Positions 1 through 50,623 of a stretch of DNA of 50,623 nucleotides are shown here, one piece after another. The position numbers were made by a program, and so were the translations under genes. The notes below the pieces were generated by a model that saw nothing but the letters and a program-made list of their open reading frames with translations, was not told where the DNA came from and searched no databases. The stretch is from an uncultured Ruminococcus sp. (GTDB lineage: Bacteria > Bacillota > Clostridia > Oscillospirales > CAG-272). Each line of letters begins with the position of its first letter. The stretch's first letter is position 1. The stretch spans positions 1 to 50,623 of the forward strand of contig CAZVQC010000006.1 of assembly GCA_964629225.1 (NCBI GenBank), written 5' to 3'.

Positions 1-235
1 TTATTTTTTGCACTCACAATATTTGGTCGGTTGATTTGAGTTGCTCAGTCACGCCTTCACGCTCTGACCGCTGCTTCACAAGGCGGTCAAACAGTTTCTG
101 TGCCTGTTCTTCAATTTGACTGAGAAACACCCTGCAAGACCTCAAAATCTTGCAGGGTGTTCACATTAAACCGAAAACGGGAAAAGACCGTAAATTTTCA
201 CATATATATGTTTGTGTCAAGTAAAATACAGGATA

Positions 236-724
236 TTAGTTGAGCGTTACAAAAATCATTACGCCACCGCCATCATCAATCAACTCCAAAGAGTCTCCGT
301 TTTCATGTTTCGCCCGAAACTCATAACAAGTACGACCATATCGTTCTCCTATGACATTCTCGCTCACATTTACATTAAAACCTGCTTCTTTTAATGCCGT
401 ACAATATGTCAAAATGTTCTCGTGCGTTACATCTCCGTTCAAGCCGCCGTTTGTCGAGGTTACCCGAACGCTCGATGTGTCAACTTCCACGTCGTAGTTG
501 AAAGGCGGCTCGGGAATCGGCATTTCATACTCCGCACCCGCCCAGTTCATATCAAATGCAGGGGCTGATGAATCTTCCGGTTCCGATGTTGACTGTGATT
601 CTGCACTGTTTGTTGTCGATTCGTTTTCTGTAGTCGAAGTCTGTCCATTTACATTCTCATTGTTGTTTGATGTCCGGTTTTCAGCACCACACGCCACAAG
701 AGATACGCACATTACTGCTACCAA
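236..724 (-). CDS. secreted lipoprotein of unknown function
   Basis: 162-aa ORF with a TTG start (per ORF track). N-terminal signal peptide with lipobox (LVAC-G), followed by an Asn/Ser/Thr/Glu-rich linker and a small globular C-terminal domain. Imperfect hairpin downstream at ~130-165. Confidence 0.45.
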   Translation of the reverse strand: MVAVMCVSLVACGAENRTSNNNENVNGQTSTTENESTTNSAESQSTSEPEDSSAPAFDMNWAGAEYEMPIPEPPFNYDVEVDTSSVRVTSTNGGLNGDVTHENILTYCTALKEAGFNVNVSENVIGERYGRTCYEFRAKHENGDSLELIDDGGGVMIFVTLN

Positions 725-965
725 AAGCAGTGCTATTACCTTTTTTATTGTCTTTCCCTCTCATATGTAATCTGCATTAAATTATTGACTGCAACCAGTA
801 TTGCAATCAACACATTTTATAAATCATACAGTGCGTTTATTTGTTTGTCAATACTTGAGGTGATAATTCTGTTCAATTGTGGACATTTAGGGGTTAAAAA
901 AAGCCTTGTTTTAAGCCATTTTCAAAACACATAACTTGAGGGGTAAATGCACTTTTCCACTATAT

Positions 966-1269
966 GATATTCCAAAACAATATAGACAAAGGCGAGTAAT
1001 TGAAAATATCGTTGCAATGGAATTGCTCAGACGTGGAAACGAGGTCTATGCAGGGGTTCGATATAAAAAAAGAAATTGACTTTGTAGCCTTAAAACGAAG
1101 CGAAAAGATCTGTATTCAAGTTTCGGATAACATCACCTTGCCCGAAACTTTTAAAAGAGAAGTAGATCCACTTCTCAGAATCAAAGACGCCTCATATTTT
1201 TCGGTCAAAGGGATTGACTCCCCTGCAATTGCATTGTATAATGTACATCGAAAGATGTACATCAATTAA
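966..1269 (+). pseudogene. decayed C-terminal remnant of a DUF4143-type AAA ATPase gene (frameshifted)
   Basis: Two adjacent reading frames give ...[23 protein letters not shown] and [42 protein letters not shown]. Joined together they reproduce the conserved C-terminal module of Clostridial DUF4143 ATPases. The frame break sits at an A7-8 homopolymer at ~1065-1072. No Walker-A N-terminal part is present upstream. Confidence 0.45.
1214..1262 (+). promoter_or_regulatory. consensus sigma-70 promoter with overlapping palindromic operator upstream of the TetR gene
   Basis: TTGACT (1214-1219), 17-nt spacer, TATAAT (1237-1242). Immediately overlapping it is a perfect inverted repeat ATGTACATC-gaaa-GATGTACAT (1241-1262), 30 nt upstream of the TetR ATG. 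Confidence 0.6.
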
Positions 1270-1292
1270 GTTTTGCATGGAAGGAGTAGCAT

Positions 1293-1913
1293 ATGGCACC
1301 GAAGGTAAAGTTTACACGGGAAGAATTTGCACAGGAAGGGTTGAACGTGGTTCGAAAGAAAGGTTTTGCTGCTTTGACTGCGCAAGCATTGGCTGAGGAA
1401 CTGAAGATCTCTACCCGCCCGATTTTCACCTGCTTTGGAACGATGGATGAACTGAAAAAAGAGGTCTACGCTGCGGCAGAGACGGTCTATAAAAACTATG
1501 AGAGCATCGGTCTAAAGCATCCGATCCCGTTTCTCGGCACCGGGCTTCAATATATCCGCTTCGCAAAAGAAGAACCGGAATTGTATCGTTCGCTGTTTCT
1601 GACACCGGGAGCCGGCTTCGTCGGTGCTATGTCCTCTATGGCACATTTGCAAAAAATGGTAAGAGAACCATTGATGCGTATCTACAATTTGGACGAAAAG
1701 ACGGCAGACTTCTATTTCCGGGAGCTTTGGCTGGTGGTTCACAGTCTGGCTACCTTGATCGTGACCGGCGACTGCCCGTATTCCGATGAGGAAATCAGTG
1801 GGATCCTTACCGGATTCAGCGTAAGCATCTGCAAGTCCATCAAGGAAATTCCGGGTTTTGCGGATGGGACTTTTGAACGGGATGCCATCTTTCGTGCATT
1901 GGTCGCCCGGTAA
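1293..1913 (+). CDS. TetR/AcrR-family transcriptional regulator
   Basis: 206 aa. N-terminal TetR-type HTH (FTREEFAQEGLNVVRKKGFAALTAQALAEELKISTRPIFTCFGTMDELKKEVY). RBS GGAAGGAG 7 nt upstream of the ATG. Confidence 0.8.
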   Translation: MAPKVKFTREEFAQEGLNVVRKKGFAALTAQALAEELKISTRPIFTCFGTMDELKKEVYAAAETVYKNYESIGLKHPIPFLGTGLQYIRFAKEEPELYRSLFLTPGAGFVGAMSSMAHLQKMVREPLMRIYNLDEKTADFYFRELWLVVHSLATLIVTGDCPYSDEEISGILTGFSVSICKSIKEIPGFADGTFERDAIFRALVAR

Positions 1914-2180
1914 ACTGAATGGAAACGGGAGTCGAGTATTATCTGTCGGAGATCCATCATTTTGCCGCATAGGGATATGAGGTATTTGCGTTTGAATACA
2001 GCGGCTATGTCGGAAGCTCCGTGTGGATTTTCGTATGAGGGAGAAAAAGAGACGCTGTTGGCAGATTAAGTTGATAATAAGAAATTTTTGAGAGGCTTGT
2101 TTTATGCAATGTATGATGAACTGCCAACTTCAAAACCGAAATAAAGAGAAACAAATAATTTGCGGTTTACGGAGGAATTT

Positions 2181-2846
2181 ATGGAAAACACAAAGCAACT
2201 GATCGGCTGCCGTGGTTTGGACGGCGAAACTTGTGATGCCGTCATCGCAGGCTTTGTCACGCAGGGACTGCCTTCAAAAGATACGGCGGATAGAACGGGT
2301 ATCCCGCTTGACATTGCGGTATCAAGTCTGAACGGCTCAAAACAAGAATCTTTACAGGGAGCCGTAAAGACTATGAATAGAAGAATACTGATAATATCCG
2401 TAATAATTGTAATTGTACTACTTTCAATGCTTACAATATACATGTGGATTCAACCAAAAGAATTCAAGGTCGGCGATGATGAAATTGCACTGTATATACA
2501 ATTGGACACGAAGGAAGATATTGGATTGTTGGTGTTTGATTATAGCGCAAACGGTATCAAATATAGCGGAGGTACAAGTAATGCGGATAAATCACTGTTA
2601 AAGCATGATGAACGATTGATTGAAGTTTGGGATCAAGAAAGCTTGAACTGCTTTACTGATTCTGTGGAATTATACATACAGTTTAGGATCATAACAGAAT
2701 ACACAGACCCCAATTATGAAAACATATATCCGGAGAATCTTACAAAATATATGGAACCTGTTTCATTTGAAGCGAATTTTGGAGAGTCTTACTATTTTAC
2801 CATCACCGGAGATAACATAAGCGGATATACGCCGGTACAGAATTGA
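2181..2846 (+). CDS. membrane-anchored hypothetical protein
   Basis: ATG at 2181 follows GGAGGA. About 70 aa cytoplasmic, then one TM helix (ILIISVIIVIVLLSMLTIYMW) and a 130-aa extracytoplasmic domain. No recognisable family. Confidence 0.4.
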   Translation: MENTKQLIGCRGLDGETCDAVIAGFVTQGLPSKDTADRTGIPLDIAVSSLNGSKQESLQGAVKTMNRRILIISVIIVIVLLSMLTIYMWIQPKEFKVGDDEIALYIQLDTKEDIGLLVFDYSANGIKYSGGTSNADKSLLKHDERLIEVWDQESLNCFTDSVELYIQFRIITEYTDPNYENIYPENLTKYMEPVSFEANFGESYYFTITGDNISGYTPVQN

Positions 2847-3128
2847 CAGTTTTCAGTTTTGTTGGGATAAGGTGGCAATTCCGATTTAGCGAACAGACAT
2901 GCATGGTTTCACTTGCACCGAAACGGTTTTATTTTTTTGAGTGAAACCATTTGAAGCCGTATCATTTTGATCAATTCTTGCCAAAAAACTACGGAGTGCA
3001 AAGCACTCCGTAGTTTTTTGATTGCGGAAGACCTGTGCCGACCTCCGAGTTATGAGACCGACGGGCGCTATGTAGCTGTCGGACCGAATTAGCGGGCGGT
3101 CGTGCCGACTGTGGCATGGCTTCATCCA

Positions 3129-3285
3129 AAGCCGCCGCGCGTCCCGCTTCCCGGCGAGCGGAGCGAGCATTCGGGAAGGGGGATCTGTGCGGCGCCCTCG
3201 CTTCATCATGTGGTAATACTTCATCCCCAGGCGGGCAAAGCGGACGAAGGTCGCTTTGCAGTGCCGTGGGCGGTATGGCAGAGCG
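3129..3285. repeat. structured ~155-bp intergenic repeat, copy 1 of 3
   Basis: About 88% identical to 44021-44170 and partly to 40568-40690. Contains 11-bp (CCCGCTTCCCG..CGGGAAGCGGG, relative to the reverse strand) and 8-bp (GCAAAGCG..CGCTTTGC) inverted repeats. Spurious ORFs in the ORF track share peptides (ERAFGKGDLCG, KRGRRTDP) only because the DNA is repeated. Confidence 0.6.
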
Positions 3286-3620
3286 TGATATAAGCCGCTT
3301 TTTTGCCCTTTCAGCCATTTGTGACACTCGTCCATCGCTTCAAGTGCAAAAGTCGCTAAAAAGCCCTCAAAATGCCCAAAGAACAGCCATTCGTGTGCCA
3401 TGCCGTCGGCAGCAGAGTCTCACTGTCCACCGGAACGTAATCATCGTACCGACTTGACCAAAAACAGGACGTTTTCCTCCGGAAAACTCCATCAACAAGG
3501 AATGCGGATTTTCGCTCAGCGAAAAGCGACCGCACTGTCGCCGTAGGTGTCACATCACTCATCATTCGTCACCGTGCGTTTCGAAATATCACTTGAACCT
3601 TGCCGTACTGCTTCCGTTTT

Positions 3621-4826
3621 TCAGTGGGATGCGATATTCATGGCACCGCCGAGGACGCCTTTTTCGCCGGAGTGAACATGAAGGGTGGTGATATCCGGGT
3701 ATGCAAGATCGACTGCTCTGATGACAGTGCCTTTCCCGTAGCGGGCATCAAGGGCATCGGCGGCGCTTTCCAGCATCTCACGCTTTTGTATCTTATAGAG
3801 CTCCGGATCGAAGGACATCTGCATCTCGTTTGTGAAGATAAGTCCCGTGGCTCGGATGCTCATGGATCTTACAGGTGACGTCCATCTGTAACTGCTCTTG
3901 AACAGTTCCCATGCGCACTTGAATATCTCGGTGGAGGCACGGCAGGGGAATGTCAGTTTTTTTTGCTTTTCGTAACAGACGAGCTTTGAATCCCTCACCG
4001 CCACGGTGACGGTGTCCGCCATGCATCCGTAATTTCTCATTCTGGAGGAGACCTTTGCGGCGAGGGCAATAAGTGCCGCTCTGACGTCATCCTCATTCAC
4101 AAGGTCCCTTGGGGAGGTGTTGCCGCAGGATACCGATCTCGGCTGCACAAAGGTATCATTTTGGGCGACGGGAGAGGTGTCGAGGCCGTTTGCATAGGCC
4201 CAGAGGACTTCGCCGTTTTTGCCCATTATAGAGCGCATCAGGTGCTTTGGCATGGATGCCAGTGCTCCTACGGTGACGATGCCCCGATCCGCAAGCTTCC
4301 TTCTCGTCTTTTCCCCCACGAAGAGCAGTTCCTCAACTCCCAGCGGCCAGACCTTCTCTTTGAAGGTGTCCTTGGATATCACCGTCACCGCATCGGGCTT
4401 TTTCATGTCGCTTCCCAGCTTTGCGAAGACCTTGTTGAAGGAGACCCCCACGGACACGGTGACACCGAGGTCTTTTTTTATCCGCTCTCTTATCTCGTTT
4501 GCTATCTTTTCGCCGGTGCCGAAATATTTTCCGCTTGCGCTGACGTCCAGCCAGCATTCGTCGATGCCGAAGGGCTCCACAAGGTCGGTATACTCGCAAT
4601 ATATCCCGCGAGCCGCCTGTGAAAACTTCTCATATTCGTCGTAATGGGGCGGCACGAAGAGGATGTCCGGACATTTCAGCCGTGCCTGCCAAAGTGCCTC
4701 CCCGGTGGCGACTCCGTATTTTTTTGCCTCGTAATTCTTTGCAAGAACTATCCCGTGCCGTTTTTCCGGGTCTCCCGCCACAGCTACGGGGCGGCCGCTT
4801 ATCTTCGGGTCGAGAAAGCATTCCAC
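3621..4826 (-). CDS. dinB: DNA polymerase IV (Y-family translesion polymerase)
   Basis: 401-aa ORF with the typical DinB palm/fingers region (FVPPHYDEYEKFS..., SVGVSFNKVFAKLGSDMKKPD). The conserved N-terminus (TVLHSDLNNFFASVE) continues upstream of the annotated GTG, so the true start is uncertain. Confidence 0.85.
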   Translation of the reverse strand: MECFLDPKISGRPVAVAGDPEKRHGIVLAKNYEAKKYGVATGEALWQARLKCPDILFVPPHYDEYEKFSQAARGIYCEYTDLVEPFGIDECWLDVSASGKYFGTGEKIANEIRERIKKDLGVTVSVGVSFNKVFAKLGSDMKKPDAVTVISKDTFKEKVWPLGVEELLFVGEKTRRKLADRGIVTVGALASMPKHLMRSIMGKNGEVLWAYANGLDTSPVAQNDTFVQPRSVSCGNTSPRDLVNEDDVRAALIALAAKVSSRMRNYGCMADTVTVAVRDSKLVCYEKQKKLTFPCRASTEIFKCAWELFKSSYRWTSPVRSMSIRATGLIFTNEMQMSFDPELYKIQKREMLESAADALDARYGKGTVIRAVDLAYPDITTLHVHSGEKGVLGGAMNIASH

Positions 4827-5141
4827 CGATGCAAAGAAATTGTTAAGGTCGGAGTGAAGTACCGTTCTTTCCGTTTTTATCCCCTCTTTTCTTACTTTTT
4901 CGAACTTATGTTCGCTTTTTCTTCCTTGACTATTCTACCGCGAGACACCCGCCATGTCAACGGAACCGGTACATAAAAAATTATGTTTTTCGGTGCATCG
5001 GCGTTGTCTTTTCCTAAAATGCGCTGTATAATGGCAGTTGGAACGGAAAAAGATCGCTTCGTCCACGCTTGGCAGCTTAAGACGGTCATTTTTCCGAAAA
5101 AAAGATACCGAAAGGAAAAGCCCCACAGGGGGCGTTATAAC

Positions 5142-5825
5142 GTGAGATACAAAAGCATAACGGAGGCGACCTTCATATCCCGTCCGAACCGCTTCATTGC
5201 CAATGTGGATATCGGTGGGATGAGGGAGACCGTCCACGTGAAAAATACCGGCAGATGCAAGGAGCTTCTTCTGCCCGGAAGCACCGTCATCCTTGAGGAC
5301 TGCGAAAGCCCCGCAAGGAAGACCCGATACGACCTTGTGGCGGTGAAAAAGGAGGGGCTCGGCTGGGTCAATATCGACAGTCAGGCACCCAATGTCGCAG
5401 TCAAGGAGTGGCTCGGAGCCGAAAACTTTCTATTTTCGAAGGCGGATTTTATAAAGCCGGAGTTTGGGTACGGCAAGTCCCGTGTGGACTTCTATGTTGA
5501 AGTCGGTGACAGGCGGATACTCATCGAAGTGAAGGGCTGCACTCTTGAGAAGAACGGAGTGGGATATTTTCCCGATGCTCCCACTGAGCGTGGCGTGAAG
5601 CATCTGCGTGAGCTTGCATCTGCGGCGGCGGAGGGCTTTGAGTGCTACGTCGCCTTTGTCATCGCCATGCCGGGAGTGAGACGGGTGCTTCCCAATGAAG
5701 AGACCCATCCCGCCTTTGCGGAGGCGTTAAAACAGGCAAGAGATGCGGGAGTGGGAGTGCTGTTTTTCACTTGCGATACCGAGCCGGGAGAGCTCTCCAT
5801 AACGGAGTGCATCTTGGACAAGTGA
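5142..5825 (+). CDS. sfsA: sugar fermentation stimulation protein A (SfsA family nuclease-like protein)
   Basis: GTG start at 5142 after AGGGGG. The YFPDAPTERGVKHLRELASAAAEG motif is almost identical to E. coli SfsA. Confidence 0.85.
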   Translation: MRYKSITEATFISRPNRFIANVDIGGMRETVHVKNTGRCKELLLPGSTVILEDCESPARKTRYDLVAVKKEGLGWVNIDSQAPNVAVKEWLGAENFLFSKADFIKPEFGYGKSRVDFYVEVGDRRILIEVKGCTLEKNGVGYFPDAPTERGVKHLRELASAAAEGFECYVAFVIAMPGVRRVLPNEETHPAFAEALKQARDAGVGVLFFTCDTEPGELSITECILDK

Positions 5826-5868
5826 GGCAGGACTACCTATCTCACGCCTAAGCGGATCCGATGGGCGG

Positions 5869-6756
5869 TCATAGGAGCTTTTCGAATTCCGAGAGCAATT
5901 TTTTCTTCTTCTTTTCCTCCATTTCGGAAAGGGGAAGCCTGAACTCCGGGCGGCACAGCCCCATCTCCGAAAGCACCGTCTTTACCGGGACGGGATTTGT
6001 TTCGGAGAAGAGAGCCTTTGCGAAGGGAAGGAGTCTTGCGAAAAGACGTGCCGCCGTCGGGTAGTCTCCGACTGTCGAAAGACGGTAGATCTCAAGAGAT
6101 TCCCTCGGAAAGACTCCGGAGAGCACCGACACCGTTCCCACGGCACCGAGAGAGTATAGAGGAAGTGTGATATCGTCACAGCCGGAATAGAGGGAGTATC
6201 TGTCGGAAAACAAAGAGAGGAGCACGGCGCTTTTTCCGACGCTTCCCGATGCTTCCTTGATACCTACGATATTCTCCACCTCCGACAGGGCATTGTAGAC
6301 TGTCACCGGAATGTCCACTCCCGTCCTTGAGGGCACGTTGTAGAGTATCATTGGAAGCTCCGTTGCGGCGGCAACGCATTTGAAATGCTCGCAAAGCCCC
6401 CGTTCGGTGGCCTTGTTATAGTAGGGAGTCACACAGAGAAGAGCATCCGCCCCCGATCTTTCCGCAACGGCGGCAAGGCGGCAGGCCTTTGCGGTGTCGT
6501 TGGAGCCGCACCCCGCTATGAAGACGGCCCTGCCCTTCAAAATGTCGGCGGCGCATTCGAAAAGCTCCCTTTTTTCCGTTTCGCTCAGCACGGACGCCTC
6601 TCCGGTAGTGCCGCATACTACTATCGCTTTAATGCCGTTTTTAAGCTGGTATTCAAGTATCCTCTCAAACGACGGCAGATCGAGCCTCCCACCCGAAAAC
6701 GGAGTCACGGCGGCGGTGGCAACGCCCTTGAAGACGGTCTTTATTTCGTTTTTCAT
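5869..6756 (-). CDS. dapA: 4-hydroxy-tetrahydrodipicolinate synthase (DapA/NAL aldolase family)
   Basis: 295 aa with the GTTGE motif and the Schiff-base lysine context GIKEASG. Confidence 0.75.
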   Translation of the reverse strand: MKNEIKTVFKGVATAAVTPFSGGRLDLPSFERILEYQLKNGIKAIVVCGTTGEASVLSETEKRELFECAADILKGRAVFIAGCGSNDTAKACRLAAVAERSGADALLCVTPYYNKATERGLCEHFKCVAAATELPMILYNVPSRTGVDIPVTVYNALSEVENIVGIKEASGSVGKSAVLLSLFSDRYSLYSGCDDITLPLYSLGAVGTVSVLSGVFPRESLEIYRLSTVGDYPTAARLFARLLPFAKALFSETNPVPVKTVLSEMGLCRPEFRLPLSEMEEKKKKKLLSEFEKLL

Positions 6757-6983
6757 CTTGCCTCCTCTGAAATACCGATCTTATATCAGTTTATGTCGCA
6801 GTTTGAAGATGTTACGGACACAGGACACGGCGCAAAATGGAGAAAAAAGGAAAACACTATTTCAAGATGGGGCTTTTTCGGCGTTGGATGGGGGCTTTTT
6901 TCTGTTTTTTTCAAAAAAATCATTGACACGGGGCACAAAGCATTTTACAATATAAAAGTATGAAAAAAGAAGGCGGTGGAAAA

Positions 6984-7985
6984 ATGGCACTTTATATTCC
7001 GGAAGGCTACAAGCCTCATCTCAACGTCCGCTACACTCAGCTGGCGATCAAAAAGGTGAAGGATTTCTTCGAAAGGGATCTGGCGATCGAACTCAATCTG
7101 ACGAGGGTATCCGCTCCCGTTTTCGTGGATTCAAAAAGCGGACTCAACGACAATTTGAACGGTGTGGAACGTCCCGTATCTTTTTCCCTCAGAGACGGGG
7201 GAGACTTTGAGATAGTTCACTCTCTGGCAAAATGGAAGCGTATGGCGCTGAGAGACTACGGTTTTTCCGTGGGAGAAGGGCTCTACACGGACATGACCGC
7301 AATAAGACGGGACGAGGAGACCGACAACCTTCATTCTGTCTACGTGGATCAGTGGGACTGGGAAAAGGTGATAACCAAGGAGGAGCGCACCGAAAAGATG
7401 CTCAAAAAGACGGTCAAGTACATCTACGAGGCATTGCGTCACACGGAGAACTACATAGTCAACGACTACAATTTCATCGGAAAGCTCCTTCCCGAAAAGA
7501 TAACTTTCGTTACCACGTCGGAGCTTGAGGAGATGTATCCCGACAAAACACCCAAAGAAAGGGAGTACCTTGCGGTCAAAAAGTGGGGAGCCGTATTCCT
7601 CATGAAGATAGGCGGCGCTCTCAAAAACGGAAAGCCTCATGACGGACGTGCTCCCGACTATGATGACTGGGAACTGAACGGGGATATCTTAGTCTACTAC
7701 CCCGTTCTCGATACGGCGTTTGAGCTTTCCTCAATGGGTATCAGAGTCGATGAGGAAGCCCTCGCCCGTCAGCTTGAGGCGGCGGGCTGCACCGAAAGGG
7801 CATCCCTTCCTTTCCATAGGGAGCTCCTTGAGGGAAAGCTCCCCTACACTGTCGGAGGCGGCATAGGACAGTCGAGGATGTGCATGTTCTTTTTGAGAAA
7901 AGCCCACATAGGCGAGGTGCAGTCCTCCTATTGGACTCCCGAAGTGAGACGTGAATGCCGTGAGCACGGATTTGAACTTTTGTAA
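6984..7985 (+). CDS. asnA: aspartate--ammonia ligase (asparagine synthetase A)
   Basis: Colinear with E. coli AsnA (HSLAKWKR, SVYVDQWDWE, APDYDDW, GDILV..P, SSMGIRVD, GGGIGQSR). ATG at 6984 has a GGTGG RBS; the upstream ATG at 6960 has none. Confidence 0.9.
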   Translation: MALYIPEGYKPHLNVRYTQLAIKKVKDFFERDLAIELNLTRVSAPVFVDSKSGLNDNLNGVERPVSFSLRDGGDFEIVHSLAKWKRMALRDYGFSVGEGLYTDMTAIRRDEETDNLHSVYVDQWDWEKVITKEERTEKMLKKTVKYIYEALRHTENYIVNDYNFIGKLLPEKITFVTTSELEEMYPDKTPKEREYLAVKKWGAVFLMKIGGALKNGKPHDGRAPDYDDWELNGDILVYYPVLDTAFELSSMGIRVDEEALARQLEAAGCTERASLPFHRELLEGKLPYTVGGGIGQSRMCMFFLRKAHIGEVQSSYWTPEVRRECREHGFELL

Positions 7986-8015
7986 GACAGTCGGTATTTG
8001 ACGGAGGAACGGACA

Positions 8016-8798
8016 GTGAAAGCTATCGAACTTATGAAAGCGGTTGCCGGTGAGGCGTTTGACACCACCGGTACCGTGGATAATTTCAAATACGGAGACA
8101 AGGAGAGGGAGGTATCCCGTGTTGCGGTCTGCTTGACGGCGACTCCCGACGTAATAAGGGAGGCATCAAAATGGGGGGCGGATCTTATCATCACCCATGA
8201 GCCGACCTATTATGAGCACACGGACGAGCCTTTTCCGTCTCCCATAACCGATATGAAGAAGCGCCTTATCGAGGAGTGCGATGTCCCCATATGCCGCTTT
8301 CACGACCATATGCACTTCGGTCGGGACGATATGATAGCACTGGGCTTCATCGAGTCCATGGAATGGGGTGACAAGGGCGATTTTGACGGAGTCAGCGCTT
8401 TCGTTCTGAAAGAGAAGGTCGATCCTTTGACACTTGCCAAAGATATTGAGGAAAAACTTGGGATAAAGCACGTTCGCATCGTGGGAAGTACCGACGGAGA
8501 GGTGGAAAAGATAGGGCTGTTTCTCGGTCACCGAGGAGGCGACTGGTGGGGCGAGTTCAAGCGCCACGAGAAATTTGACCTTGTCATCGCCGGAGAATGG
8601 TGTGAGTGGCACGACGGGGAGATCATCCGGGATGCATCACAGCTCGGCATTCAAATGACCGCTCTTATGTTGGGTCATGCCGCCAGTGAGCGTGACGGAA
8701 TGAAGTATCTTGCAAAGGTGATAAATAGAGACTTCGAAGACAGAGGCATCGCCGCAGAGTATTTTGAATGCGGAGAACTCTTTTCTTACGCAGACTGA
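8016..8798 (+). CDS. Nif3-like dinuclear-metal-centre protein (putative)
   Basis: GTG start 7 nt after GGAGGA. GADLIITHEP.. resembles the Nif3 motif. Assignment is tentative. Confidence 0.45.
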   Translation: MKAIELMKAVAGEAFDTTGTVDNFKYGDKEREVSRVAVCLTATPDVIREASKWGADLIITHEPTYYEHTDEPFPSPITDMKKRLIEECDVPICRFHDHMHFGRDDMIALGFIESMEWGDKGDFDGVSAFVLKEKVDPLTLAKDIEEKLGIKHVRIVGSTDGEVEKIGLFLGHRGGDWWGEFKRHEKFDLVIAGEWCEWHDGEIIRDASQLGIQMTALMLGHAASERDGMKYLAKVINRDFEDRGIAAEYFECGELFSYAD

Positions 8799-8813
8799 AA
8801 AAAACGGAATAAA

Positions 8814-8868
8814 AAGCACGGCGATGCCGTGCTTTTTCAAAAGAAAGCCGCCCGATCGGGCGGCTTTT
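8814..8868. terminator. two tandem GC-rich hairpins between convergent genes
   Basis: GCACGGC-gat-GCCGTGC followed by TTTTT, and GCCGCCC-gatc-GGGCGGC followed by TTTT. They lie between the stop codons at 8798 (+) and 8874 (-). Confidence 0.6.
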
Positions 8869-8873
8869 GTGAT

Positions 8874-10361
8874 TCAGTTTGCGTGGTAGAGCTTCTTGGT
8901 CTGGTAAAGAGGCTCGTTTGTCAGGTGGATACCGAGTTTTGAAAAAACGTTGGCATCTACCTGGGAGAGTATCACGGAGGAGTGCATTTCGCATCCCTTC
9001 AGTTTTTCAAGCTGGTGGATGGCGCGGTCTGCATTTTCATCGGTGAGAGCACAGATGGAGAGAGCTATCAGTATCTCGTCCGTGTGGAGTCTCGGATTGT
9101 GATTGCCGAGATGATCCACCTTGAGGTGCTGTATGGGGGCTATTATCTCGGGGGATATCAGGTGGATATCGTCGTCGATCTCCGCAAGCTCTTTAAGTGC
9201 GTTGAGAAGCAGAGCGGAAGATGCTCCGAGGAGCTTTGTGGTCTTTCCGGTGATGATTTTTCCGGATGGAAGCTCAAGCGCTGACGCAGGAGCCTCCGTA
9301 GCCTCTGCTTTGTCGAGAGCCGCCTTGACTACGGGACGGTCGTCGGGGGTGATGTTCGCCTGCTTCATGACGATGCGGCACTTGGAGATGACCTCCTCAC
9401 CGACAAGTCCCTTTCGGACATCGCAAAGGGCTCTGTAGTAGCGTCTTATTATCTCATCGTTGGCCGCTTTTCTGCAGGCCTCATCGTCGGTGATGCAGTT
9501 GCCTGCCATGTTGACTCCCATGTCGGTAGGTGACTTGTAGGGGGACTCACCGAGGATCTGCTCAAACATTGCATTGAGAACGGGGAATATCTCCACGTCA
9601 CGGTTGTAGTTGACCGTGGTCTCGCCGTAGGCCTCAAGATGGAAGGGGTCGATCATGTTGATGTCGTTAAGATCTGCGGTGGCGGCTTCATATGCCAAGT
9701 TCACCGGGTGTTTCAAGGGGAGGTTCCAGATCGGGAAGGTCTCGAATTTGGCGTATCCCGCCTTGACTCCCCGCTTGTTCTCATGGTAGATCTGGGAGAG
9801 ACAGGTAGCCATCTTTCCGCTTCCGGGGCCGGGGGCGGTGATGACCACGAGCTTTCTTTCGGTCTCAATGTACTCGTTCTTGCCGTAGCCCTTTTCGCTG
9901 ACCACAAGTTCGATGTCCTCCGGGTAGGACTCTATTATGTAATGGCGGTAGACTTTGACTCCAAGCCCCTCAAGTTTTGTTTGGAACGCCTCTGCAGCCG
10001 CCTGTCCGTTAAAGCAGGTGAGCACGACACTTCCCACGTAGAGACCGACTCCCCTGAAGGCGTCAATAAGTCTCAAAACGTCGGCGTCATAGGTGATACC
10101 AAGGTCTCCCCTTATCTTGTTTTTCTCAATGTCGAAGGCATTGATAACGATGACTATTTCCGCCTCGTCCTTGAGCTGAAGCAACATCTGAAGCTTGCTG
10201 TCGGGCTTGAACCCGGGAAGTACTCTCGATGCATGGAAATCGTCAAAGAGTTTTCCGCCGAATTCAAGGTAGAGCTTTCCTCCGAATCGGTCGATCCTGT
10301 CCCTTATGTGTTTCGATTGCATCGCAAGATATTTGTCATTGTCAAAGCCGTTTTTTACCAT
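8874..10361 (-). CDS. DUF1846/UPF0371 family protein
   Basis: About 495 aa starting MVKNGFDNDKYLAMQSKHIRDRI. GGAGG RBS 6 nt upstream of the ATG at 10361. Confidence 0.7.
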   Translation of the reverse strand: MVKNGFDNDKYLAMQSKHIRDRIDRFGGKLYLEFGGKLFDDFHASRVLPGFKPDSKLQMLLQLKDEAEIVIVINAFDIEKNKIRGDLGITYDADVLRLIDAFRGVGLYVGSVVLTCFNGQAAAEAFQTKLEGLGVKVYRHYIIESYPEDIELVVSEKGYGKNEYIETERKLVVITAPGPGSGKMATCLSQIYHENKRGVKAGYAKFETFPIWNLPLKHPVNLAYEAATADLNDINMIDPFHLEAYGETTVNYNRDVEIFPVLNAMFEQILGESPYKSPTDMGVNMAGNCITDDEACRKAANDEIIRRYYRALCDVRKGLVGEEVISKCRIVMKQANITPDDRPVVKAALDKAEATEAPASALELPSGKIITGKTTKLLGASSALLLNALKELAEIDDDIHLISPEIIAPIQHLKVDHLGNHNPRLHTDEILIALSICALTDENADRAIHQLEKLKGCEMHSSVILSQVDANVFSKLGIHLTNEPLYQTKKLYHAN

Positions 10362-10532
10362 AATTCCTCCAAGACCCTTTTTAATCACATTCACCGCTCA
10401 ATTATACAATACAATTTTCCCTTTTTCAACAATCGGAGACGATTTTTTTTGACAAAAGAGGTACAAATTTTTTCAGCCTGCGATGTGCAAAGAGCCGAAA
10501 AATAAAAAACGCCGTGAATGTTTTCAACCCTC

Positions 10533-10565
10533 CGTTGACTTTTGGTGGCGCTAACGCTATAATGG
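10533..10565 (+). promoter_or_regulatory. consensus sigma-70 promoter for the MATE gene
   Basis: TTGACT-N17-TATAAT, ~45 nt upstream of the TTG start (coordinates ±2). Confidence 0.5.
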
Positions 10566-10607
10566 AATGACACACTAACGCTCAAGCGGTATCAGAGGCG
10601 ATTAAAT

Positions 10608-12011
10608 TTGTTGCAAATAGGAAAAAACAGCAAAAAAACCAAGAGGGATCTGGGATCTTCGGGGATCTGCGAGGGACCTCTTGCTGTCAATATGTTGGTC
10701 TACACGCTGCCGGTCATCGCATCCGGTGTGCTCCAGCTTCTTTTCAATGCGGCGGACTCCATAGTAGTGGGACGTTACGCCGACAGCACCGCCCTTGCGG
10801 CGGTTGGCTCCACCGGGTCACTTGTGTGCCTTATCGTCAACCTCCTCGTGGGGCTTTCGGTGGGTGCAAGCGTGGATATAGCCCACGCATGGGGCGCTCA
10901 TGACGACAGAGGTATCAGCGAATCCGTCCATACGTCTCTTTTGACGGCGTTCATAGGCGGTATTGCGGTCGGCATATTCGGCTTCTTTGCTTCAAGGGGA
11001 TGCCTTGAACTCATGTCGACACCGGCGGATATTATCGACCAGGCAACGCTCTATATGAAGATCTACTTCCTCGGTCTGCCCGCAATGATGGTTTACGATT
11101 TTTCCTCCTCGATACTGAGGAGCACGGGAGATACGAAGCATCCGCTGATATTCCTCCTTGCGGGCGGTGTTATCAACGTGGTGCTCAATCTTGTTTCCGT
11201 CATAGTGTTCGGAATGGGAGTGGCGGGAGTCGCCATAGCGACGGTGGTGTCTCAGATCATCTCCGCAGTGCTCTCCATCATCCATCTGATGAAGGTGGAC
11301 GGTCCCCACAGATTCAGTTTTTCAAAGCTCAAGATATCAAAAAACAGACTGAAAAAGCTCCTCGTAGTCGGCATACCGGCAGGACTTCAGGGGACGGTCT
11401 TCTCAATATCCAATGTGGTTATCCAGTCCTCCATCAATTCCTTCGATTCCGTCTGCGTCACCGGAAGCAGTGCGGGAAATAACATCGAGGGCTTCATCTA
11501 CATTGCCATGAACGCCTTTTACCACACCGCTCTCACTTTCGTAGGTCAGCACGTGGGAGCCGGGAAGACCAAGAGGTTGAAGAAGGTAGTCTACCTTTGT
11601 CTTGCCTATGTTACCGCCACCGGCGTGATACTCGGACTTCTCGCCTTTGTTTTCAAGATCCCGCTTCTTGAGATCTACATTCCGAACGATCCGGCGGCGG
11701 TGGTCCATGGAGTCCGCCGTATGACGGTCATATGCACCACTTACTTTTTGTGCGGACTGATGGATACCATGACCGGATGCCTGAGAGGGCTTGGCTCATC
11801 GGTCAGCCCCGCCGTGATAACCATGGTGGGAGCCTGCGGCATTCGGATACTTTGGATAATGACGGTATTTCAAATGTGGCACACCGAGACGGTGCTCTAC
11901 ATATCCTATCCGGTCTCATGGCTCCTTACCTTTGCGGCGGAGTTTGTCGCATATCTTATCGTCAAAAAGAAGCTTTTCAAAAAACTTTCGGCAATGCCCG
12001 ACCACAGATAA
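10608..12011 (+). CDS. MATE-family multidrug/oligosaccharide efflux transporter
   Basis: 467 aa and 12 predicted TM helices. N-terminus EGPL..N.L.Y.LP......LQ.L.N..DS.VVG is typical of the MATE family. Confidence 0.8.
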   Translation: MLQIGKNSKKTKRDLGSSGICEGPLAVNMLVYTLPVIASGVLQLLFNAADSIVVGRYADSTALAAVGSTGSLVCLIVNLLVGLSVGASVDIAHAWGAHDDRGISESVHTSLLTAFIGGIAVGIFGFFASRGCLELMSTPADIIDQATLYMKIYFLGLPAMMVYDFSSSILRSTGDTKHPLIFLLAGGVINVVLNLVSVIVFGMGVAGVAIATVVSQIISAVLSIIHLMKVDGPHRFSFSKLKISKNRLKKLLVVGIPAGLQGTVFSISNVVIQSSINSFDSVCVTGSSAGNNIEGFIYIAMNAFYHTALTFVGQHVGAGKTKRLKKVVYLCLAYVTATGVILGLLAFVFKIPLLEIYIPNDPAAVVHGVRRMTVICTTYFLCGLMDTMTGCLRGLGSSVSPAVITMVGACGIRILWIMTVFQMWHTETVLYISYPVSWLLTFAAEFVAYLIVKKKLFKKLSAMPDHR

Positions 12012-12036
12012 CATCAAAAGAAAGGTACTCACCGAT

Positions 12037-14157
12037 ATGAAGAACATTTTCAAGACAGCACCTTACGAAGAAAAAGCCAAGGCACTGCTCTCGCAGATGA
12101 CTCTCGAAGAGAAGATAGGTCAGCTCGTCCTCTACGGTTCAATGAGCAAATTGAATCTTGACGACATGAGGGCGGGTAAGATCGGAGCACTGCTCAATGT
12201 GCCGGACGTGGCAACGGCAAACAGAATGCAAAAGATAGCCTTCGAGGAGACGAGGCTCCATATTCCTCTTCTCATCGGTCACGACGTAGTTCACGGAGAC
12301 AGGACTCTGTTTCCCGCCCCCCTTGCGGGAAGCGCATCCTTCGACCTTGAAAGGATCGAGAACGCCGAGGCTGTGGCGGCTGAGGAAGCCTACCATGAGG
12401 GCATAAACTGGATCTACTCTCCCATGATAGATATCGCCCGTGATCCCCGTTGGGGAAGGATAGCCGAGGGAGCCGGAGAGGACAAGTTCTACGGTTCGAA
12501 GGTCGCCGCCGCAAGAGTAAGGGGATTCCAGAGAGTGAACCCGGAGACGGGATATCCCTTCACTGCCGCATGCTTCAAGCATTATTGCGGCTACGGTCTC
12601 AGCGAAGCGGGACGTGATTACGAGGCCTGCGACATCGGTGAGAGGACTCTCTACGGCGAGTATCTGCCGGTCTACAGGGCGGCTCTTGAGGCGGGCTCGA
12701 TGTCTTGCATGAGTTCCTTCAATACTTTGAACGGCGTTCCCGTCACCGGAAGTCGGTACTATCTCACCGAGCTTCTTCGTGACAAATGGGGCTTTGAGGG
12801 CTTCGTGGTGTCCGACTGGGAGTCGGTGATGGAGCTGATCTACCACAGAGTTGCCGCAAATGATGGAGAAAGCGCCCGTCTTGCCCTCACCGCAGGGTGC
12901 GATATGGACATGCATTCCGGTGTCTACGATAAGAATCTTTTGGCACTTGCGGAAAAAGATGAGGAACTGGTTTCTGCCATTGAGAAATCTGCATTCAGGG
13001 TGCTCTGTGTCAAGTTTGCTTTGGGTCTCTTCGAGGATCCTTACCGTGATGAAGACAATATGAAGTACTTCTTGACGGAGAAGGCCCGTGCCGCATCCCG
13101 TGACATGGAGGTCAACTGCGCAGTGCTCCTTAAGAACCGTGACGGAGTCCTCCCCATCAAGAGAGACGGAAAAAAGTGGCTTTTGACCGGCCCTCTTGCA
13201 GATGCGAAATTTGAAAACATGGGTCTTTGGGGCGGCAGAGGCGATCCTGCCACCGTCGTTACCGTGAAGGAAGCACTTGAGGCGGAAGAGGGCATCACCG
13301 TTGAATACCTCAAGGGCTGTGAATGTGAAGGAAACGACCGCTCCGGTATGAAGGCTGCCGGAAGGATAGCGGCCTCTTGTGACGGTATCATCTACGTTTG
13401 CGGCGAGCCCTGCCAGTGGGCAGGAGAGGGCGGCGGCAGAGTGGATATCTCCCTCGGCTCACCTCAAAGCGACTACCTTAAGATGCTCTCGTCCTTCAAG
13501 AAGCCTCTTGTTACCGTAGTTCTTTCCGCCCGTCCTTTGGTCATTGAAGACGTGGACGAAGCATCCGATGCGGTGCTCTTCGGTTGGAACGGCGGTGTTG
13601 AGATGGGCAACGGCATCAAGACACTTCTCATGGGGGATGAATCTCCTTCGGGAAGACTTCCCGTTACATTCCCCCGTCACACGGGTCAGATACCTCTTTA
13701 CTATGCCAACCTTTCCGGGGGAAGACCCCGTTGGAAGCATCCCAGACGTTACCGTGACTGCGAATCGTCCCCCCTCTACCCCTTCGGATACGGTCTTACT
13801 TACAGCACTGTAGAGTACGGAAACGTGGTGATCGAGAAGAACGAGATCGGGGAGGATGAAGAACTGAAGGCCTCCGTCACCGTTAAGAATACCGGAGACG
13901 TTGCCGTCAAGGAGGTAGTACAAGCCTACTTCAGAGACGTGGTATCGAGTATTGCGACTCCCGAAAAGCGGCTTTGCGGATTTGAAAAGGTGTCCCTTGC
14001 CCCCGGCGAGGAAAAGAACGTTACGTTCACCTTTGACCCCGGCGCATTCTCCTTCATCGGAGAAAAGACGGAGCCGGTCACCGAAAAGGGAGACTTCATC
14101 TTGTTCATAGGAGAGAATTCTCAAACGGAGAACAAAGCGGACTTCAAGATAGTTTGA
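12037..14157 (+). CDS. glycoside hydrolase family 3 beta-glucosidase
   Basis: About 707 aa with GH3 N-domain motifs (IGQL, HYCGYG, SDW) and a C-terminal fibronectin-like domain. No signal peptide, so likely cytoplasmic cellodextrin processing. Confidence 0.85.
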   Translation: MKNIFKTAPYEEKAKALLSQMTLEEKIGQLVLYGSMSKLNLDDMRAGKIGALLNVPDVATANRMQKIAFEETRLHIPLLIGHDVVHGDRTLFPAPLAGSASFDLERIENAEAVAAEEAYHEGINWIYSPMIDIARDPRWGRIAEGAGEDKFYGSKVAAARVRGFQRVNPETGYPFTAACFKHYCGYGLSEAGRDYEACDIGERTLYGEYLPVYRAALEAGSMSCMSSFNTLNGVPVTGSRYYLTELLRDKWGFEGFVVSDWESVMELIYHRVAANDGESARLALTAGCDMDMHSGVYDKNLLALAEKDEELVSAIEKSAFRVLCVKFALGLFEDPYRDEDNMKYFLTEKARAASRDMEVNCAVLLKNRDGVLPIKRDGKKWLLTGPLADAKFENMGLWGGRGDPATVVTVKEALEAEEGITVEYLKGCECEGNDRSGMKAAGRIAASCDGIIYVCGEPCQWAGEGGGRVDISLGSPQSDYLKMLSSFKKPLVTVVLSARPLVIEDVDEASDAVLFGWNGGVEMGNGIKTLLMGDESPSGRLPVTFPRHTGQIPLYYANLSGGRPRWKHPRRYRDCESSPLYPFGYGLTYSTVEYGNVVIEKNEIGEDEELKASVTVKNTGDVAVKEVVQAYFRDVVSSIATPEKRLCGFEKVSLAPGEEKNVTFTFDPGAFSFIGEKTEPVTEKGDFILFIGENSQTENKADFKIV

Positions 14158-14165
14158 TAAGATTA

Positions 14166-14191
14166 GCCCCCGAAGCGAATGCTTCGGGGGC
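14166..14191. terminator. palindromic hairpin GCCCCCGAAGC-gaat-GCTTCGGGGGC (copy 1)
   Basis: Lies immediately 3' of the GH3 stop. An identical copy sits at 14438-14463. Confidence 0.6.
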
Positions 14192-14437
14192 TAATCCTTT
14201 CCGCAGAGCCAAAGGACGTCAGAGCGAGAGAGGCGAAGTTATTTTTTGTGAAAGACGACCGTCGGCGTAGTAGCCTACGGTAGGGAAGGCTTTCGCAAAA
14301 GCGGCCGAAAAACAATGAAAAAGACTTGAGATCGTGATCCAAGTCTCAATGCTTTTGCCGATCTCAAACGGTTTTGACAGATCGGTGCTGACTTGATGCT
14401 TTCAGCCGCGCAAAGAACGAGCCTGTCATCGCTTTGA

Positions 14438-14463
14438 GCCCCCGAAGCGAATGCTTCGGGGGC
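14438..14463. terminator. palindromic hairpin GCCCCCGAAGC-gaat-GCTTCGGGGGC (copy 2)
   Basis: Lies 4 nt 3' of the recombinase stop (minus strand). The 28-nt core AGCCCCCGAAGCGAATGCTTCGGGGGCTA is identical to copy 1. Confidence 0.6.
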
Positions 14464-14467
14464 TATC

Positions 14468-15514
14468 TTATTCTGTATCTTCGTTTTGGAGGGAGGTTGC
14501 TTTCACTCCTGCGGTGGAGCGCTCCTTTGCGAGAGGGTTTTTAGCCATCGCCTTCCGCATTCCTTCGTCGCTTACGTGCGTGTAGATCTGGGTGGTGGTC
14601 AATTGTTCGTGTCCCAAAATGTCCTTCAGCACCCTAATGTCCACCTCTCCGGTCCGGTACATCAGTGTTGCCGCTGTGTGGCGCAGTTTGTGGGTGGAGT
14701 AGCCCTTGGCACGAAGGCCGGACTCGTCAAGGTATTTTTTGACTGTGTACTGTACCGTTTTCGGAGAGATACGCTTGCCTTGGTTGCTGATGAAAAGAGG
14801 CTTTGCGGGATCCTTGCATTTGGCGAGATATTCCCGTCTTTCCGGCAAATAGGCGGTTATTGCCGCCTTGCAGGCATCGTTCAGATAGATGAGCCTTTCT
14901 TTGTTGCCCTTTCCCAGTATCCGCATTTCGGTAATGTCCGGATCGATGTCTCTTTCACTGATGCCGCAGAGCTCGGAGAGACGGATGCCGCAGTTGAGAA
15001 AAAGAGTCAGCATGCAATAGTCACGGTTTCTCGTCTTGCTGGCAACGTCCCTGTCCACCGCCGCAAGAAGAGCGGTGCTTTCATCGACCGTGAGGAATTT
15101 CGGGAGGCTCTTTTTGTATTTCGGGGTCTCGATATCGACGGCGGGACTCTTTTCAAGTTTGTGGACCTTGTTGACGTAGTACCGGTAGAAGGCTTTTATG
15201 GATGAGAGTTTTCTGCTTCTGGTGCGCTCGTTATTGCATCTGGCATCCATTGAGTAGCTGAGATACTCGGTTATCTGCGACGGCTTCACCCTTTCGAAAA
15301 GTTCAAGGTTGACGTCCTTTATCGAGGTCTCGGCAAGAGTATCCTCGGTGGGGTCAAGTCCTGCCTCGGTAAGGCAGAGATATTTTGTAAAAAGCCTCAG
15401 ATCCGTCAGATACTCCTCCACGGTTTTGGCAGAGCATCCTTGGATGGCACGCTTGTAATTTGCAAATTCCCGAATGCAGTCGGGAAACTCGTCAATGTTG
15501 ATGTGGTAAGGCAC
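14468..15514 (-). CDS. tyrosine-type site-specific recombinase (XerC/XerD-like integrase)
   Basis: 348 aa with GTG start after GGGGGTGA. N-terminal SAM-like core-binding domain and a C-terminal catalytic domain with R..HxxR..Y (HKLRHTAAT, LGHEQLTTTQIYTHV). Confidence 0.8.
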   Translation of the reverse strand: MPYHINIDEFPDCIREFANYKRAIQGCSAKTVEEYLTDLRLFTKYLCLTEAGLDPTEDTLAETSIKDVNLELFERVKPSQITEYLSYSMDARCNNERTRSRKLSSIKAFYRYYVNKVHKLEKSPAVDIETPKYKKSLPKFLTVDESTALLAAVDRDVASKTRNRDYCMLTLFLNCGIRLSELCGISERDIDPDITEMRILGKGNKERLIYLNDACKAAITAYLPERREYLAKCKDPAKPLFISNQGKRISPKTVQYTVKKYLDESGLRAKGYSTHKLRHTAATLMYRTGEVDIRVLKDILGHEQLTTTQIYTHVSDEGMRKAMAKNPLAKERSTAGVKATSLQNEDTE

Positions 15515-15786
15515 GCTATCACCCCCGTACTGGCTATTTTAGCACGTTTTATGCGGTTCGTCAAGACAGCTCCTCCTTCGAAGAGGCGGGATAAAAAGAG
15601 GCGGAAGGCAGGTCTTTGGCTGTTTCGGTGGCCTTGCCTAACGGAGATATGAAAGGATGCAGGCGACGGTGACGTTCCGATCTCACTTGCGGCGACGGAT
15701 GAGTTTCAGCCGTTCGCCGAAGGCGTGTCCGGAGGAAACTCAGCCATCGCACCCGGTGCGCATCATGCTTTTTGGGGAAATACTAC

Positions 15787-15818
15787 TTAAAAAAAGCACC
15801 GACACGATCGGTGCTTTT
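15787..15818 (-). terminator. rho-independent terminator after tRNA-Leu
   Basis: GCACCGA-tcgtg-TCGGTGC followed by a T-run on the minus strand, directly 3' of the tRNA. Confidence 0.55.
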
Positions 15819-15903
15819 TGGTGCGGACGAAGGGATTTGAACCCTAACACCGAAAGGTACCGGATCCTAAATCCGGCGCGTCTGCCAGTTCCGCCACGTC
15901 CGC
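15819..15903 (-). tRNA. tRNA-Leu (anticodon TAG)
   Basis: 85 nt. GCGGACG/CGTCCGC acceptor stem; anticodon stem-loop CCGGA-TTTAGGA-TCCGG; long variable arm; GGTTCAAATCC T-loop; encoded CCA. Confidence 0.85.
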
Positions 15904-15913
15904 ATACCTTGTT

Positions 15914-15942
15914 ATGGTAGCACAGCGGAGGCGTTTTGTCAA
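15914..15942 (-). promoter_or_regulatory. putative tRNA-Leu promoter
   Basis: On the minus strand, TTGACA-N17-TACCAT ending 10 nt before tRNA position +1. Confidence 0.4.
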
Positions 15943-16280
15943 GATGCAAGGAGCGATTTTTACGCCTTGTCGGGGAAAGCGTGGGAGAGTTGGTAGAGAT
16001 CGATTTGAAGCGTGTTTGCACGAAAAGGCAAGTTCGGGGTGTGTCAAGATGAAAGTGATATTGCGTTTTACGCAGTGATGAATGATGCAAGATGCGGCGC
16101 TGCGGCGGCATTGCGGTCACTTTTCGCTCTGCGAAAAGCCGCATTGATAAGAGGACATATCCCTCCGTCATCGGGCTTCAACCGATGCCACCTCCCCTTA
16201 GGCAGAGGAGGCTTCGGTGAGGGATCGTTTTCTTGTCAATAGTGGGAAAGTGGGTGCGGCGGTACCGAGTCCACAATCGG

Positions 16281-17924
16281 TCATTCCCCGCTTTCGCTCT
16301 CGTGCCTATGGACTGCGGCGTAGCGCAGGAGCTGTTTTAGAGAGTGGACGCCGAGCTTCGAGTAGATATTCTTGTTATGGAAGCGGACGGTGGACTCTTT
16401 CAGGTCAAGGTAGGTGAGGATGTCTTTTACGGACTTGCCCTCGATGTAGAGCTCCAGTATCTCCTTTTCCTTGCCGGTGAGGGTACTGAGACCTATTTTG
16501 AAGTTTTCGTAGTCAAAGGGGTCTATCTCGTCCTTGCGGGAGTAGGCGAGGCGTTCGTTCTGCTTCACCGTCTCGTCAAATCTGCTTTGAAGCTCGTCGG
16601 CGGCACTTTCCGCATCGGATTTTTCGCGGCGAAGACGGTCAAGTTCCTCCTCGTTCATCCTATCTTGCTCGGCAAGGAATTTGAAAAGGTCATTTATCTC
16701 CGCCGAATACGTCGTGTCGTAGGAGTATTCTTTCTTTCGGATGCTGTCAAGGGCACTCTTGAGGGGCTTCAGATACCGCTTTGCAAAGAAGAGGGACAGT
16801 GCCACAAGGGATACGGTGAAGATGATCGCCAGAAGTACGATCCTCAGTACGTCGACGGATGCCATGTGCTGATAATCGGACTTCGGTATCAGCACACTTA
16901 TTGCCGAGGTGCATCTGCTGGGGCAGAGACGTATCTCCTCGGTAATGCCGATGTACGCCTCGGCCTCTCCCTGATATTCGGTGAGACCGCTGCCGAATGG
17001 AGCCCGTGTGAAGCTGCCGTAGGGCTCGGCGTAATAGGTATTCAAGATGCCGGCACAGAGGGTAGTGGACTCCGACAGAATGAGACCGTCACAGTCCTTT
17101 GAGATGCAGAACAACGCACGGTCAAGTTCGGAGGGCTGGGCGAATATCTGCTTGAAGTAGCCCTCGTTGAGCTCAAAGCCGCATAATCCGTAGAATTCCC
17201 CGTCACGTGACAGAAGGGGGACGGTCATCAGCATAACGTGCTGATCCGTGCCCGGAAGGAGCACTACGTCGGTGATGCGGTAGCTTTGGTTGAGGGGGAA
17301 GGATGCCTCTGACTTAAGCTCCCCGTAATTCGGGAACAGGTCCGTGTTGAACTCAAGCCTCCATTTTCGGTGGGGCATACAGTTGTGATCCTTGCCGGTC
17401 TTGGAAAGGCCGCGGTAGAGCAGCACCCGATTGTCGGATGCCTCAAGGCTGTTGCGCTGAAGGTAGATGCCGGTGCGGGAGGTGTCGGCGTTTTCCACGT
17501 TTGGATTGACATGGGCATCAAGCATTACGAAGACACCGGTGCAGTCGGCTTCAAACAGCTTGTGCCGCGCCGTGTTGATCAGCAATTCCTGAAGGTCTTC
17601 GATGCGTTCCTCGGAGCCGTTCAGATCCCCGATGGTGATATTATTGTCTGTAAGATAGCTTTCAAGTATTTTCGTAGTTTCGTCGGACAGCTGAACGCTC
17701 ATGACGGCAAGACCGTCATAGTAAGTATCTATCTGCCTCTCAAACAGCTCGGTCTGAAATCGGAGAGTATCCGCCAAACGTTTCTTGGTGCCGGTAAAGT
17801 TACCGATGAGGAACAGCCCCGCAATGAGCAGTGCGCAGAGCAGCAATGCCAAGATGCACATATAGCCGAAAAGCTTCCGCCTGAGAGTCAGTTTCCTGCT
17901 TGAATTATAGTCGGACAGTTTCAT
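16281..17924 (-). CDS. membrane-bound LuxR-family one-component regulator with extracytoplasmic sensor domain
   Basis: 547 aa. TM1 (res ~20-41), a ~300-aa periplasmic-side domain, TM2 (res ~352-375), a cytoplasmic coiled-coil, and a C-terminal LuxR/FixJ-type HTH (LTGKEKEILELYIEGKSVKDILTYLDLKESTVRFHNKNIYSKLGV). Confidence 0.7.
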   Translation of the reverse strand: MKLSDYNSSRKLTLRRKLFGYMCILALLLCALLIAGLFLIGNFTGTKKRLADTLRFQTELFERQIDTYYDGLAVMSVQLSDETTKILESYLTDNNITIGDLNGSEERIEDLQELLINTARHKLFEADCTGVFVMLDAHVNPNVENADTSRTGIYLQRNSLEASDNRVLLYRGLSKTGKDHNCMPHRKWRLEFNTDLFPNYGELKSEASFPLNQSYRITDVVLLPGTDQHVMLMTVPLLSRDGEFYGLCGFELNEGYFKQIFAQPSELDRALFCISKDCDGLILSESTTLCAGILNTYYAEPYGSFTRAPFGSGLTEYQGEAEAYIGITEEIRLCPSRCTSAISVLIPKSDYQHMASVDVLRIVLLAIIFTVSLVALSLFFAKRYLKPLKSALDSIRKKEYSYDTTYSAEINDLFKFLAEQDRMNEEELDRLRREKSDAESAADELQSRFDETVKQNERLAYSRKDEIDPFDYENFKIGLSTLTGKEKEILELYIEGKSVKDILTYLDLKESTVRFHNKNIYSKLGVHSLKQLLRYAAVHRHESESGE

Positions 17925-17938
17925 GGTACGTCACCGCC

Positions 17939-19264
17939 TTACTTGACGTTCTTGAACTGCTCCCAAAGCTCGTCTGCCAGTTTATCGGCGCTTTCGCCGT
18001 TATTATAGCGCTCCGGCATGGTCTTCTGTTCTTCCCTGAGCGAGTCGTACAGTGAGTAGATCCTGTTGTAATAGCCTACGAAGGAAGGCTCACGGACGGC
18101 GGTCGCCCTGTCGTTCACTTCGGCTATGGCATTGTAGAGATTCTTATAGGACTTCGACACGAAACCGTGATCTCCGATCTTGTCGAAGGACGCCTTGTTT
18201 GACGGCATATATCCCGTTTCAATGCAGAATTCAAGGTTTCTTTCCGCCTCGGTGAGCCAACGGGCAAATACCTCGGCGGCCTCTGCCTTTTGGTCGGTGG
18301 TCTTGTAGGCGCAGAGACCCACGCCCGCCTGAGTTACAAGCAGGTCGGTGCCCTCAGCCGCAGGAGGCGGCATTATTTGAAGATCCATAGGCTCGGTGGT
18401 GTTGTCCGGATAGGTCACCGTGTCGTTGTAGTAGAGTATGGATGCGGTGGAGCCCAGTCCCGCCATGACTTCGCCGGTCATCACCTGCGTGTTGGAATAG
18501 AGGTCGGAAACGATGATATGTCCCTTGGCGATGGCGGTGGCAAACTTCATGAAGGATGCCTTGAAAGCCTCGTTTTCAAAGTCGTACCAGCCCTCGGCGG
18601 TGTAGAAGTCGTCATGACCCTGCTCCATGGCGTTCAGCTCAATGGCACGGATGGGAAAATCCAGGGCGCAGAAGGGCTTGCCGTCTGAGTACTCATAGTA
18701 TTTTTCTGCGGCATCGAGGAAGCCATCCCAAGTGGAAAGGCTGTCATAGGTGACTCCGGTGGCAGCGGAGAAACGTTCAAATTGAGTTCCCGCAACGAAG
18801 AGAAGATGAGTGGATTTCGAAACGGGGAATACGGACAGATGCCCGTCCACCATACCGTCCTCTAAAAATTCCGGTACATAGTTATCAAGCTCCTCGTCGG
18901 TGAAGACGTCCTTCCAATCCAAAAGGTTCTCCGCTCCGAGCTCTGCGGCATTGTTGTTGTGGCAAAAGAACAGGTCGGGCATCTCCATGGCGCCTGCCTC
19001 TCCTTTGTGTGCGGAGAGGAGCTTTTCCCCGATCTGTGCCGAGGAGGACATGGAGGATACGTTGATTATGATACCTTGCTCTTTGCCTACCGTGCGGTTA
19101 AATTCCTCCACAAGTCTGTTCATGGGGGAATCTGCCTGCTCACCGTACACGTGCCACATGGTGAGGGTAACGGGTTCCTTCGGGTCAAGAAGGGTCTTTT
19201 GACATCCGCAGAAGACGAGCGCCGTCATAAAGGCTGTCAAGATGATCGCAATGATCTTTTTCAT
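17939..19264 (-). CDS. extracellular solute-binding lipoprotein (ABC family-1 sugar SBP), orphan
   Basis: 441 aa with signal peptide and lipobox (LVFC-GC). No permease or ATPase genes adjacent. Its stop is 15 nt upstream of the LuxR-type gene on the same strand. Confidence 0.75.
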   Translation of the reverse strand: MKKIIAIILTAFMTALVFCGCQKTLLDPKEPVTLTMWHVYGEQADSPMNRLVEEFNRTVGKEQGIIINVSSMSSSAQIGEKLLSAHKGEAGAMEMPDLFFCHNNNAAELGAENLLDWKDVFTDEELDNYVPEFLEDGMVDGHLSVFPVSKSTHLLFVAGTQFERFSAATGVTYDSLSTWDGFLDAAEKYYEYSDGKPFCALDFPIRAIELNAMEQGHDDFYTAEGWYDFENEAFKASFMKFATAIAKGHIIVSDLYSNTQVMTGEVMAGLGSTASILYYNDTVTYPDNTTEPMDLQIMPPPAAEGTDLLVTQAGVGLCAYKTTDQKAEAAEVFARWLTEAERNLEFCIETGYMPSNKASFDKIGDHGFVSKSYKNLYNAIAEVNDRATAVREPSFVGYYNRIYSLYDSLREEQKTMPERYNNGESADKLADELWEQFKNVK

Positions 19265-19356
19265 GGGAAACCTTCTGAGTTATCGTACTGTTGCGAAAAC
19301 AGCAATGAATTGGGTGCCGAAATACGAAAAACACGAATAAATCGAATTTTTTTCAT

Positions 19357-19394
19357 TTTGTCCCCCCAAAACAGCGGTTTTTGAGGGGGACAAA
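19357..19394. promoter_or_regulatory. 10-bp inverted repeat in a divergent promoter region
   Basis: TTTGTCCCCC-N17-GGGGGACAAA. The right arm overlaps a weak -35 (GGGACA) spaced 17 nt from TATAAT at ~19410-19415. Confidence 0.4.
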
Positions 19395-19643
19395 CAAACA
19401 ATATATCCGTATAATATAGTTGCAAGAGTCTCAAAGGAGGATACAGGCTCTTCTTTGTCTCAAGATAAACAGAGGTATCCTCGGTCGGGGAAGATCCCCG
19501 ACAACGGCTTCACCTGCACGTCAATGAAGTGCGAAGCACGCCTTTATTTATTATTTTATCATAATTCTATTCGCAAGTCAAGTAAAACAAGCCGCAGTCC
19601 CGGTACTGCGGATACGGAAATATTTCCGAGAGGAGGAGAGAGC

Positions 19644-20012
19644 ATGGCAGAGCACACAACTGCCGATTACAGAACGGTTGCAGACAGCGGCGGCACAAGA
19701 TACCGATTCTACTGTCAGGTGTCGGGAGCGTTTGCCTGCGCAACGAAGCCCTATCCCGGAGAGGATGCCGAGGCGGAACTTCGGGATGCATGGGAGAGCG
19801 AGGGCAAAAACCACTTCAACCTTTGTCACCGATGCGGAAGGTGGGTGGTGGATGCGGTGTACAACCCGGAGGTGTTCGAGTGTACCGACTGCGCCACCTT
19901 TGAGCATGAGACGAGGTATTGCAAGTCCTGCGGCAAAAGGGTGGATGCGGATGTGCGATTTTGCCCGTTCTGCAAGAGCAGGCTCCATTACGAAGGGGGT
20001 GAGGCATTATGA
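19644..20012 (+). CDS. small zinc-ribbon protein
   Basis: 122 aa with ATG after GAGAGGAGGAGAG. Carries cysteine pairs CHRCG...CTDC and CKSCG...CPFC. Confidence 0.6.
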   Translation: MAEHTTADYRTVADSGGTRYRFYCQVSGAFACATKPYPGEDAEAELRDAWESEGKNHFNLCHRCGRWVVDAVYNPEVFECTDCATFEHETRYCKSCGKRVDADVRFCPFCKSRLHYEGGEAL

Positions 20013-20305
20013 CGGTGAAGGCCAAGTGGGAACAGCTTGAAAGATACGGCTTCGGCCCCAACGTGATGAAGCGTACCAGGGTGTGCCCGTCCTGCGGAAG
20101 GATGGTGACGAACACCTGCAGCTCCTGCCCCGATTGCGGAATGCGCCTTATGAAAAAGACCCTGTGGGACAGGTACAGAGAGCGGCATATGTGCTGTGAC
20201 AGATGCGGCACGGTGCTGGCGGTGGATTCAAGATACTGCCCCCATTGCGGAAGAGCACTCTACGTGAAAAAGGCTCTTCGCTCCGAAAAGAAAAGCAATG
20301 CGTAA
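20009..20305 (+). CDS. small double-zinc-ribbon protein
   Basis: 98 aa with ATGA overlap onto the previous gene. Two CxxC..CxxC ribbons (CPSCG..CSSCPDCG; CDRCG..CPHCG). Confidence 0.6.
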   Translation: MTVKAKWEQLERYGFGPNVMKRTRVCPSCGRMVTNTCSSCPDCGMRLMKKTLWDRYRERHMCCDRCGTVLAVDSRYCPHCGRALYVKKALRSEKKSNA

Positions 20306-20339
20306 CGAATCGAAGAACGATCTGAAGGAGGATCAAAGA

Positions 20340-23300
20340 ATGAAGACCAAGAGACCCCTGAGAGCAGTCAGTTTCATTCTCACCCTTATCATGCTGGTGG
20401 GAATGCTTCCTCTGTCCGCCATCTCATCCATGGCGGCGATACCGGCAGTGGACAGCTCCGTATGGACACTTGTGGGAACGGACAGTAAAGCGTCTAATGC
20501 GGCGCGCTACACCGAGCTTAAAGACGCTCTTGAGAATACCGCCGTTTCTCTGATCAATACGGCGTATGTCCGCCTTGAAAGAGATATCAAATTGGATGCG
20601 GACCTGTCGAAGAGCAGTTGTGTCTTTACAGAGGACTCGATCACTATAGTGGTCACCCGAAAAGTCGTGTTTGACTTGAACGGACACACCTTAAAGGCTA
20701 AAGTCTACGACGGAACCGGAGAGTATCTCGATCCCGTTTCACTGACCATGTTTGAGATCAGAGACGGTGGAAAGCTCACGATAGTTGACAGCAAGGGCAA
20801 GGGCAAGATAGCTACCGACAGCTGGATCTCGGAGCCCCACGTGGACCTGGGTGCCGCCGGTGACATCAATGTCTTTGATATGTTCAAGATAAAAGGAGGC
20901 GGAGAGCTCATTATCAACGCTTCCGGCGCCGAGTTTGAATGCGGTCGCTCAAAGCAGCAGTGGGTAACACGTGCATACACGGTCGATAGAGAACCTGGTG
21001 GCGTTCCCGATGCATCCGACTTTTTTACGGGAAATATTCGCGGTCAGGCCTGCGGCTCCGTTTTTATCGCAGAGTCCAACAGTAAGATCACCGTTGCCGG
21101 AGGAAAGTTTCTTGCAAGGGGATACAGAGGTGTCTATCACCGAGGCTACGGCGATCCTTGTGCGGTCTTTGATGTAAGTGCAAATACTGTCGTCGACATC
21201 ATTGACGGTACATTCTACGGTAAGGGCTGCGCCGACGTGTTCGATGCGGATAAAACTGCCAAGATCACGATTCGTTCGGGTGTGTTCGACGTTTTCAAGG
21301 TAGATAAGGTTCCCGTTTTAAATTACCCGTACCATGAAGACCTTCTCAGCTATTACAGGTACACCCGCTTTACAAACGGCAGATACGGCGAGGTCGGCAT
21401 CCCCGACAGCGCCCTTGATCCGGACAACACCGATATCATAATCGGCGGACACAATTACAGCGAGGACGAGGATAAGGATAATTCCGCAAGCGATACTCAC
21501 AAGACCGTTACGGTAAAACCGAAGACGGGCGCCAAGACTCCCGACGATAGGATCATTGTGGAAAATGAAAACGGAATCGGTGCCTGGAACGGCAGCGACT
21601 CCTACGTTATCAATGCAAAGAACGGCAGAGCCTATTTCTCCGACAGCGACAGAGCGTACCTTGACGACGACCTTCAAAAGGATACGACAGGTTACTTCCT
21701 TTGGACCTTCACTCTGTACGATGCCAAAACGGGTGAAAAATGCGATGCGGAGCCGATGCAGGTGGCAAGTCTCGGTTCCGATGACACGATATCCATCGAT
21801 CTGAAGGACTATAAACAGACAAATACCACTACCTTCAAGTACTATTTCGAAAATGACGGGATCAGCAGTTACAAAATAAAGGCAGAGGTGGAAGAGGTCT
21901 GGGCAGGCCACCATACATACAAACCGAAGTTCCATAACTGGTTCTATTTCAACGAGTACCGGTCTTTTCTCGGTATCGACGCCAACGAGGCGGCGGAGAT
22001 ACTTGACTTCACCGTGACACCGAGAACGCCGAGCTCCGATTGCACATCCTACACCCTCAACACGGAAAACGAAGAGGGGATGGAGTATTATTTCGAATTC
22101 TTGGGAAATAATTCCAAAGGCGCTGTGACCTGTAACAGCTATTATCGCTACTGCAAGGTGGACACGGCGGGAAAAACGGTGCTGTCTTCGAAGCAGGAGA
22201 TAGCGACCGGCACGGAATACGGTGAACCCATTGAATTTATTGTCCCCCCGAAGCATGGCGGTCCCGTGTACGTTACGGTGGAATACGTATTCAGAAGAAG
22301 CATCAACTCTTCAGCTGCGGTAGACGTTGTGACCATAACCAAGACACATCTTGCCTATGCACTTGACTTCATGACATACGATGTCCTCGCAGCGGATGAG
22401 GCAATAAGAACGGGCCGTGTCTCCGCTTCCTACGGTAATTACGATACGGTGGAGCTTTATGATGGCGAGACTGTCCTCATAAAGCCCAACATCAGCGCCG
22501 ATATGGCAAAAACGGACGTGATCAACCCGATAACGGGCAAGACCTTCTCCAAGAGCGATATCAAGTGGCAGCTCTCCACCGGACTTGACGATTACGGCAA
22601 TCACGTTTGGAATGATGTTCCCGCTCGTGAGATAGTCAATCAGGAGATCGACGGCGTAACTCTCCCATGTGTTAAGACCAACAGAACGGCGTGGTACAGA
22701 ATGAGTTACGTTTGGAACGGCGAGACTTACCATTCGCCTCAGTCGCTTCTTGTGAAGGGCGTTTCCTACGAAAAGAACCGCATTGCCACCGTGATCCGAA
22801 GCGACAGATTCACCGGTATATACGGCAAGGGCGAAAACAAATTGTATCTTGACGTCAATAAGGATGCCGACTGGAACACCGGAGGCTGCTCCGTGGACTC
22901 CATACGTATCTTCCTGATGGAAAAGCCCGATGGAGCGAACCCCGGCAGTACGATGAAGACACCGAGTAGCTTCGCGACCGGTCAAAACGGTCTGATCGAG
23001 CTTATCAATACCGACAGCTTCTTCGAAAATGAGGCGGGCGCCGTAACGGGTATGTACACCTTCCGTGTCAGGGTTACGGGTACCAATGCCGACGGCTCCA
23101 CGTACTACGTTACTGCGAACTGTGACGTCTGGTACAGTCAACAGACCACCGACTTAAATATCTACGTGAACGGCATGCCGATCTACAAGCATGATGAGAT
23201 CAACATTCCATGTATCCTGACGGCGGATACCAATCTGTTCGACTTCACCTGCGACTATTATCCGCTGAACACCATGGGCAACGGCATTGACAAAAGTTCT

Positions 23301-25979
23301 GTCAAATGGACGTCCTCCGACAGCGGTGTGCTTCGTATCGACGAGAAGACGGGTGAAGGATTGGCCCTCAGACCCGGAACCGTAACGGTCAGGTGCTCGT
23401 GGAAGGATTCCGACGGAGCATCTCACTCAAGATCTGCGAAGGTCAGCGTTCCCATAGCCGGATTTGAGCTTAACAAGATCGACTATGCAAGCTACGTCGG
23501 CAGCAACCTTCCTTACATTTCGGGAGAAATTGCCACCGTTAAATCCGTATGGTCCTGCGGCGGTGAGAAGGTGACCGTAGATCCCGGTCGTTATATCGGG
23601 GTAAGACTCACAAGCTACAACGGCTGGGGCGAGGCCTCCACAGCCTTCGGTGAAGCAGTCGTGGAATATAACAACAACGCCTCCTACGGCTACACTGTGA
23701 CTGCGAAGGCGGACGACGGTTACTTCTTCGCAGCAGAGGCCGAGGCGGACGTTTTTGAGACCGAATACTACGTGGACAAGGCACAGCTTCGGTGCAACGG
23801 TCTTGACGACGGAGCGATACTGCCGGCGGAGGACTACGACGCTTACACCGAGTGGAACACTCCCTACACCGTGGAGATCGATTACGTAAACAAGACGTAC
23901 AACGAGTACTACAAGGGCGGAATGTACGTAAGACTGTCCCACGTTCCCGTGATTGAGGATCCGGGTGCGGTCTATCTCAAAGAGGTCAATGTTACGGTAA
24001 GCGAGCCCGCAGTGGGTGACAACCGCTATGAGGGCACCACCTACAACCCGATGAATGAGTATCTGGTACTGAACGTCAGCGGTATCCTCGGAAACTGCAA
24101 GGACTCTTCAACTCACAGCTACGTTTCAAAGCTTGATATGAGCGATATAAGGGGCACCGGAAAAGCCTATGACGATGCCTCCTCCGAAGAAAAGGGCGCA
24201 CTTACCATCGAGTACATGAGCGTGTGGAATACCACCGACTACGTGACATGGAACAAGCCCACCAAGACTTACGAAAACGGCATCTACGTTCACGACGTGG
24301 GTCTCTGCTTTGACAGTGACGCCATGGCGGGCATGAATGTCTTCGTGGCAAAGGATGCCAAGATATTCGTAAACGGCAGAGAAATGGATTTTGCCTCCGT
24401 ATACTACGGCTCCGACGGTACGAGCAGCGTAAACTTCAAATACTACTTTGACGTGGGCGAGGTGGAGACCGTCTCCGTCGTAAGTGTGACCGGCATCAAT
24501 GCTCCCCTTCAGGGAGAGCTTCCCTCGGATGTGGGGGATGCTACAGTTCTCGTGGGCGGTGTGGAGAGCGACTCTGTCTACATTTCCAAACTCATATGGT
24601 TCGTGGATGCCAACGGCAACGGAGCCTATGATGAGGGTGAGGAGGCGCAAGCTCGCTACTACGGTTTCAACGGCTCATATCGTGGGGACAGCACTCTTTG
24701 GTATGACGGCAGATTTTTGGCAGGTGTTTCTTATAGCCTGTGCGTTGAGCTTCAGGCAGACGGTGTCCGTCTTGACTCGAATGTTGTCGTATCCTTCAGC
24801 GGTCTTGAAAAGAACTTGATCGGCAAGATGAGTGGGGTATTCACATTCCCCGCAGACAATATTATACGCACAGTTACGATCGATGCTTTGACAACGGACA
24901 GTGCAGCGGGCAAGTTCCTTGACCCGTTTATGCTTACCTTTAGCGGTAAGACATCGGGATTCTCCCTCAACTGGACATACAATGAATTTACCGAGTGCGA
25001 CGATCCTACGGCAAGTGTCGGCGAATTTATCGGGGATGTTATCACCTACAGTTACGATGATATCAAGCTCCCCGGAGGCAAAACATGGCTTCGTGCTATG
25101 ATAATGCCGGAGGACGGTTTTCAGATCAGCAATAACTTCAAGTTCCTTGTAAACGGGACCGATGCTTGCGAAGAGTTCGCACCGGGCAGAAGCAATATTG
25201 AGACCTGCGTTAATTCGGGCGGAATCTACATGAGTTGTTATATGTTCACGGTACCCAAGACCGGTGCGGACGTTACCGTCAACGTGACGGGAGCATCCGG
25301 CGGCAAGGTGAATGCACAAAAGACGGTACAGCTCATTGAGAGCGGTTACAGCGAGGCGGCATATGAGAGTGTGATCGCCGCCGACGGTACGAGTTGCGTT
25401 ATTTCGGGCGTTCCCGACGGCACGTACAAGGTGAAGGTGATGGCAGCGGGCTATGTTACCGCCGAGACTACGGTGACGATCAACGGCTCCGATGCCACCG
25501 TGAACGTGACTTTGAGGACCGTTTCCACAACCGCAGCGGTGAAGGGAACTGTCTACAGCAAGGGCAGTGCCGCGGATCCGGTCACTCTGAGACTCACCTT
25601 GGTGGGCAAAAGTGAGCCGTCATACGAGGTGGTAGTTACCGGAAACAAGGCTTCCTACTCCATCGGAAACGTTGAGAACGGCACCTACGTTCTCACCGCA
25701 ACCAAGAACGGTCACTCGGACTACAGTATCATGGTAACCGTGGACGGTACGGACCTGACACAGAACATCACCCTGTCACTTCCCGGCAGCCTTATGGGAG
25801 ACGTGGACGGAGACGGCAGGATAACCAACAAGGACCTGCTCCTCATGAGACGTTACCTCCTTATGGTAGTGGGAGAGAGTGAGACCTTCTGTTTTGACAA
25901 TGCAGACCTTGACTACGACGGCAGGATAACCAACAAAGACCTTCTCAAGCTCCGCAAGATAATAATGGGAGTTGAGTAA
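20340..25979 (+). CDS. giant secreted dockerin-bearing protein (beta-helix-like N-region, two carboxypeptidase-regulatory-like domains, type-I dockerin)
   Basis: 1879 aa from the ATG after GAAGGAGGA. Signal peptide MKTKRPLRAVSFILTLIMLVGMLPLSA. C-terminal duplicated Ca-binding dockerin repeats GDVDGDGRITNKDLLLMRRYLL / DLDYDGRITNKDLLKLRKII. Confidence 0.85.
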   Translation: MKTKRPLRAVSFILTLIMLVGMLPLSAISSMAAIPAVDSSVWTLVGTDSKASNAARYTELKDALENTAVSLINTAYVRLERDIKLDADLSKSSCVFTEDSITIVVTRKVVFDLNGHTLKAKVYDGTGEYLDPVSLTMFEIRDGGKLTIVDSKGKGKIATDSWISEPHVDLGAAGDINVFDMFKIKGGGELIINASGAEFECGRSKQQWVTRAYTVDREPGGVPDASDFFTGNIRGQACGSVFIAESNSKITVAGGKFLARGYRGVYHRGYGDPCAVFDVSANTVVDIIDGTFYGKGCADVFDADKTAKITIRSGVFDVFKVDKVPVLNYPYHEDLLSYYRYTRFTNGRYGEVGIPDSALDPDNTDIIIGGHNYSEDEDKDNSASDTHKTVTVKPKTGAKTPDDRIIVENENGIGAWNGSDSYVINAKNGRAYFSDSDRAYLDDDLQKDTTGYFLWTFTLYDAKTGEKCDAEPMQVASLGSDDTISIDLKDYKQTNTTTFKYYFENDGISSYKIKAEVEEVWAGHHTYKPKFHNWFYFNEYRSFLGIDANEAAEILDFTVTPRTPSSDCTSYTLNTENEEGMEYYFEFLGNNSKGAVTCNSYYRYCKVDTAGKTVLSSKQEIATGTEYGEPIEFIVPPKHGGPVYVTVEYVFRRSINSSAAVDVVTITKTHLAYALDFMTYDVLAADEAIRTGRVSASYGNYDTVELYDGETVLIKPNISADMAKTDVINPITGKTFSKSDIKWQLSTGLDDYGNHVWNDVPAREIVNQEIDGVTLPCVKTNRTAWYRMSYVWNGETYHSPQSLLVKGVSYEKNRIATVIRSDRFTGIYGKGENKLYLDVNKDADWNTGGCSVDSIRIFLMEKPDGANPGSTMKTPSSFATGQNGLIELINTDSFFENEAGAVTGMYTFRVRVTGTNADGSTYYVTANCDVWYSQQTTDLNIYVNGMPIYKHDEINIPCILTADTNLFDFTCDYYPLNTMGNGIDKSSVKWTSSDSGVLRIDEKTGEGLALRPGTVTVRCSWKDSDGASHSRSAKVSVPIAGFELNKIDYASYVGSNLPYISGEIATVKSVWSCGGEKVTVDPGRYIGVRLTSYNGWGEASTAFGEAVVEYNNNASYGYTVTAKADDGYFFAAEAEADVFETEYYVDKAQLRCNGLDDGAILPAEDYDAYTEWNTPYTVEIDYVNKTYNEYYKGGMYVRLSHVPVIEDPGAVYLKEVNVTVSEPAVGDNRYEGTTYNPMNEYLVLNVSGILGNCKDSSTHSYVSKLDMSDIRGTGKAYDDASSEEKGALTIEYMSVWNTTDYVTWNKPTKTYENGIYVHDVGLCFDSDAMAGMNVFVAKDAKIFVNGREMDFASVYYGSDGTSSVNFKYYFDVGEVETVSVVSVTGINAPLQGELPSDVGDATVLVGGVESDSVYISKLIWFVDANGNGAYDEGEEAQARYYGFNGSYRGDSTLWYDGRFLAGVSYSLCVELQADGVRLDSNVVVSFSGLEKNLIGKMSGVFTFPADNIIRTVTIDALTTDSAAGKFLDPFMLTFSGKTSGFSLNWTYNEFTECDDPTASVGEFIGDVITYSYDDIKLPGGKTWLRAMIMPEDGFQISNNFKFLVNGTDACEEFAPGRSNIETCVNSGGIYMSCYMFTVPKTGADVTVNVTGASGGKVNAQKTVQLIESGYSEAAYESVIAADGTSCVISGVPDGTYKVKVMAAGYVTAETTVTINGSDATVNVTLRTVSTTAAVKGTVYSKGSAADPVTLRLTLVGKSEPSYEVVVTGNKASYSIGNVENGTYVLTATKNGHSDYSIMVTVDGTDLTQNITLSLPGSLMGDVDGDGRITNKDLLLMRRYLLMVVGESETFCFDNADLDYDGRITNKDLLKLRKIIMGVE

Positions 25980-26054
25980 GTCGAAAGATCACCCGACATC
26001 AAATGATCCGAATCAAATGTCCCGACAGCCTTCGGGCTGTCGGGGGACGATCCG
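25249..26054 (+). repeat. 806-bp segment nucleotide-identical to 31162-31967
   Basis: Covers the last 242 codons, the stop, and the terminator hairpin CCCGACAGCC-ttcg-GGCTGTCGGG of both giant genes. ORF-track fragments 25394-25615 and 31307-31528 translate identically. Confidence 0.85.
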
Positions 26055-26276
26055 ATACATGGCACTGCGTTTTCCAAAGTGTCAAAGGAAGACCGCTGCC
26101 GTGATCCGGACGGAATGCCCTCTGTCGAAGGGACGGGGTGAGAGACCCGGCTCTTCAACGGGGCTTAGGCTTCGATATGCGTTTTGAAAATAATTCCCCG
26201 ACACGGTCTGCGTTTTGTGATATCGCTAACGGACGTGGGGATAAATAACAGTGAAACGGACAAGGAGGAACACAAA

Positions 26277-29200
26277 ATGAAAACAAAGAGACCGATACGG
26301 TTTGTCAGCATCCTTCTCACCTTAATAATGGTGATCGGTGTGCTGCCACTGTCGGCGCTCTCGACCCTTGCTGCCGGCATAAGTTATGCCGATGAGCCCA
26401 ACTGGGTCTTGGTAGGTACCGACAGCAGTGCGAGCGCCGAGGAGAATTTGAAGAGTCTTACGACCTTGCTGACGGACGAGAGCGGCTCCGGTGCCAACTA
26501 CACCGGCGACACTTTGTACGTCAGACTTGAAAAAGATATCGCAGTCGATTTCAAGAGAGTTGTCAACAGCTTTGCCTCGGAGACCAACGGAGGCAACATG
26601 AACATTGCGGTAGTCGGCAAGAAGGTGCTTGATCTTAACGGACACACCGTCAAGTCAAAAATGATGCTTGGCGACATCGACGACGAATGGTACGATCCCT
26701 ACAGAGGCACTTTTCTCCTCGTATACGGCGACCTTACCATAGTTGACTCCAAGGGCGGCGGCGAGATGAAGTCTGATATGCAGATACAAAATGTCCGTCC
26801 GGAGGAAGTCTACCACTACGACCTGTTCCACGTAATGGACGGAGGAGAGCTGACCGTCAATGCGCCCGGCTCGAAATTCACAAGCGGTCGCTCGCAGGAA
26901 TACTATGATGACAGCGACTACCATATCAGAAATCACTGGTACCGCAGTCAGTCAAACGGCTCCCCGGTCGACGTTCACTCCGGCGGTAAGCTGACCGTTG
27001 CGGGAGGAACTTTCAACGGCAGAGGATACTCCTTTGACAGACGTAAGCATGACTATACAAGATTTGACTGTGCGGCTATTCTTGCGGAGAAAAACTCCAC
27101 GGTCTATATCATCGACGGTAACTTCTACGGCAGAGGCGGAGCCGATGCGCTGAACATATCGAACGATGCGGACATAACGGTAGAGTCCGGTGTTTTCGAC
27201 GTTTTCAAGGTGGACCGTCTTGCCGAAATGAAACACGACGCAGGCACGATGAATATAGTCGACGGTTGGTACGGAGACGTGGGTCTTCCCGAAAGAGTGA
27301 AAACTCAGCTTGCCCTCAAGGGCTCCGCTGTGGAGATAGTAAAGAACGGTCACGATGTTACGGGTGACGAGCTTAGCGACAGCAGCCTTGTCACGGACCG
27401 AAGCACTGCAAAGATCACCGTCCGTCCCACGGGCGGAAGCAACAATTTGGACAGCCGTGTGAGCATCGTCTCCGATAACGGTGTTTCCAGTATCAATCCC
27501 AATACCGTCAGCGGATCGGACACTTACGTGGTGAACGCCGAGTATAAGAACCCCTATTTCTCAAGGACGGCGGCGGAATTCTCCGAGTCAAACTACCGTC
27601 CTCGGAACAAGGATATCGGCAAAAACAGCGATGAATACTACCTGACATGGACCTTCACTCTTCGCGATACGGACGGCTCCAAGGTCGCCGATCTTGCCAA
27701 GGTCACGACAGTGGGAACTCAGACCTCCGTCAGCGTGGACCTTATTGCGGAATACGGCGCCTCAAAGTGGAGAAATCTGAGTACCGGCGACTATAAGATC
27801 CGTTTGGAGATCACCGAGTGCTGGAAGGGTGATCACACCTACAAGAGCACCTGGAGAAACGAGATGGGACTCAACCTCAGTGACAATTCACTGCTCACCT
27901 ATCTCTCCGGCATTACGGACTTCAAGTTTGACTTCAACGTAGTACATAACAAGGATCTCTACTACGGCGATACCCAGTATCTGTCATTTGAACTTGACTA
28001 CTACACGGTGAATGACCTTAACGAGATCAGAGATTCCTACAACAACTACTACGGCGGTTTCAGTATCATGGTCTCATATACCGTCGAATCCTACGATCCG
28101 AAGGGCAACAACTACGTGACAAATACGGATCCGAAGCCCATAGCAAGCACGATAACCGCCGCTGTTAACGACGGTGCGGGCCCGAAGGTCATAACAGCCA
28201 ATATATACATTCCGAGATTCGACGATTCCACCCGCAAGATAGTGGGATACGACGTTCTTACCACGAGAAAGAATTTCCTGCTTCTGCCGACGATGAGCAA
28301 GTGCCTTGACAGCGATGCGGAGACCGTGGGATTCCATAAGCCCGTATCATTGACACATACCGACAGTTACGTGAAGGTCGATACCGCAGAGGACGTCTGG
28401 GGTGCGCCTTTGGCAGACAGCGGTACGTTCTCATGGCAGTGGTATTCCGTCTACGACCACGATATCGGTGCGGACGTGGATATCCACGGCGACTCCTCCC
28501 CCTACAGCAAGTACACCATAGCGGCGGAAGGCAACAGTTACAAGATATCGAGGGACGGAACGTACCGTCTTGCATTCAGCTACGTTCCGAACAACGGCGG
28601 TGTTCCGGAGGAGTTCGTATCGGTGCCCATCGATATCTATGCCTCCAACAGTCAGGAACTTAAGATAGCGACCCTCAGCGGCAGCGAGACCGTACGTCCC
28701 ACGTTGGACGAACTCGGAAGATCGCCTTTGAGACTTGACCTCGGAGAGGGAAGCTGGGGTACGGTCGAATCGGTTACTCTTTCAATAAAGGGACGTCCCA
28801 CACAGGTGGCACATTCTTCACCCATTGAAGGCTCGTACTGCTTCTCAGCCGCAGCAAGGGAGGGCTACTACCTTTTCTACCTGAATGATTTTCCGAGCAT
28901 ACAGGACGCTATTGCCGACGGATGTGCAGGCGGTGAATACACGTTCCGTGCCACGATTCAGGGTAAAGACATCTACGGCTACAAATATAAAACATCTTCA
29001 AACGATCTCACGGTAACGTTCGAGCAAGAGGCGGAGGGCTACGGCCTTATCGTCAACGGAGAGTACCTCGGCAGAGGATGGTCGACTGAAGAGGAAGCAA
29101 AGGCACAGGTCATCCCCCTCTTCATCAACAGTAAGAGCCCCGAAATTACTTTACAGGTGGCATATTATCCCGAAAGTGCCACATTCGATCCCAATAACAG

Positions 29201-31892
29201 TTACACTTCATATTCCTGGTACGATTCCGGTTGTCCTTTCCTCAAAAGGGTCAGCGGAGGCAATACCGATACGTATCAAATGACCATATTAAGGCCCGGT
29301 GTCGGTATTATGAGTGTATATCACGTCGGTGAGTGGATATACTATAAGATCTGTGTTCCCGTCACGGAGATTCAGCTTACAATGCCGAACTATCAGAACT
29401 ACATAGGAACGGAATATTCCGCTATCAAACCCGTAAACGTGAGCCTTGTAGCGGAATGCGGCAAAAGGACGTCCGAGTCAGGCTCTTATGCAAGCGTTTT
29501 GCTCCAGGATGGTTATGAGCCGTATTTCTGGGAAAACGGAACGAATTACGTCAGCGGCAAGAAGGTCGCCGCAAACGATCTTGGCGTTATCAATTATCAA
29601 TTGCACCTTCCCGAATGGCAGTGCTTCCCGGTCGAGGAAGTGAGAGAAGGCAGATACATGGTGGATCTCGGCAGAGTCGCCGTCACAGTCATCCGCAGCG
29701 ACGGCACGAGCGAGACCTTGTCCGCCGAAGCGAGAAATGCATACATGAACTGGGATAAGGATTTCTGTTGCAGTGACGATTCTTACAATGATTCCACTAC
29801 TTACATGGGATTCAAGATAACCGAGGACGTGTTCGTAAAGGAAGAGAGCGCAACTTACATCGACCTTGTCACCATTAATACCACCGAGCCGGGCGTGGGC
29901 GACCCCATCAACGAGGGTATCAAGATCTACAGAGATGACGGCTTTGAGTGGACTCAGCTCGGCTATACCTGCAAGGCGGGTGACGTTTCGACGCTTACGG
30001 ACGTCAAGACCGAGAAAGGCAAGGATATAATATTCGTCTATTCAAGTACAGTCAGCAAAGCCACCGTCGAAACAGCGGGTGAGCACTACACAAATGCAAG
30101 CGGGGCTAAAGCCGAGAGCGGAAAGTCCTGGGCGTACAGCTCATTTTTGAACGGCACGTATGAAAACGGAACGTATTTCCACGAGCTTTCACTGAGTACG
30201 AACAAGGACCTCGGCACCGACGGCAAGAAATATTACTTTGCTCCCGATGTGAAAGTAGTACTGAACGGCCATATCCTTGATTTTGAGAACCTTGTACGGT
30301 ACGATGCGAGAAATGGCACAAGCTCCATCGGTCTGGACTATTTCTTTGATGTAGGCGACGTCATTACCGTTTCCGAGATCGATATTGACGGCATAGTACC
30401 CTATCAGGGGGATCTGCCCGCCACAGCCGATGATGCAACGCTTTTCGCAAAGTATTATGACGGAACGGAGGACAGCGGCAAGGTTGAGATCCGCTCCATT
30501 GAGTGGTTCGTAGATGCCAACAACAACAGCGTATTCGACGACGGAGAGGGTGTCAAAGCGAGGTTCTGGGGCGACGGCACTTACAAGCCGGAGGACAGCA
30601 CTCTCTGGTGGGACGGAACATTCCTTCCCGGCGTTGAATACAGCGCTAAGGTACAATTCGGAAGCAGTGCGGCAGCCCTCAGGTTTGCATCCGACCTTGC
30701 GGTGGACTGCGGAGGAGGCGAACCCGTATTTGATACGGCAACGTCATTCACGGTCAAATTCGCAGGTGACTTCACAATAAGAAAAGTATCCATTAAGACC
30801 GCCGAGGGTGCAGACGCGGCATACCCATCCGGCCGTGACCCGTTGGCACTTGCAAATGCAAGCGTGGCATACAACATAATAAGCATCGGTGTCTTTAAGC
30901 AGCAAGACAATCCGGACGTTGCAGCGGATTCCAACGTCCACGCCTTCTACGCACCGGAAGGAAATCACATTTCCGATACTTTGACCGGCGGCAAGTATTT
31001 CTACGAGTTCTCCATCTCTTGGAAGGATACCGACTACGTACTTGACAGCGAGGCAACGGTTCTTGTCAACGGCAAGGATTACGGCGAGGTATTCGCTCCG
31101 AACAGAAACGAGATAATCGTTGAAAGATCCAAGTATTCGCTGTACTGCTACTACTGCTTCTCGGTACCCAAGACCGGTGCGGACGTTACCGTCAACGTGA
31201 CGGGAGCATCCGGCGGCAAGGTGAATGCACAAAAGACGGTACAGCTCATTGAGAGCGGTTACAGCGAGGCGGCATATGAGAGTGTGATCGCCGCCGACGG
31301 TACGAGTTGCGTTATTTCGGGCGTTCCCGACGGCACGTACAAGGTGAAGGTGATGGCAGCGGGCTATGTTACCGCCGAGACTACGGTGACGATCAACGGC
31401 TCCGATGCCACCGTGAACGTGACTTTGAGGACCGTTTCCACAACCGCAGCGGTGAAGGGAACTGTCTACAGCAAGGGCAGTGCCGCGGATCCGGTCACTC
31501 TGAGACTCACCTTGGTGGGCAAAAGTGAGCCGTCATACGAGGTGGTAGTTACCGGAAACAAGGCTTCCTACTCCATCGGAAACGTTGAGAACGGCACCTA
31601 CGTTCTCACCGCAACCAAGAACGGTCACTCGGACTACAGTATCATGGTAACCGTGGACGGTACGGACCTGACACAGAACATCACCCTGTCACTTCCCGGC
31701 AGCCTTATGGGAGACGTGGACGGAGACGGCAGGATAACCAACAAGGACCTGCTCCTCATGAGACGTTACCTCCTTATGGTAGTGGGAGAGAGTGAGACCT
31801 TCTGTTTTGACAATGCAGACCTTGACTACGACGGCAGGATAACCAACAAAGACCTTCTCAAGCTCCGCAAGATAATAATGGGAGTTGAGTAA
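26277..31892 (+). CDS. giant secreted dockerin-bearing protein, tandem paralog of 20340-25979
   Basis: 1871 aa from the ATG after AAGGAGGA. Signal peptide MKTKRPIRFVSILLTLIMVIGVLPLSA. Shares motifs with the upstream gene across its full length (W.LVGTDS, YVRLE.DI, DLNGHT.K.K, LTIVDSKG, SGVFDVFKVD, IEWFVDAN). The C-terminal 242 aa are identical. Confidence 0.85.
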   Translation: MKTKRPIRFVSILLTLIMVIGVLPLSALSTLAAGISYADEPNWVLVGTDSSASAEENLKSLTTLLTDESGSGANYTGDTLYVRLEKDIAVDFKRVVNSFASETNGGNMNIAVVGKKVLDLNGHTVKSKMMLGDIDDEWYDPYRGTFLLVYGDLTIVDSKGGGEMKSDMQIQNVRPEEVYHYDLFHVMDGGELTVNAPGSKFTSGRSQEYYDDSDYHIRNHWYRSQSNGSPVDVHSGGKLTVAGGTFNGRGYSFDRRKHDYTRFDCAAILAEKNSTVYIIDGNFYGRGGADALNISNDADITVESGVFDVFKVDRLAEMKHDAGTMNIVDGWYGDVGLPERVKTQLALKGSAVEIVKNGHDVTGDELSDSSLVTDRSTAKITVRPTGGSNNLDSRVSIVSDNGVSSINPNTVSGSDTYVVNAEYKNPYFSRTAAEFSESNYRPRNKDIGKNSDEYYLTWTFTLRDTDGSKVADLAKVTTVGTQTSVSVDLIAEYGASKWRNLSTGDYKIRLEITECWKGDHTYKSTWRNEMGLNLSDNSLLTYLSGITDFKFDFNVVHNKDLYYGDTQYLSFELDYYTVNDLNEIRDSYNNYYGGFSIMVSYTVESYDPKGNNYVTNTDPKPIASTITAAVNDGAGPKVITANIYIPRFDDSTRKIVGYDVLTTRKNFLLLPTMSKCLDSDAETVGFHKPVSLTHTDSYVKVDTAEDVWGAPLADSGTFSWQWYSVYDHDIGADVDIHGDSSPYSKYTIAAEGNSYKISRDGTYRLAFSYVPNNGGVPEEFVSVPIDIYASNSQELKIATLSGSETVRPTLDELGRSPLRLDLGEGSWGTVESVTLSIKGRPTQVAHSSPIEGSYCFSAAAREGYYLFYLNDFPSIQDAIADGCAGGEYTFRATIQGKDIYGYKYKTSSNDLTVTFEQEAEGYGLIVNGEYLGRGWSTEEEAKAQVIPLFINSKSPEITLQVAYYPESATFDPNNSYTSYSWYDSGCPFLKRVSGGNTDTYQMTILRPGVGIMSVYHVGEWIYYKICVPVTEIQLTMPNYQNYIGTEYSAIKPVNVSLVAECGKRTSESGSYASVLLQDGYEPYFWENGTNYVSGKKVAANDLGVINYQLHLPEWQCFPVEEVREGRYMVDLGRVAVTVIRSDGTSETLSAEARNAYMNWDKDFCCSDDSYNDSTTYMGFKITEDVFVKEESATYIDLVTINTTEPGVGDPINEGIKIYRDDGFEWTQLGYTCKAGDVSTLTDVKTEKGKDIIFVYSSTVSKATVETAGEHYTNASGAKAESGKSWAYSSFLNGTYENGTYFHELSLSTNKDLGTDGKKYYFAPDVKVVLNGHILDFENLVRYDARNGTSSIGLDYFFDVGDVITVSEIDIDGIVPYQGDLPATADDATLFAKYYDGTEDSGKVEIRSIEWFVDANNNSVFDDGEGVKARFWGDGTYKPEDSTLWWDGTFLPGVEYSAKVQFGSSAAALRFASDLAVDCGGGEPVFDTATSFTVKFAGDFTIRKVSIKTAEGADAAYPSGRDPLALANASVAYNIISIGVFKQQDNPDVAADSNVHAFYAPEGNHISDTLTGGKYFYEFSISWKDTDYVLDSEATVLVNGKDYGEVFAPNRNEIIVERSKYSLYCYYCFSVPKTGADVTVNVTGASGGKVNAQKTVQLIESGYSEAAYESVIAADGTSCVISGVPDGTYKVKVMAAGYVTAETTVTINGSDATVNVTLRTVSTTAAVKGTVYSKGSAADPVTLRLTLVGKSEPSYEVVVTGNKASYSIGNVENGTYVLTATKNGHSDYSIMVTVDGTDLTQNITLSLPGSLMGDVDGDGRITNKDLLLMRRYLLMVVGESETFCFDNADLDYDGRITNKDLLKLRKIIMGVE

Positions 31893-31967
31893 GTCGAAAG
31901 ATCACCCGACATCAAATGATCCGAATCAAATGTCCCGACAGCCTTCGGGCTGTCGGGGGACGATCCG
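31162..31967 (+). repeat. second copy of the 806-bp identical segment
   Basis: See 25249-26054. Confidence 0.85.
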
Positions 31968-32170
31968 GAATAACTCGGTGAAATGCCGACTACGTTATTC
32001 GGAATAACTCGGTGCAATTAGTTCCGTATCATCCGTGGCGGCTTTCTGAGAGCCGGATACGGCAGTGGAAGTCGGATAGTGTTCACGGGAAAAATATTTT
32101 AATGAAGAAAAAAAGAATTAATTATCATTTTTTCGAAAGAGACTTCAAAAACGGAAGGAGAAGTGATATA

Positions 32171-33088
32171 ATGAAGAAAAGGTATTTTGCCCTTCTTGCC
32201 GTGGCTGTTTTGATGGCGGCTCTGCTCCTTTGCGGATGTGCTTTCGGGAACGGCGACAAAGACGGTATCGGCACCGACGGAGGATCACCATCGACGGAGC
32301 CGGAGGACGTATCCGCCGATGTGGATACGCCGGAAGATGCGCCCGAAGCGGATCCTTCGGAACTTCTTTCGCTGAGGCGGAGGATAGCGGACAGCGGCTC
32401 CTTTGTGGGCATCGCCTATGCGGGCAACGTTGAAAATAGAGACTACGTGGACAATGCCGCATCCTATCTTGAAGGCAGGGTGCTTTTGGAAAAGTATCCT
32501 TTCCTTTCCGACGTGAAGTTCTTCGATAACAAAGGCGAGAACATTTTCGTTCTCGTTCCGAAGAGCGAGAGCGGCAGGATAACTCTCTATTCCGCAGGTA
32601 TTGACGGGGACGGGGAGCTTTCGGTGGACCGTGATACGGAGATCTTTACCGGCGAGCCGGGGGAGGTACTGGTACTCAGGTGCAATGAAAGTGAGAATTT
32701 CTCCAACGTTCTCGTTCGCGTTACCGACGGAGATACCATTCTTGAATTTTATCCCACAGTCTCTCTTGAGGACGGACGCTCGGTGGATCTTCAAAGCGGG
32801 TGCTGCGATCTTACCGAGGACGATATCGGATTTCATGTGGACGAAGGGTATTATCTTATCGGCCTCGTCTACCCAAACGAGGTGAACGTGGAAGGTGAGG
32901 AGCTTTTGTTCCTCGGCGTTGAGGAATTCTGTAACGAGAGGATGCTGGCATACGGACTTGGTTCCGTAGGTGACAGCGGAGAATTTGAAACGGTGAGGCG
33001 GTTCATGGTATCCTACGGAGGCACTTATATGCTGAAGGATAGGGAGTGGACGGTGGTTGAGACCGGCATCTCGGATCTCGAAGAATGA
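32171..33088 (+). CDS. lipoprotein of unknown function
   Basis: 305 aa from the ATG after GGAAGGAGAAG. Signal peptide with lipobox (LLLC-GC), then an acidic Asp/Glu/Pro-rich linker. Confidence 0.55.
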   Translation: MKKRYFALLAVAVLMAALLLCGCAFGNGDKDGIGTDGGSPSTEPEDVSADVDTPEDAPEADPSELLSLRRRIADSGSFVGIAYAGNVENRDYVDNAASYLEGRVLLEKYPFLSDVKFFDNKGENIFVLVPKSESGRITLYSAGIDGDGELSVDRDTEIFTGEPGEVLVLRCNESENFSNVLVRVTDGDTILEFYPTVSLEDGRSVDLQSGCCDLTEDDIGFHVDEGYYLIGLVYPNEVNVEGEELLFLGVEEFCNERMLAYGLGSVGDSGEFETVRRFMVSYGGTYMLKDREWTVVETGISDLEE

Positions 33089-33204
33089 TGCTCACCTCCA
33101 CCCCGAAAACGTCGCATCATCGACTCGGATGCGGATGACATTTGTTAACGGTCGCCCGCGGGGCGTCTTAAATAGAATTTTTTTACTGAGAAAGGGCAGA
33201 AATT

Positions 33205-34617
33205 ATGGGACTTATTAAAGCAGGTATCGGAGCACTTGGAGGAACACTTGCGGATCAGTGGAAGGAATTTTTCTACTGCGAAGCACTTCCCAAGGACGTT
33301 CTGATGAGAAAGGGCGAGAAGCGGATCAGCGGCCGCTCCTCCAACACAAAAGGAAGCGACAATATCATCACAAGCGGCTCCGGCATCGCCGTTGCAGACG
33401 GTCAGTGCATGATCATCGTTGAGCAGGGAAAAGTAGTTGAGGTATGCGCCGAGCCCGGCGAATTTACATACGATGCCTCCACCGAGCCCTCTATCTTCTC
33501 CGGAAGTCTCGGCAACAGCATCAAGGAGACCTTCAAGACCATCGGAAAGCGTTTCACCTACGGTGGTGACACAGGGAAGGATCAGCGCGTTTACTACTTC
33601 AACACCAAAGAGCTGATAGACAACAAGTTCGGCACTCCCAACCCCATCCCCTTCCGTGTGGTGGACTCTAAGATAGGACTTGATATCGACGTATCCGTCC
33701 GTTGTTCCGGAGTCTACTCCTACAAGATCGCAGACCCGCTCCTCTTCTACACCAACGTGTGCGGCAACGTAAGCGACGAATACAACCGTGAGGAGATCGA
33801 CAGTCAGCTCAAGACCGAGTTCATCAGCGCAATGCAGCCCGCTTTCGGCAAGCTGTCCGATCTTGAACTCCGTCCCAATCAGATAGTCGCTCACAATACG
33901 GAGCTTGAGCAGGCTATGAACGAGGCGCTCTCCGCTAAATGGGGCGAGCTTCGCGGACTCAAGGTAGTCAGCATCGCTCTTGGTTCCGTAACTCTTCCCG
34001 AAGAGGATGCGGAGCTCATCAAGCAGGCTCAGCGCAGCGCTATCATGAGAGATCCCACCATGGCTGCGGCTACTCTCGTGGGCGCACAGGCAGATGCTAT
34101 GAAGGCGGCGGCTTCCAACGAGGCAGGCGCTATGACCGGCTTTATGGGCATGGGAATGGCGATGAATGCCGGCGGTGGCATGAACGCTCAGAATCTCTTC
34201 GCAATGGGACAGCAACAGCAGGTACAGCAGCAGGCTGCAACTCCCGCTCCCGCACAGGATGCATGGAAGTGCTCCTGCGGTGCTACCGCTACCGGCAAAT
34301 TCTGCCCCGAGTGCGGCTCGAAGAAGCCCGAACCTCAGGCGGCAGGTGCTTGGAAGTGCTCTTGCGGTGCCTCCGTTACGGGCAAATTCTGCCCCGAATG
34401 CGGCTCACCGAAGCCTGCGGATGCAGAGGGGTGGACCTGCTCTTGCGGAACTGTGAACAAGGGCAAATTCTGCCAGAACTGCGGCGCTAAAAAGCCTGCA
34501 GGCGTTCCCCAGTACCGTTGCGACAAGTGCGGTTGGGAACCCGAAAAGGGAACTACTCCCCCCAGATTCTGCCCCGAATGCGGTGACCCCTTTGACGGCG
34601 GCGACATAGTAGGCTGA
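33205..34617 (+). CDS. SPFH/band-7-like protein (COG4260, YdjI family) with four C-terminal zinc ribbons
   Basis: N-terminus MGLIKAGIGALGGTLADQWKEFFYCEAL is typical of the YdjI-like family. A Gly/Met/Gln-rich linker follows, then 4 tandem W.CSCG-x5-GKFCPECG modules. Confidence 0.6.
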   Translation: MGLIKAGIGALGGTLADQWKEFFYCEALPKDVLMRKGEKRISGRSSNTKGSDNIITSGSGIAVADGQCMIIVEQGKVVEVCAEPGEFTYDASTEPSIFSGSLGNSIKETFKTIGKRFTYGGDTGKDQRVYYFNTKELIDNKFGTPNPIPFRVVDSKIGLDIDVSVRCSGVYSYKIADPLLFYTNVCGNVSDEYNREEIDSQLKTEFISAMQPAFGKLSDLELRPNQIVAHNTELEQAMNEALSAKWGELRGLKVVSIALGSVTLPEEDAELIKQAQRSAIMRDPTMAAATLVGAQADAMKAAASNEAGAMTGFMGMGMAMNAGGGMNAQNLFAMGQQQQVQQQAATPAPAQDAWKCSCGATATGKFCPECGSKKPEPQAAGAWKCSCGASVTGKFCPECGSPKPADAEGWTCSCGTVNKGKFCQNCGAKKPAGVPQYRCDKCGWEPEKGTTPPRFCPECGDPFDGGDIVG

Positions 34618-34685
34618 TAAAAAGTAAGTCGAGGAGAGATCCCCGATTCGGGGATCTCTCGCAAAATAAAATACAGGAGAAAATC

Positions 34686-35624
34686 ATGGGACTATTTGAC
34701 AAGAAATATTGCGATGTCTGCGGAGAGAAGATAGGTCTTCTCGGAAACAGAAAACTTGAGGACGGAAACCTTTGCAAAAACTGTGCAAAGAAGCTCTCCC
34801 CTTGGTTCAACGAGCGCCGTCATTCCACCGTGGACGAGATCAAGGCTCAGCTTCAGTACCGTGAGGAGAACAAGCAGAGAGTCGCCTCTTTTCGTACCGG
34901 CCGTGCCTTCGGTGAGAGCTGGAAGGTGTTCTTCGACGATGCAAACCGTTGCTTTACCGTCACAAGAGCCTCATCCCCCAATACCGAGGATAACCCGGAT
35001 ATCATCGATTACAGCGCTATTACCGGATGTCACCTCAATATCGACGAGGACAAGGACGAGATCTACCGTGAGAACGCAGAAGGTAACAGAGAGAGCTATA
35101 ACCCGCCCCGCTACAATTATTCCTACGATTTCGATCTTATCATCAACGTTGCCAATCCCTATTTTGACGAGATCAAAATAAGACTCAACAGCCTCAGCGT
35201 TGAATACGCACCCGAACCGGCCGTACGGATATCCCTCTTCGGTCAGTCTCTTACCGGCAACGGCGTCAACCCGGAGAATTGCTCCGAATACTGCCGCTAC
35301 CGCAACATGGGTCAAGAGATCTGTGCGGAGCTTGACCGTGCTCGCGGCGTGAATACCGGCTACGGTCAGCAGGTACAGAACTTCGGTCAGCAACCTCAGA
35401 ATTTCGGTCAGCAGACACAGAGCTTCACCGCTCCCGCAGCGGCTGCAGTGGGTACTTGGGTCTGCGGAAGCTGCGGCACAAACAACAGCGGCAAATTCTG
35501 CGAGGGCTGCGGAAGTCCGAGACCTCAGGCGGCACCTGCAAGATGTCCCGCTTGCGGTTTTGCTCCCGCTCCCGGTCAGGCTATGCCCAAATTCTGCCCC
35601 GAATGCGGCAAGCAGATACTTTGA
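34686..35624 (+). CDS. DUF4428-type N-terminal zinc-ribbon protein with C-terminal zinc ribbons
   Basis: N-terminus MGLFDKKYCDVCGEKIGLLGNRKLEDGNLCKNCAKKLSPWF, then a Gln-rich linker (GQQVQNFGQQPQNFGQQTQSF), then two GKFC.ECG ribbons. Confidence 0.6.
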   Translation: MGLFDKKYCDVCGEKIGLLGNRKLEDGNLCKNCAKKLSPWFNERRHSTVDEIKAQLQYREENKQRVASFRTGRAFGESWKVFFDDANRCFTVTRASSPNTEDNPDIIDYSAITGCHLNIDEDKDEIYRENAEGNRESYNPPRYNYSYDFDLIINVANPYFDEIKIRLNSLSVEYAPEPAVRISLFGQSLTGNGVNPENCSEYCRYRNMGQEICAELDRARGVNTGYGQQVQNFGQQPQNFGQQTQSFTAPAAAAVGTWVCGSCGTNNSGKFCEGCGSPRPQAAPARCPACGFAPAPGQAMPKFCPECGKQIL

Positions 35625-35631
35625 AATATCG

Positions 35632-36114
35632 ATGACAAAGATCATCAGATCGGCGGTGATATCCATGTCGATAGTCTCGGTGATTTTGGGGCTGTTCGGC
35701 TGTGCCGGGACGTCGGAGTCTCCAAAGCACAGTCTGTCGGAGCTTACCTCGGTATCCGTCGGTGAGACCGGCTCTGATCAAACCGGCGGCTACTCCTTTT
35801 GGATCCGCCTTGAAGACGAGGGGTGGGCCTTTGAAGGTGATTGCAGTATCGGTGACGGGAACGTTTCCGTTATGGACGCAAGGGTGACCTCGGAGGAGCG
35901 TGAAGAACTGTTTTCGGCACTTGAAGAAAACGGTGCTGTCCTCTATGCGGAGAATTACAAGCAGCGGAAGAATTCCTCCCGCGCTTCGGACGGTGATTCC
36001 TACGGCTTTGTACTCACCTTTTCGAACGGCGATCAATGCATCACCTACGAACGTCAGGAGTATCTCGAACGGTACTTTTTCCGACTTGCGGAAAAGTACG
36101 GAAATATCAAATAA
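35632..36114 (+). CDS. small lipoprotein of unknown function
   Basis: The ATG lies 8 nt after the upstream stop. Signal peptide and lipobox ILGLFGC-AG. Alternative start at 35665. Confidence 0.45.
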   Translation: MTKIIRSAVISMSIVSVILGLFGCAGTSESPKHSLSELTSVSVGETGSDQTGGYSFWIRLEDEGWAFEGDCSIGDGNVSVMDARVTSEEREELFSALEENGAVLYAENYKQRKNSSRASDGDSYGFVLTFSNGDQCITYERQEYLERYFFRLAEKYGNIK

Positions 36115-36140
36115 CTTGAAACCAGAAACGGAGGAACATT

Positions 36141-36890
36141 ATGGCTAACAAATGCGCTATCTGCGGAGCTGAAGTCAACGTATTTCAGGCTCAAAAACTG
36201 AGTGACGGCAATTACATCTGCCGCAAAAATTGCAGAGCAAAGGGACTTAAGGTCTTTGACTACGTTCACGGAACTCTGTCCCAGGTCAACGCTCACATCG
36301 CACAGGTGGAGCGGGGAACGAAACTCTGGGAGCATTACTTCGTTCCCAAAATGAGTGAGAAGGACAAGGAAAAGAAGCTCGTTCAACCGGGCGGACATTT
36401 CTACGTTGCCGCAGACATCGGTCTTATGGCCTACGTTCAGAACGACTATAAGTTCTTCCTTTTCGGCAAGACCACCCGTGCCTGCGTCTACCGTATCGCG
36501 GACCTGCGTGACTACGACTATGAGGAGCGTGAGGTAAAGAACGGCGATACCGTTGAGAAGAAGTCCTACATTCATGTGGTATTCACCAACACCGAGGGAC
36601 TTTTCGACATCACCGAGCCCATCACGAGCACCTCTTATACAACTTTTGTGAAATACTTCAACAAGCTGTTCGGCATCGAGAAGACTCTCGGTAACATGAA
36701 AAACACCGTGAAGAATCAGATGAATGCCGCAAAGAGCGTTGCCGACGGCTTCAAAGCGGTCCTTTCCGGTGACGGAGATGCCGTTGAGAAAGCGGCAGAA
36801 GCAAGTGCGGACCTTGACAAAGCGCAATACGGCGATCGCACGGAACTTATAAGAAAGGCTGACGAGGCACTTGCGGCTTTCAATGGCTGA
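36141..36890 (+). CDS. DUF4428-like zinc-ribbon protein (paralog of the N-domain of 34686-35624)
   Basis: N-terminus MANKCAICGAEVNVFQAQKLSDGNYICRKNC has the same C.ICG...KL.DG..IC..C architecture. RBS GGAGGAAC. Confidence 0.55.
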   Translation: MANKCAICGAEVNVFQAQKLSDGNYICRKNCRAKGLKVFDYVHGTLSQVNAHIAQVERGTKLWEHYFVPKMSEKDKEKKLVQPGGHFYVAADIGLMAYVQNDYKFFLFGKTTRACVYRIADLRDYDYEEREVKNGDTVEKKSYIHVVFTNTEGLFDITEPITSTSYTTFVKYFNKLFGIEKTLGNMKNTVKNQMNAAKSVADGFKAVLSGDGDAVEKAAEASADLDKAQYGDRTELIRKADEALAAFNG

Positions 36891-36923
36891 CATTGGCAAA
36901 AGACACGAAAGGAGTGATCTTTT

Positions 36924-38018
36924 TTGAACACATTGCAAGAATACAAGTGTCCCTGCTGTGGCGGTGCGATAGCATTTGACAGCAGTCTCCAGAAGATGAA
37001 GTGTCCCTATTGCGAGACCGAATTCGACATGGAGACTCTTTCGGGCTACGACTCTGTCCTTCAGGGCGAAAGAGCGGACGATATGCACTGGGAGAATACC
37101 GCCGGTGCAGAATGGGAAAGCGGTGAGGCGGACGGTCTTCGCTCCTACGTCTGCAAGTCTTGCGGAGGCGAGATAGTCGGCGACGAGACCACCGGCGCCA
37201 CATCCTGTCCCTTCTGCGGAAATCCGGTGGTTATGATGGGGCAGTTTTCGGGAAGTCTCAAGCCCGACTACGTCGTCCCCTTCAAGTTTGACAAAAAGGC
37301 GGCAAAGGCGGGGCTCATGAAGCACCTTTCCGGAAAGCGCCTTCTTCCCAAGGTATTCAAGGATCAGAATCACATTGATGAGATAAAGGGAGTCTACGTT
37401 CCTTTTTGGCTCTTTGACTGCGACGTGAGCGCTCAGGTGCGCTACCGTGCCACAAGGGTCAGGACCTGGAGCGACAGTGACTACAACTACACCGAGACAC
37501 AGCACTTTGCAGTCTTCAGGGGCGGCAATATCGGTTTTGCCGGCGTTCCCGTGGACGGCTCCACAAAGATGGCGGACGATCTTATGGAATCCATTGAGCC
37601 TTTCAATTTTAATGAGGCTGTGGACTTTCAGACCGCTTACCTTGCGGGATATCTTGCGGATAAGTACGACGTGAGTGCGGAGGAGAGCATAGACCGTGCC
37701 AACGCCCGTGTTAAAAGCTCCACGGAGGTGGCTTTTGCCTCCACCGTACAGGGCTACGCTTCCGTTCAGACCGAAAGCAGCAACGTTCAGTTCTACGGCG
37801 GCAAGGCGAAGTACGCTCTCTACCCGGTGTGGCTCCTCAATACCACCTGGAACGGGAACAAGTACGTTTTCGCCATGAACGGTCAGACGGGAAAGTTCGT
37901 CGGTGACTTGCCGGTTGACAAGGGTGCCGCCACAAGGTGGACTCTCGGTCTTACTGCTGCCATCGGTGTCGGTGCTTACGTAGCGGTGTTTCTTTTGCAC
38001 CTGCTCGGAATTCTGTAA
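36924..38018 (+). CDS. double zinc-ribbon membrane protein (YdjG-like)
   Basis: N-terminal CPCCG..CPYC and CKSCG..CPFCG ribbons, a ~250-aa conserved domain, and a C-terminal TM helix (LTAAIGVGAYVAVFLLHLLGIL). Confidence 0.55.
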   Translation: MNTLQEYKCPCCGGAIAFDSSLQKMKCPYCETEFDMETLSGYDSVLQGERADDMHWENTAGAEWESGEADGLRSYVCKSCGGEIVGDETTGATSCPFCGNPVVMMGQFSGSLKPDYVVPFKFDKKAAKAGLMKHLSGKRLLPKVFKDQNHIDEIKGVYVPFWLFDCDVSAQVRYRATRVRTWSDSDYNYTETQHFAVFRGGNIGFAGVPVDGSTKMADDLMESIEPFNFNEAVDFQTAYLAGYLADKYDVSAEESIDRANARVKSSTEVAFASTVQGYASVQTESSNVQFYGGKAKYALYPVWLLNTTWNGNKYVFAMNGQTGKFVGDLPVDKGAATRWTLGLTAAIGVGAYVAVFLLHLLGIL

Positions 38019-38032
38019 GGAGGGGCTAAGTA

Positions 38033-38842
38033 ATGAAAAAGAAAATACTGTCATTTCTGCTTCTTGCAGTGATCTGCTTCGTTACCGTTTTGCCGATATC
38101 GGCTGCGGACGGCGGCTTTGCGGATGAGTACTATCGCCTCGGAGACAGCGCAGACCTGCTCTCCGATACGGAGGAGTCGGCTCTTCTTTCAAAGCTTGAT
38201 GAGATTAGTGTCCGTCAGAGCATGGACGTGGTGATCATCACCACCGACAGCATCGGGGACAAGAGCCCCATGGAGTATGCGGACGATATCTACGATGAAT
38301 GCAACTTCGGTTACGGAAGCAGCCGCGACGGTCTTCTCCTTCTTATCAGCATGGAGAACAATGACTGGTACATTTCCACCTGCGGCTACGGCATCTACGC
38401 TTTTACCGATGCGGGCATTCAGTACATAGGAAATGAGATCAAGGGCGATCTTTCAAACGGTAATTATTACTCCGCATTCGTAAGGTACATTGGTCTTTGC
38501 GACAACTTCATCACTCAGGCGAAATCCGGCGAACCCTTCGACCGAAGCAGTCTTCCGAAGGAGCCTCTGTCTCTGATCTGGATACCCGTGTCTGCCGTCA
38601 TCGGATTCGTTATCGCTCTTAACGCGGTAGGTTCCATGAAGAGAAAACTGAAGACCGTTCGCTTCCAGCCTACGGCTAACAGCTACGTCAAGCCCGGAAG
38701 CATGGTGATCACTCAGAACAGCGATCTGTTCCTCTACAACACCGTAACCAAAACGGCAAGACCCAAAGACAACGATTCCGGAAGCAGCACGCACACTTCA
38801 TCCTCCGGCACCACACACGGCGGTGGCGGCGGAAAATTCTAG
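38033..38842 (+). CDS. TPM-domain protein (YgcG/YdjH-like) with C-terminal TM helix and Gly-rich tail
   Basis: Signal peptide, then a TPM-domain pattern (DSADLLSDTEESALLSKLDEISVRQSMDVVIITTDS...DGLLLLISMENNDWYISTCGYG), a TM helix and a GGGGGKF terminus. Confidence 0.7.
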   Translation: MKKKILSFLLLAVICFVTVLPISAADGGFADEYYRLGDSADLLSDTEESALLSKLDEISVRQSMDVVIITTDSIGDKSPMEYADDIYDECNFGYGSSRDGLLLLISMENNDWYISTCGYGIYAFTDAGIQYIGNEIKGDLSNGNYYSAFVRYIGLCDNFITQAKSGEPFDRSSLPKEPLSLIWIPVSAVIGFVIALNAVGSMKRKLKTVRFQPTANSYVKPGSMVITQNSDLFLYNTVTKTARPKDNDSGSSTHTSSSGTTHGGGGGKF

Positions 38843-38900
38843 AATTCGAATTTGAAAAACAATGCTTGATCCAACAGTTGCTTATTAGGATGAAACAACA

Positions 38901-39343
38901 ATGAAAAAGGCATTACTCGTTATTATGACGTTCTTAATGGTATTCTCTGTCACAGCTTGCGGCGGAAACATGGCAACAACGGAGACGGCATGGATATCAA
39001 GGTAGATCCCATTCAAACAGTGGCAGAGACCTACGGTCTGGACTTGGCATCCACCGCAGAGCAGTCAATGAGCAGCGAGCGCGCGACCAAAGATCAACTC
39101 AGCGCTCTCAAGCACGATTTCTTCAAGGATACCATGATGTTTGAAAGAACCGAGTTTGCAGATCTGACTTATGACGATATTAAAGCTCAACTCGGTGTTG
39201 ATGCATCATACTACTACTTTGAAGACGCTCTCGTTGAAAAGCAGTGCTTCGTATGGCAGGCAGACGGCAACGATGCCGCTAAGATCTTGATCAGCTTCAC
39301 AAACGGCATACTCTACGGTCTCGGCAGTGCCAATATCGGCTGA
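38901..39343 (+). pseudogene. frameshifted small lipoprotein gene
   Basis: The ATG at 38901 encodes a perfect lipoprotein signal peptide (MKKALLVIMTFLMVFSVTAC-GGN) that hits a stop at 39003-39005. The 128-aa body (ORF 38957-39343) is in the -1 frame. Confidence 0.5.
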
Positions 39344-39415
39344 TACCGACATTGACAGATCCCAACTCCGAAATGACCGACAGTATTCGGAGATCATAAT
39401 TCAAGGAGGAATATC

Positions 39416-39985
39416 ATGAGTATTTTTGACAAACTGAAAAGCGCGGCAGGTCAGGCTGTCACATCGGCAGTCCAGTCTGTCGGCAACAAGAGAGAGACTT
39501 TCACATTTGCATCTCTGCCTGAGAACCTTGCCGAAATGCAGTCCCTTCCCGAGGCAAGCCTTGACACACCTTACAAGACTGCGGCTCTTACAGTCCTTGC
39601 GCTCTGCGCTTACGCTGCAGACAAGGGCATCGGCACGGAGATGCTGAACTGGCTTCGCGGTCCCCGTCCTCTTAACGGTCAGGAGATCTCATTCCTTAAC
39701 GACCGCTTCCGTGACGGCAAGACCTATCTGCCTTTCACCTATTTTGCAGGTTCAACACCCGACAACAACTACACGCCCACACAGCCCTATACTGTGGTGG
39801 TTGAGAGCAATCACACCTCCGATGACGAGGCGGGATACATGAAACTGTTCATCCCCTGCGGCGGTGCAGACGATCCGAGACCCATCAAACTCCGTCAGCG
39901 CGGCAGCGACGGCAAGTGGTTCCTTTGGGAACAGTATCTCCTCACCGGAGTACGCACTCCGAAGGCTGCTGACCCTTGGGCATAA
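39416..39985 (+). CDS. hypothetical protein
   Basis: 189 aa. RBS AAGGAGGAA. N-terminus MSIFDKLKSAAGQ resembles the MGLFDK-type N-termini of neighbouring genes. Confidence 0.5.
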   Translation: MSIFDKLKSAAGQAVTSAVQSVGNKRETFTFASLPENLAEMQSLPEASLDTPYKTAALTVLALCAYAADKGIGTEMLNWLRGPRPLNGQEISFLNDRFRDGKTYLPFTYFAGSTPDNNYTPTQPYTVVVESNHTSDDEAGYMKLFIPCGGADDPRPIKLRQRGSDGKWFLWEQYLLTGVRTPKAADPWA

Positions 39986-39997
39986 GGAGGTCATGTC

Positions 39998-40402
39998 ATG
40001 GATCATATCGGAAAATGGAAACTTAAGGGCATGAACGTCCCCACGGAAAACGGAATGGTATTCTGCACCAAGGAGACCATCCCGGACGAATTCAAAGAAA
40101 CTTTTGAAGAGACGGAACTCACAGAACTCGAATTCCTTGAGGACGGCACGTACAACATGATACAAAAGGTTGAGGGCGAGCTTGCCGAGCAGGCAAAGGC
40201 GGAAGGAATGGAGATCCGCGATGACGGCTATGTTGTGGCTCTCAGTGCAAAATGGGAAGACCGTAACGGCACCGTCTATTATGACACCGGTGCTGAAGGT
40301 ACCATCTTGGATGAGGAGATCGATCCCTTTGAACCTCTTCAGTTCAGCGAGGACGGTTACCTGATTTACAACTACGGTATGTGCTTTTTCGAGCGCGCGT
40401 GA
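39998..40402 (+). CDS. acidic hypothetical protein
   Basis: 134 aa. RBS AAGGAGG. Confidence 0.5.
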   Translation: MDHIGKWKLKGMNVPTENGMVFCTKETIPDEFKETFEETELTELEFLEDGTYNMIQKVEGELAEQAKAEGMEIRDDGYVVALSAKWEDRNGTVYYDTGAEGTILDEEIDPFEPLQFSEDGYLIYNYGMCFFERA

Positions 40403-40700
40403 TCTGTTTTTGAGATAGTTTTTTTCGGGGAGGGCTTTTTCCCAAAAAGCCCTCCCCGACTCCTTCCCAAAAAAACTTGGGGGTGTTTTTTATTGGGGAG
40501 GACTTTTTTGAAAAAAGTCCTCCCCAATCCCCTCCCAAAAAAACTTTTGGGAAGGCTTTGGCGGAGGGAACGAGCATTCGGGAAGAGGGATCTGTGCGGC
40601 GTCCCCGCTTCATCGTTTTGTAAGGTTCTGTCTCCCGGCGGGCAAAGCGGGCATAGATCGCTTTGCGGCGCCGGGGGCGGTGGACGTCACCTTTTTGACA
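40403..40700. repeat. composite intergenic repeat: two ~65-bp palindromic hairpin units plus a truncated copy of the ~155-bp repeat
   Basis: Hairpins GGGAGGGCTTTTTCCCAAAAAGCCCTCCCC and GGGGAGGACTTTTTTGAAAAAAGTCCTCCCC, each followed by CCCAAAAAAACTTTGGG. Positions 40568-40690 are homologous to 3161-3285 and 44050-44170. Confidence 0.55.
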
Positions 40701-41020
40701 ATGGCGAATCTTTGCCGTGCTTGCATTAAAACTGCCGAGCACTCTCACTAAAAAGCCGCCGGATTGCACAATGACGCCTCACGGCACCCGATTGCGCCGT
40801 AAATTCATGAATGACGTAGGTGCCAATTCATTTTTTCACCTAATTTTAGGAGAAATTCACAAAAGGGACTATACAAACGGCGATAGTTATGATATAATAT
40901 AACCGTAGATGGGAAAGGCGGTAAGATAAAAACCACGGTAAAGCCCGTCACAGCCGCATCATTTCCTTCTGCAAAGGCGGCTTTATGCCGCAAGAAAATC
41001 ACAGAAAAGGCGGTATTCCT

Positions 41021-41551
41021 ATGAAAACAACAGTTAATGGCAGACAGATGAGTGTTTACGACGATACGAGAGCTCTTATCGAGAAGAAGCTTTCCAAGTT
41101 CGATAAGTACTTCAAGGGAGAACCGGAAGCCTTTGTCACCTTAAGGCGTGTCCGTGATAAGGACCGCATGGAAGTCACCATCTCCTGCAACGGAACTCTT
41201 TTCCGTGCAGAACAGACCGATGACACCTTCCGCAAAGCACTTGACGAGTGCATCGAGTCCATCGAGAGACAGCTTCGCAAGAACAAGACGAGACTTCAAA
41301 AGAAGTTGAGAGAGAAGATCGACTTTCCCTCTTACGGGGATGGGGAGGCTGTAGCTGAGGAGGACGAATTCCGCATTCGCCGCAAGAGCTTCAGGCTGAA
41401 GCCCATGACTCCAGAGGAGGCGATACTCCAGATGAATCTTTTGGGACATTCTTTCTTCGTTTACCGTGATGACGTCACCGGCGAGACCAACGTAGTATAC
41501 AAGAAGGAGGACGGCTCTTACGGACTTATCGAGCCCGAGACCGTCGGCTGA
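41021..41551 (+). CDS. hpf: ribosome hibernation-promoting factor (long HPF)
   Basis: MKTTVNGRQMSVYDDTRALIEKKLSKFDKYF is a YfiA/HPF N-domain. The C-terminal dimerisation domain is present. An extended -10 (TATGATATAAT) lies upstream. Confidence 0.85.
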   Translation: MKTTVNGRQMSVYDDTRALIEKKLSKFDKYFKGEPEAFVTLRRVRDKDRMEVTISCNGTLFRAEQTDDTFRKALDECIESIERQLRKNKTRLQKKLREKIDFPSYGDGEAVAEEDEFRIRRKSFRLKPMTPEEAILQMNLLGHSFFVYRDDVTGETNVVYKKEDGSYGLIEPETVG

Positions 41552-41677
41552 GAGCACCGAGCCCTTGAGCTTGGCACATTTTCGATGTTGTCGTGTGAAG
41601 CTTTGGCTTTTTAGATCCGGTTTGACGTTTTAGACCGGGCGTCGCGGCAACTGAAAACCGATAACGGATAATAATAA

Positions 41678-41712
41678 CGGGAGAGGCCTTTGGTCTCTCC
41701 CGTCGAATTTGT
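41678..41712 (+). terminator. rho-independent terminator of hpf
   Basis: CGGGAGAGGCC-tttg-GTCTCTCCCG followed by a T-rich stretch. Confidence 0.6.
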
Positions 41713-41829
41713 GCTCATTTTTATGAAAATATTCAGTCGACTGCGTTTTATCATAAAAAAAAGATCGGCGTCAAGTCGTTTTTATTATATTGTATCCTGC
41801 CGTTTTTGAGGATCGCTTTTCGGGTGCGG

Positions 41830-42690
41830 TCAAGAGGAGCTCTTTAATGTGGCGATGACGAGCTCCGGAGGGTCAAAGAGGCGAAAGGGGAAACTGCTGT
41901 TTCCGATGCCTCTGCTGACTATCATATCGGTACTGCCCACGTGGTAGAGACCCGACGTGTACTTTGGAAAAATGCCTTGACCGGGGGCAAACAGACCGCC
42001 TATAAAGGTAAGTCTGAACTGTCCTCCGTGGGCGTGGCCGGAGAAAACGAGATCCACGTTCGACTCTATGTAAGTCTCTATCAGCTCCGGACGGTGGGAG
42101 AGGAGCACTCGGTATCCGTCGGTGTCCTCGGTTAAGTCGTTAAGTATTCCGCCGATCAGGTCGGGAAAGAGTGTCGGGTCAGTCTTTTGGTAGGTGGGGT
42201 CATCGATGCCGATAAGGGTGATGCTTTCTCCGTCTTTTCCTATCTTGCATTTTTCGTTTTTCATGACCTTGACTCCGAGGGAGGAAAGGCTTTTTTCAAA
42301 TTCTTTGCTTCCCGATATCCTCTTTTCGTGGTTGCCCGTTACGTAGTATGTGGGAGCGATGGCGGTGAGCTCCTTTGCAAGGCTCAAAGCGCAGGGGACG
42401 TCGGTGTGCCTTGAGTCGATCATGTCCCCCGTCATTGCGATGATATCCGGGGAGCATTCCCTGAGCGCTTCTACAATGCTTTTGTTACCTTCGTCAAGGG
42501 TCGCATTGTGAAGGTCGGATATTTGGGCTATTACGAAGCCGTCAAAAGAGTCGGGGACTTTTTCGCTTTCCACGGTGATATTTGACACCGTAAGTCTTTT
42601 ATTGTCCACGGCGACAAATACGCCGAAAGCCGTTATAAGTAGTATTATCGCCGTTATGATGATAATTTTAACTTTCAATTCTGACACCAC
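41830..42690 (-). CDS. calcineurin-like metallophosphoesterase (YkuE-type) with N-terminal TM anchor
   Basis: DLHN, GDMID, GNHE and GHAHGGQ motifs in the canonical order. Confidence 0.8.
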   Translation of the reverse strand: MVSELKVKIIIITAIILLITAFGVFVAVDNKRLTVSNITVESEKVPDSFDGFVIAQISDLHNATLDEGNKSIVEALRECSPDIIAMTGDMIDSRHTDVPCALSLAKELTAIAPTYYVTGNHEKRISGSKEFEKSLSSLGVKVMKNEKCKIGKDGESITLIGIDDPTYQKTDPTLFPDLIGGILNDLTEDTDGYRVLLSHRPELIETYIESNVDLVFSGHAHGGQFRLTFIGGLFAPGQGIFPKYTSGLYHVGSTDMIVSRGIGNSSFPFRLFDPPELVIATLKSSS

Positions 42691-42848
42691 CTGTCGAAAG
42701 TATTATATCACAAAAAATGGAAAAATTCAACTGAGAAAGTCGGATGTGATAACAAGTGTTATATTTTTTTGTCTTTTTCGCTTTTTGATGTTGCAAAAAC
42801 ATTCTTACTGTGGTATCATTGAGTATCAGATCGATTTGGGGGTTCAAT

Positions 42849-43523
42849 ATGAAAAAAGTCAGCAGGATACTTTGGGGCATAGTTCTCGTGGTTTTGGGAC
42901 TGCTCTTTATTTTGAAGATCTGTAACGTTTTTACTTTCGATATTTTTTTTGACGGCTGGTGGACTCTGTTCATCATCGTTCCTTCCGTCATCGGACTTAT
43001 CTGCGAGAGGGACAAGACTTGGAATTTTATCTGCCTTGCGGTAGGTATCATTTTTCTCCTTTGCGCTCGTTCCGTGCTTGACTGGGGAATGATGTGGAAG
43101 CTGGTTATTCCCGTTGTGGCGGTCATTGTGGGTATCAGAATGATATTTGCCGACCTCTTCAAAAAGAAGTCGGTACCCGCTCCCGCAGTATCGGGAAATG
43201 CTCCCAAGGGGAATATGAGTGCGTCCTTCGGCTCGGAGAAGTATTGCTATGACGGACAGGTCTTTGAGGGAGCGGATCTCAGCGCTTCCTTCGGGGCAGT
43301 GGCTTGTGATGCTCGCAAGGCCATCATCAACAGGGACTGCGTCATCAATGCAAATGCCAAATTCGGTGCGGTGGAGATACTTCTTCCCGATAACGTGAAC
43401 GTGGTCGTGAGGTCGGAGGCCGCCTTCGGCGGAGTTGAAAACAAGAGACCGGTGACCACTGAGCATCCCTTCACGATCACCGTCAATGCTAATGCAAACT
43501 TCGGCGGGATCGAGATAAAGTAG
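42849..43523 (+). CDS. LiaF-like membrane protein with C-terminal toastrack (DUF2154/DUF4097-like) domain
   Basis: Four TM helices, then repeated beta-strand units (ASFGSEKY, ASFGAVACD, AKFGAVEIL, AAFGGVEN, ANFGGIEIK). Confidence 0.5.
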   Translation: MKKVSRILWGIVLVVLGLLFILKICNVFTFDIFFDGWWTLFIIVPSVIGLICERDKTWNFICLAVGIIFLLCARSVLDWGMMWKLVIPVVAVIVGIRMIFADLFKKKSVPAPAVSGNAPKGNMSASFGSEKYCYDGQVFEGADLSASFGAVACDARKAIINRDCVINANAKFGAVEILLPDNVNVVVRSEAAFGGVENKRPVTTEHPFTITVNANANFGGIEIK

Positions 43524-43534
43524 TATTTTGAAAG

Positions 43535-43566
43535 AAGAGACCGCCGTCGGGCGGTCTCTTTGCTTC
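43535..43566 (+). terminator. rho-independent terminator
   Basis: GAGACCGCC-gtcg-GGCGGTCTC followed by TTTGCTT. Confidence 0.55.
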
Positions 43567-43599
43567 GGATCCGGCGGATCGACAATGTTAAATGCAAAA

Positions 43600-43634
43600 A
43601 ATGAAAAGAGCACTTGCATTGGCAAGTGCTCTTC
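43600..43634 (-). terminator. hairpin terminator after tRNA-Gln
   Basis: GAGCACTTGC-attg-GCAAGTGCTC followed by T-rich sequence on the minus strand. Confidence 0.5.
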
Positions 43635-43635
43635 T

Positions 43636-43709
43636 TGGCTGCGGAACTAGGATTTGAACCCAGACAAACAGAGTCAGAGTCTGTCGTGCTACCCTTACAC
43701 AATTCCGCA
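43636..43709 (-). tRNA. tRNA-Gln (anticodon CTG)
   Basis: 74 nt. TGCGGAA/TTCCGCA acceptor stem; anticodon arm ACAGA-CTCTGAC-TCTGT; T-arm CTGGG-TTCAAAT-CCTAG; discriminator G plus CCA. Architecture parallels B. subtilis tRNA-Gln. Confidence 0.7.
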
Positions 43710-43789
43710 ATTTCCAAGGAACATATTGGAGTATAGCAAAAAAACTCGCTTTTGTCAATAGTTTTTTCGAAAAAAGTGAAAAATGTTGG

Positions 43790-44172
43790 TAGGTTTTTCG
43801 GGGGATTCTTTTGGGAGGACTTTTATCAAAAACGTCCTCCCAAAACCCTTCTCAAAAAAACTTTGGGATGTTTTTTGCAGGGTTCTTTTGCCTCGGGTGG
43901 CTACAGAGTGCTTGCAGATCCCGCAAGCGCTTTTGCCGCGAGTTACTTTTGCGCAGCGGGAAAATCATTGAGGCGTTGAGGAGCATTATCGGGAACCCCT
44001 CACGCTGCGCAAAACCTTTGCAGCCGCCGCGCGTCCCGCTTCCCGGCGATGGGAGCAAGCATTCGGGAAGCGGGATCTGTGCGGCGCCCCTGCTTCATCT
44101 GTTTGTAAGGCTTCATCCCCCGGCGGCAAAGCGGACGAAGGTCGCTTTGCAACGCCGTGGGCGGTATGAGAC
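43790..44172. repeat. composite intergenic repeat copy 3 (one hairpin unit plus a full ~155-bp repeat)
   Basis: Hairpin GGGAGGACTTTTATCAAAAACGTCCTCCC at ~43809-43838. Positions 44021-44170 are ~88% identical to 3129-3285. Confidence 0.55.
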
Positions 44173-44502
44173 GGTTTCTGTTTTTTCGAACTTTTGCGAA
44201 GCTGCTTGTGATCGGTGCCTCACTTTTTTAACGGCTCCCGGTTTGCTCGGTGCCTCGTTTTTTGAAAAAACGAAAAAAGCCGGGACGATACTTCTTTACA
44301 AAACGGATGAGATGTGGTATCATTGGTAATGATACCTCAGTTGGGAGATACTTCAGTCGGAGGAATCATGGATGCTTTCTTAAAACGCTTTTTAACTGCC
44401 GCTCCGGTGGGAACCGCTTTTTCTCTTGCGGTCTTTTCTGTTGTGGCGGTGGTGGCGGTATTTCTTTTGTGACGGCTTTTTGCCGATCTCGGAGGGCTTG
44501 CT

Positions 44503-45219
44503 TTGAGGCTTGACAAATTTTTCAGTGAGACCGGGACTCTTTCAAGGCGGGAATGTGCCGCCTTTGCAAAACGGGGGCAGGTGACGGTGAACGGTGTTGC
44601 CGTAAGGGACGTTTCACGTCACGTGGATCCCGATGCCGATGAGATAGCTCTCGGAGGCACGGTCATTCGGTGGAAAAAGTTTTCCTACATAATGTTGAAC
44701 AAGCCGTCGGGTTACGTCAGCTCCACCGAGGACCGGGGACGGACAGTAATGGAGCTTTTGCCGGAGAAATATCTTAAGATGGGCTTCTTTCCTGCCGGAA
44801 GGCTTGATATCGATACTACCGGCCTTCTTCTTATCACAAATGATGGGGAGACTGCCCACAGGCTCTTGTCGCCTAAGTACCACGTTAAGAAGACCTATTA
44901 TTTCGAGTGTTCCGAGGTCATTACCGAGGAGATGAGGCACTGTCTTGAAGGCGGAGTGGATCTCGGAACTTGGGTGACCGCACCCGCCGAGGTGACACTT
45001 AAGGACGGCACGTCCGGAACCGTGGCTATCACGGAGGGAAAATTTCATCAAATAAAAATAATGTTCCATACGGTGGGAAGCGATATCACTTCACTTAAGA
45101 GGATATCCTTCGGGCCTTTGGAACTTGATGCCGCCCTCAAAGACGGGGAGTGGCGGGAGCTTGACCGAGCGGAAGAAGCGGCGCTTCTCATGGCGGCAGG
45201 CAGAGATAACATAGGATAA
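44503..45219 (+). CDS. rsuA: 16S rRNA pseudouridine(516) synthase
   Basis: TTG start 6 nt after GGAGGG. MRLDKF.. S4 domain and AGRLDIDTTGLLLITNDGE catalytic motif; colinear with E. coli RsuA. Confidence 0.8.
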   Translation: MRLDKFFSETGTLSRRECAAFAKRGQVTVNGVAVRDVSRHVDPDADEIALGGTVIRWKKFSYIMLNKPSGYVSSTEDRGRTVMELLPEKYLKMGFFPAGRLDIDTTGLLLITNDGETAHRLLSPKYHVKKTYYFECSEVITEEMRHCLEGGVDLGTWVTAPAEVTLKDGTSGTVAITEGKFHQIKIMFHTVGSDITSLKRISFGPLELDAALKDGEWRELDRAEEAALLMAAGRDNIG

Positions 45220-45230
45220 CGGAGGAGAAC

Positions 45231-47387
45231 ATGGACATCTTCAAAATACTGTCGGAGGAGCTTGGTATTTCCGAGAATCGGGTGGAAAGCGCTGTACAGC
45301 TTCTTGACGAGGGGAATACGGTGCCCTTCATAGCACGTTACAGAAAAGAAGTTACCGGAGGCCTTGACGATGAGGTACTTCGTGCCCTGACCGAGAGGCT
45401 CACGTATTTAAGGCATCTTGAGGCGAGAAAAGAGGAGATACGGAATCTTATCGATGCTCAGGGAAAACTCACGGATGAACTGATAGCGGCGATAGAGGCG
45501 GCAACTACTCTGACGGAGGCTGACGATATCTACCGTCCCTACAGACCGAAGAGGAAGAACCGCGCCACTATTGCAAAAGAAAAGGGGCTTGAGCCTTTGG
45601 CTGAGGCACTTCTTGAGCAGAGAGCCGCATATGATCCGGATATCATGACCCTTGCCGCATCCTTCATAGACTCCGAAAAGGGTGTTGAAAACGAGAAGGA
45701 TGCTCTTGCGGGAGCCTGCGATATAATCGCAGAGGGAGTCTCCGACAACGCCGATTACCGCAAGGAGATAAGAGCCCTCACTTCGGAGTTCGGTACTATC
45801 CGCTCCCGGAAGGTAGGCGATGACGAGAACCGCACTTACGAGCTTTACTATGAATATGAGGAAAAACTGTCGACCCTTCCGTCCCACCGTGTCCTCGCCC
45901 TCAACAGAGGAGAGAAGGAGGATGTTCTTAAAGTGGACGTTCTCATTGAAAGCTCCGTTATCCTCAACTATCTGTTTTCGGCAGTTATTACCGATTTCAC
46001 ATCTCCCGCATTCAAATACGTTGCAAGGGCGGTGTGCGACAGCTATGACCGTCTCATCGCTCCTTCCATAGAAAGAGAGATAAGAAACGATCTTTTCGAT
46101 ACCGCATCGGAAAGTGCCATCAAGCTGTTCTCTTTGAATCTTAAGAACCTTCTTATGGGTGCTCCTCTCAAGGGCATGACCGTAATGGGCTACGATCCGG
46201 GCTACAGAACGGGTTGCAAGCTGGCGGTGGTGGATAAGACCGGCCGTGTGCTGGATACCGCCGTGATTTACCCCACGAAGCCCCACGAGCGGATCGCAGA
46301 GGCTAGAAAGACCGTGTCAAGACTGATATCCAAGTATTCGGTGGACGTTATCGCCATCGGCAACGGCACCGCATCCGGCGAGAGTGAGCGCTTTATTGCG
46401 GAGGCTTTGTCGGAGCTCGGCGGAAATACAAAATATACTATGGTCAGTGAGGCGGGGGCATCCGTCTACTCCGCTTCCAAGCAGGGAGCCGAGGAGTTTC
46501 CGGATTTCGACGTTACGCAGAGAAGTGCCGTGTCCATTGCAAGAAGGCTCCAAGATCCCCTGGCGGAGCTTGTGAAGATCGATCCGAAATCCATCGGGGT
46601 GGGCCAGTATCAGCACGACATGAAGGAGGCAAGGCTTGACGAGGCTTTGACGGGAGTTGTGGAGGACTGCGTAAACAGTGTGGGAGTGGACGTGAATACC
46701 GCATCCTACTCATTGCTGTCCTACATTTCCGGTATCAACGTCACCGGCGCCAAGAACATAGTCAAATACAGAGAGGAAAATGGGGAATTCAAAAAACGCT
46801 CACAGATACTCAAGGTGCCTCGCATAGGTGCGAAGGCCTACGAGCAGTGTGCGGGATTCCTTCGAGTCCCCGGCTCTGCGGAGCTCCTTGACAACACGGG
46901 AGTCCACCCGGAATCCTACGAGGCGGCAAAGGGACTTCTTGAACGCCTCGGTTACGGAAAGGATGATATCTCATCGGGACATCTCGGCTCGGTCGGCGCC
47001 AAGGCATCGGTGATAGGACTTGGAAAACTTGCAGAGGAGCTTGGGGTAGGAGAGCCTACTCTCAACGATATCATCAAAGAACTTGAAAAGCCGGGACGTG
47101 ACGTTCGGGACAGTCTCCCGAAGCCGAGACTTATGGAGAGAGCGATCGACATTTCCGAGCTTAAGGAGGGAATGACCCTCACCGGCACCGTCCGCAACGT
47201 CATCGACTTCGGCGCATTCGTGGATATCGGTGTCCATCAGGACGGACTCGTCCACATATCCGAGATATCCGACCGATACGTGAGACATCCCTCGGAGGTA
47301 CTTTCCGTTGGCGACACCGTCACCGTAAGGGTGAAGAGCGTGGATCTTAAGAAAAGACGTATCGCCCTGACGATGAAGAGCAAATGA
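45231..47387 (+). CDS. tex: transcription accessory protein Tex (YqgF, HhH and S1 domains)
   Basis: 718 aa with N-terminus MDIFKILSEELGISENRVESAVQLLDEGNTVPFIARYRKE and a C-terminal S1 domain. Confidence 0.9.
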   Translation: MDIFKILSEELGISENRVESAVQLLDEGNTVPFIARYRKEVTGGLDDEVLRALTERLTYLRHLEARKEEIRNLIDAQGKLTDELIAAIEAATTLTEADDIYRPYRPKRKNRATIAKEKGLEPLAEALLEQRAAYDPDIMTLAASFIDSEKGVENEKDALAGACDIIAEGVSDNADYRKEIRALTSEFGTIRSRKVGDDENRTYELYYEYEEKLSTLPSHRVLALNRGEKEDVLKVDVLIESSVILNYLFSAVITDFTSPAFKYVARAVCDSYDRLIAPSIEREIRNDLFDTASESAIKLFSLNLKNLLMGAPLKGMTVMGYDPGYRTGCKLAVVDKTGRVLDTAVIYPTKPHERIAEARKTVSRLISKYSVDVIAIGNGTASGESERFIAEALSELGGNTKYTMVSEAGASVYSASKQGAEEFPDFDVTQRSAVSIARRLQDPLAELVKIDPKSIGVGQYQHDMKEARLDEALTGVVEDCVNSVGVDVNTASYSLLSYISGINVTGAKNIVKYREENGEFKKRSQILKVPRIGAKAYEQCAGFLRVPGSAELLDNTGVHPESYEAAKGLLERLGYGKDDISSGHLGSVGAKASVIGLGKLAEELGVGEPTLNDIIKELEKPGRDVRDSLPKPRLMERAIDISELKEGMTLTGTVRNVIDFGAFVDIGVHQDGLVHISEISDRYVRHPSEVLSVGDTVTVRVKSVDLKKRRIALTMKSK

Positions 47388-47616
47388 CGGAAATATCTGT
47401 CGTAATTTATCGGCTCTTATAGAAAAAATAATAGGTGCGACCTTAAAGAAAATTAAAAATCGGGCGCATTTGGACAAATTCAACAAAATATTATTTGTAA
47501 ATTTGGGAAAATAGTCACTACCATTTGCACTCGGATTTTGATAAAATATAGCGTAGATACTTGTGCGAGAGTAAGCGCTCTTTGAGTGCGTAAAAACCAT
47601 TGGAGGAAATTTAATA

Positions 47617-48729
47617 ATGGCAAGTTTATCCCTGAAGCATATCTATAAAAAATATCCCGGCGGAGTTACTGCCGTTTCCGATTTCTGCCTCGATATTAAG
47701 GACAAGGAGTTCCTTATCCTCGTCGGACCTTCCGGCTGCGGTAAGACTACTACTCTCCGTATGATCGCAGGTCTTGAAGAGATCACGGAAGGCGAGCTCT
47801 TCATCGGTGACCGTCTCGTCAATGACGTTGCACCGAAGGACAGAGACATTGCAATGGTTTTCCAGAACTACGCTCTGTATCCTCATATGACGGTTTTCGA
47901 TAACATGGCATTCGGACTCAAACTTCGCAAAACTCCGAAGGAAGAGATAAAGCGCCGTGTTGAGGAAGCTGCGCGTATCCTCGATATCACCCACCTTCTC
48001 GACAGAAGACCGAAGGCTCTGTCCGGCGGTCAGAAGCAGAGAGTTGCTCTCGGACGTGCCATTGTCCGCAAGCCCATGGTATTCCTTCTTGACGAGCCTC
48101 TTTCCAACTTGGATGCGAAGCTCCGTGCTACCATGAGAACAGAGCTTACCAAGATTCACCAGAGGGTTGGTACCACCTTCGTCTACGTCACACACGACCA
48201 GACAGAGGCTATGACCATGGCAACGAGGATCGTTGTTATGAAGGACGGTCTCATCCAGCAGGTGGACACTCCTCAGAATCTCTACGACATGCCCGTCAAC
48301 CTGTTCGTTGCAGGCTTCATCGGAACACCTCAGATGAACTTCTTCGATTGCACTCTTGAGAAGAAGGGTGACGATCTCTACCTTACCTTCGGCGACAATG
48401 CTCTCAAGCTTCCCAAGGACAAGGCAAACGCCCCCATTCTCAAGGACTACATCGGCAAGGAAGTTGTTGCGGGTATCCGTCCCGAGAACATCCATGATGA
48501 TGAAGCTGCTCTTGCAGCTTACTCCGATGCAGTCATCAACACCAGCGTTGAAGTCTCCGAGCTTATGGGCTCCGAGATCCATCTGTATCTTGCTTGCGGT
48601 GACCAGCACTTCGTTGCACGTGTCTCCTCCCGTTCCACGGCAAGACCCGGTGACTCCGTTAAGATCGCTCTTGATATGTCCAGAGTTCACCTCTTCGACA
48701 AAGATACCGAGCGTTACATCATCCACTGA
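47617..48729 (+). CDS. msmX: multitask sugar ABC-transporter ATPase (MsmX/MalK family), orphan
   Basis: Walker A GPSGCGKTT, signature LSGGQKQRV, Walker B FLLDEPLSNLDA, plus a C-terminal TOBE-like domain. Very similar to B. subtilis MsmX. Confidence 0.8.
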   Translation: MASLSLKHIYKKYPGGVTAVSDFCLDIKDKEFLILVGPSGCGKTTTLRMIAGLEEITEGELFIGDRLVNDVAPKDRDIAMVFQNYALYPHMTVFDNMAFGLKLRKTPKEEIKRRVEEAARILDITHLLDRRPKALSGGQKQRVALGRAIVRKPMVFLLDEPLSNLDAKLRATMRTELTKIHQRVGTTFVYVTHDQTEAMTMATRIVVMKDGLIQQVDTPQNLYDMPVNLFVAGFIGTPQMNFFDCTLEKKGDDLYLTFGDNALKLPKDKANAPILKDYIGKEVVAGIRPENIHDDEAALAAYSDAVINTSVEVSELMGSEIHLYLACGDQHFVARVSSRSTARPGDSVKIALDMSRVHLFDKDTERYIIH

Positions 48730-49080
48730 TACGGCATTAGAGCGCAAGCGGCTTCCGCTTGCGCTTTTTAATGTTCTCGGCACACGGCGTCTGTTCTCTT
48801 GGAAAACGGAGGCGGATGAAAAGACGGCATAGAGGACAGGGTACAGTCGGTTGATTTTTTGGTTCTAAAAAAGAAGAGCTTTCCGCGTTCGGATGTAAAA
48901 TAGTATTGCGAAGTTATTCAATTGACTAAGATCGCCGTTAAAATCGTATCCTTGCTGAAACCCGGCGGCAGAAAAAAGCCGAATGCATTGTAAATTTTAA
49001 AAAAATCGTCCGAAGTACTTGACATATCCGGACACTTATATTATAATAACGCTGTAATTATATTTTTGGAGGAATTCAAA

Positions 49081-50623
49081 ATGAAAAAGATATTGTCAGT
49101 CGTGCTCGTAGCGCTGATGATCTTCTCCATGGCTTCAGGCGTTTTCGCTATGGTGCCTTCCTATGATGAGGATCCCACGCTCTATGATTTCGATCAGCAC
49201 GTAACTATGACGGTCGGCAATGCCGAGATAACACAGGGTACCACCACGGCTACCGTGTCCGTCGACATGTCCAACGTTCCCACTGACGGACTTCCCGATG
49301 AAGGCGGAGTTTGTGCGGTAGAGTTTTGGGCTATCTTCGACAAGAAGCTTGGCTTTGATGGGATCGATCTCACCACAGGTATGTTCAACGGCCTTGCTTC
49401 CGGCGATAACGTAGTTGTTGACAGCTACGCAACTCAGACATCAAAATGGACAGATGCAAGCGGAGTTGTCTCCGAGTACTACATCAATAAGACCGAAGAA
49501 CTTTGGGACATCCACGGAACTACCGAATCAGCGGTTCTTGCTAACAAGAATGTATATTGGATCTACATCTGCGCAGACGACATGCTCGACATCCACCTGG
49601 GTAACGGTCGTGTTTGCGATCTTAAGTTCACGGTTCCCGCAGATATGCCCGTAGGCGAGTACGAAATCACCGTATGGACATACTGCAGCGGTATCACCGG
49701 CGGCGTTTACGACGACTTCTCCATTGAACCTTGGTATGCTACCGTTGATGATACCCCCGGTACCCTCAAGGTCAAGGCGGCACCGACCGTAACACCTACT
49801 CTTAAGATGTCCGATGCCGGTATCACAGTGGGTGACGCTGAGGCTACGTTCACCGTAACCATGGAGAACAACTCCGGCTTCTGGTCTCTTAAGGCCTACA
49901 TCATCTACCCCGAGAGCCTTTCAATCGTTGAAAGCAGTTTGACGAAGGGCGAGAACTTCAGCTTCGTTACCAACTTCACCACTTCCGGCAATGCGAAGAT
50001 GAGAGACATCCCCTTTGCTACCGCAAAGGCTTCCGGCGTTAACTTCGACCTGGAAGAGGAATGCGAAGCTAAGGGCGTTGACGGAACGGGTAAGAAAGTA
50101 GCTCTCCTTATGATGGATCTGTCCTCCGAGGATGAACTCTTTAATACCACCGATAACGGCACTGTTGTAACGTTCAAGTTCGACACCGCTACCATCGCAG
50201 CAGGCGAGTATGATATCGATCTCGTTCTCAGCGGATTCAATACCATCGACTGCGACAGCAACGATGTTCATTACGACACAGTATCCGGTAAACTTAAGGT
50301 TGAGACCTGCAACCACGACTGGGATCTGACGTCTTCCACCGATGCAACCTGCAAGACAGCATCCAGCGAGAACTACGAGTGCTCCATGTGCCACGACACG
50401 AAGACAACGCACGATGTCGCAGCTCTCGGCCACGATTTCAGCCAGTTTGTAGAAAAGGTTGATCCTACCTGCACAGCAGAGGGTTACACAACATACAAGT
50501 GCTCAAGATGCGATGAAACAGAGGAACGCGATACGAAGCCCACGATTGAACACGACTGGGATCTGACATCTTCCACCGATGCAACCTGCAAGACAGCATC
50601 CAGCGAGAACTACGAGTGCTCCA
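49081..50623 (+). CDS. secreted cohesin-like/scaffoldin-type protein with Cys-rich repeats (3' partial)
   Basis: ATG after GGAGGAA. Signal peptide MKKILSVVLVALMIFSMASGVFA. Two cohesin-like beta-sandwich modules (ITQGTTTATVSVDMSNV.., ITVGDAEATFTVTMEN..). These are followed by repeated CNHDWDLTSSTDATCKTASSENYECSMC modules. The reading frame runs open to the window end. Confidence 0.55.
   Translation, partial: MKKILSVVLVALMIFSMASGVFAMVPSYDEDPTLYDFDQHVTMTVGNAEITQGTTTATVSVDMSNVPTDGLPDEGGVCAVEFWAIFDKKLGFDGIDLTTGMFNGLASGDNVVVDSYATQTSKWTDASGVVSEYYINKTEELWDIHGTTESAVLANKNVYWIYICADDMLDIHLGNGRVCDLKFTVPADMPVGEYEITVWTYCSGITGGVYDDFSIEPWYATVDDTPGTLKVKAAPTVTPTLKMSDAGITVGDAEATFTVTMENNSGFWSLKAYIIYPESLSIVESSLTKGENFSFVTNFTTSGNAKMRDIPFATAKASGVNFDLEEECEAKGVDGTGKKVALLMMDLSSEDELFNTTDNGTVVTFKFDTATIAAGEYDIDLVLSGFNTIDCDSNDVHYDTVSGKLKVETCNHDWDLTSSTDATCKTASSENYECSMCHDTKTTHDVAALGHDFSQFVEKVDPTCTAEGYTTYKCSRCDETEERDTKPTIEHDWDLTSSTDATCKTASSENYECS

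What the first reader, a model, noticed from the sequence alone, without database searches (positions are those of the whole stretch)
3129..3285. Three-copy ~155-bp structured intergenic repeat family, with two copies flanking the hpf/tRNA-Gln region
Copies lie at 3129-3285 and 44021-44170 (~88% identical) and as a truncated copy at 40568-40690. Each contains an 11-bp and an 8-bp perfect inverted repeat that would form two strong stem-loops in RNA or DNA. Copies 2 and 3 are each preceded by one or two ~65-bp units made of a 10-12-bp GC hairpin around a T5-6/A5-6 loop plus CCCAAAAAAACTTTGGG (40421-40560; 43809-43870). All copies are intergenic. Copy 3 lies 80 bp from tRNA-Gln, and copies 2 and 3 bracket a 3.3-kb block (hpf, phosphoesterase, liaF-like, tRNA-Gln). 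The family could be a MITE-like mobile element, a small-RNA gene family, or REP-like regulatory and insulating elements.
Basis: seen in the sequence. Interest (0 to 1): 0.55.

Follow-up and report, generated by a model that had tools for sequence, protein, structure and literature searches.

The report
Lineage-specific two-hairpin intergenic repeat family
A real, previously undescribed ~150-base repeat that folds into two strong hairpins is scattered between genes in an uncultured Ruminococcus-like gut bacterium and its close kin; it is a new example of an ordinary class of bacterial intergenic repeats, not a new kind of system.

Summary
The repeat is real. There are two full ~150-bp copies (3128-3280 and 44020-44171, 90% identical) and one 5'-truncated copy (40559-40687), all on the + strand and all non-coding. 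I recovered five more DNA copies and four more as spurious-ORF peptides from metagenome assemblies, at unrelated intergenic loci, with identities of 63-97%. The family is narrow. It is absent from 185,579 species-representative genomes, JGI metagenomes, IMG/VR, plasmids, phages and Rfam, and from 1.1 Mb around the orthologous tex locus of 80 related species. Each unit is a 23-bp hairpin, a ~30-nt linker with an invariant GCTTCATC, and an 18-bp hairpin. Stems vary far less than unpaired positions (p = 1.4e-4). Three stem pairs show compensatory changes. G·U pairs outnumber A·C, and all eight copies fold better on the sense strand. I found no terminal inverted repeats, no consistent target duplications, no transposase and no shared promoter. 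The 5' neighbours are a mosaic of other repeat modules. Best reading: a lineage-specific, non-autonomous dispersed structured repeat, like Bacillus cereus bcr1 or REP/BIME/BOX elements, that probably acts as sense-strand hairpins in read-through or 3'-UTR RNA. The family is a new member of a known kind and of modest interest.

The parts
3128..3280 (+). Repeat unit 'A', copy 1 (full length). Hairpin 1 is 3133-3194, the linker is 3195-3225 and hairpin 2 is 3226-3270.
   Evidence: nhmmer E 2.6e-49. Covariance model 172 bits. Fold -73 kcal/mol on the + strand against -58 on the - strand.
3078..3127 (+). 5' extension of copy 1 ('module D'), shared with some but not all other copies.
   Evidence: Peptide-level homology between P0003 and P0008 runs about 14 aa beyond the core. 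L031 shares CTTCAYCCAAAGCC. 9 of 11 metagenome contigs end exactly at 3121.
40559..40687 (+). Repeat unit 'A', copy 2. It is 5'-truncated: the 5' arm of hairpin 1 is missing and hairpin 2 is intact at about 40632-40677. It abuts the second 71-bp unit directly.
   Evidence: nhmmer hit to model positions 24-151, E 3.3e-39. Inverted repeats.
44020..44171 (+). Repeat unit 'A', copy 3 (full length). Hairpin 1 is 44025-44086 and hairpin 2 is 44118-44161.
   Evidence: nhmmer E 3.7e-49. Covariance model 173 bits. Perfect 12-nt and 8-nt inverted repeats.
40421..40559 (+). Two tandem 71-bp 'B' units (40421-40491 and 40489-40559). Each is a long GGGGAGG..CTTTTT/AAAAAG..CCTCCCC hairpin followed by a CCCAAAAAAACTTGGG hairpin and a T-run. 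The first starts 18 nt after the stop of ORF 39998-40402. They are terminator-like.
   Evidence: Family D4. Folds of -36 to -38 kcal/mol, z -4 to -5.7. Terminator scan hit at 40464-40483. B-like modules lie right after stop codons in related genomes.
43806..43876 (+). Third 'B' unit, between the tRNA-Gln promoter and copy 3.
40679..40696 (+). Small hairpin GGTGGACGTCACC plus TTTTT at the 3' edge of copy 2. Comparable short hairpin and T-rich tails follow five of the eight copies (copy 2, copy 3, L031, L034 and L121; L031's tail is only TT); the two-copy 'CGGT-N8-ACCG' form is in L031 and L034.
   Evidence: Terminator scan. 3' tails compared.

Best explanation
The ~150-bp unit belongs to a lineage-restricted family of non-autonomous, dispersed, structured intergenic repeats in an uncultured Ruminococcus-like (Oscillospirales/Eubacteriales) gut bacterium and its close relatives.

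Shown:
- The same unit sits at many unrelated intergenic sites, next to a changing mosaic of other repeat modules.
- Its two hairpins are preserved while unpaired parts drift.
- The structure is strand-specific.

Inferred:
- The unit was spread by a copy-and-paste or recombinational process supplied in trans, by an unknown agent.
- It persists because the sense-strand hairpins are under constraint.
- It acts when transcribed as part of read-through or 3'-UTR RNA from the gene upstream. There, two hairpins of about -30 to -40 kcal/mol each would block 3'-exonucleases or separate neighbouring transcription units, as REP/BIME, ERIC, BOX and bcr elements do.

It is not tied to hpf or tRNA-Gln in particular.
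For: The family extends beyond the window.
- A profile of the translated repeat found 11 unnamed ORFs among 1.84 billion proteins.
- The DNA behind them gave five new copies: upstream of uvrA (L031), near tRNA-Leu (L032), after an unnamed gene (L033), between an unnamed gene and a DUF218 gene that lies next to iPGM (L034), and directly after an RHS-like gene (L121).
- Four more copies are known only as peptides.
- Boundaries agree across copies, and identities are 63-97%.

The distribution is narrow.
- The 22-nt invariant core gave 0 exact hits in genome contigs, metagenome contigs and viral contigs.
- There is no match in plasmids or phages or in Rfam.
- nhmmer and covariance-model searches found 0 hits in 1.1 Mb around tex in 80 related species, whose Tex proteins are at most 78% identical.

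The structure is conserved.
- 96.7% of pair cells are paired.
- Three pairs carry compensatory double changes, and L121 has a matching deletion in both arms of hairpin 1.
- Variable columns are 9/82 paired against 22/56 unpaired, Fisher p = 1.4e-4.

The structure is strand-specific.
- G·U occurs in 14 pairs against A·C in 3.
- All 8 copies fold better on the sense strand, by a mean of 12.4 kcal/mol.
- All three window copies lie on the G-rich, gene-rich + strand.

Position and arrangement.
- At least five of eight copies point the same way as the gene upstream (copies 1 and 2, L033, L034, L121; for L031 only an upstream terminator-like hairpin is visible), and all lie outside the predicted promoters.
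- The 5' neighbours differ between copies: module C in L033, L034 and L121; module D in copy 1 and P0008; B units in copy 2.
- Metagenome contigs break at the repeat edge at 3121.
Against: - No hallmark of transposition was found: no terminal inverted repeats, no consistent target duplication, and no transposase, reverse transcriptase or HUH gene in the window.
- No empty site was available for comparison. Every strain-level contig carries the copies.
- Transcription is untested.
- In copy 1, L033 and L034 a terminator lies between the upstream gene and the repeat, so RNA would arise only by read-through.
- The G·U excess rests on few events (about 11 pairs against 3 once the non-homologous part of copy 2 is excluded). 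Leading-strand C-to-T mutation bias could contribute to it.
- The covariation counts were made on an alignment fitted to the model.
- The copy number in the source genome is unknown.
Confidence: 0.6

Rival explanations
1. It is a family of small-RNA genes. Each copy would be an independently transcribed ~165-nt sRNA (hairpin 1, linker, hairpin 2, then a short terminal hairpin with a U-run). The conserved single-stranded linker (GCUUCAUC ... GUAAG) would act as a seed or a protein-binding site.
For: - The structure is strand-specific and conserved, with compensatory changes.
- Unpaired motifs are invariant across all 8 copies.
- A short hairpin and a T-rich tail follow five of the eight copies.
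- The copies run in the same direction as the surrounding genes.
Against: - The copies share no upstream sequence and no promoter-like motif. Homology begins at the base of hairpin 1.
- One copy lacks the 5' third of the unit.
- The 5' neighbours are other GC-rich repeat modules.
- The terminal hairpins have only 4-5 bp, and two copies lack them.
- Loops and linker are about as conserved as expected from recent common ancestry.
Confidence: 0.15
2. The units are leftover or miniature ends of a larger mobile element that moves as single-stranded DNA or by a non-DDE recombinase. Candidates are IS200/IS605-type 'PATE' elements or REP/RAYT-like units, or IS110-type non-coding ends. Subterminal hairpins on one strand would be what the enzyme recognises.
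For: - The unit has two subterminal hairpins, no terminal inverted repeats and no target duplications.
- The folding is strand-specific.
- All three window copies have the folded strand on the G-rich strand, which is inferred to be the lagging-strand template.
- The 5' end is variable or truncated while the 3' end is constant.
Against: - No Y1/HUH, TnpB, IS110 or other transposase gene lies next to any of the 8 copies or elsewhere in the 50-kb window.
- The two hairpins are not alike, whereas the left-end and right-end hairpins of IS200/IS605 elements are similar to each other.
- No common tetra- or pentanucleotide precedes the left ends.
- Three co-oriented copies have a 1-in-4 probability by chance.
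Confidence: 0.15
3. Copies 2 and 3 are the direct-repeat ends of a 3.3-kb mobile or recombining cassette that carries hpf, a phosphoesterase gene, a liaF-like gene and tRNA-Gln.
For: - Both ends carry B units plus an A unit in the same orientation.
- In related species this block is not upstream of rsuA-tex.
Against: - Copy 1 and five other copies stand alone, without any such cassette.
- The block contains housekeeping genes and no recombinase.
- Metagenome contigs all show the same arrangement, with no alternative junction.
- Synteny with species at or below 78% identity is too loose to date an insertion.
Confidence: 0.04
4. The similarity is chance, or the units are decayed fragments of a duplicated protein-coding gene.
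For: Four of the six reading frames are open across the unit, and gene callers have annotated ORFs over it.
Against: - Chance expectation is 0.00 matches, and nhmmer E-values reach 1e-49.
- Copies differ by frame-breaking indels.
- The exhaustive protein search returned only short, unnamed ORFs that overlap other repeat copies, and no real family.
- Variation follows the stems, not codon positions.
Confidence: 0.02

Closest known systems
bcr1 repeat of the Bacillus cereus group (Okstad 2004; Klevan 2007; summarised in Delihas 2011, PMC3184786)
   Same: - Both are about 155 bp and occur in Firmicutes.
- Both are restricted to a narrow lineage and are intergenic and dispersed.
- Both are predicted to form two independent stem-loops, with compensatory changes that keep the stems.
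- Both are often part of UTRs or intergenic operon regions (PMC3446304).
   Different: - bcr1 is flanked by 5-bp direct repeats and its distribution differs between close strains, which is evidence of mobility. Here I saw no consistent flanking repeat and had no empty site to compare.
- bcr1 is known to be transcribed. This unit is untested.
- No sequence relationship is expected, because this unit is 61-68% G+C. bcr1 sequences were not compared directly.
REP / BIME elements of enterobacteria and pseudomonads
   Same: - Both are G+C-rich extragenic palindromes.
- Both occur in mosaic combinations with other short modules.
- Both lie after genes and between convergent genes.
- The proposed roles are the same: mRNA 3'-end protection, termination and insulation (established knowledge; review PMC3184786).
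   Different: - REP units are 20-40 nt single palindromes with a GTAG or CGTC tag (PMC3733652, listed). This unit is 150 nt with two unlike hairpins and no such tag at either hairpin base.
- No RAYT gene is known for this organism.
BOX, RUP and SPRITE repeats of Streptococcus pneumoniae; ERIC of enterobacteria; Correia/NEMIS of Neisseria
   Same: - All are 100-160-bp structured intergenic repeats of narrow host range.
- BOX has a modular build.
- SPRITE resembles a terminator.
- All are co-transcribed with neighbouring genes and affect mRNA stability (PMC3184786).
   Different: RUP, ERIC and Correia elements have terminal inverted repeats and TA or other target duplications, which is classical MITE anatomy. 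Neither feature is seen here.
IS200/IS605-derived miniature elements (PATEs)
   Same: Both have subterminal hairpins, lack terminal inverted repeats and target duplications, and show strand-specific structure.
   Different: - Their left and right hairpins resemble each other and sit next to a fixed target tetra- or pentanucleotide. Neither feature is seen here.
- No TnpA or TnpB gene was found nearby.

Membership tests
Classical MITE | Terminal inverted repeats at both ends | tested here: not met
   The ends are AGCCGCCGCG... and ...GTGGGCGGTA. Only a 5-6-nt complementarity (GCCGCC/GGCGGT) is present.
Classical MITE | Target-site duplication flanking each copy | tested here: not met
   The longest shared flank words are not above shuffled expectation in 5 of 7 copies. 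The two exceptions (7 nt at copy 1, a 7-mer scored and extended by eye to 10 nt at L032) differ in sequence and position.
Classical MITE | Many dispersed copies, small size, non-coding | tested here: met
   8 DNA copies plus 4 peptide-only copies lie at unrelated loci. The unit is about 150 bp and copies differ by frame-breaking indels.
Classical MITE | Parent insertion sequence with matching ends | not testable with these tools
   The complete genome is not available. There is no transposase in the window and no match in plasmids or phages.
REP / BIME | A 20-40-nt imperfect palindrome with a GTAG or CGTC head | tested here: not met
   The unit is 150 nt with two different hairpins of 23 and 18 bp. 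No GTAG or CGTC tag lies at either hairpin base.
REP / BIME | Mosaic clusters with other short motifs in extragenic space | tested here: met
   The unit is combined with modules B, C, D or E in different copies.
REP / BIME | Cognate RAYT (TnpA-REP) gene in the genome | not testable with these tools
   Only the 50-kb window and short contigs are available.
bcr1-type structured repeat (Bacillus cereus group) | Sequence homology to bcr1 | not tested
   No bcr1 sequence was compared. Host and G+C content differ, so the relationship is treated as analogy only.
bcr1-type structured repeat (Bacillus cereus group) | About 155 bp, two independent stem-loops kept by compensatory changes, lineage-specific | tested here: met
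   Absence from relatives is shown.
bcr1-type structured repeat (Bacillus cereus group) | 5-bp flanking direct repeats, and differing positions between close strains | tested here: not met
   No common flanking repeat was found. All strain-level contigs carry the copies at the same sites.
Independent sRNA gene | Own promoter conserved with the unit | tested here: not met
   No upstream sequence is shared among copies, and no promoter-like site lies directly upstream.
Independent sRNA gene | Intrinsic terminator at the 3' end | tested here: inconclusive
   A 4-5-bp hairpin and a T-rich tail follow five of the eight copies. The feature is weak in the others.
Independent sRNA gene | Discrete transcript | not testable with these tools
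   No expression data are available.
Any Rfam family | Covariance-model match | tested here: not met
   The only hits at gathering score are two tRNAs. Nothing credible appears at E<=10 over copy 1, at E<=0.1 over L031-L034 or at E<=1 over the module C + unit region of L121.

The most novel reading that the evidence does not exclude
The unit, alone or as the ~330-nt 'module C + unit' form seen in L033, L034 and L121, could be a functional strand-specific nucleic-acid machine rather than passive repeat DNA. One possibility is a new structured non-coding RNA class carried in 3' UTRs. Another is the recognition module of an undescribed mobile element that moves as single-stranded DNA and lacks both terminal inverted repeats and target duplications.
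Probability: 0.12. Interest if true: 0.6.

Novelty: new member of a known kind. Interest (0 to 1): 0.3.

Why it matters
Practical value.
- The family, and the companion modules B, C and E, explain why metagenome assemblies of this lineage break at intergenic sites.
- They also explain why gene callers emit unnamed 90-220-aa 'proteins' here. Masking the units would clean up annotation.
- The unit could serve as a lineage marker for this uncultured, dockerin-bearing gut clade.

Biological value.
- It adds a G+C-rich, two-hairpin repeat with evidence of stem conservation and strand specificity to the list that includes bcr1, REP, BOX and ERIC.
- It does so in a group (Oscillospirales-like Clostridia) where I know of no such repeats having been described.

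It does not open a long-standing question. Its mode of spread and its effect on neighbouring genes remain to be shown.

Tried and rejected
- **Exact-pattern scans for the 22-nt invariant core.** There were 0 hits in genome contigs, metagenome contigs and viral contigs.
- **Scan with the hairpin-2 pattern.** It gave 6 metagenome hits, all chance hairpins lacking the rest of the unit, and 0 viral hits.
- **Protein search with all open frames of copies 1 and 3 concatenated.** It found nothing.
- **Word-indexed search with the frame profile.** It recovered only 2 of the 11 ORFs that the exhaustive search found.
- **Two look-ups of repeat-derived ORFs (P0005, P0008).** Their DNA was not on record.
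- **Homology beyond the 3' end of the three window copies.** None was found.
- **Similarity between the 5' flank of copy 1 (module D) and module C.** Not significant.
- **The idea that L032 is the orthologue of the copy 3 site, because both sit near a tRNA.** Rejected: its tRNA is Leu(CAA), not Gln.
- **A conserved leader of hpf or rsuA-tex.** Rejected. Relatives keep the rsuA-tex-ABC ATPase order but have no such unit.
- **Group II intron domain, retron, attC site, CRISPR.** I considered these from memory. Nothing in Rfam or in the gene neighbourhood supports any of them.

Full report
**The observation**

The window holds three copies of one sequence, all on the + strand.
- Copy 1 is at 3128-3280, copy 3 at 44020-44171 and copy 2 at 40559-40687.
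- Copies 1 and 3 are full length and 89.9% identical over 149 nt.
- Copy 2 lacks about the first 25-30 nt and is about 74-77% identical to the others.
- Two conserved core patterns, TTCGGGAAGNGGGATCTGTGCGG and GGCAAAGCGGNCNNAGNTCGCTTTGC, each occur exactly three times, with none in 100 shuffles.
- nhmmer finds no fourth copy in the window.

- The first inverted repeat is 12 nt. It is perfect only in copy 3, 92% complementary in copy 1 and absent from copy 2. The 8-nt repeat is perfect in all three.
- Copy 3 is 311 bp from tRNA-Gln (43636-43709), not 80 bp.
- The 71-bp unit before copy 3 is separated from it by 144 bp.

**Surroundings**

- Copy 1 lies between a + strand ORF (2160-2846) with its terminator-like hairpin (about 2975-3020, read from the sequence) and the end of dinB (3621-4826, - strand).
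- Copy 2 lies after ORF 39998-40402 and two tandem 71-bp units. It is upstream of the predicted hpf promoter at 40870-40898.
- Copy 3 lies between the predicted divergent promoters of tRNA-Gln (43758-43730, - strand) and rsuA (44295-44323).
- None of the copies is inside an obvious transcription unit.
- The ORFs that overlap the copies have no Pfam match. Copies differ by 1-, 5- and 8-nt indels, so the unit is non-coding.
- The window contains no transposase. Its one tyrosine recombinase (14468-15514) is unrelated in position to the repeats.
- Cumulative GC skew rises across the whole window and most long genes are on the + strand. I infer that the + strand is the leading strand.

**The organism**

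- Exact matches to window proteins occur only on short Logan contigs from three run series. These contigs are 99.4-100% identical to the window and carry the same copies at the same sites.
- The closest species-representative genomes have Tex proteins only 77-78% identical. They are uncultured 'Ruminococcus sp.' rumen MAGs and Eubacteriales or Clostridia MAGs from animal guts.
- Two tandem ~1900-aa proteins carry dockerin repeats.
- The source is therefore an uncultured Ruminococcus-like gut or rumen bacterium with no near relative in the reference set.

**Finding more copies**

DNA pattern scans failed.
- The invariant 22-nt core gave no hit in the genome, JGI metagenome or viral collections.
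- A hairpin-2 pattern gave only six chance hairpins.

The unit is open in four of six reading frames. I therefore aligned its minus-frame translations (A2) and searched 1.84 billion representative proteins with that profile.
- Eleven proteins matched. All are short and unnamed, and they carry the repeat peptide in different sequence contexts.
- Their DNA gave five new copies:
  - L031, upstream of uvrA;
  - L032, 249 bp from a tRNA-Leu;
  - L033;
  - L034, between an unnamed gene and a DUF218 gene that lies next to iPGM, in a sample that also holds the window organism;
  - L121, directly after the stop of an RHS-like gene in a dockerin-bearing relative.
- Four more copies are known only as peptides (P0005, P0008, P0011, and P0003 as a strain variant of copy 1).
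- Cluster records place several of these ORFs on NCBI contigs of 29-105 kb.

The family is larger than three.

**Distribution**

- nhmmer and a covariance model (R1) found nothing in 1.1 Mb around tex in 80 related species. The window's density of 3 copies per 50 kb would predict dozens.
- Those species keep the rsuA-tex-ABC ATPase order but not the hpf/LiaF/tRNA-Gln block. The unit is therefore not a conserved leader of these genes.
- There is no match in Rfam, plasmids or phages.

**Anatomy**

All full copies share the same core.
- The core starts at (A)GCCGCCGCGCG and ends at GGGCGGTA.
- Hairpin 1 has 23 pairs. An outer 8-bp stem and an inner 12-bp stem are separated by a 2-nt bulge, and the loop is about 17 nt.
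- A ~30-nt linker follows. It carries an invariant GCTTCATC and a GTA motif.
- Hairpin 2 has 18 pairs around the invariant GCAAAGCG/CGCTTTGC.
- A short 4-5-bp hairpin with a T-rich tail follows five of the eight copies.

**Is the structure maintained?**

- On the model-fitted alignment of eight copies, 96.7% of pair cells are paired.
- Three pairs of hairpin 1 show double compensatory changes: C-G to A-U in L034, and C-G to U-A and U-A to G-C in L121.
- The covariation score exceeds all but 3 of 500 shuffles. That control is lenient and the alignment leans towards the model.
- L121 has lost the inner stem on both arms together.
- On the independent MAFFT alignment, variable columns are 9 of 82 paired against 22 of 56 unpaired (Fisher p = 1.4e-4).
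- The stems are therefore protected relative to loops and linker.

**Which strand folds?**

- Three G·U pairs are fixed. One-sided changes give G·U in 14 pairs against A·C in 3.
- All eight copies fold more stably on the sense strand, by 5-19 kcal/mol (mean 12.4).
- This points to the sense strand as the folded species, either as RNA or as single-stranded DNA.
- Two caveats apply. The number of events is small, and leading-strand mutation bias pushes in the same direction.

**Edges and neighbours**

- There are no terminal inverted repeats beyond GCCGCC/GGCGGT, and no consistent target duplication.
- The 5' side is a mosaic.
  - L033, L034 and L121 share a ~170-nt G-rich module C.
  - Copy 1 shares about 45 nt (module D, 3078-3127) with the P0008 copy and partly with L031.
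  - Copy 2 is cut off exactly where the second 71-bp B unit ends.
  - Modules D and C are not similar to each other.
- Nine of eleven metagenome contigs that carry dinB stop at exactly window position 3121. In a k-mer assembly this is what a branch at a repeat edge produces. I infer that the first ~30 nt of copy 1 occur in another context in those samples.

**The 71-bp B units are a separate matter**

- Each is two tandem hairpins. In two of the three the second hairpin is followed by a U-run.
- B-like modules sit right after stop codons in related species, including next to hpf in L043 and L045.
- I read them as a clade-wide terminator-type module, not as part of the 150-bp unit.

**Interpretation**

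The evidence fits a lineage-restricted, non-autonomous, dispersed structured repeat.
- *Shown:* dispersal to unrelated intergenic sites, narrow distribution, conserved strand-specific hairpins, mosaic neighbours and no coding capacity.
- *Inferred:* spread by a function supplied in trans, and action as sense-strand hairpins in read-through or 3'-UTR RNA.

At least five of the eight copies point the same way as the upstream gene. In L121 module C plus the unit begins about 20 nt after the stop codon. In copy 1, L033 and L034, however, a terminator comes first.

The closest described analogue is bcr1 of the Bacillus cereus group. It is about 155 bp, has two independent stem-loops kept by compensatory changes, is lineage-specific and is transcribed within UTRs (PMC3184786; PMC3446304). 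REP/BIME, BOX, ERIC and SPRITE are similar in role. Membership of the MITE and REP families fails on their defining features. Lineage-specific repeats of this size are common in prokaryotes, and only about a quarter of them are linked to known mobile elements (PMC3372372).

**Rivals**

- *An independent sRNA gene family.* It has the structure and a weak terminator in its favour, but no shared promoter and a 5'-truncated member.
- *A miniature or leftover end of a single-stranded-DNA transposon or similar element.* This would explain the subterminal hairpins, the lack of inverted repeats and duplications, and the strand bias. However, no matching enzyme gene or fixed target motif was seen.
- *A cassette formed by copies 2 and 3 around hpf/tRNA-Gln.* Nothing supports this beyond the bracketing itself.
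- *Chance, or a decayed gene.* Both are excluded.

**Verdict**

This is a real feature and a new sequence family, but of a well-known kind. Interest is modest (0.3). The open points are copy number in the full genome, how the unit spreads and whether it is transcribed. All three can be tested directly with the complete MAG and expression data.

Noticed in passing
window 16122-16261 (- strand); L031 about 878-1074 and 290-498 (- strand); weak piece at window 43899-43970 (- strand): This is another dispersed repeat ('module E', ~200 bp, rich in hairpins). L031 holds two 90+% identical copies, one on each side of its 150-bp unit. The window has a strong partial copy just downstream of the LuxR-type gene 16281-17924 (nhmmer E 2.4e-26), and a weak fragment upstream of copy 3. 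There is no Rfam match.
   Followed up: partly
L043 14308-14357; L045 14496-14663; L065 7407-7482; L074 5862-5940 and 20016-20084: Related species carry double-hairpin modules like the window's 71-bp units (GGGGAG..CTTTTT/AAAAAG..CTCCCC, then CCC..AAAAA..TTTGGG). They start a few to a few tens of nt after stop codons, in two cases next to hpf. This looks like a clade-wide terminator-type module with an unusually conserved sequence.
   Followed up: partly
L033 about 690-880, L034 about 3078-3215, L121 about 2620-2740 (all - strand): A ~170-nt G+C-rich 'module C' lies directly 5' of the unit in three copies. It consists of several hairpins and runs of four or five G (GGGGG-A-GGGG ... GGGGG-ATA-GGGG) that could form a G-quadruplex. 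It is absent from the window.
   Followed up: partly
window 1-3020 and position 3121: The first 3 kb has 39-45% G+C against about 52% elsewhere. It holds a TetR-family gene and two ORFs with no Pfam match. It ends at a terminator just before module D and copy 1. 9 of 11 metagenome contigs stop exactly at 3121, and only one runs on into the low-G+C part. The cause could be a strain-variable island or simply a repeat-induced assembly break.
   Followed up: partly
window 20298-25979 and 26184-31892: Two tandem paralogous genes encode ~1900-aa proteins with C-terminal dockerin repeats. They share a 300-bp stretch that is 100% identical (25245-25544 = 31158-31457), although similarity elsewhere is much lower. 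That suggests recent gene conversion.
   Followed up: no
window 14165-14193 and 14437-14465: A perfect 29-bp palindromic sequence (AGCCCCCGAAGCGAATGCTTCGGGGGCTA) occurs twice, 272 bp apart. One copy is just after the GH3 gene and the other just after the stop of a tyrosine recombinase gene (14468-15514, - strand) that lies near tRNA-Leu (15819-15903).
   Followed up: no
window 33205-35624: Two neighbouring genes (SPFH/Band-7 with a double zinc ribbon, and DUF4428 with a double zinc ribbon) carry a repeated ~28-69-nt coding motif (KFCPECG-type zinc-ribbon repeats) four and two times respectively (six of the seven copies of family D3; the seventh is at 20112).
   Followed up: no
window 50314-50386 and 50551-50623: A 73-nt direct repeat, 99% identical, with 237-bp spacing, runs off the end of the window. 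It is probably a repeat-domain coding region.
   Followed up: no
L032 about 415-425 and 610-625: The same 10-nt word AAAAAGAGGC lies about 25-30 nt outside each end of the L032 copy. The right-hand occurrence forms the 5' side of a terminator-like hairpin. It could be a real target duplication for a longer inserted segment, but no other copy shows the like.
   Followed up: partly

Follow-up and report, generated by a model that had tools for sequence, protein, structure and literature searches.

A transporter-less solute-binding lipoprotein, a membrane-tethered LuxR-type regulator and a structured RNA that look like a surface-to-gene switch in gut Clostridia

Adjacent genes for a solute-binding protein (SBP) and a LuxR-type regulator lie in the window analysed here (the whole stretch of 50,623 nt) and, together with a structured RNA, look like a surface-to-gene switch for nearby genes, which encode zinc-ribbon proteins, giant surface proteins and membrane-stress functions. 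We consider it rather probable that the pair is an SBP-dependent, membrane-tethered one-component regulator and that the whole forms a three-part switch from surface to promoter. A lipid-anchored SBP of the MalE/CUT1 type, whose transporter would have been lost, would act as a dedicated ligand receptor. It would report to a LuxR-family regulator, dimeric and tethered to the membrane, by way of that protein's dCache-type ectodomain; from there the signal would reach the C-terminal helix-turn-helix (HTH) along the second transmembrane segment (TM2) and a long helix in the cytoplasm, with no kinase or phosphorelay, and the HTH would bind the inverted repeat at 19357-19394. The operon switched in this genome would contain genes for two zinc-ribbon proteins, two giant dockerin proteins and probably the SPFH/TPM/Zn-ribbon cluster, while a structured RNA between the face-to-face promoters would add a second input.

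An obligate gene pair without transporter genes

The SBP gene (17939-19264, reverse strand) encodes a 441-aa protein that matches SBP_bac_8 (Pfam, E 1.7e-25) and has the N-terminal sequence MKKIIAIILTAFMTALVFCGC. Its Cys21, within an L-x-G-C lipobox consensus, is invariant (50 homologues compared). In searches with the AF2 model (pLDDT 88.8) the best Foldseek matches are oligosaccharide SBPs and one dinucleotide SBP, at 14-20% identity, and the fold is akin to those of cellodextrin and beta-glycoside binders. All the features of a CUT1-type SBP are present: the SBP_bac_8/1 domain, a lipoprotein signal and a MalE-like fold. Judged from the predicted fold, a carbohydrate is a plausible ligand, and the ligand class is probably oligosaccharide.

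The regulator gene (16281-17924, reverse strand) follows directly. Both open reading frames are present as the original prediction had them, and the close spacing that it described is also seen; the gap, however, is 14 nt and not 15. The SBP gene is immediately upstream of the regulator gene in 72 of 77 mappable loci, and the spacing is a translational-coupling distance in all contexts, including mobile elements; the two-gene unit is found intact in unrelated neighbourhoods and on a conjugative element. The earlier view that the two genes are co-transcribed without transporter genes is thus upheld, and across relatives the pair is obligate. Since the same layout recurs in around 100 independent loci, the arrangement did not arise by chance. 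A relative is encoded in at least 243 species genomes; there are at least 318 full-length homologues of the regulator, and its ectodomain is common to 510 clusters (50% identity). The family is widespread among Oscillospiraceae, Ruminococcaceae and Lachnospiraceae of the gut and rumen, and it is testable in three cultured carriers, Lawsonibacter celer NSJ-47, Massiliimalia massiliensis and Butyricicoccus pullicaecorum DSM 23266.

No ABC permease was found in the window when ORFs of at least 200 aa with at least five predicted TM segments were screened; the sole ORF to pass was a MatE gene (10608-12011), and the pair of BPD_transp_1 genes expected of a CUT1 operon is absent. Nor does an ABC permease adjoin the pair in 67 related loci. 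Candidate permeases near loci L084 and L091 were rejected, as they are not ABC permeases. A lone MalK/MsmK-like ATPase is encoded at 47617-48729, 28 kb from the pair. Because this gene is unlinked, the absence of an ATPase beside the pair is uninformative, whereas the absence of permeases is informative.

The SBP could instead be an ordinary uptake protein for permeases encoded elsewhere, sharing the MsmK-like ATPase, with the regulator controlling only SBP expression. Firmicute CUT1 systems share an unlinked ATPase, of which there is one here, and our view covers the window, with the rest of the genome outside it. Yet there are the 67 loci with no ABC permease adjoining the pair, the two-gene unit moves intact to unrelated neighbourhoods and a conjugative element, and the co-variation described below involves the part of the regulator outside the cytoplasm; we judge this explanation very improbable.

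A two-TM regulator with a dCache-like ectodomain

The regulator (547 aa) consists of TM1, a dCache-like ectodomain, TM2, a long helix and a LuxR/GerE HTH. There are two hydrophobic segments, within aa 16-46 and aa 353-385, and the position of the K/R-rich flanks, N-terminal and beyond TM2, agrees with a topology in which both termini are cytoplasmic. The AlphaFold model (pLDDT 84.5) agrees with the two-TM layout derived from the sequence, in keeping with the prediction of two TM helices around an extracytoplasmic domain and a cytoplasmic LuxR HTH. The HTH (aa 481-536; 16317-16484, reverse strand) is a C-terminal, four-helix GerE-type domain (PF00196; E 1.7e-15, above the Pfam threshold). No HisKA, HATPase or receiver domain was found in the regulator or in neighbouring genes.

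In the predicted structure, the ectodomain (aa 42-358; 16851-17801, reverse strand) has a long N-terminal helix and two tandem PAS-like alpha/beta modules between the two TM segments, as is characteristic of dCache domains; a Cache-like ectodomain had been guessed at before. The fold is revealed by structure prediction only, as no Pfam model, those of the Cache clan included, matches even at E≤10, and NCBIfam and PDB phmmer searches also gave no match. The lack of a Cache-model match despite the dCache fold indicates that the ectodomain is a new sequence family with that fold.

Divergence of the SBP follows that of the ectodomain (r 0.90) far more closely than that of the cytoplasmic half of the regulator (r 0.58), and the partial correlation between SBP and ectodomain is 0.85. 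This pattern of sequence divergence lends indirect support to a putative physical, ligand-modulated contact between the SBP and the ectodomain. Alternatively, the regulator may bind the ligand directly in the membrane-distal dCache pocket, and the SBP may be a co-expressed accessory (one that scavenges or buffers the ligand or acts as a negative modulator) or no more than the first gene under regulation. Such direct sensing is doubtful; it sits poorly with the strict pairing at translational-coupling distances in every context, mobile elements included, and with an SBP whose divergence follows the ectodomain and not the rest of the regulator, and a transporter-less SBP has no obvious non-signalling role.

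Comparison with known systems

The favoured reading, in which the SBP signals to the ectodomain, has its closest parallels in the ‘three-component systems’ LuxP-LuxQ, HptA-HptS, XylFII-LytS-YesN and CuaD-CuaSR, where a transporter-less or dedicated SBP likewise stands beside a two-TM sensor and reports ligand to its extracytoplasmic domain, a dCache-like one in LuxQ and HptS (PMC8050422, PMC10384115). As in systems of the LuxPQ and XylFII-LytS type, the SBP gene here adjoins the sensor gene without cognate permease genes. The output of the three-component systems, however, is a histidine kinase and a response regulator, and the regulator here has neither. In Vibrio cholerae, the SBP CBP also controls a membrane-embedded direct DNA binder with a dCache-like sensor domain, ChiS (PMC8050422, PMC12704726), but ChiS is of the hybrid histidine-kinase type with a non-LuxR DNA-binding region, whereas the present regulator is a plain TM-dCache-TM-HTH protein; further, CBP is an SBP_bac_5 protein and part of a transporter locus, unlike the SBP_bac_8 protein described here. 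NspS-MbaA of the same species likewise combines an SBP_bac_8-family SBP with a dCache-like membrane sensor (PMC8050422); its output is through GGDEF/EAL domains (c-di-GMP) and its ligands are polyamines, while the SBP here is a MalE-type protein of about 440 aa.

A C-terminal LuxR HTH on an N-terminal membrane sensor is also found in DadR, HcdR and CadR of Eggerthella lenta, one-component systems of a gut anaerobe that control adjacent genes (PMC9734109). These have 10-12 TM segments, no large ectodomain and no SBP, as opposed to the two TM segments, dCache ectodomain and obligate SBP seen here. ToxR and CadC combine sensing outside and DNA binding inside in one polypeptide with no phosphotransfer, as is proposed for this regulator, but they have an N-terminal winged HTH, a single TM segment and a C-terminal periplasmic domain, so that the order is reversed with respect to the present protein with its LuxR-type HTH.

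Chemoreceptors, histidine kinases, c-di-GMP enzymes and Ser/Thr kinases are all documented to receive signals from SBPs (PMC8050422). If the proposed mechanism is correct, a dedicated SBP acting on a kinase-less, membrane-tethered LuxR regulator would be a new output class of such signalling, and no route from a ligand outside the cell to a promoter could be shorter. No account of the SBP-regulator family or of its associated RNA was found in the literature; the family is common among poorly understood bacteria of the gut and rumen, in which it adjoins giant adhesin-like or cellulosomal proteins and the SPFH/TPM module. Only tentatively would we go further and suggest an unrecognised signalling class, in which a transporter-less SBP passes its ligand state to a membrane dCache-LuxR protein and a new riboswitch-like RNA adds gating; this would be a two-input switch, exchanged by mobile elements among gut Clostridia, that deploys giant surface proteins and a membrane-maintenance module.

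A candidate operator and face-to-face promoters

The inverted repeat (19357-19394) has arms of 15 nt each (19357-19371 and 19380-19394) that are 87% complementary and separated by an 8-nt spacer. It is a real feature of the promoter region of the zinc-ribbon/dockerin operon, where it had been predicted, and its position is conserved; most loci have an equivalent at the same position, after a TTTGTCCCC motif. There is also a correlation between arm type and the sequence of the regulator's recognition helix, with TTGATAGG and GGTGGGG among the box types. From the arms, the positional conservation and this correlation, the repeat is a candidate operator for the regulator. Its main reading as an RNA hairpin or terminator was rejected, since neither strand has a U-tract after the repeat, the positions at which the two arms differ are consistently the same from locus to locus, and co-variation with the repeat is seen in extra direct copies and in the recognition helix.

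The right arm overlaps the -35 element of a promoter-like site, GGGACA-17-TATAAT (19387-19415, forward strand), that points toward the zinc-ribbon operon and is conserved in relatives; of 59 unique loci, 42 have GGGACA-N16-18-TATAAT with no more than one mismatch in each hexamer, and its median distance from the SBP ATG is 122 nt. As this -35 element is weak, the divergent promoter is possibly activator-dependent, and binding of the HTH to the overlapping repeat would be expected to turn on the divergent operon; the direction of regulation that we infer is thus activation.

The intergenic region also holds a second promoter, facing the first, and a conserved structured RNA, both of which were absent from the original prediction. 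The second promoter, of the sigma-70 type, belongs to the SBP-regulator operon; it reads TTGACT-17-TAAAAT with TG (19553-19581, reverse strand), lies around 280 nt upstream of the SBP ATG, and is found in 51 of 59 unique loci with at least 10 of 12 positions matching. The candidate operator is inside the long 5' leader of this operon, and therefore binding should feed back on expression of the pair.

A structured RNA between the promoters

The RNA (19419-19547, tentatively reverse strand) lies between the two promoters; it is about 130 nt long, with multiple helices and a long-range GGGGUA:UACCCU pairing. RNAalifold alone gave only the P2 hairpin, and the remaining helices were drawn by eye and tested afterwards; compensatory changes are seen in 23 of 37 pairs (alignments A3/A4), 85% of alignment cells pair as against 44-53% when slid, and none of 500 shuffles reached the observed values. 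The covariance model matches with 81 bits (E 3e-17) and the z-score of the window fold is -3.9. The RNA occurs only at the SBP-regulator operon, and Rfam 15 has no match to it at E≤1 in positions 15400-20400 of the window or in five related loci. With its strong covariation and no Rfam match, it is a candidate for a new class of cis-regulatory RNA.

The role of the RNA is inferred, and its strand is assigned tentatively. Counts of G-U versus A-C in P2, P2i and the long-range helix are 42 versus 5 for the SBP-sense strand, mostly from one U-G column, whereas in P4 they are 4 versus 9, favouring the opposite strand; MFE and consensus-structure energies give no strand preference.

The divergent genes

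The zinc-ribbon and giant dockerin genes that were predicted to diverge from the pair are real. Zinc-ribbon protein 1 (122 aa; 19644-20012, forward strand) matches DUF7575/Zn_Ribbon_1/DZR in Pfam, and the start of the gene for zinc-ribbon protein 2 (98 aa, a double zinc ribbon; 20009-20305, forward strand) overlaps its stop (ATGA). After 34 nt, with no predicted terminator between, comes giant secreted dockerin protein 1 (20340-25979, forward strand), with a signal peptide, PEGA, CarboxypepD_reg and a C-terminal Dockerin_1, and then its paralogue, giant secreted dockerin protein 2 (26277-31892, forward strand; 36-42% identity). The SPFH/TPM/Zn-ribbon cluster (32171-39985, forward strand), identified by Pfam and gene order and syntenic with relatives, encodes a lipoprotein, an SPFH (Band_7_1) protein with a Zn finger, a DUF4428 and DZR protein, a lipoprotein, DUF4428, a Zn-ribbon protein with a TM segment (364 aa), TPM and DUF6935.

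The two small zinc-ribbon genes and the SPFH/DUF4428/Zn-ribbon/TPM/DUF6935 cluster are the divergent partners that relatives conserve. A homologue of zinc-ribbon 1 diverges from the SBP gene in 23 of the 51 loci with room for it and in most of 24 metagenome loci. The genes after the zinc-ribbon pair vary between giant surface proteins (dockerin here, InlB-repeat elsewhere) and the cluster, which in L004 and other loci is directly divergent from the pair with the same gene order. In other lineages the genes after the zinc-ribbon pair encode giant surface proteins of an unrelated kind (InlB-B-repeat/Flg_new), or the giant-protein position is taken by a second SBP-regulator pair. No full-length homologue of the dockerin giants was found in 80 related genome loci, where the sole match is to their dockerin-bearing C-terminus, in L029 (37%); metagenome loci gave weak partial matches in five (24-28%). 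The idea that the dockerin genes are a purely lineage-specific and irrelevant insertion is softened by the unrelated giants at the same position elsewhere, from which control of large surface proteins appears to be a recurring theme and not a universal one.

These observations bear on the original proposal that the pair is a plant-polysaccharide sensor switching cellulosomal genes. The giant dockerin genes here begin 34 nt after the zinc-ribbon genes with no predicted terminator, and the SBP fold is like those of cellodextrin and beta-glycoside binders. Against this, the dockerin giants have no full-length homologue in the 80 related genome loci, the partners that are conserved encode zinc-ribbon and SPFH/TPM proteins and not CAZymes or scaffoldins, and in other lineages the same place holds InlB-repeat giants of a non-cellulosomal kind or another SBP-regulator pair; a dedicated cellulosome sensor is unlikely. 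Of the substrate-sensing switch first proposed, the pair, the topology and the repeat at the promoter stand, with SBP-ectodomain co-variation in its favour, and the reading as a cellulosome switch is upheld only in part.

The domain composition of the cluster is like that of Bacillus subtilis YdjG/YdjH/YdjI (SamGHI) when the published descriptions are compared; these PspA-associated proteins comprise a Zn-ribbon membrane protein, a second membrane protein and a soluble SPFH protein with a C-terminal zinc finger (PMC8581546, PMC9239133). No pspA gene was seen. YdjH has the TPM fold. Elsewhere in the window, the ORF at 15740-16171 is spurious, as it overlaps a tRNA-Leu.

The solute-binding protein and its membrane regulator

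Both open reading frames have the limits given in the original prediction: the solute-binding lipoprotein (SBP) gene at 17939-19264 and the LuxR-type regulator gene at 16281-17924, each on the reverse strand. The close spacing reported between them was also found, the gap being 14 nt rather than 15 nt. The SBP (441 aa) matches SBP_bac_8 (E 1.7e-25) and has a signal peptide and lipobox, in which Cys21 is invariant across 50 homologues with the consensus L-x-G-C. In a structure search its predicted model (pLDDT 88.8) is similar to the MalE/CUT1 oligosaccharide binders; the matches include a cyclic maltosyl-maltose binder, the cellodextrin binder CbpB, beta-glycoside and sophoro-oligosaccharide binders, and likewise a Thermus dinucleotide binder. 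Since identity to all of these is just 14-20%, and a dinucleotide binder is among them, the ligand class that this likeness in fold points to is suggestive, not established.

Hydropathy predicts that the regulator (547 aa) crosses the membrane twice, within aa 16-46 and aa 353-385, and the flanks follow the positive-inside rule; a GerE/LuxR HTH occupies aa 481-536. In the AlphaFold model (67 homologues used, pLDDT 84.5) TM1 is followed by a long helix and then two alpha/beta modules (aa 46-347), and the fold of the ectodomain (aa 42-358) is recognised as dCache; TM2 extends as a helix as far as aa 399, and between it and the HTH comes another long helix (aa 404-460). The predicted layout, an ectodomain between two TM helices with a LuxR HTH, is borne out by all three lines of analysis (hydropathy, GerE match and model). 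Within the extracytoplasmic dCache domain C128 and C248 are invariant and C334 nearly so, alongside an invariant segment, H185-R186-x-W188; these residues could make up a ligand-binding, redox or metal site.

The pair is a conserved unit lacking a permease

At least 318 full-length relatives of the regulator were found, none of which carries a name. A query with the ectodomain only against 1.8 billion representatives returned 510 clusters; in nearly all of them the proteins measure 510-560 aa and carry the domain in a constant position, and GerE was at the C-terminal end in 10/10 distant members (24-29% identity). When each species was represented by a single genome, a scan gave 243 genomes with a relative; the carriers belong mainly to the Oscillospiraceae, Ruminococcaceae, Lachnospiraceae and other Clostridia, with Lawsonibacter celer, Massiliimalia massiliensis and Butyricicoccus pullicaecorum as cultured carriers. 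Seven different annotated contexts all have the SBP gene directly 5' of the regulator gene, with no permease nearby. The SBP was intact and immediately upstream in 72 of the 77 loci where it was mappable (frame broken in 5), and the gap across the fetched loci is typically 8-17 nt.

It had been proposed that the SBP is without permease partners, and the whole window indeed holds no ABC permease. A crude screen for ORFs of 230-360 aa with at least five hydrophobic segments, within 5 kb of the pair, flagged permease-like ORFs at 2 of 67 loci; the four candidates were rejected, three being TMEM164- or PTS-type and one having no Pfam match. A stand-alone MalK/MsmK-type sugar ABC ATPase (47617-48729, forward strand; ABC_tran, OB_MalK and TOBE_2), adjoined by neither permease nor SBP, is probably the shared energiser of several CUT1 transporters. 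The pair's missing ATPase is therefore uninformative, whereas its missing permeases are informative. That the SBP serves in uptake with distant permeases is very improbable, since such a role is hard to square with a portable two-gene unit.

Across 64 distinct pairs, the pairwise divergence of the SBP correlates with that of the regulator ectodomain at r 0.90 and with that of the cytoplasmic half at r 0.58. With the cytoplasmic half controlled for, SBP and ectodomain keep a partial correlation of 0.85, and the reverse, of SBP and cytoplasmic half, is -0.12; the control is imperfect, because alignment of the linker is poor and the pairs are non-independent. Such co-variation between sequences is what a physical or functional interface predicts. 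The main rival explanation, in which the dCache pocket binds the ligand directly and the SBP is an accessory, appears unlikely.

The logic of the pair is that of LuxP-LuxQ, HptA-HptS, XylFII-LytS and CuaD-CuaSR, and its direct, membrane-based DNA binding recalls ChiS-CBP (PMC8050422, PMC10384115, PMC12704726). A kinase/response-regulator output was tested for at the pair and is absent, which places it outside the LuxPQ, HptA-HptS, XylFII-LytS, CuaD-CuaSR and ChiS families. The regulator is also unlike ToxR/CadC and the 10-12-TM LuxR regulators of Eggerthella (PMC9734109). The partners in a review of SBP signalling are chemoreceptors, kinases, c-di-GMP enzymes and Ser/Thr kinases, with no HTH one-component regulator among them (PMC8050422). 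The pair is a variation on known SBP-dependent sensing, plus an additional RNA element; literature searches found neither the SBP-regulator family nor this element described.

The intergenic control region

Around 350-460 nt 5' of the SBP gene were aligned from many loci, and the order of elements is constant whatever gene stands opposite. The SBP operon has a near-consensus sigma-70-type promoter far upstream of the gene (19581-19553, reverse strand), matching at 10 or more of 12 positions in 51 of 59 unique loci. On the opposite strand is a promoter-like GGGACA-N17-TATAAT with a weak -35 (19387-19415, forward strand), present in 42/59 loci at a median of 122 nt from the SBP ATG. Since the two promoters point towards each other, their 5' leaders would overlap.

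The inverted repeat noted in the original prediction is real, with arms at 19357-19371 and 19380-19394, beside and overlapping the weak -35 of the divergent promoter. Its arms are of the types CCxTCAA/TTGATAGG, CCCCCC/TTGRGGGG, CCCCACC/GGTGGGG and CCCTACC/GGGTAGG; in many loci the right arm recurs as one or two extra direct copies closer to the SBP start, and these change in concert. Because arm type changes with the cognate regulator's recognition helix (STVRFHN[KR]NIY, STLK[FY]HNHN[IM]L, SNGLKYHNKNIY), a correlation that clade structure could also give, we read the repeat as the regulator's putative operator, positioned as a class II activator site would be. As it lies inside the pair's own leader, autoregulation would be possible.

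Between the two promoters sits a structured RNA element of ~130 nt (19419-19547, modelled on the reverse strand; covariance model, 81 bits, E 3e-17). Five helices were tested in 24 aligned loci, and the hairpin P3, variable in sequence and length, was added later. P1 pairs GGGG with CCCC, P2 carries an inner stem, a long-range pairing joins GGGGUA to UACCCU, and P4 pairs GCAAG with CUUGC around a loop bearing UAUACCCUCCUU, which is anti-Shine-Dalgarno-like. In the alignment 85% of cells pair, against 44-53% with partners slid; compensatory double changes occur in 23 of the 37 pairs tested, and 0/500 shuffles matched the observed values. P1 and P4 are tentative, as little variation lies behind them; if P4 forms, the long-range pairing is a pseudoknot.

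All 36 matches to the covariance model in 954 kb of related loci are just 5' of the SBP gene. An exact-pattern metagenome scan found the motif in 24 further loci, in the zinc-ribbon/SBP intergenic region save in one very short contig, including loci whose pairs are merely 24-38% identical to the window regulator. The element is missing from a substantial minority of loci that retain promoter and repeat. Its strand is uncertain: by G-U versus A-C counts, three helices point to the SBP strand (42 vs 5, a single column dominating) and P4 to the other strand (4 vs 9), and folding energies are neutral. With no match in Rfam 15, it is a candidate new cis-regulatory RNA on this comparative evidence, apparently undescribed so far. 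The frame of the first zinc-ribbon gene is open upstream to a TTG at 19455, giving a 185-aa ORF (19455-20012, forward strand) that crosses the complement of the element; relatives have a stop at that place, so the opening is probably chance, and the ATG at 19644, preceded by a strong RBS, is adopted as the start.

The best-supported model, which we consider probable, is a switch of SBP, dCache domain and HTH acting on the divergent promoter. The lipoprotein would bind an extracellular ligand, probably an oligosaccharide, and dock onto the dCache ectodomain; the signal would pass via TM2 and the long helix to an HTH dimer, which on the repeat would activate the divergent promoter and feed back on its own leader, and the RNA element would supply a second input.

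Divergent genes and variable cargo

Two groups of divergent genes are conserved. One is a translationally coupled pair of small zinc-ribbon genes (19644-20012 and 20009-20305, forward strand). The other is a syntenic cluster, present in the window at 32171-39985 (forward strand), which encodes a lipoprotein, an SPFH protein that bears a zinc finger at its C-terminus, DUF4428 proteins, a membrane protein with a Zn-ribbon, TPM and DUF6935; in the related genome locus L004 it directly abuts the pair with identical gene order. Zinc-ribbon genes or the SPFH/TPM cluster occur at 35 of the 51 loci with enough flank. In B. subtilis, the zinc-ribbon membrane protein YdjG and the soluble SPFH protein with a zinc finger, YdjI, together with YdjH bring PspA to the membrane (PMC8581546, PMC9239133). 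The cluster is like YdjG/YdjH/YdjI in domain composition, and its SPFH (Band_7_1) protein (33205-34617, forward strand), which has a low-complexity linker rich in Gln and Ala and, at its C-terminus, four CxxC zinc-ribbon repeats, shares the unusual layout described for YdjI; since no pspA gene was seen here, this is a resemblance only.

The giant dockerin proteins, encoded in tandem (20340-25979 and 26277-31892, forward strand), are paralogues of 36-42% identity whose signal peptides are almost the same, and ~1650 aa of each are without a Pfam match. Neither has a full-length homologue in 80 genome loci, where the only match (37%, in L029) is to the dockerin-bearing C-terminus; five metagenome loci give weak partial matches. 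Unrelated giant surface proteins with InlB-B-repeat/Flg_new domains follow the zinc-ribbon pair in four other loci (L001 3254-7498, L084 1126-4578, L089 2-2167 and, in L. celer, L090 2-4480; all reverse strand). These are 73-88% identical to one another; the adjoining regulators are each only about 41-50% identical to the window regulator, and L001, which also carries a sortase, is part of a type IV secretion element. The cargo may have spread horizontally in recent times. In L077 (Butyricicoccus pullicaecorum DSM 23266; 1663-4647, reverse strand), and likewise in L074, a second, paralogous SBP and dCache-LuxR pair lies downstream of the zinc-ribbon genes in place of the giants, so that two sensor pairs flank one zinc-ribbon operon.

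The cargo after the zinc-ribbon genes is thus variable, repeatedly with very large surface proteins. Against the proposal that the pair switches cellulosomal genes, the dockerin giants lack full-length homologues in the 80 genome loci and the conserved partners are the zinc-ribbon and SPFH/TPM genes. A cellulosome switch specifically is improbable, and would be at best a lineage-specific special case. The original observation is confirmed, and its interpretation partly supported.

The left flank of the pair

Just downstream of the regulator is a tRNA-Leu(tag) (15819-15903, reverse strand), whose 3' end is adjoined by a XerC/D-like tyrosine recombinase (14468-15514, reverse strand); an ORF at 15740-16171 was rejected as spurious because it overlaps the tRNA. 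Recombinase and tRNA look like the edge of an integrated element running leftwards, within which would lie a GH3 gene (11932-14157) and a MatE gene (10608-12011).

What the first reader, a model, noticed from the sequence alone, without database searches (positions are those of the whole stretch)
20340..31892. Tandem pair of ~1,870-aa dockerin proteins with no recognisable CAZyme catalytic domain
Two back-to-back genes encode secreted giants with near-identical signal peptides. Each has an N-terminal region full of beta-helix-like repeats (DLNGHT.K, LTIVDSKG, AGG.F.ARGY, SGVFDVFKVD), two carboxypeptidase-regulatory-like beta-sandwich domains and a C-terminal type-I dockerin. They share motifs over the whole length but are strongly diverged in the middle. 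They are therefore cellulosome-targeted, yet I cannot place them in any glycoside-hydrolase, lyase or esterase family from sequence. A cohesin-like gene (49081 onward) in the same window supports a cellulosomal context. These may be novel cellulosomal adhesins or enzymes.
Basis: partly seen in the sequence, partly recalled or inferred. Interest (0 to 1): 0.65.

Follow-up and report, generated by a model that had tools for sequence, protein, structure and literature searches.

The report
Dockerin-anchored giant surface proteins, beta-helix tip
Two neighbouring genes encode ~200-kDa secreted proteins built like bacterial surface fibrils (a beta-helix head, a long stalk of Ig-like domains and a dockerin plug), most likely non-enzymatic adhesin-like proteins of an uncharacterised but not exotic family of gut Clostridia.

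Summary

New points:
- The last 243 codons plus 75 nt of 3' flank are 100% identical between A and B (806 nt), although the gene bodies are only 30-40% identical. B's orthologue keeps 63-82% identity until exactly that boundary. The anchor module was therefore recently exchanged.
- The N-domain family has about 500 cluster representatives. It always sits at the N-terminus of 1000-2000-aa proteins that carry dockerin, SLH or Flg_new, and never a CAZyme domain.
- Relatives include Eubacterium ramulus. There the gene sits next to a membrane-anchored, cohesin-like protein and a LuxR-type sensor system.
- "Cellulosomal" is therefore not shown. Cohesin-dockerin surface display of an adhesin-like fibril is the better reading.

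An enzymatic beta-helix is not excluded. I rate this a new member of a known kind, of moderate-low interest.

The parts
16281..17924 (-). LuxR/GerE-family regulator, 547 aa. Two hydrophobic segments (about aa 20-42 and 357-380) flank a roughly 310-aa presumably extracytoplasmic region. The HTH is C-terminal.
   Evidence: Pfam GerE E 1.7e-15. Sequence read. The same 550-aa GerE gene sits in the same position in L012/L013.
17939..19264 (-). Solute-binding lipoprotein (SBP_bac_8), transcribed divergently from the giant-gene operon. No permease genes are adjacent.
   Evidence: Pfam SBP_bac_8 E 1.7e-25. Lipobox-like N-terminus ...VFCGC. Conserved position in L012/L013.
19359..19415 (+). Conserved promoter with an inverted repeat, TGTCCCCC-N18-GGGGGACA (19359-19392), that overlaps the -35 GGGACA. 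The -10 TATAAT ends at 19415.
   Evidence: Promoter scan. The palindrome is unique in the window, with 0 expected by chance. It is 85% conserved upstream of the B-type orthologue in L007 and 81% upstream of ZnR1 in L012/13.
19644..20012 (+). ZnR1, a small zinc-ribbon protein (about 122 aa from MAEHTT; the ORF is open from 19455). First gene of the putative operon.
   Evidence: Pfam zinc-ribbon families. 66% identical homologue directly upstream of the giant gene in L002. 118-120-aa Zn_Ribbon genes in L012-L015.
20009..20305 (+). ZnR2, a second small zinc-ribbon protein (98 aa). Its start overlaps the ZnR1 stop, and it ends 34 nt before gene A.
   Evidence: Translation, DNA. Homologues in L002 (64%), at the contig edge of L001/L003 (79%), and in L012-L015.
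20340..25979 (+). Gene A, 1879 aa (mature about 202 kDa, pI 4.6).
   Evidence: (identical to P0001).
20340..20438 (+). Gene A signal peptide (aa 1-33, MKTKRPLRAVSFILTLIMLVGMLPLSAISSMAA).
   Evidence: Read from the sequence. The N-terminal pattern is conserved across the family (consensus).
20454..21374 (+). Gene A N-terminal right-handed beta-helix with an N-terminal capping helix (aa about 39-345). Family-invariant residues: D112, L113, N114, G115, D150, R203, S204, Q236, R260, D289 and others.
21660..25256 (+). Gene A stalk: about nine different beta-sandwich / Ig-like domains (aa 441-1639). Includes a Big_2/NUP210-like Ig at aa 989-1018 and the family's most conserved stretch, aa 1201-1320.
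25257..25778 (+). Gene A: two PEGA / CarboxypepD_reg-like beta-sandwiches (aa 1640-1813).
   Evidence: Pfam.
25797..25964 (+). Gene A dockerin (aa 1820-1875). Two Ca-binding loops, DVDGDGRITNKD and DLDYDGRITNKD, each followed by a helix. The two halves are near-symmetrical.
   Evidence: Pfam Dockerin_1 E 3.8e-9. Internal 43-nt repeat, 84% identical. Motif scan.
25249..26054 (+). Copy 1 of the 806-nt tract that is 100% identical to 31162-31967. It covers the last 243 codons of A, the stop codon and 75 nt of 3' flank, including a GC-rich hairpin at 26021-26044.
   Evidence: Hairpin.
26277..31892 (+). Gene B, 1871 aa. Same architecture as A: signal peptide, beta-helix, stalk, 2x PEGA/CarboxypepD_reg, dockerin at 31710-31877. 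It belongs to a separate clade.
   Evidence: (identical to P0017). GGAGG lies 8 nt upstream of the ATG.
31162..31967 (+). Copy 2 of the 806-nt identical tract (anchor module of B plus 75 nt of 3' flank, hairpin at 31934-31957).
   Evidence: B's identity to its orthologue collapses at this boundary.
49081..50623 (+). Candidate partner. A secreted protein (it runs off the window) with two cohesin-like beta-sandwich modules (aa about 30-235 and 240-410) followed by Cys-rich repeats.
   Evidence: Translation. PF00963 E 0.0083, sub-threshold. Profile A5 has cohesins 1tyj and 2y3n as top PDB hits at E about 0.05. Some proteins sharing the Cys-rich repeats carry a Pfam cohesin.

Best explanation
A and B are non-catalytic, fibril-like cell-surface proteins (adhesin-like).

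Proposed mechanism:
1. Each protein is exported by Sec.
2. Its C-terminal dockerin plugs into a cohesin on a cell-bound anchoring protein. Candidates are the cohesin-like, Cys-repeat protein at 49081 onward, or another cohesin elsewhere in the genome.
3. About eleven beta-sandwich domains form a stalk roughly 40-50 nm long. The length is inferred from about 4 nm per domain.
4. The N-terminal beta-helix, at the far end of the stalk, binds a ligand, most likely a glycan of plant, host or microbial origin.

A and B are old paralogues with different heads and stalks. They carry one and the same anchor cassette, kept identical by recent recombination or gene conversion, so both fit the same cohesin.

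Expression is probably driven by the conserved palindrome-bearing promoter upstream of ZnR1-ZnR2-A. It is possibly controlled by the adjacent membrane-bound LuxR-type regulator together with the orphan solute-binding protein.

Shown: the architecture, the folds, the absence of known catalytic modules, the anchor exchange, the conserved gene context and the family distribution.
Inferred: surface display, the binding function, the nature of the ligand, the partner cohesin and the regulation.
For: - Architecture. Signal peptide. Beta-helix head. An all-beta stalk whose structural neighbours are S-layer proteins (Sap, EA1, SbsB/C), cadherins, Lig and Rib domains, intimin, an RTX-adhesin extender and NUP210. 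PEGA/CarboxypepD_reg plus dockerin.
- No catalytic family. None appears in A or B, in the 19 close family members, or in 32 distant relatives. There are no PDB sequence relatives beyond Ig/PKD domains.
- Anchors are interchangeable. 18 of 19 close members carry a dockerin and one carries SLH. Among 32 distant members, 14 have a dockerin, 3 SLH and 4 Flg_new. The head is always N-terminal in 1000-2000-aa proteins.
- Anchor exchange. An 806-nt tract is 100% identical. B versus its orthologue L007 is 63-82% identical up to aa about 1620, then 15-45%. The best-hit pattern along A is mosaic.
- Partner. In E. ramulus and a Hadza-gut Oscillospiraceae MAG, the gene immediately downstream encodes SP, a cohesin-like module (PF00963 E 0.004), Big_2, Cys/His repeats, a Pro/Thr linker and a C-terminal TM anchor. 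The window's 49081 gene is of the same general type.
- Precedents. Beta-solenoid adhesive domains of Firmicutes fibrillar adhesins, e.g. L. reuteri SRRP binding region and Cthe_2159 (PMC9210967). Dockerin-cohesin pairs that hold cells to substrates (R. flavefaciens CttA XDoc-CohE and R. champanellensis DocB-CohE; PMC7456326).
Against: - No binding data exist and no ligand is known.
- The only adhesive-domain Pfam hit (PF20585) is below threshold (16-18 bits against a cut-off of 24.3; 3 of 16 sequences).
- The close family keeps invariant charged or polar residues (D112, N114, D150, R203, S204, Q236, R260, D289). These could form an active site rather than a structural ladder. I could not inspect coordinates.
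- The stalk is not made of sequence repeats and is colinear across the family. Its most conserved stretch (aa 1201-1320) lies far from the tip. This is unlike typical fast-evolving repetitive adhesin stalks and hints at a function not captured by the model.
- The cohesin assignments are all sub-threshold.
Confidence: 0.55

Rival explanations
1. The beta-helix head is a carbohydrate-active enzyme of an undescribed family (polysaccharide lyase, glycosidase, esterase or epimerase). It is held away from the cell on a stalk and docked by cohesin-dockerin binding, so A and B would be two enzymes with different specificities.
Confidence: 0.2
2. A and B are bona fide cellulosome components. They would be subunits plugged into a scaffoldin of a plant-fibre-degrading multi-enzyme complex, acting as substrate-targeting or structural subunits.
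For: Dockerins pass the Pfam threshold. A cohesin-like gene lies in the window. The nearest B-type relative is labelled Ruminococcus sp.. A GH3 gene lies 6 kb upstream.
Against: The window has no scaffoldin, no dockerin-bearing enzyme and no other dockerin. Homologues with dockerins occur in E. ramulus and human-gut Lachnospiraceae. To my knowledge E. ramulus is not cellulolytic, and I did not check this here. The cohesin-like neighbours in relatives have a single cohesin-like module and a TM anchor, so they are anchors and not enzyme-integrating scaffoldins. SLH replaces the dockerin in some members.
Confidence: 0.1
3. The identical 806-nt tails are an assembly artefact (a repeat collapsed or copied by the assembler). 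Gene B would really have a different C-terminus.
For: Identity is perfect with razor-sharp edges. The window's genome could not be found in the look-up collections for an independent check.
Against: The contig reads through both copies into different flanks, and those flanks are syntenic with relatives: the lipoprotein, SPFH and DUF4428 genes follow B just as they follow the single giant gene in L002. An independent assembly (P0002, 90% identical to A) carries the same 246-aa tail at 100%. Mosaicism is seen throughout the family.
Confidence: 0.07

Closest known systems
Fibrillar adhesins of Firmicutes with a beta-solenoid adhesive domain (e.g. Limosilactobacillus reuteri SRRP binding region, PDB 5NY0; beta-solenoid clusters of Monzon et al. 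2022, PMC9210967)
   Same: A secreted, very long protein with a right-handed beta-solenoid head distal to a stalk of Ig-like domains and a cell-surface anchor at the other end. There is no catalytic module.
   Different: The anchor is a dockerin (or SLH in some members) rather than LPXTG. The stalk domains all differ in sequence and are colinear across the family, rather than being tandem repeats. The head has no significant sequence match to any adhesive-domain Pfam family (PF20585 is sub-threshold). Binding is untested.
Ruminococcus flavefaciens CttA (XDoc bound to the ScaE cohesin, PDB 4IU3) and R. champanellensis DocB-CohE
   Same: A dockerin is used to fasten a non-enzymatic, substrate-binding or load-bearing protein to a cell-bound single cohesin.
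   Different: From my own knowledge, CttA is much smaller and binds cellulose through CBM-like modules, and its dockerin is preceded by an X module. Here the preceding modules are PEGA/CarboxypepD_reg sandwiches, and the head is a beta-helix.
Cthe_2159 of Clostridium thermocellum (PDB 4PHB, DUF4353/PF14262): polysaccharide-lyase-like beta-helix without known activity
   Different: 13% identity and no Pfam PF14262 hit. Cthe_2159 is a small single-domain protein, not the tip of a 1900-aa fibril.
Pectate/pectin lyases, GH28 polygalacturonases, CE8 pectin methylesterases, PL6 alginate lyases
   Different: No sequence-family match. No family-specific catalytic motif was recognised. The helix is shorter. 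The domain context never includes other CAZyme modules.

Membership tests
Dockerin (Pfam PF00404) | Score above the Pfam gathering threshold, with two tandem Ca-binding loop + helix segments | tested here: met
   37.0 and 38.3 bits against a cut-off of 22.9. The loops DVDGDGRITNKD and DLDYDGRITNKD are each followed by a helix.
Dockerin (functional) | Ca-dependent binding to a cognate cohesin | not testable with these tools
   Needs a protein-protein binding assay. Only sub-threshold cohesin candidates were found.
Cellulosomal enzyme (CAZy GH/PL/CE module + dockerin) | A recognisable catalytic module of a CAZy family | tested here: not met
   No GH/PL/CE Pfam or NCBIfam model hits A, B, 19 close relatives or 32 distant relatives. 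There are no PDB sequence relatives. dbCAN itself was not available.
Cellulosome component | Presence of a multi-cohesin scaffoldin and dockerin-bearing plant-cell-wall enzymes in the same organism | tested here: inconclusive
   None is present in the 50.6-kb window. The rest of the genome could not be retrieved.
Pectin-lyase-like right-handed beta-helix fold | Three-stranded parallel beta-helix coils | tested here: met
Pectate_lyase_5 (PF20585, putative pectate-lyase-like adhesive domain) | Score above the gathering threshold of 24.3 bits | tested here: not met
   16.3-17.8 bits, covering only the first half of the model, in 3 of 16 family heads.
Fibrillar adhesin (sensu Monzon & Bateman) | Signal peptide, stalk of tandem Ig-like domains, and a surface anchor | tested here: met
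   Signal peptide read from the sequence. About 11 beta-sandwich domains. Dockerin or SLH anchors. Caveat: the stalk domains are not sequence repeats.
Fibrillar adhesin (sensu Monzon & Bateman) | A domain with demonstrated or family-assigned adhesive function | tested here: inconclusive
   The head has the fold of known beta-solenoid adhesive domains but no significant family match.
Cohesin (PF00963), for the gene at 49081 onward | Score above the gathering threshold of 24.1 bits | tested here: not met
   16.8 bits, E 0.0083, aa 256-407 over model positions 17-139. phmmer against PDB finds nothing. A small profile puts cohesins 1tyj and 2y3n on top, at E 0.05-0.06. It is cohesin-like, not proven.

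The most novel reading that the evidence does not exclude
The giants would be the cargo of a self-contained, non-cellulosomal cohesin-dockerin surface-display system that is widespread in gut Clostridia, including non-fibrolytic species such as Eubacterium ramulus. The system would comprise a giant head-and-stalk protein, a dedicated membrane-anchored cohesin protein with Cys-rich repeats, and a membrane LuxR-type sensor. In this reading the beta-helix head founds a new glycan-cleaving or glycan-binding family. The anchor cassette would be swapped between paralogues and incoming genes to match the host's cohesin.
Probability: 0.25. Interest if true: 0.6.

Novelty: new member of a known kind. 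Interest (0 to 1): 0.35.

Why it matters
If the model is right, these proteins are among the largest surface structures of their host. They would be candidates for how uncultured gut or rumen Clostridia attach to fibre, mucus or other cells.

Three further points follow:
- Dockerins in genome annotations should not be read as "cellulosome" by default.
- The family supplies an uncharacterised N-terminal beta-helix domain (about 500 cluster representatives) and several unassigned stalk domains that could be turned into family models.
- The 806-nt identical anchor cassette is a clean natural example of module exchange that keeps two divergent cargo proteins compatible with one receptor.

None of this overturns current understanding.

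Tried and rejected
- The afdb50 fold library was not available.
- A riboswitch or leader RNA, e.g. c-di-GMP, upstream of A or B. Rfam at the gathering threshold over the whole window, and at E up to 1 over both upstream regions, found only two tRNAs and noise.
- A mobile-element origin. The integrase (14468-15514) next to tRNA-Leu (15819-15903) lies on the far side of the tRNA from the giants. No att-like repeat of the tRNA 3' end exists in the window. GC content is flat at 0.51-0.53.
- Tandem duplication as the origin of A and B. I rejected this because the bodies belong to separate clades. B is 69-71% identical to L007/P0025 and only 30-36% to A. The syntenic locus in L002 holds a single giant gene.
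- The second giant gene near P0011 (L012 16252-21255) is unrelated to this family.
- Naming the organism. By neighbours it is a Clostridia (Eubacteriales) genome close to MAG SRP350583_co2_379 (SPFH protein 88% identical).
- Internal repeats in the stalk: BLAST finds none.
- Pairwise BLAST of the 49081 protein against cohesin-bearing relatives gave no significant alignment of the N-terminal modules.
Full report
**1. What is there**

The + strand carries two long ORFs.
- Gene A starts at the ATG at 20340, preceded by GGAGG, and ends at 25979. It encodes 1879 aa.
- Gene B's real start is the ATG at 26277, also preceded by GGAGG, and it ends at 31892. It encodes 1871 aa and is identical to database protein P0017.

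The mature proteins are about 202 kDa and acidic, with pI 4.6.

By BLASTP, A and B are 36% identical over aa 1-538 and 41.5% over aa 779-1879. Between those regions nothing aligns. The signal peptides are 23/33 identical, so they are similar rather than near-identical.

**2. Domains**

Pfam finds only four things:
- PEGA and CarboxypepD_reg sandwiches (aa about 1640-1813);
- a dockerin (aa 1820-1875, 37-38 bits against a cut-off of 22.9);
- a faint Ig hit (aa 989-1018);
- a sub-threshold hit to PF20585, the "putative pectate lyase-like adhesive domain" (E 0.012).

NCBIfam finds nothing.

No catalytic module is detectable anywhere in either protein.

**3. The identical tail**

Positions 25249-26054 equal 31162-31967 over 806 nt without a single mismatch. 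Identity falls to background on both sides. The tract covers the last 243 codons (both sandwiches and the dockerin), the stop codon and 75 nt of 3' flank, which contains a GC-rich hairpin.

Gene B's orthologue in a Ruminococcus sp. MAG (L007/P0025, 69-71% identical overall) stays 63-82% identical to B up to about aa 1620. It then drops to 15-45% exactly at the tract boundary.

A and B belong to different clades. A groups with P0002-P0016, and B with P0025, P0290, P0291 and P0032. The syntenic locus of a related MAG (L002) has only one giant gene between ZnR2 and the lipoprotein gene.

The pair is therefore not a recent tandem duplication. It is two old paralogues whose anchor cassette was recently homogenised or swapped. 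An independent assembly (P0002, 90% identical to A) carries the same 246-aa tail at 100%, which argues against an assembly artefact. The best relative of A changes along its length, so mosaic recombination is a general feature of the family.

**4. The family**

A word-indexed search of 5.8 billion proteins finds only 19 full-length relatives of A. None carries a name. Eighteen have a dockerin and one (P0004) has SLH repeats instead.

An exhaustive HMMER search with the head profile against 1.84 billion cluster representatives finds 496 proteins at E of 1e-3 or better, 293 at 1e-10 and 80 at 1e-30. The head is nearly always at the N-terminus of a 1000-2000-aa protein.

Among 32 of these distant relatives, Pfam finds dockerin (14), CarboxypepD_reg (7), Big_2 (5), Flg_new (4), SLH (3) and other Ig domains. 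It finds no glycoside hydrolase, lyase, esterase or peptidase.

Species representatives include Lachnospiraceae, Oscillospiraceae, Ruminococcus and Eubacteriales MAGs, some of them from human gut, and the cultured Eubacterium ramulus ATCC 29099. The E. ramulus homologue (an ORF of 1741 codons) has the same architecture and a dockerin.

The whole 1600-aa body is colinear across the family, and no internal sequence repeats are detectable. The most conserved stretch is not in the head but at aa 1201-1320 (mean column conservation 0.69-0.76). That is the region where AlphaFold is least confident. I have no explanation for this.

**5. Context**

In the A-type clade the gene order is conserved: a GerE/LuxR regulator (550 aa, minus strand), an SBP_bac_8 gene (442 aa, minus strand), a promoter, then ZnR1, ZnR2 and the giant gene. 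The zinc-ribbon genes precede the giant gene in the window, L002, L012/13, L014/15 and at the contig edge of L001. The GerE and SBP genes accompany them in the window and in L012/13.

The window's regulator has two hydrophobic segments flanking a roughly 310-aa region, with a C-terminal HTH. It is probably a membrane-bound sensor regulator. The SBP has a lipoprotein-type N-terminus and no adjacent permease genes.

The promoter region carries a palindrome, TGTCCCCC-N18-GGGGGACA (19359-19392), that overlaps the -35 box. It is unique in the window. It is conserved at 81-85% upstream of ZnR1 in L012/13 and directly upstream of the B-type orthologue in L007. This suggests a common operator for both clades.

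In the distant branch (L005, L006, L008-L011) the giant gene is preceded by open reading frames of matching size and order. Where I scanned them (L006, L010, L011), they are a HisKA_7TM protein and a histidine kinase, followed in L006 and L011 by a LuxR-type response regulator.

In E. ramulus and L006 the giant gene is followed by a secreted protein with this layout: a cohesin-like module (PF00963 E 0.004 in E. ramulus only), Big_2, Cys/His-rich repeats, a Pro/Thr linker and a C-terminal TM anchor.

The window's gene at 49081 is of the same general type. It has a signal peptide, two cohesin-like sandwiches and Cys-rich repeats, and it runs off the window. The cohesin evidence is weak:
- PF00963 gives 16.8 bits against a cut-off of 24.1.
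- phmmer against PDB finds nothing.
- A four-sequence profile puts two cohesins on top of the PDB search at E about 0.05.
- Some proteins sharing the Cys-rich repeats carry a Pfam cohesin, but pairwise BLAST of the N-terminal modules is not significant.

The window contains no other dockerin, no scaffoldin and no dockerin-bearing enzyme. The GH3 at 11932-14157 has no dockerin. No riboswitch or other known RNA lies upstream of A or B.

**6. Interpretation**

The best-supported reading (confidence about 0.55) is a fibril-like, non-catalytic surface protein. The dockerin fastens it to a cell-bound cohesin, the Ig-like domains form a stalk, and the beta-helix at the far end binds a ligand, probably a glycan.

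Precedents:
- Beta-solenoid adhesive domains of Firmicutes fibrillar adhesins, such as L. reuteri SRRP, and the carbohydrate-binding Cthe_2159 domain (PMC9210967).
- Dockerin-cohesin pairs that tether non-enzymatic, load-bearing proteins to the wall in ruminococci (PMC7456326).

The shared anchor cassette lets two different heads use one receptor.

Rivals:
- An undescribed enzyme family in the head (0.2). The fold neighbours and the invariant polar residues allow it, but there is no family match.
- True cellulosome subunits (0.1). The window shows no cellulosome context, and the family occurs in species that, to my knowledge, are not fibre degraders.
- An assembly artefact for the identical tails (0.07).

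**7. Verdict**

"Cellulosomal" is an over-reading of a Pfam name.

The proteins belong to an uncharacterised but sizeable family whose architecture places it among known kinds of Gram-positive surface fibrils. I rate it a new member of a known kind, with interest about 0.35.

The most interesting concrete results are the anchor-cassette exchange, the conserved sensor/promoter context, and the recurring link to a membrane-anchored cohesin-like protein in non-cellulolytic gut bacteria.

Noticed in passing
window 19359-19415 (+); L007 267-300; L012 9012-9075; L013 4739-4802: A conserved palindrome-bearing promoter, TGTCCCCC-N18-GGGGGACA, overlaps the -35 box and is followed by TATAAT. It lies upstream of the ZnR1-ZnR2-giant operon, and directly upstream of the B-type orthologue in another genome. 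It is probably an operator for a shared regulator.
   Followed up: partly
window 19644-20012 and 20009-20305 (+): Two small zinc-ribbon proteins (ZnR1, ZnR2) sit tightly packed immediately upstream of gene A. They are conserved in that position in five related loci. Their function is unknown. Further zinc-ribbon proteins (SPFH+DZR at 33205-34617, DUF4428+DZR at 34686-35624) lie downstream.
   Followed up: partly
window 16281-19264 (-): A membrane-spanning LuxR/GerE regulator (547 aa) is paired with an orphan SBP_bac_8 lipoprotein and no permease genes. It looks like an extracellular-solute sensor. It is conserved next to the giant gene in L012/L013.
   Followed up: partly
window 23940-24299 (aa 1201-1320 of gene A): This is the most conserved stretch of the whole family (0.69-0.76 column conservation). 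It lies in a stalk domain with long loops that AlphaFold models at pLDDT 35-50. It may be a second functional site or an interaction surface.
   Followed up: no
window 49081-50623 (+); also L011 15252-18062 and L006 15378-17633: Cys-rich (CxxC-type) repeats of about 45-90 aa follow the cohesin-like modules. The same repeats occur in hundreds of gut-bacterial proteins alongside CAP (PF00188) and LRR_5 (PF13306) domains, including one labelled Blautia faecis. No Pfam family covers them.
   Followed up: partly
window 14468-15514 (-) and 15819-15903 (-): A tyrosine recombinase (Phage_integrase + SAM-like N domain) lies next to tRNA-Leu(TAG). No repeat of the tRNA 3' end occurs elsewhere in the window, so no island boundary could be defined. 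The ORF listed at 15740-16171 overlaps the tRNA and is probably spurious.
   Followed up: partly
window 36054-38054 (-): A 666-aa ORF has no Pfam hit. It is conserved (37% identity) at the same place in L002.
   Followed up: no
L012 16252-21255: A second, unrelated giant gene (1667 aa, helical N-terminal region, C-terminal TM anchor, no Pfam hits) lies 1.3 kb downstream of the family member P0011.
   Followed up: partly
window 26021-26044 and 31934-31957: A perfect 10-bp GC-rich hairpin follows each giant gene. On the + strand no T-run follows it, so it is not a canonical intrinsic terminator for these genes. Gene B may therefore be read through from gene A.
   Followed up: no

What the first reader, a model, noticed from the sequence alone, without database searches (positions are those of the whole stretch)
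25249..26054. 806 bp of perfect nucleotide identity joins the 3' ends of the two diverged giant paralogs (gene conversion)
Segments 25249-26054 and 31162-31967 are base-for-base identical. Each covers the last 242 codons (second CarboxypepD_reg domain plus dockerin), the stop, and the downstream hairpin terminator. Immediately 5' of this segment the genes are only distantly similar. That mosaic pattern indicates recent gene conversion or segmental replacement, not simple duplication. The identical block is also a ready substrate for deletion or inversion between the paralogs. Such blocks often cause assembly collapse, so the copy structure deserves verification.
Basis: seen in the sequence. 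Interest (0 to 1): 0.6.

Follow-up and report, generated by a model that had tools for sequence, protein, structure and literature searches.

The report
Shared anchor cassette on tandem paralogs
Two neighbouring giant surface-protein genes of a gut-type Clostridia bacterium carry exactly the same 806-base tail although the rest of the genes has diverged beyond recognition at silent sites; this is an ordinary footprint of recent recombination between paralogs, and a sister strain has only one gene at this place, joined through the same tail.

Summary
Window 25249-26054 and 31162-31967 are identical at all 806 positions, and identity drops to background within a few bases on both sides. The block is a direct repeat. 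It holds the last 242 codons of two tandem genes (g1 20340-25979, g2 26277-31892), the stop codon and 75 nt of 3' UTR with a GC-rich hairpin. Those codons encode two Ig-like PEGA/CarboxypepD_reg domains and a type I dockerin. Outside the block the genes are saturated at synonymous sites (pS 0.74, against 0 in the block).

Only recent recombination explains this: gene conversion in the broad sense, or replacement of the cassette. Neither selection nor a simple duplication does.

Three points are new:
- A sister-strain contig has one gene. A g1-like body runs through the block straight into the flank that lies downstream of g2 in the window.
- Three unrelated bodies join the block at the same nucleotide, and family members elsewhere carry other anchors at that junction.
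- Neither edge of the block has flanking homology, so classical conversion cannot have created the junctions.

The repeats are direct, so inversion is not expected. The hairpin has no U-tract. The two-copy structure could not be checked with reads. This is a new instance of a known phenomenon, of modest interest.

The parts
25249..26054 (+). Block copy 1: 3' anchor cassette of g1 (242 codons, stop, 75-nt 3' UTR with hairpin)
   Evidence: 806/806 identical to 31162-31967, with sharp edges
31162..31967 (+). Block copy 2: the same cassette at the 3' end of g2
   Evidence: It continues into the downstream flank that the sister contig L020 also has directly after its single block
20340..25979 (+). 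g1: 1879-aa secreted protein (signal peptide, pectin-lyase-fold beta-helix, long beta-rich body, 2 Ig-like domains, type I dockerin)
26277..31892 (+). g2: 1871-aa paralog; body 20-45% aa identical to g1 in most windows, and closest to P0020 of another species
   Evidence: Equals P0015
25251..25526 (+). Ig-like domain A of the block (PEGA / CarboxypepD_reg-like); second copy at 31164-31439
   Evidence: Pfam PEGA 37 bits. 34-36% identical to domain B, and at most 45% to any other anchor in the family
25527..25793 (+). Ig-like domain B of the block (CarboxypepD_reg); second copy at 31440-31706
   Evidence: Pfam PF13620, best stretch aa 1748-1827 of the mechanical ORF that starts at 20298. Closest anchors are P0004 at 55% and P0020 at 50%
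25794..25976 (+). Type I dockerin with two Ca-binding repeats (25799-25841 and 25904-25946); second copy at 31707-31889
   Evidence: Pfam PF00404, 37-38 bits against a cut-off of 22.9. Internal 43-nt repeat family D3
26021..26044 (+). GC-rich hairpin in the shared 3' UTR (second copy at 31934-31957); no U-tract on the + strand
   Evidence: 134-nt region, MFE -52.4 kcal/mol, z -4.7
26055..26276 (+). Unique 222-nt spacer between block copy 1 and the g2 start. It has no consensus sigma-70 promoter, no Rfam match and no homolog in any fetched locus. It holds the only three TGCGTTTTSNNA motifs of the window
24017..31161 (+). Segment that differs from the sister strain. In L020 it is replaced by about 1.3 kb of a third (P0004-like) body type that joins the block at the same nucleotide
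   Evidence: first mismatch at 24017; 5 mismatches in 4.4 kb to its left
19387..19415 (+). Promoter-like site (GGGACA-17-TATAAT) behind a conserved hairpin; probable start of the Zn-ribbon/g1(/g2) transcription unit. 85% conserved upstream of the g2-type gene of L029
19455..20305 (+). Two small zinc-ribbon ORFs (19455-20012 as the mechanical ORF; 20009-20305 by transfer from the L020 gene call), syntenic upstream partners of the family gene
32102..33088 (+). Downstream lipoprotein-like gene (internal signal peptide and lipobox, MKKRYFALLAVAVLMAALLLCGC, probably the true N-terminus), the conserved right end of the locus
   Evidence: 99.7% aa identical in L020, and 33-36% aa identity downstream of P0008 and P0004
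16281..19264 (-). GerE/LuxR-type regulator (16281-17924) and SBP_bac_8 solute-binding protein (17939-19264), the conserved left end of the locus
   Evidence: Pfam. The same pair lies upstream of P0006, P0011 and P0021

Best explanation
The block is the shared 3' anchoring cassette of two tandem, co-oriented genes. Both encode giant secreted beta-helix proteins. The cassette consists of two Ig-like spacer domains, a type I dockerin, the stop codon and a 3' UTR with a hairpin.

Its base-for-base identity, next to gene bodies that are saturated at silent sites, is the footprint of recent non-allelic homologous recombination. One copy has overwritten the other (gene conversion in the broad sense), or the cassette was recently placed on the second body and has not yet accumulated a difference.

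In this protein family the anchor behaves as a portable constant module that is exchanged as a unit at one fixed junction. That junction is the domain boundary after the conserved ...Y-x-F-[T/S] motif.

Because the two copies are direct repeats 5.1 kb apart, they also act as homology arms. Through them the 5913-bp unit (spacer + g2 body + block) can be lost or gained, and different bodies can be swapped between strains. The sister strain shows the one-gene state.

Shown: the identity and its edges; the saturation of the bodies; the incongruent relationships of body and tail; the one-gene sister allele; the common junction in three bodies.

Inferred: that recombination rather than assembly produced the identity; the direction of transfer; whether the sister state is ancestral or derived.
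For: - Exact 806-bp direct repeat with sharp edges.
- pS 0 in 242 codons plus 75 identical non-coding nt, against pS 0.74 (dS about 3) in 1504 body codons and 0.73 in the last 285.
- Incongruence of body and tail. The g2 body tracks P0020 (60-83% aa in windows), and nucleotide homology (74%) stops at 31168, the block edge. The g1 body tracks P0002/P0003. The tails are identical to each other and only 36-60% aa identical to any other anchor, over aligned domains or 100-column windows.
- An all-against-all HMMER search of 1.84 billion representatives finds no tail above 45% identity.
- Sister contig L020 has 5 mismatches in 4.4 kb up to 24016. A different body type follows (85-90% aa to P0004 over P0002 aa 1268-1609), then the block (3 synonymous differences), then directly the flank downstream of g2 (3 mismatches in 1.3 kb).
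- g1, g2 and L020 join the block at the same nucleotide.
- Other family members carry other dockerins, a dockerin without an Ig domain, or SLH repeats at the same junction.
- No difference in 806 bp puts a 95% upper bound of about 0.0037 per site on the divergence between the copies. That is the order of the divergence between the two strains (0.001-0.004).
- Independent parallel: in the Ruminococcus MAG locus L018, three adjacent genes end in dockerins that are 89-95% identical at the nucleotide level. Two of them share 277 bp that include the stop, the 3' UTR and the terminator.
Against: - There is no sequence homology on either side of the block. A RecA-type conversion tract has nothing to start or resolve in beyond the block itself. 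Conversion can maintain the identity but does not explain how the cassette first came to sit on both bodies.
- Neither gene can be named as donor. The block is about equally distant from the anchors of the g1-type and g2-type relatives.
- The tandem pair was found in no other genome. One family gene per locus is the rule, so the pair may be a recent acquisition and not an old resident pair.
- The two-copy structure rests on one assembly whose reads I cannot see.
Confidence: 0.7

Rival explanations
1. Unit gain instead of conversion. The window lineage had one gene, as the sister strain has. It then acquired the 5913-bp unit (spacer + g2 body + block) from a related strain. This could happen by a single crossover of a circular intermediate within the block. 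It could also happen by a double crossover with the block as left arm and the downstream flank as right arm. In both cases the two blocks are identical because they are two halves of one recent recombination event.
For: One family gene at this syntenic locus is the norm, and the sister strain has one. g2-type genes occupy the same locus in other species (L029, L030). No near-identical g2 was found in any other assembly. The three block differences between window and sister all lie in the first 340 bp of the block, as expected if crossovers fall inside the block.
Against: This only moves the origin of the double block to a donor that already had it. If donor and recipient blocks differed as window and sister do (3 in 806), some difference between the two copies would be likely. 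The spacer has no homolog upstream of g2-type genes elsewhere, so no donor context is visible.
Confidence: 0.2
2. Assembly artefact. The contig contains a mis-join or a repeat consensus, for example alleles of two co-existing strains stitched in tandem through a shared tail. Alternatively the two copies are truly near-identical but were forced to one consensus.
For: An 806-bp exact repeat exceeds short-read length. The graph up-g1-R-spacer-g2-R-down has a single linear solution, which an assembler will output with one sequence for R. The same graph also fits a one-gene chromosome plus a circular or minority form. The only independent contig shows the one-gene path. The exact proteins are not on record in other assemblies.
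Against: Both junctions that rest on this assembly alone are biologically sensible. The g2 reading frame runs in frame into the block at the family's conserved ...CYYCF-S|VP... boundary. The P0020 homology ends exactly there. The 222-nt spacer links the block end to a proper RBS and start of g2. A chimera of two alleles of the same locus would put the zinc-ribbon genes, not a unique spacer, upstream of g2. The block, its g1-type junction and its downstream junction are confirmed independently by L020 at 99.6% identity.
Confidence: 0.07
3. Programmed variation. The block is the constant arm of a dedicated cassette-switching or site-specific recombination system, comparable to a shufflon or to pilE/pilS, that alternates the expressed body.
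For: Three different bodies are fused at the same nucleotide. The family is extremely mosaic. A tyrosine recombinase gene lies 5 kb upstream.
Against: Both genes are complete, each with its own RBS and signal peptide, so there is no silent cassette. The repeat is direct, with no inverted repeats (0 inverted pairs). The recombinase gene lies next to a tRNA gene and faces away from the locus, the typical arrangement of an integrated element. No short repeated att-like sites mark the block edges.
Confidence: 0.03
4. Purifying selection. Identical tails are kept because both proteins must dock to the same cohesin.
For: Dockerins within one organism must match that organism's cohesins (established knowledge of cellulosomes).
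Against: Selection on the protein does not freeze synonymous sites (pS 0 against 0.74) or 75 nt of 3' UTR.
Confidence: 0.01

Closest known systems
Helicobacter pylori bab paralogs (babA/babB/babC)
   Same: Paralogous surface-protein genes with a variable ligand-facing middle and a C-terminal homologous region (>90% identity) that anchors the protein. Intragenomic homologous recombination (gene conversion) produces chimeras, and strains differ in which paralogs occupy the loci (PMC4552749).
   Different: The bab loci are dispersed, not tandem. They also share a 5' homology region, so both ends have homology arms. The anchor is an outer-membrane beta-barrel, not a dockerin. The genes here are 5.6 kb long and share no homology upstream of the block.
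Concerted evolution of duplicated bacterial genes by gene conversion (for example tufA/tufB, rRNA operons)
   Same: Identity at silent sites between paralogs within one genome, with sharp edges where homology ends (my own knowledge of the field; not checked in the paper library).
   Different: In those cases the whole gene is homogenised. Here only the last 13% of each gene is, and the remainder is saturated.
Shared 'dockerin + stop + terminator' tails on adjacent genes in a Ruminococcus MAG (locus L018, JBGVLC010000024.1)
   Same: Neighbouring co-oriented genes end in near-identical dockerin modules. In two of them the identity runs through the stop codon and the terminator hairpin (277 bp at 95%).
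   Different: The shared segment is shorter (dockerin only), 89-95% identical and not 100%, the proteins are unrelated, and the terminator has a proper T-run.
Modular dockerin-bearing (cellulosomal) proteins of Ruminococcus and Clostridia
   Same: The architecture: signal peptide, functional body, Ig-like spacer, C-terminal type I dockerin. 'Ig + dockerin' tails are common (282 representatives below 1e-10).
   Different: The body is an uncharacterised 1,600-aa beta-helix-plus-beta-domain protein with no Pfam, NCBIfam or PDB sequence match. The tail has two Ig-like domains, whereas its relatives have one.

Membership tests
Gene conversion / concerted evolution between paralogs | A tract of near-identity bounded by much more divergent paralogous sequence | tested here: met
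   806/806 identical, with flanks at background identity
Gene conversion / concerted evolution between paralogs | Homogenisation includes silent and non-coding positions | tested here: met
   pS 0 against 0.74; 75 nt of 3' UTR identical
Gene conversion / concerted evolution between paralogs | Phylogenetic incongruence: the tract groups by genome, the rest by ortholog | tested here: met
   g2 body is closest to P0020 and g1 body to P0002/P0003, while the tails are identical to each other and 36-60% aa identical to all other anchors
Gene conversion / concerted evolution between paralogs | Homologous sequence flanking the tract in which a RecA-type event can start and resolve | tested here: not met
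   No detectable homology 5' (47% nt identity, which is background) or 3' (spacer against downstream flank) of the block. Homology exists only inside the block, so conversion can maintain the shared junctions but cannot have created them
Gene conversion / concerted evolution between paralogs | Non-reciprocal transfer observed directly (donor unchanged, recipient overwritten) | not testable with these tools
   This needs time series, strains or reads. The donor could not be assigned
Type I dockerin module | Match to the family profile above the curated threshold, with two Ca-binding repeat segments | tested here: met
   PF00404, 37-38 bits against a cut-off of 22.9. Duplicated 43-nt segment encoding D-x-D-G-D/Y-G-R-I-T-N-K-D-L-L
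Type I dockerin module | A cognate cohesin or scaffoldin in the same genome | not tested
   Only 50.6 kb of the genome is available
Rho-independent (intrinsic) terminator | GC-rich hairpin | tested here: met
   10-bp stem, 8 G-C pairs, UUCG loop
Rho-independent (intrinsic) terminator | U-tract directly 3' of the hairpin on the transcribed strand | tested here: not met
   The + strand continues GGACGATCCG. The scan reports the site only for the - strand
Pectin-lyase-like right-handed beta-helix proteins (N-terminal domain of g1/g2) | The fold | tested here: met
Pectin-lyase-like right-handed beta-helix proteins (N-terminal domain of g1/g2) | Catalytic residues or activity of a specific lyase or hydrolase family | not tested
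   No sequence-level match to any family. Enzyme or adhesin remains open
Cassette-type antigenic or phase variation (pilE/pilS, vlsE, shufflons) | Silent partial cassettes, or inverted repeats with a dedicated recombinase | tested here: not met
   Both genes are complete, with RBS and signal peptide. The repeat is direct, and no inverted pairs were found. The only recombinase gene sits next to a tRNA 5 kb away

The most novel reading that the evidence does not exclude
The block is not merely a passive conversion tract. It may be the 'constant region' of a population-level exchange system. In that system an invariant anchor-plus-3'-UTR cassette on one side, and the conserved promoter/zinc-ribbon/signal-peptide region on the other, serve as homology arms. 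Through these arms 4-5 kb variable bodies of giant, dockerin-tethered beta-helix proteins are swapped, stacked in tandem or dropped between strains. This would give gut Clostridia rapid variation of a surface adhesin or enzyme. The same junction in three bodies, the strain polymorphism and the extreme mosaicism of the family fit this reading but do not require it.
Probability: 0.15. Interest if true: 0.55.

Novelty: new member of a known kind. Interest (0 to 1): 0.3.

Why it matters
First, it is a practical warning. An 806-bp exact direct repeat inside two 5.6-kb genes will break or mis-resolve short-read assemblies. It also makes the number of genes at this locus strain-dependent; one gene and two genes are both seen.

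Second, it is a clean example of how dockerin-tethered proteins evolve by modules. The anchor travels together with its stop codon and 3' hairpin as one cassette and is exchanged at a fixed domain boundary. The functional bodies diverge or are replaced.

Third, it flags an uncharacterised, highly mosaic family of giant beta-helix surface proteins at a conserved regulator-linked locus in gut or rumen Clostridia. That mosaic pattern resembles genes under diversifying pressure.

None of this changes current understanding of recombination.

Tried and rejected
- A block-only search in the word-indexed 5.8-billion protein set found nothing at E <= 1e-10 and missed even the window's own proteins. That negative is therefore unreliable and I did not use it.
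- The scan of GTDB genomes with the block reached only generic dockerins at 29-46% identity.
- The metagenome scan with a wobble-tolerant block pattern gave 0 hits. The metagenome scan with the family alignment gave only relatives at 24-32% identity.
- Exact-sequence look-ups of g1, g2, P0001 and the downstream lipoprotein were not on record.
- Rfam found nothing in the spacer or in the upstream region of g1. A riboswitch such as c-di-GMP was considered and rejected.
- Plasmid, phage and viral-contig searches with block plus spacer gave no match, so a mobile-element origin is rejected.
- PDB sequence and NCBIfam searches of the bodies found nothing.
- The second giant gene in the P0011 loci (L024-27) was tested as a possible tandem paralog. 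It is unrelated.
- A self-comparison of all 54 fetched loci for other perfect long repeats found none. Short-read contigs would break at such repeats, so this says little.
- An attempt to name the donor gene from anchor similarity was inconclusive.
- The paper library holds nothing relevant on dockerins together with gene conversion or concerted evolution.
Full report
OBSERVATION

Window 25249-26054 and 31162-31967 are identical at all 806 positions. The match cannot be extended by one base at either end. Ungapped identity in 50-nt windows drops from 1.00 to 0.2-0.4 directly outside. It is a direct repeat with a spacing of 5913 bp. The window has no inverted counterpart.

The block sits at the 3' ends of two tandem + strand genes. 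Gene g1 is 20340-25979 (1879 aa; RBS GAAGGAGG; identical to database protein P0001). Gene g2 is 26277-31892 (1871 aa; RBS AAGGAGG; identical to P0015).

The block begins at the second base of the codon that precedes the 242 shared codons. It contains two Ig-like domains (PEGA-like and CarboxypepD_reg), a type I dockerin, the stop codon and 75 nt of 3' UTR. The UTR carries a 10-bp GC-rich hairpin with a UUCG loop. The hairpin has no U-tract on the coding strand, so its role as a terminator is not established.

HOW DIFFERENT THE REST IS

A codon-aware alignment gives 11-60% amino-acid identity and about 25-45% third-position identity along the bodies, and 100% for both in the block. By Nei-Gojobori counting the bodies have pS 0.74 (dS about 3, saturated) and pN 0.49 over 1504 codons. 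The last 285 codons before the block have pS 0.73. The block has pS = pN = 0.

Selection on the protein cannot freeze silent sites and a 3' UTR. A simple duplication, recent or old, cannot give this mosaic. Recombination is required.

WHAT THE GENES ARE

Pfam recognises only the tail and one Ig-like segment. NCBIfam and a PDB sequence search find nothing for the bodies.

The proteins are therefore secreted, dockerin-tethered giant beta-helix proteins. Whether they are adhesins or glycan-active enzymes is open.

The locus is syntenic across relatives. A GerE/LuxR regulator and an SBP_bac_8 protein lie on the minus strand. Two small zinc-ribbon ORFs follow, then the giant gene, then a lipoprotein-like gene. 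Every related locus I could read holds one family gene. Only the window has two.

EVIDENCE FROM RELATED SEQUENCES

(a) Sister strain. Protein P0002 lies on a 7.8-kb Logan contig (L020, SRR22923215).
- Against the window, L020 has 5 mismatches in 4.4 kb from 19611 to 24016.
- It then becomes about 25% divergent and soon unalignable up to the block edge.
- It then carries the block with 3 synonymous differences (window 25370, 25454, 25586, where both window copies share T and L020 has C).
- It then continues without a break into the flank that lies downstream of g2 in the window, with 3 mismatches in 1.3 kb.
The sister therefore has one gene. A g1-like 5' part is joined through the block to the downstream flank of g2. 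This is the single-copy form expected from recombination between the two blocks, or the state before the g2 unit was gained. It is not a plain deletion derivative, because its last 400 or so body residues are of a third type, 85-90% identical to P0004.

(b) Junction. g1, g2 and L020 enter the block at the same nucleotide (...TATATGTTCA|CGGTACCC...TACTGCTTCT|CGGTACCC...TATATGTTCA|CGGTACCC). This is the domain boundary after the family's conserved Y-x-F-[T/S] motif.

(c) Anchor swapping. At that junction, relatives carry one Ig domain plus various dockerins, a dockerin alone (P0021, P0022) or SLH repeats (P0005). P0002 and P0004 are 85-90% identical up to the junction and about 36-60% identical after it.

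(d) Incongruence. The g2 body is closest to P0020 throughout (60-83% aa in windows). Nucleotide homology of 74% ends at 31168, the block edge. The block is only 36-60% aa identical to the anchors of P0020 and P0004, depending on the domain or window.

(e) A full HMMER pass over 1.84 billion representatives found many 'Ig + dockerin' tails but none above 45% identity. The block is thus specific to this lineage.

(f) The family is strongly mosaic. The nearest neighbour of g1 changes along its length, and several g1-type proteins (P0007-10, P0013) carry a g2-type C-terminal body.

(g) Parallel case. In the Ruminococcus MAG locus L018, three adjacent genes end in dockerins that are 89-95% identical at the nucleotide level. 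Two of them share 277 bp that include the stop, the UTR and the terminator.

MECHANISM

The best-supported reading (confidence 0.7) is recent non-allelic homologous recombination acting on a portable anchor cassette. One copy overwrote the other, or the cassette was recently installed on the second body.

With no difference in 806 bp, the 95% upper bound on divergence between the copies is about 0.0037 per site. That is the order of the divergence between the two strains. The event is therefore recent on a strain-level time scale.

There is one important limit. Neither side of the block has flanking homology. RecA-type conversion can keep the copies identical, but it cannot have generated the two junctions. 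Those require either a module swap at the domain boundary, for which the family offers several precedents, or uninterrupted homogenisation since the original duplication.

As direct repeats, the copies predict deletion or tandem gain of the 5913-bp unit, not inversion. The block can also serve as a homology arm for allele exchange between strains. The three window-versus-sister differences lie in the first 340 bp of the block, which is compatible with a crossover inside it. Three sites are too few to make that a test.

RIVALS

- Gain of the whole [spacer + g2 body + block] unit through the block (0.2). It fits the rule of one gene per locus and the absence of g2 elsewhere, but it presupposes a donor that already has two blocks.
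- Assembly artefact (0.07). Both junctions that rest on this assembly alone are in frame and fall at the family's natural boundary. The spacer leads to a proper RBS and start codon. L020 confirms the block, the g1-type junction and the downstream junction independently. Even so, an assembler would give both copies one consensus, and I cannot see the reads. It is my inference, not a test, that a Logan contig running unbranched through the block means a single copy in that sample.
- A dedicated switching system (0.03). There are no silent cassettes and no inverted repeats. The only recombinase gene (14468-15514) sits beside a tRNA gene (15822-15903) and faces away from the locus.
- Selection alone (0.01). 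This is refuted by the silent-site identity.

COMPARISON WITH WHAT IS KNOWN

The closest analogue is the H. pylori bab family. It has a variable middle, a C-terminal homologous anchor region with more than 90% identity, chimeras made by intragenomic gene conversion, and locus occupancy that depends on the strain (PMC4552749). Concerted evolution of duplicated bacterial genes in general is well established (my own knowledge).

This case differs in several ways. The pair is tandem. Homology is confined to the 3' end. The anchor is a dockerin cassette that includes its 3' UTR. The bodies belong to an undescribed family. The paper library holds nothing that links dockerins with gene conversion or concerted evolution, but absence from the library is not evidence of novelty.

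VERDICT

It is a new instance of a known kind of event, with modest interest (0.3). The most useful additions are the one-gene sister allele and the evidence that the anchor is exchanged as a unit at a fixed junction.

Noticed in passing
L018 (JBGVLC010000024.1, Ruminococcus sp. MAG) 3984-4260, 7126-7402, 8166-8363: Three consecutive + strand genes (975-4196, 4504-7338, 7455-8363) end in dockerins that are 89-95% identical at the nucleotide level. The first two also share the stop codon, the 3' UTR and a hairpin plus T-run terminator. This is an independent example of a 'dockerin + terminator' tail shared by neighbouring genes.
   Followed up: partly
window 26066-26077, 26178-26189, 26209-26220: The motif TGCGTTTTSNNA occurs three times in the window, all within the 222-nt spacer upstream of g2 (0.3 expected in the whole window, but the pattern was chosen post hoc). 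It may be a regulator-binding site. No consensus sigma-70 promoter was found in the spacer.
   Followed up: partly
window 19345-19418; L029 266-325: A hairpin (TTTGTCCCCCC...GGGGGGACAAA) followed by a promoter-like GGGACA-17-TATAAT lies upstream of the zinc-ribbon ORFs. It is 85% conserved upstream of the g2-type gene P0020 in another species that lacks the zinc-ribbon ORFs. It is probably the promoter region of the locus.
   Followed up: partly
window 20340-25248 and family proteins P0002-P0023: The family of giant proteins is highly mosaic. The nearest relative of g1 changes every few hundred residues (P0003, then P0008/10, then P0005/6, and so on). P0007-10 and P0013 combine a g1-type N-terminal part with a g2-type C-terminal body. 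The anchors vary between dockerin types, and P0005 has SLH repeats.
   Followed up: partly
window 14468-15514 (-) and 15822-15903 (-): A tyrosine recombinase (Phage_integrase family) gene lies directly next to a tRNA gene, the usual signature of an integrated element. Its 5' neighbours include a GH3 glycosidase and a MatE transporter. The ends of the element were not sought.
   Followed up: no
window 34260-34496: Three tandem 69-nt repeats (67-86% identical to the first copy), spaced 81-87 nt apart, encode zinc-ribbon units (W-x-C-S-C-G...KFCPECG). They lie at the C-terminus of an SPFH/Band_7 protein (33205-34617). Zinc-ribbon/DZR and DUF4428 genes cluster around this locus here and in L021.
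   Followed up: no
window 40419-40551 and 43804-43868: Three copies of a 65-nt palindromic element (TTTTTTTCGGGGAGGGCTTTTT...AAAAAGCCCTCCCC...), two of them adjacent. They look like a small repeated terminator-like or REP-like element. One copy lies near the tRNA at 43639-43709.
   Followed up: no
window 50314-50386 and 50551-50623: A 73-nt direct repeat at 99% identity, spaced 237 nt, runs into the end of the window. It is probably a tandem-repeat protein domain that continues beyond the window.
   Followed up: no
tool behaviour: The word-indexed protein search with the 242-aa block as query did not return the window's own proteins P0001 and P0015, which contain it at 100%. Short-query negatives from that tool should not be trusted.
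   Followed up: yes

Follow-up and report, generated by a model that had tools for sequence, protein, structure and literature searches.

Six open reading frames follow one another on the plus strand between positions 33,205 and 38,842 of the window, i.e. the whole stretch of 50.6 kb of DNA that was analysed. A sequence-only reading had proposed these six genes as an envelope module related to ydjG, ydjH and ydjI of B. subtilis. All six reading frames were confirmed, and the Band_7_1/SPFH, DUF4428 and TPM domains assigned in that reading were upheld by Pfam, the DUF4428 assignment of 36141-36890 being borderline. A search against NCBIfam gave no meaningful matches, and an Rfam scan detected two tRNAs and nothing else.

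The first gene (33205-34617, plus strand) encodes a soluble SPFH protein resembling YdjI/SamI, as judged from Pfam, hydropathy and motif layout. From the N-terminus, we observed an invariant segment, a Band_7_1 domain (residues 52-275), a low-complexity linker rich in Met, Gly and Gln (residues ~300-350) and four zinc ribbons of the CxxC...CxxC type (residues 354-464). Band_7_1 (PF13421) is matched with 69 bits for a cut-off of 24, and the generic Band_7 model with 26.7 bits. The protein has no TM anchor, since no hydrophobic 19-mer reaches 1.6 on the Kyte-Doolittle scale. Within its clade, identity across families is unusually high (63-90%); homologues from Ralstonia, annotated 'ydjI' by their depositors, are 29% identical over residues 52-306. 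Sequence and profile searches of the PDB with this protein returned nothing past the zinc ribbons. The description of COG4260 mentions a C-terminal Zn-ribbon, and the SPFH protein of the window is alike to COG4260/Band_7_1 proteins both in the domain and in this ribbon. It differs from them in general by the features of its clade, namely the long invariant N-terminal extension, the Met/Gly/Gln-rich linker and the array of four ribbons.

The fifth gene (36924-38018, plus strand) encodes a YdjG/SamG-like protein, identified by its CxxC motifs and by TM prediction. Four CxxC pairs form two N-terminal zinc ribbons (C9/C12/C27/C30 and C77/C80/C95/C98), and a TM segment is located at the extreme C-terminal end (residues 346-364), as is also the case in the Enterococcus homologue. 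TF_Zn_Ribbon is the Pfam match reported for YdjG; in the family of the window protein, Zn_Ribbon_TF matches 11 of the 15 members with a best E-value of 4.5e-8. A central YpeB-related or NTF2-like domain has also been claimed for YdjG. When an NTF2/YpeB-like domain was sought in the central domain (~230 aa) of the window protein, no Pfam or PDB profile match was obtained outside the zinc ribbons, and the AF2 model of the protein, for which the homologues were all at least 76% identical, is too poor for use (pLDDT 41.5). The sixth gene (38033-38842, plus strand) encodes a YdjH/SamH-like TPM protein according to Pfam and TM prediction. TPM (PF04536) is matched with 103 bits over residues 38-157; this domain is flanked by a signal/TM segment (5-23) and a TM segment (181-199) and is therefore predicted to face outward. 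A low-complexity tail rich in Ser and Gly, ending in GGGGGKF, completes the protein.

Three accessory genes are present between the SPFH and the ydjG-like genes. According to Pfam and domain analysis, the first one (34686-35624, plus strand) encodes a protein, DUF4428a, with an N-terminal DUF4428 zinc ribbon (PF14471, 63.7 bits for a cut-off of 27.8), a helix, a PH-like beta-sandwich (residues ~73-175) with a capping helix, a disordered Q-rich linker (225-254) and a tail of two zinc ribbons matched by DZR. The possibility of a PH-like domain in this region, raised in the sequence-only reading, was thus borne out in DUF4428a. Its tail shares ~50% identity with that of the SPFH protein (E ~1e-12), the two ribbon types being in the same order, and is kept in 20/23 DUF4428a homologues. 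The next gene (35632-36114, plus strand), whose start codon is ambiguous, encodes a small lipoprotein with an LFGC lipobox. The third gene (36141-36890, plus strand) encodes DUF4428b, which was assigned by Pfam and hhalign and belongs to a rare and very small family. It consists of a DUF4428-like zinc ribbon and helix (residues 1-64), an unrelated beta-rich middle part and a conserved C-terminal helical segment with a GDRTEWI motif. It scores 27.4 bits on the DUF4428 model, just below the cut-off of 27.8, and hhalign aligns it with the N-terminus of DUF4428a with 95.5% probability (E 1.5e-8). The two proteins had been described as paralogs. Sequence comparison does not bear this out in a strong sense, since the likeness is confined to the zinc ribbon and helix of the ~64 N-terminal residues.

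Further genes surround the six. Upstream, a 305-aa lipoprotein with a signal peptide and a lipobox-like LLCGC motif is encoded at 32171-33088 (plus strand), as had been proposed; its homologues are found directly 5' of the SPFH gene in loci L016, L020, L022 and L023, and two genes upstream in L014. By consensus scan, the best sigma-70-like promoter match (TTCAAA-17-TATAAT with TG, 32144-32172, plus strand) ends at the start codon of this gene, and a weaker match precedes the SPFH gene (33057-33086). Downstream, comparison with homologues confirmed that the small lipoprotein gene at 38901-39343 (plus strand) is frameshifted, the reading frame of its signal peptide and lipobox being different from that of its body. 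Gene calls in four independent assemblies of this species give the truncated form as well, and intact homologues follow the TPM gene in L009 (139 aa) and L070. It is followed on the same strand by a gene for a DUF6935 protein (39416-39985; Pfam, 3e-63), which neighbours the conserved genes in 11/64 species loci and also in L012, L014 and L110-L113, and, 12 nt further, by a gene for an acidic protein of 134 aa without family assignment (39998-40402), whose homologues were detected by phmmer in L016 and in 3/64 species loci. In L110-L113, an ORF of 135 aa, for which we claim no homology, is found after the DUF6935 gene.

The intergenic gaps in the cluster measure 7-116 nt. No convincing plus-strand terminator was seen before 40,464, and the first clear terminator-like site past the cluster on this strand is a set of tandem GC-rich palindromic hairpins with T-runs (40421-40559), found by repeat and terminator inspection. 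From this layout, the hairpins are likely the 3' end of the transcription unit, which probably spans from ~32.1 or 33.2 kb to ~40.4 kb and includes the further lipoproteins, the DUF6935 protein and the 134-aa protein. The gene at 42849-43523 encodes, as had been suggested, a LiaF-like protein (LiaF-TM and a weak LiaF_C match by Pfam), but its proposed association with the system does not hold. Terminator-like repeats, hpf and a gene on the opposite strand intervene, and a homologue was found near the conserved genes in 0/64 informative species loci; its presence 4 kb downstream is a coincidence. At ~15 kb of the window we also noted an integrase gene and a tRNA-Leu. We considered the location of the cluster on a mobile element and judged it unlikely, because the integrase lies beyond the tRNA, 17 kb off, and the flanks are syntenic with those of relatives.

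Comparison with related loci indicated that the conserved unit is a triad of genes in the order I-G-H, the middle three genes being extra. The triad encodes the soluble SPFH protein with its four-ribbon tail, the tail-anchored double-zinc-ribbon protein (YdjG-like) and the TPM membrane protein (YdjH-like), and is kept on one strand in 58 of the 64 informative GTDB species loci. The module of six genes originally proposed therefore stands as far as this triad is concerned, and not as a unit of six, the complete order being seen in near relatives alone. Relatives are encoded in at least 596 stretches of species-representative genomes, and the triad, itself highly conserved, ranges from Oscillospiraceae and Lachnospiraceae to Streptococcus and Enterococcus (Clostridia and Lactobacillales), in syntenic core-genome settings. 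It is carried for instance by Enterococcus gallinarum, whose YdjG-like protein matches along its entire length with 32% identity (E 1e-69) and whose TPM protein matches at E 2e-12, and by Streptococcus sp. oral taxon 058. Named carrier strains are Oliverpabstia intestinalis BSM-380-WT-5A, Streptococcus sp. oral taxon 058 F0407 and E. gallinarum K205-4a.

The slot that separates the SPFH gene from the ydjG-like gene is in turn variable. It is empty in 49 loci and contains a single DUF4428 gene in 9. Across loci, its content includes PH-like zinc-ribbon proteins, lipoproteins, AIM24, TM2 and DUF3592 proteins. Lipoproteins and small TM proteins are abundant in the cluster and its slot. At least 11 species have DUF4428a at this place; the block of DUF4428, lipoprotein and DUF4428 genes present in the window is restricted to close relatives. 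Homologues of the 35632-36114 lipoprotein occur in the slot of L016, L020, L040 and L070, and downstream of DUF6935 in L014.

The sequence-only reading had stated that the window encodes no PspA-like coiled-coil protein. This proved correct, since neither Pfam (PF04012, PspA/IM30) on ~35 ORFs nor a six-frame phmmer search detected one. The latter was extended to 1.47 Mb including the window, with an E. coli PspA sequence validated by Pfam (166 bits on PF04012) as the probe, and the surroundings of the triad, out to ~10 kb, were free of pspA in all 95 related loci. The precomputed annotations contain no PF04012 either.

The SPFH, double-zinc-ribbon/TM and TPM proteins match, as had been claimed, the published architectures of YdjI, YdjG and YdjH (PMC11237479, PMC8581546), the homology being judged from Pfam families in common, from domain layout and from the 'ydjI' labels that third parties gave to proteobacterial homologues. 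YdjI too has been described as soluble (PMC8581546). In the pspA-ydjGHI (samGHI) operon of B. subtilis, the same three architectures are co-encoded on one strand, but there the order is G-H-I with pspA, whereas the window has I, the slot, G and H without pspA. In addition, the SPFH tail carries four zinc ribbons in the window and only one zinc finger in B. subtilis YdjI, and the window adds the accessory slot (DUF4428, lipoprotein and other genes) and the downstream DUF6935 gene. The triad is a widespread, putative membrane-scaffold module of gut Firmicutes, apparently related to B. subtilis ydjI/ydjG/ydjH. The sequence-only reading had presented the architecture as undescribed; the module is indeed an unreported variant, but of a described system, pspA-ydjGHI/samGHI, and not a new kind.

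We propose, with moderate confidence, that the region encodes a PspA-independent membrane complex of the SamGHI (YdjG/YdjH/YdjI) type, acting as an envelope scaffold or sensor and supplemented with lineage-specific accessory subunits. If the B. subtilis complex is a guide, the YdjG-like and TPM proteins would together make up a platform or sensor within the cytoplasmic membrane and draw the SPFH protein into foci there, where the latter would scaffold the complex and restrain it under envelope stress. A role in membrane stress or membrane remodelling is reasonable on the same grounds. The HflK/C-FtsH, stomatin/flotillin-NfeD and YqiK/YuaG-YuaF systems likewise combine an SPFH scaffold with small membrane partners and are presumed organisers of microdomains. 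Unlike in these classical operons, the SPFH protein of the window has neither a TM anchor nor a long coiled coil, and the classical partners (NfeD, a protease or a YuaF-type protein) are absent, the partners here being the TPM and zinc-ribbon proteins.

For DUF4428a, the similarity of linker and zinc-ribbon tail to those of the SPFH protein suggests a common address, by which DUF4428a may be brought to the platform of the SPFH protein; in that case, its PH-like domain would contribute a surface for binding lipids or peptides. DUF4428 (PF14471) proteins, including homologues of the defence nuclease SNIPE, have the N-terminal four-Cys zinc ribbon in common with the window proteins, and SNIPE homologues without a predicted TM carry a DUF4428 or a PH domain at the N-terminus (10.1101/2025.11.03.685801). 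This parallel is compatible with a membrane-proximal targeting role for DUF4428. The window proteins differ from these in what the zinc ribbon is joined to, namely a PH-like domain with a zinc-ribbon tail in DUF4428a and an unrelated C-terminal part in DUF4428b, and neither has a nuclease or any other effector domain. One may speculate further that the Q-rich linker and double-zinc-ribbon tail are a portable tag docking cytoplasmic modules on the YdjG/YdjH-like platform, that the slot is a site where each lineage inserts its own cassettes, encoding client or adaptor subunits that can replace one another, and that the triad is an ancient, PspA-independent and customisable organiser of membrane microdomains in Firmicutes; we put this forward as a doubtful extension, drawn from sequence comparison.

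Independence from PspA has to be weighed against an ordinary Psp system whose genes are split between distant loci, in which pspA or liaH is encoded elsewhere and its product recruited by the triad. YdjI ties PspA to the membrane in B. subtilis (PMC8581546), Ravi et al. proposed that abbreviated Band-7 operons may rely on a PspA encoded elsewhere (PMC11237479), and our view spanned 50.6 kb of this genome, on a contig of 88.8 kb, and ~20 kb per relative. However, the absence of pspA near the triad extends over 95 loci from many families, the phenotypes of SamGHI in B. subtilis are independent of PspA according to a preprint (10.64898/2026.02.06.704340), and the SPFH protein is conserved far beyond the needs of a mere adaptor. 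We therefore regard the split system, which overlaps with the PspA-independent complex that we favour, as possible but rather unlikely.

A function in extracytoplasmic assembly or repair seems improbable to us. The external TPM domain would act as a chaperone of the Psb32/TLP18.3 type on the lipoproteins and small membrane proteins encoded alongside it, and the SPFH protein would do no more than regulate from the cytoplasm. The abundance of such proteins in the cluster and slot and the predicted position of the TPM domain speak for it, as do the chaperone-like roles that Ravi et al. argued for TPM and Band-7 (PMC11237479). Nevertheless, the 49 loci with an empty slot mean that no slot lipoprotein is obligatory, and the NCBIfam Psb32 match is negligible (E 0.048).

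We consider it very improbable that the module is a membrane system for phage defence or abortive infection, with the slot as a hotspot resembling a defence island. The gene content of the slot varies, SNIPE nuclease homologues bear DUF4428, folds like that of DUF4428a are seen in phrog_888 and in a SHOCT protein of a phage (E 3.4e-7), and the literature ties PspA to the regulation of CBASS. But the 10 cluster proteins gave 0 matches in PADLOC-DB at E <= 0.01, an effector-type enzyme is absent, and the triad is itself highly conserved and resides in a syntenic core-genome setting. Relatives of the module were not found in phage records by tblastn, and scans of viral contigs returned matches to zinc-ribbon motifs only. 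Lastly, a chance adjacency of six unrelated hypothetical genes, to which the restriction of the full order to near relatives and the non-conserved LiaF-like neighbour might point, is scarcely credible, and for the triad and DUF4428a it is refuted by the neighbourhood counts, i.e. 58/64 species loci across bacterial classes for the former and recurrence in the slot, with a tail resembling that of the SPFH protein, for the latter.

To our knowledge, YdjGHI/SamGHI have been studied so far in B. subtilis alone, as companions of PspA. Without pspA and in another order, the triad is found commonly among gut Clostridia, streptococci and enterococci, where it is strongly conserved; this backs the recent claim of an autonomous SPFH–SamGH complex. 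The locus also provides a first functional context for three families so far without a known function, DUF4428, DUF6935 and a rare family of ~250 aa, and the targeting role proposed for the zinc-ribbon tails is testable. Finally, we identified cultured carriers of the triad that are suited to testing the claim of an autonomous SPFH–SamGH complex.

The six plus-strand ORFs of the cluster lie exactly where the sequence-only reading had placed them, and the SPFH and TPM domains that it assigned to the first and the last are confirmed by Pfam profiles. The protein encoded at 33205-34617 matches Band_7_1/SPFH with 69 bits (cut-off 24), along with a weaker generic Band_7 match and C-terminal double-zinc-ribbon matches, and that encoded at 38033-38842 matches TPM with 103 bits. 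DUF4428a (34686-35624) gave 63.7 bits with DUF4428 and has a DZR at its C-terminus; DUF4428b (36141-36890) reached 27.4 bits, slightly below the cut-off of 27.8. The YdjG-like protein (36924-38018) matched zinc-ribbon models only, the best being Zn_Ribbon_TF, the same model as is reported for B. subtilis YdjG. By hydropathy and motif scan, the product of 35632-36114 carries a lipobox, and no TM segment was found in the SPFH protein, DUF4428a or DUF4428b. One TM segment only (residues 346-364) is predicted for the YdjG-like protein, at the extreme C-terminus, and the TPM protein consists of a signal/TM segment, the TPM domain, a second TM segment and a Ser/Gly-rich tail ending in GGGGGKF. A 666-aa antisense ORF (36054-38054, minus strand) across the DUF4428b and YdjG-like genes was taken as spurious; it has no homology support and is not called by gene callers on related contigs.

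The neighbourhoods of relatives and the counts over species loci indicate that the conserved unit is not the proposed six-gene set but the triad of SPFH/YdjI-like, YdjG-like and TPM/YdjH-like genes, in this order (I-G-H). When each GTDB species was scanned through one genome, at least 600 stretches matched, of which at least 596 encode relatives; the best 80 were kept with 10-kb flanks, and their ORFs were called and matched to the window proteins by phmmer. Among the 64 informative species loci from these best 80, 58 have the three genes on one strand, and 13 of these 58 also carry DUF4428 (a or b). DUF4428a is found in 11/64 and DUF6935 likewise in 11/64. The carriers include Oscillospiraceae, Lachnospiraceae (Oliverpabstia intestinalis), Peptococcaceae and Streptococcus sp. 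oral taxon 058, and Enterococcus gallinarum (PLSDB) also has the triad, with a middle protein 32% identical over its full length (E 1e-69) and a TPM protein matching that of the window with E 2e-12. The triad is old within the Bacillota.

Gut metagenomes contain thousands of close homologues of the SPFH protein, with 83-90% identity. In one relative (L001-L004, SPFH 84% identical) the SPFH gene, the gene of a 364-aa protein and the TPM gene are adjacent, with nothing intervening; in others (L009-L011, L014-L015, L110-L113) the order is SPFH, DUF4428, YdjG-like and TPM, at times followed by DUF6935. Independent assemblies of the window's own species (L005-L008) keep its order from the SPFH gene, where the contig ends cut, to the gene after TPM. 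We also observed that conservation of the SPFH protein far exceeds that of its operon partners: when the window is compared with L001/L009, SPFH is 84-85% identical, the YdjG-like protein 74-78%, DUF4428a 60% and TPM 45-59%. The first 25 residues and the terminal ribbon of the SPFH protein are almost invariant (window compared with L001, L009, L014 and L012).

The contents of the slot, as we call the space from the SPFH gene to the YdjG-like gene, were tallied over all 95 loci. It is empty in 49/95, holds a single DUF4428a gene in 9/95 and contains mixed sets of small genes in the remaining loci. The block DUF4428a–lipoprotein–DUF4428b also occurs in two other species (L016 and L020), where DUF3592-like two-TM proteins and a zinc-ribbon/TM protein of 432 aa come before it, and partly in L094; further contents are DUF5640-type lipoproteins and small TM proteins. 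Since the contents differ between loci, the six-gene order is one filling of a hotspot within a conserved operon, and no conserved architecture. In a distant variant of the cluster (L012, 6046-14762; SPFH 63% identical) the slot holds a 171-aa TM protein, DUF4428, AIM24, a TM2-domain protein and a lipoprotein of 581 aa; its TPM protein is much longer (449 aa), and DUF6935 is found upstream. In Monoglobus pectinilyticus (L097, 5951-8203) an SPFH protein 43% identical to ours is paired with a TIM44-like domain protein, which replaces YdjG-like and TPM, that is, another partner set with the same SPFH clade.

DUF4428a has at least 6,553 homologous clusters. Its AlphaFold model, built on 66 sequences, is confident (mean pLDDT 82.5) and comprises, from N to C, a zinc ribbon, a helix, a beta-sandwich with capping helix, a Q-rich disordered stretch (225-254) and two zinc ribbons; the fold shown by this prediction is PH-like. 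The C-terminal part resembles the final pair of ribbons in the SPFH tail (~50% identity, E ~1e-12), a likeness detectable at the DNA level too: in both tails a Q-rich linker is followed by W-x-C-x-C-G-x5-GKFC-x2-CG and this by a terminal ribbon, whose longer loop ends in (K/R)FCPECG. This tail is kept in 20/23 DUF4428a homologues of the examined loci. A phage protein of similar fold carries the annotation of a SHOCT ('Short C-terminal') domain, which hints that linker/ribbon-type tails may be exchangeable. In addition, short ORFs on IMG/VR phage contigs (L098-L109) resemble the SPFH tail solely in its W-x-C-x-C-G...GKFCPECG ribbon repeats (46-54% identity over ~50-110 residues, in 10/12 loci); viral proteins are thus a further place where this motif of the tail circulates.

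DUF4428b had been described as a paralogue of DUF4428a. The likeness holds only for the first ~64 residues (BLASTP E 3e-5; hhalign 95.5%), beyond which DUF4428b has conserved features of its own, and its family is tiny, with 134 representatives among 1.84 billion, many of them fragments; since so little is common to the two sequences, the term 'paralogues' overstates their relationship.

That the window encodes no PspA was upheld: no PspA/IM30 domain was found by Pfam in its ~35 ORFs, and a six-frame phmmer search with a PspA probe, an E. coli sequence accepted after scoring 166 bits on PF04012, found nothing. Across the 1.47 Mb examined, pspA never lies beside the triad. Taken feature by feature, the architectures of the three proteins (for YdjG the zinc ribbons and the TM segment) support membership of the YdjI, YdjG and YdjH families; PspA, the defining feature of the Psp operon (pspA-ydjGHI), is absent here, and the cluster is thus not a member. 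In B. subtilis, YdjI gathers in foci in fluid regions of the membrane and joins PspA to the membrane (PMC8581546). A split Psp system, with pspA encoded elsewhere in the genome, would be compatible with our main reading, and we consider it rather improbable. By their titles and abstracts, the eight papers found for Band_7_1, PF13421 or COG4260 do not describe a pspA-less I-G-H triad, and a full-text search turned up DUF4428 in only three papers, with none on this gene context. The cluster represents no new mechanism and is not highly surprising; it would be of interest for the SPFH, Psp and envelope-stress fields and gives a context to several DUFs.

We propose that the TPM and YdjG-like proteins form a membrane platform or sensor, to which the SPFH protein would be recruited and which it would scaffold or restrain. 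The slot-encoded proteins would be lineage-specific accessories: DUF4428 might be a membrane-proximal targeting module, and the common linker-plus-ribbon tail could address DUF4428a to the site of the SPFH protein. A role in lipoprotein or membrane-protein assembly, centred on the external TPM domain, is possible; Ravi et al., who report the same three architectures, proposed chaperone-like assembly roles for Band-7 and TPM (PMC11237479), yet no lipoprotein is obligatory in the module. Viral relatives of the module were not found, PADLOC gave zero matches, an effector is absent and the surroundings are syntenic core genome, so that anti-phage defence is unlikely. Chance juxtaposition is borne out for the LiaF-like gene alone; for the triad, as for DUF4428a, it is refuted.

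This gene (42849-43523), correctly recognised as LiaF-like from the sequence according to Pfam, had been associated with the module. We treat it as a chance neighbour because it is never near the triad elsewhere (0/64 informative species loci) and lies beyond the first clear plus-strand terminator-like hairpins (40421-40559), hpf and an opposite-strand phosphoesterase gene. From 32171 through 40402 the intergenic gaps are 7-116 nt, and the best promoter-like match (32144-32172) ends where the upstream lipoprotein gene (32171-33088), itself called as such before, has its start codon. The gene at 38901-39343 is indeed a frameshifted lipoprotein gene, with an intact 139-aa homologue in L009. DUF6935 (39416-39985, plus strand; Pfam 3e-63) stands beside the triad in several lineages, either upstream or downstream, and the 134-aa ORF after it has phmmer-matched homologues in 3/64 species loci, L016 among them.

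Palindromic intergenic repeats of ~70 nt (75-77% identity) and an 82-nt repeat (83% identity) occur at 40421-40641 and 43806-44126, bracketing hpf, the metallophosphoesterase gene, the LiaF-like gene and tRNA-Gln. They have no match in Rfam; terminator or REP-like elements are conceivable, as is a small RNA so far unrecognised. The gene at 19455-20012 encodes a protein of 185 aa that has zinc ribbons (DUF7575 / Zn_Ribbon_1) at its C-terminus. L009 and L070 have homologues of it a few genes upstream of SPFH, and it may be an extra zinc-ribbon partner in loose linkage. A tyrosine integrase gene (14468-15514, minus strand) adjoins tRNA-Leu (15819-15903, minus strand), and at the window's left end (1-3000) GC drops to 0.42-0.43; there may be an integrated element left of tRNA-Leu. 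Finally, two secreted proteins of ~1,900 aa are encoded in tandem (20298-25979 and 26184-31892) with a common PEGA / CarboxypepD_reg / dockerin C-terminal arrangement. Because that place is taken in the syntenic L009 by two small ORFs together with a 5'-nucleotidase gene, the pair looks like a lineage-specific insertion or duplication directly upstream of the cluster.
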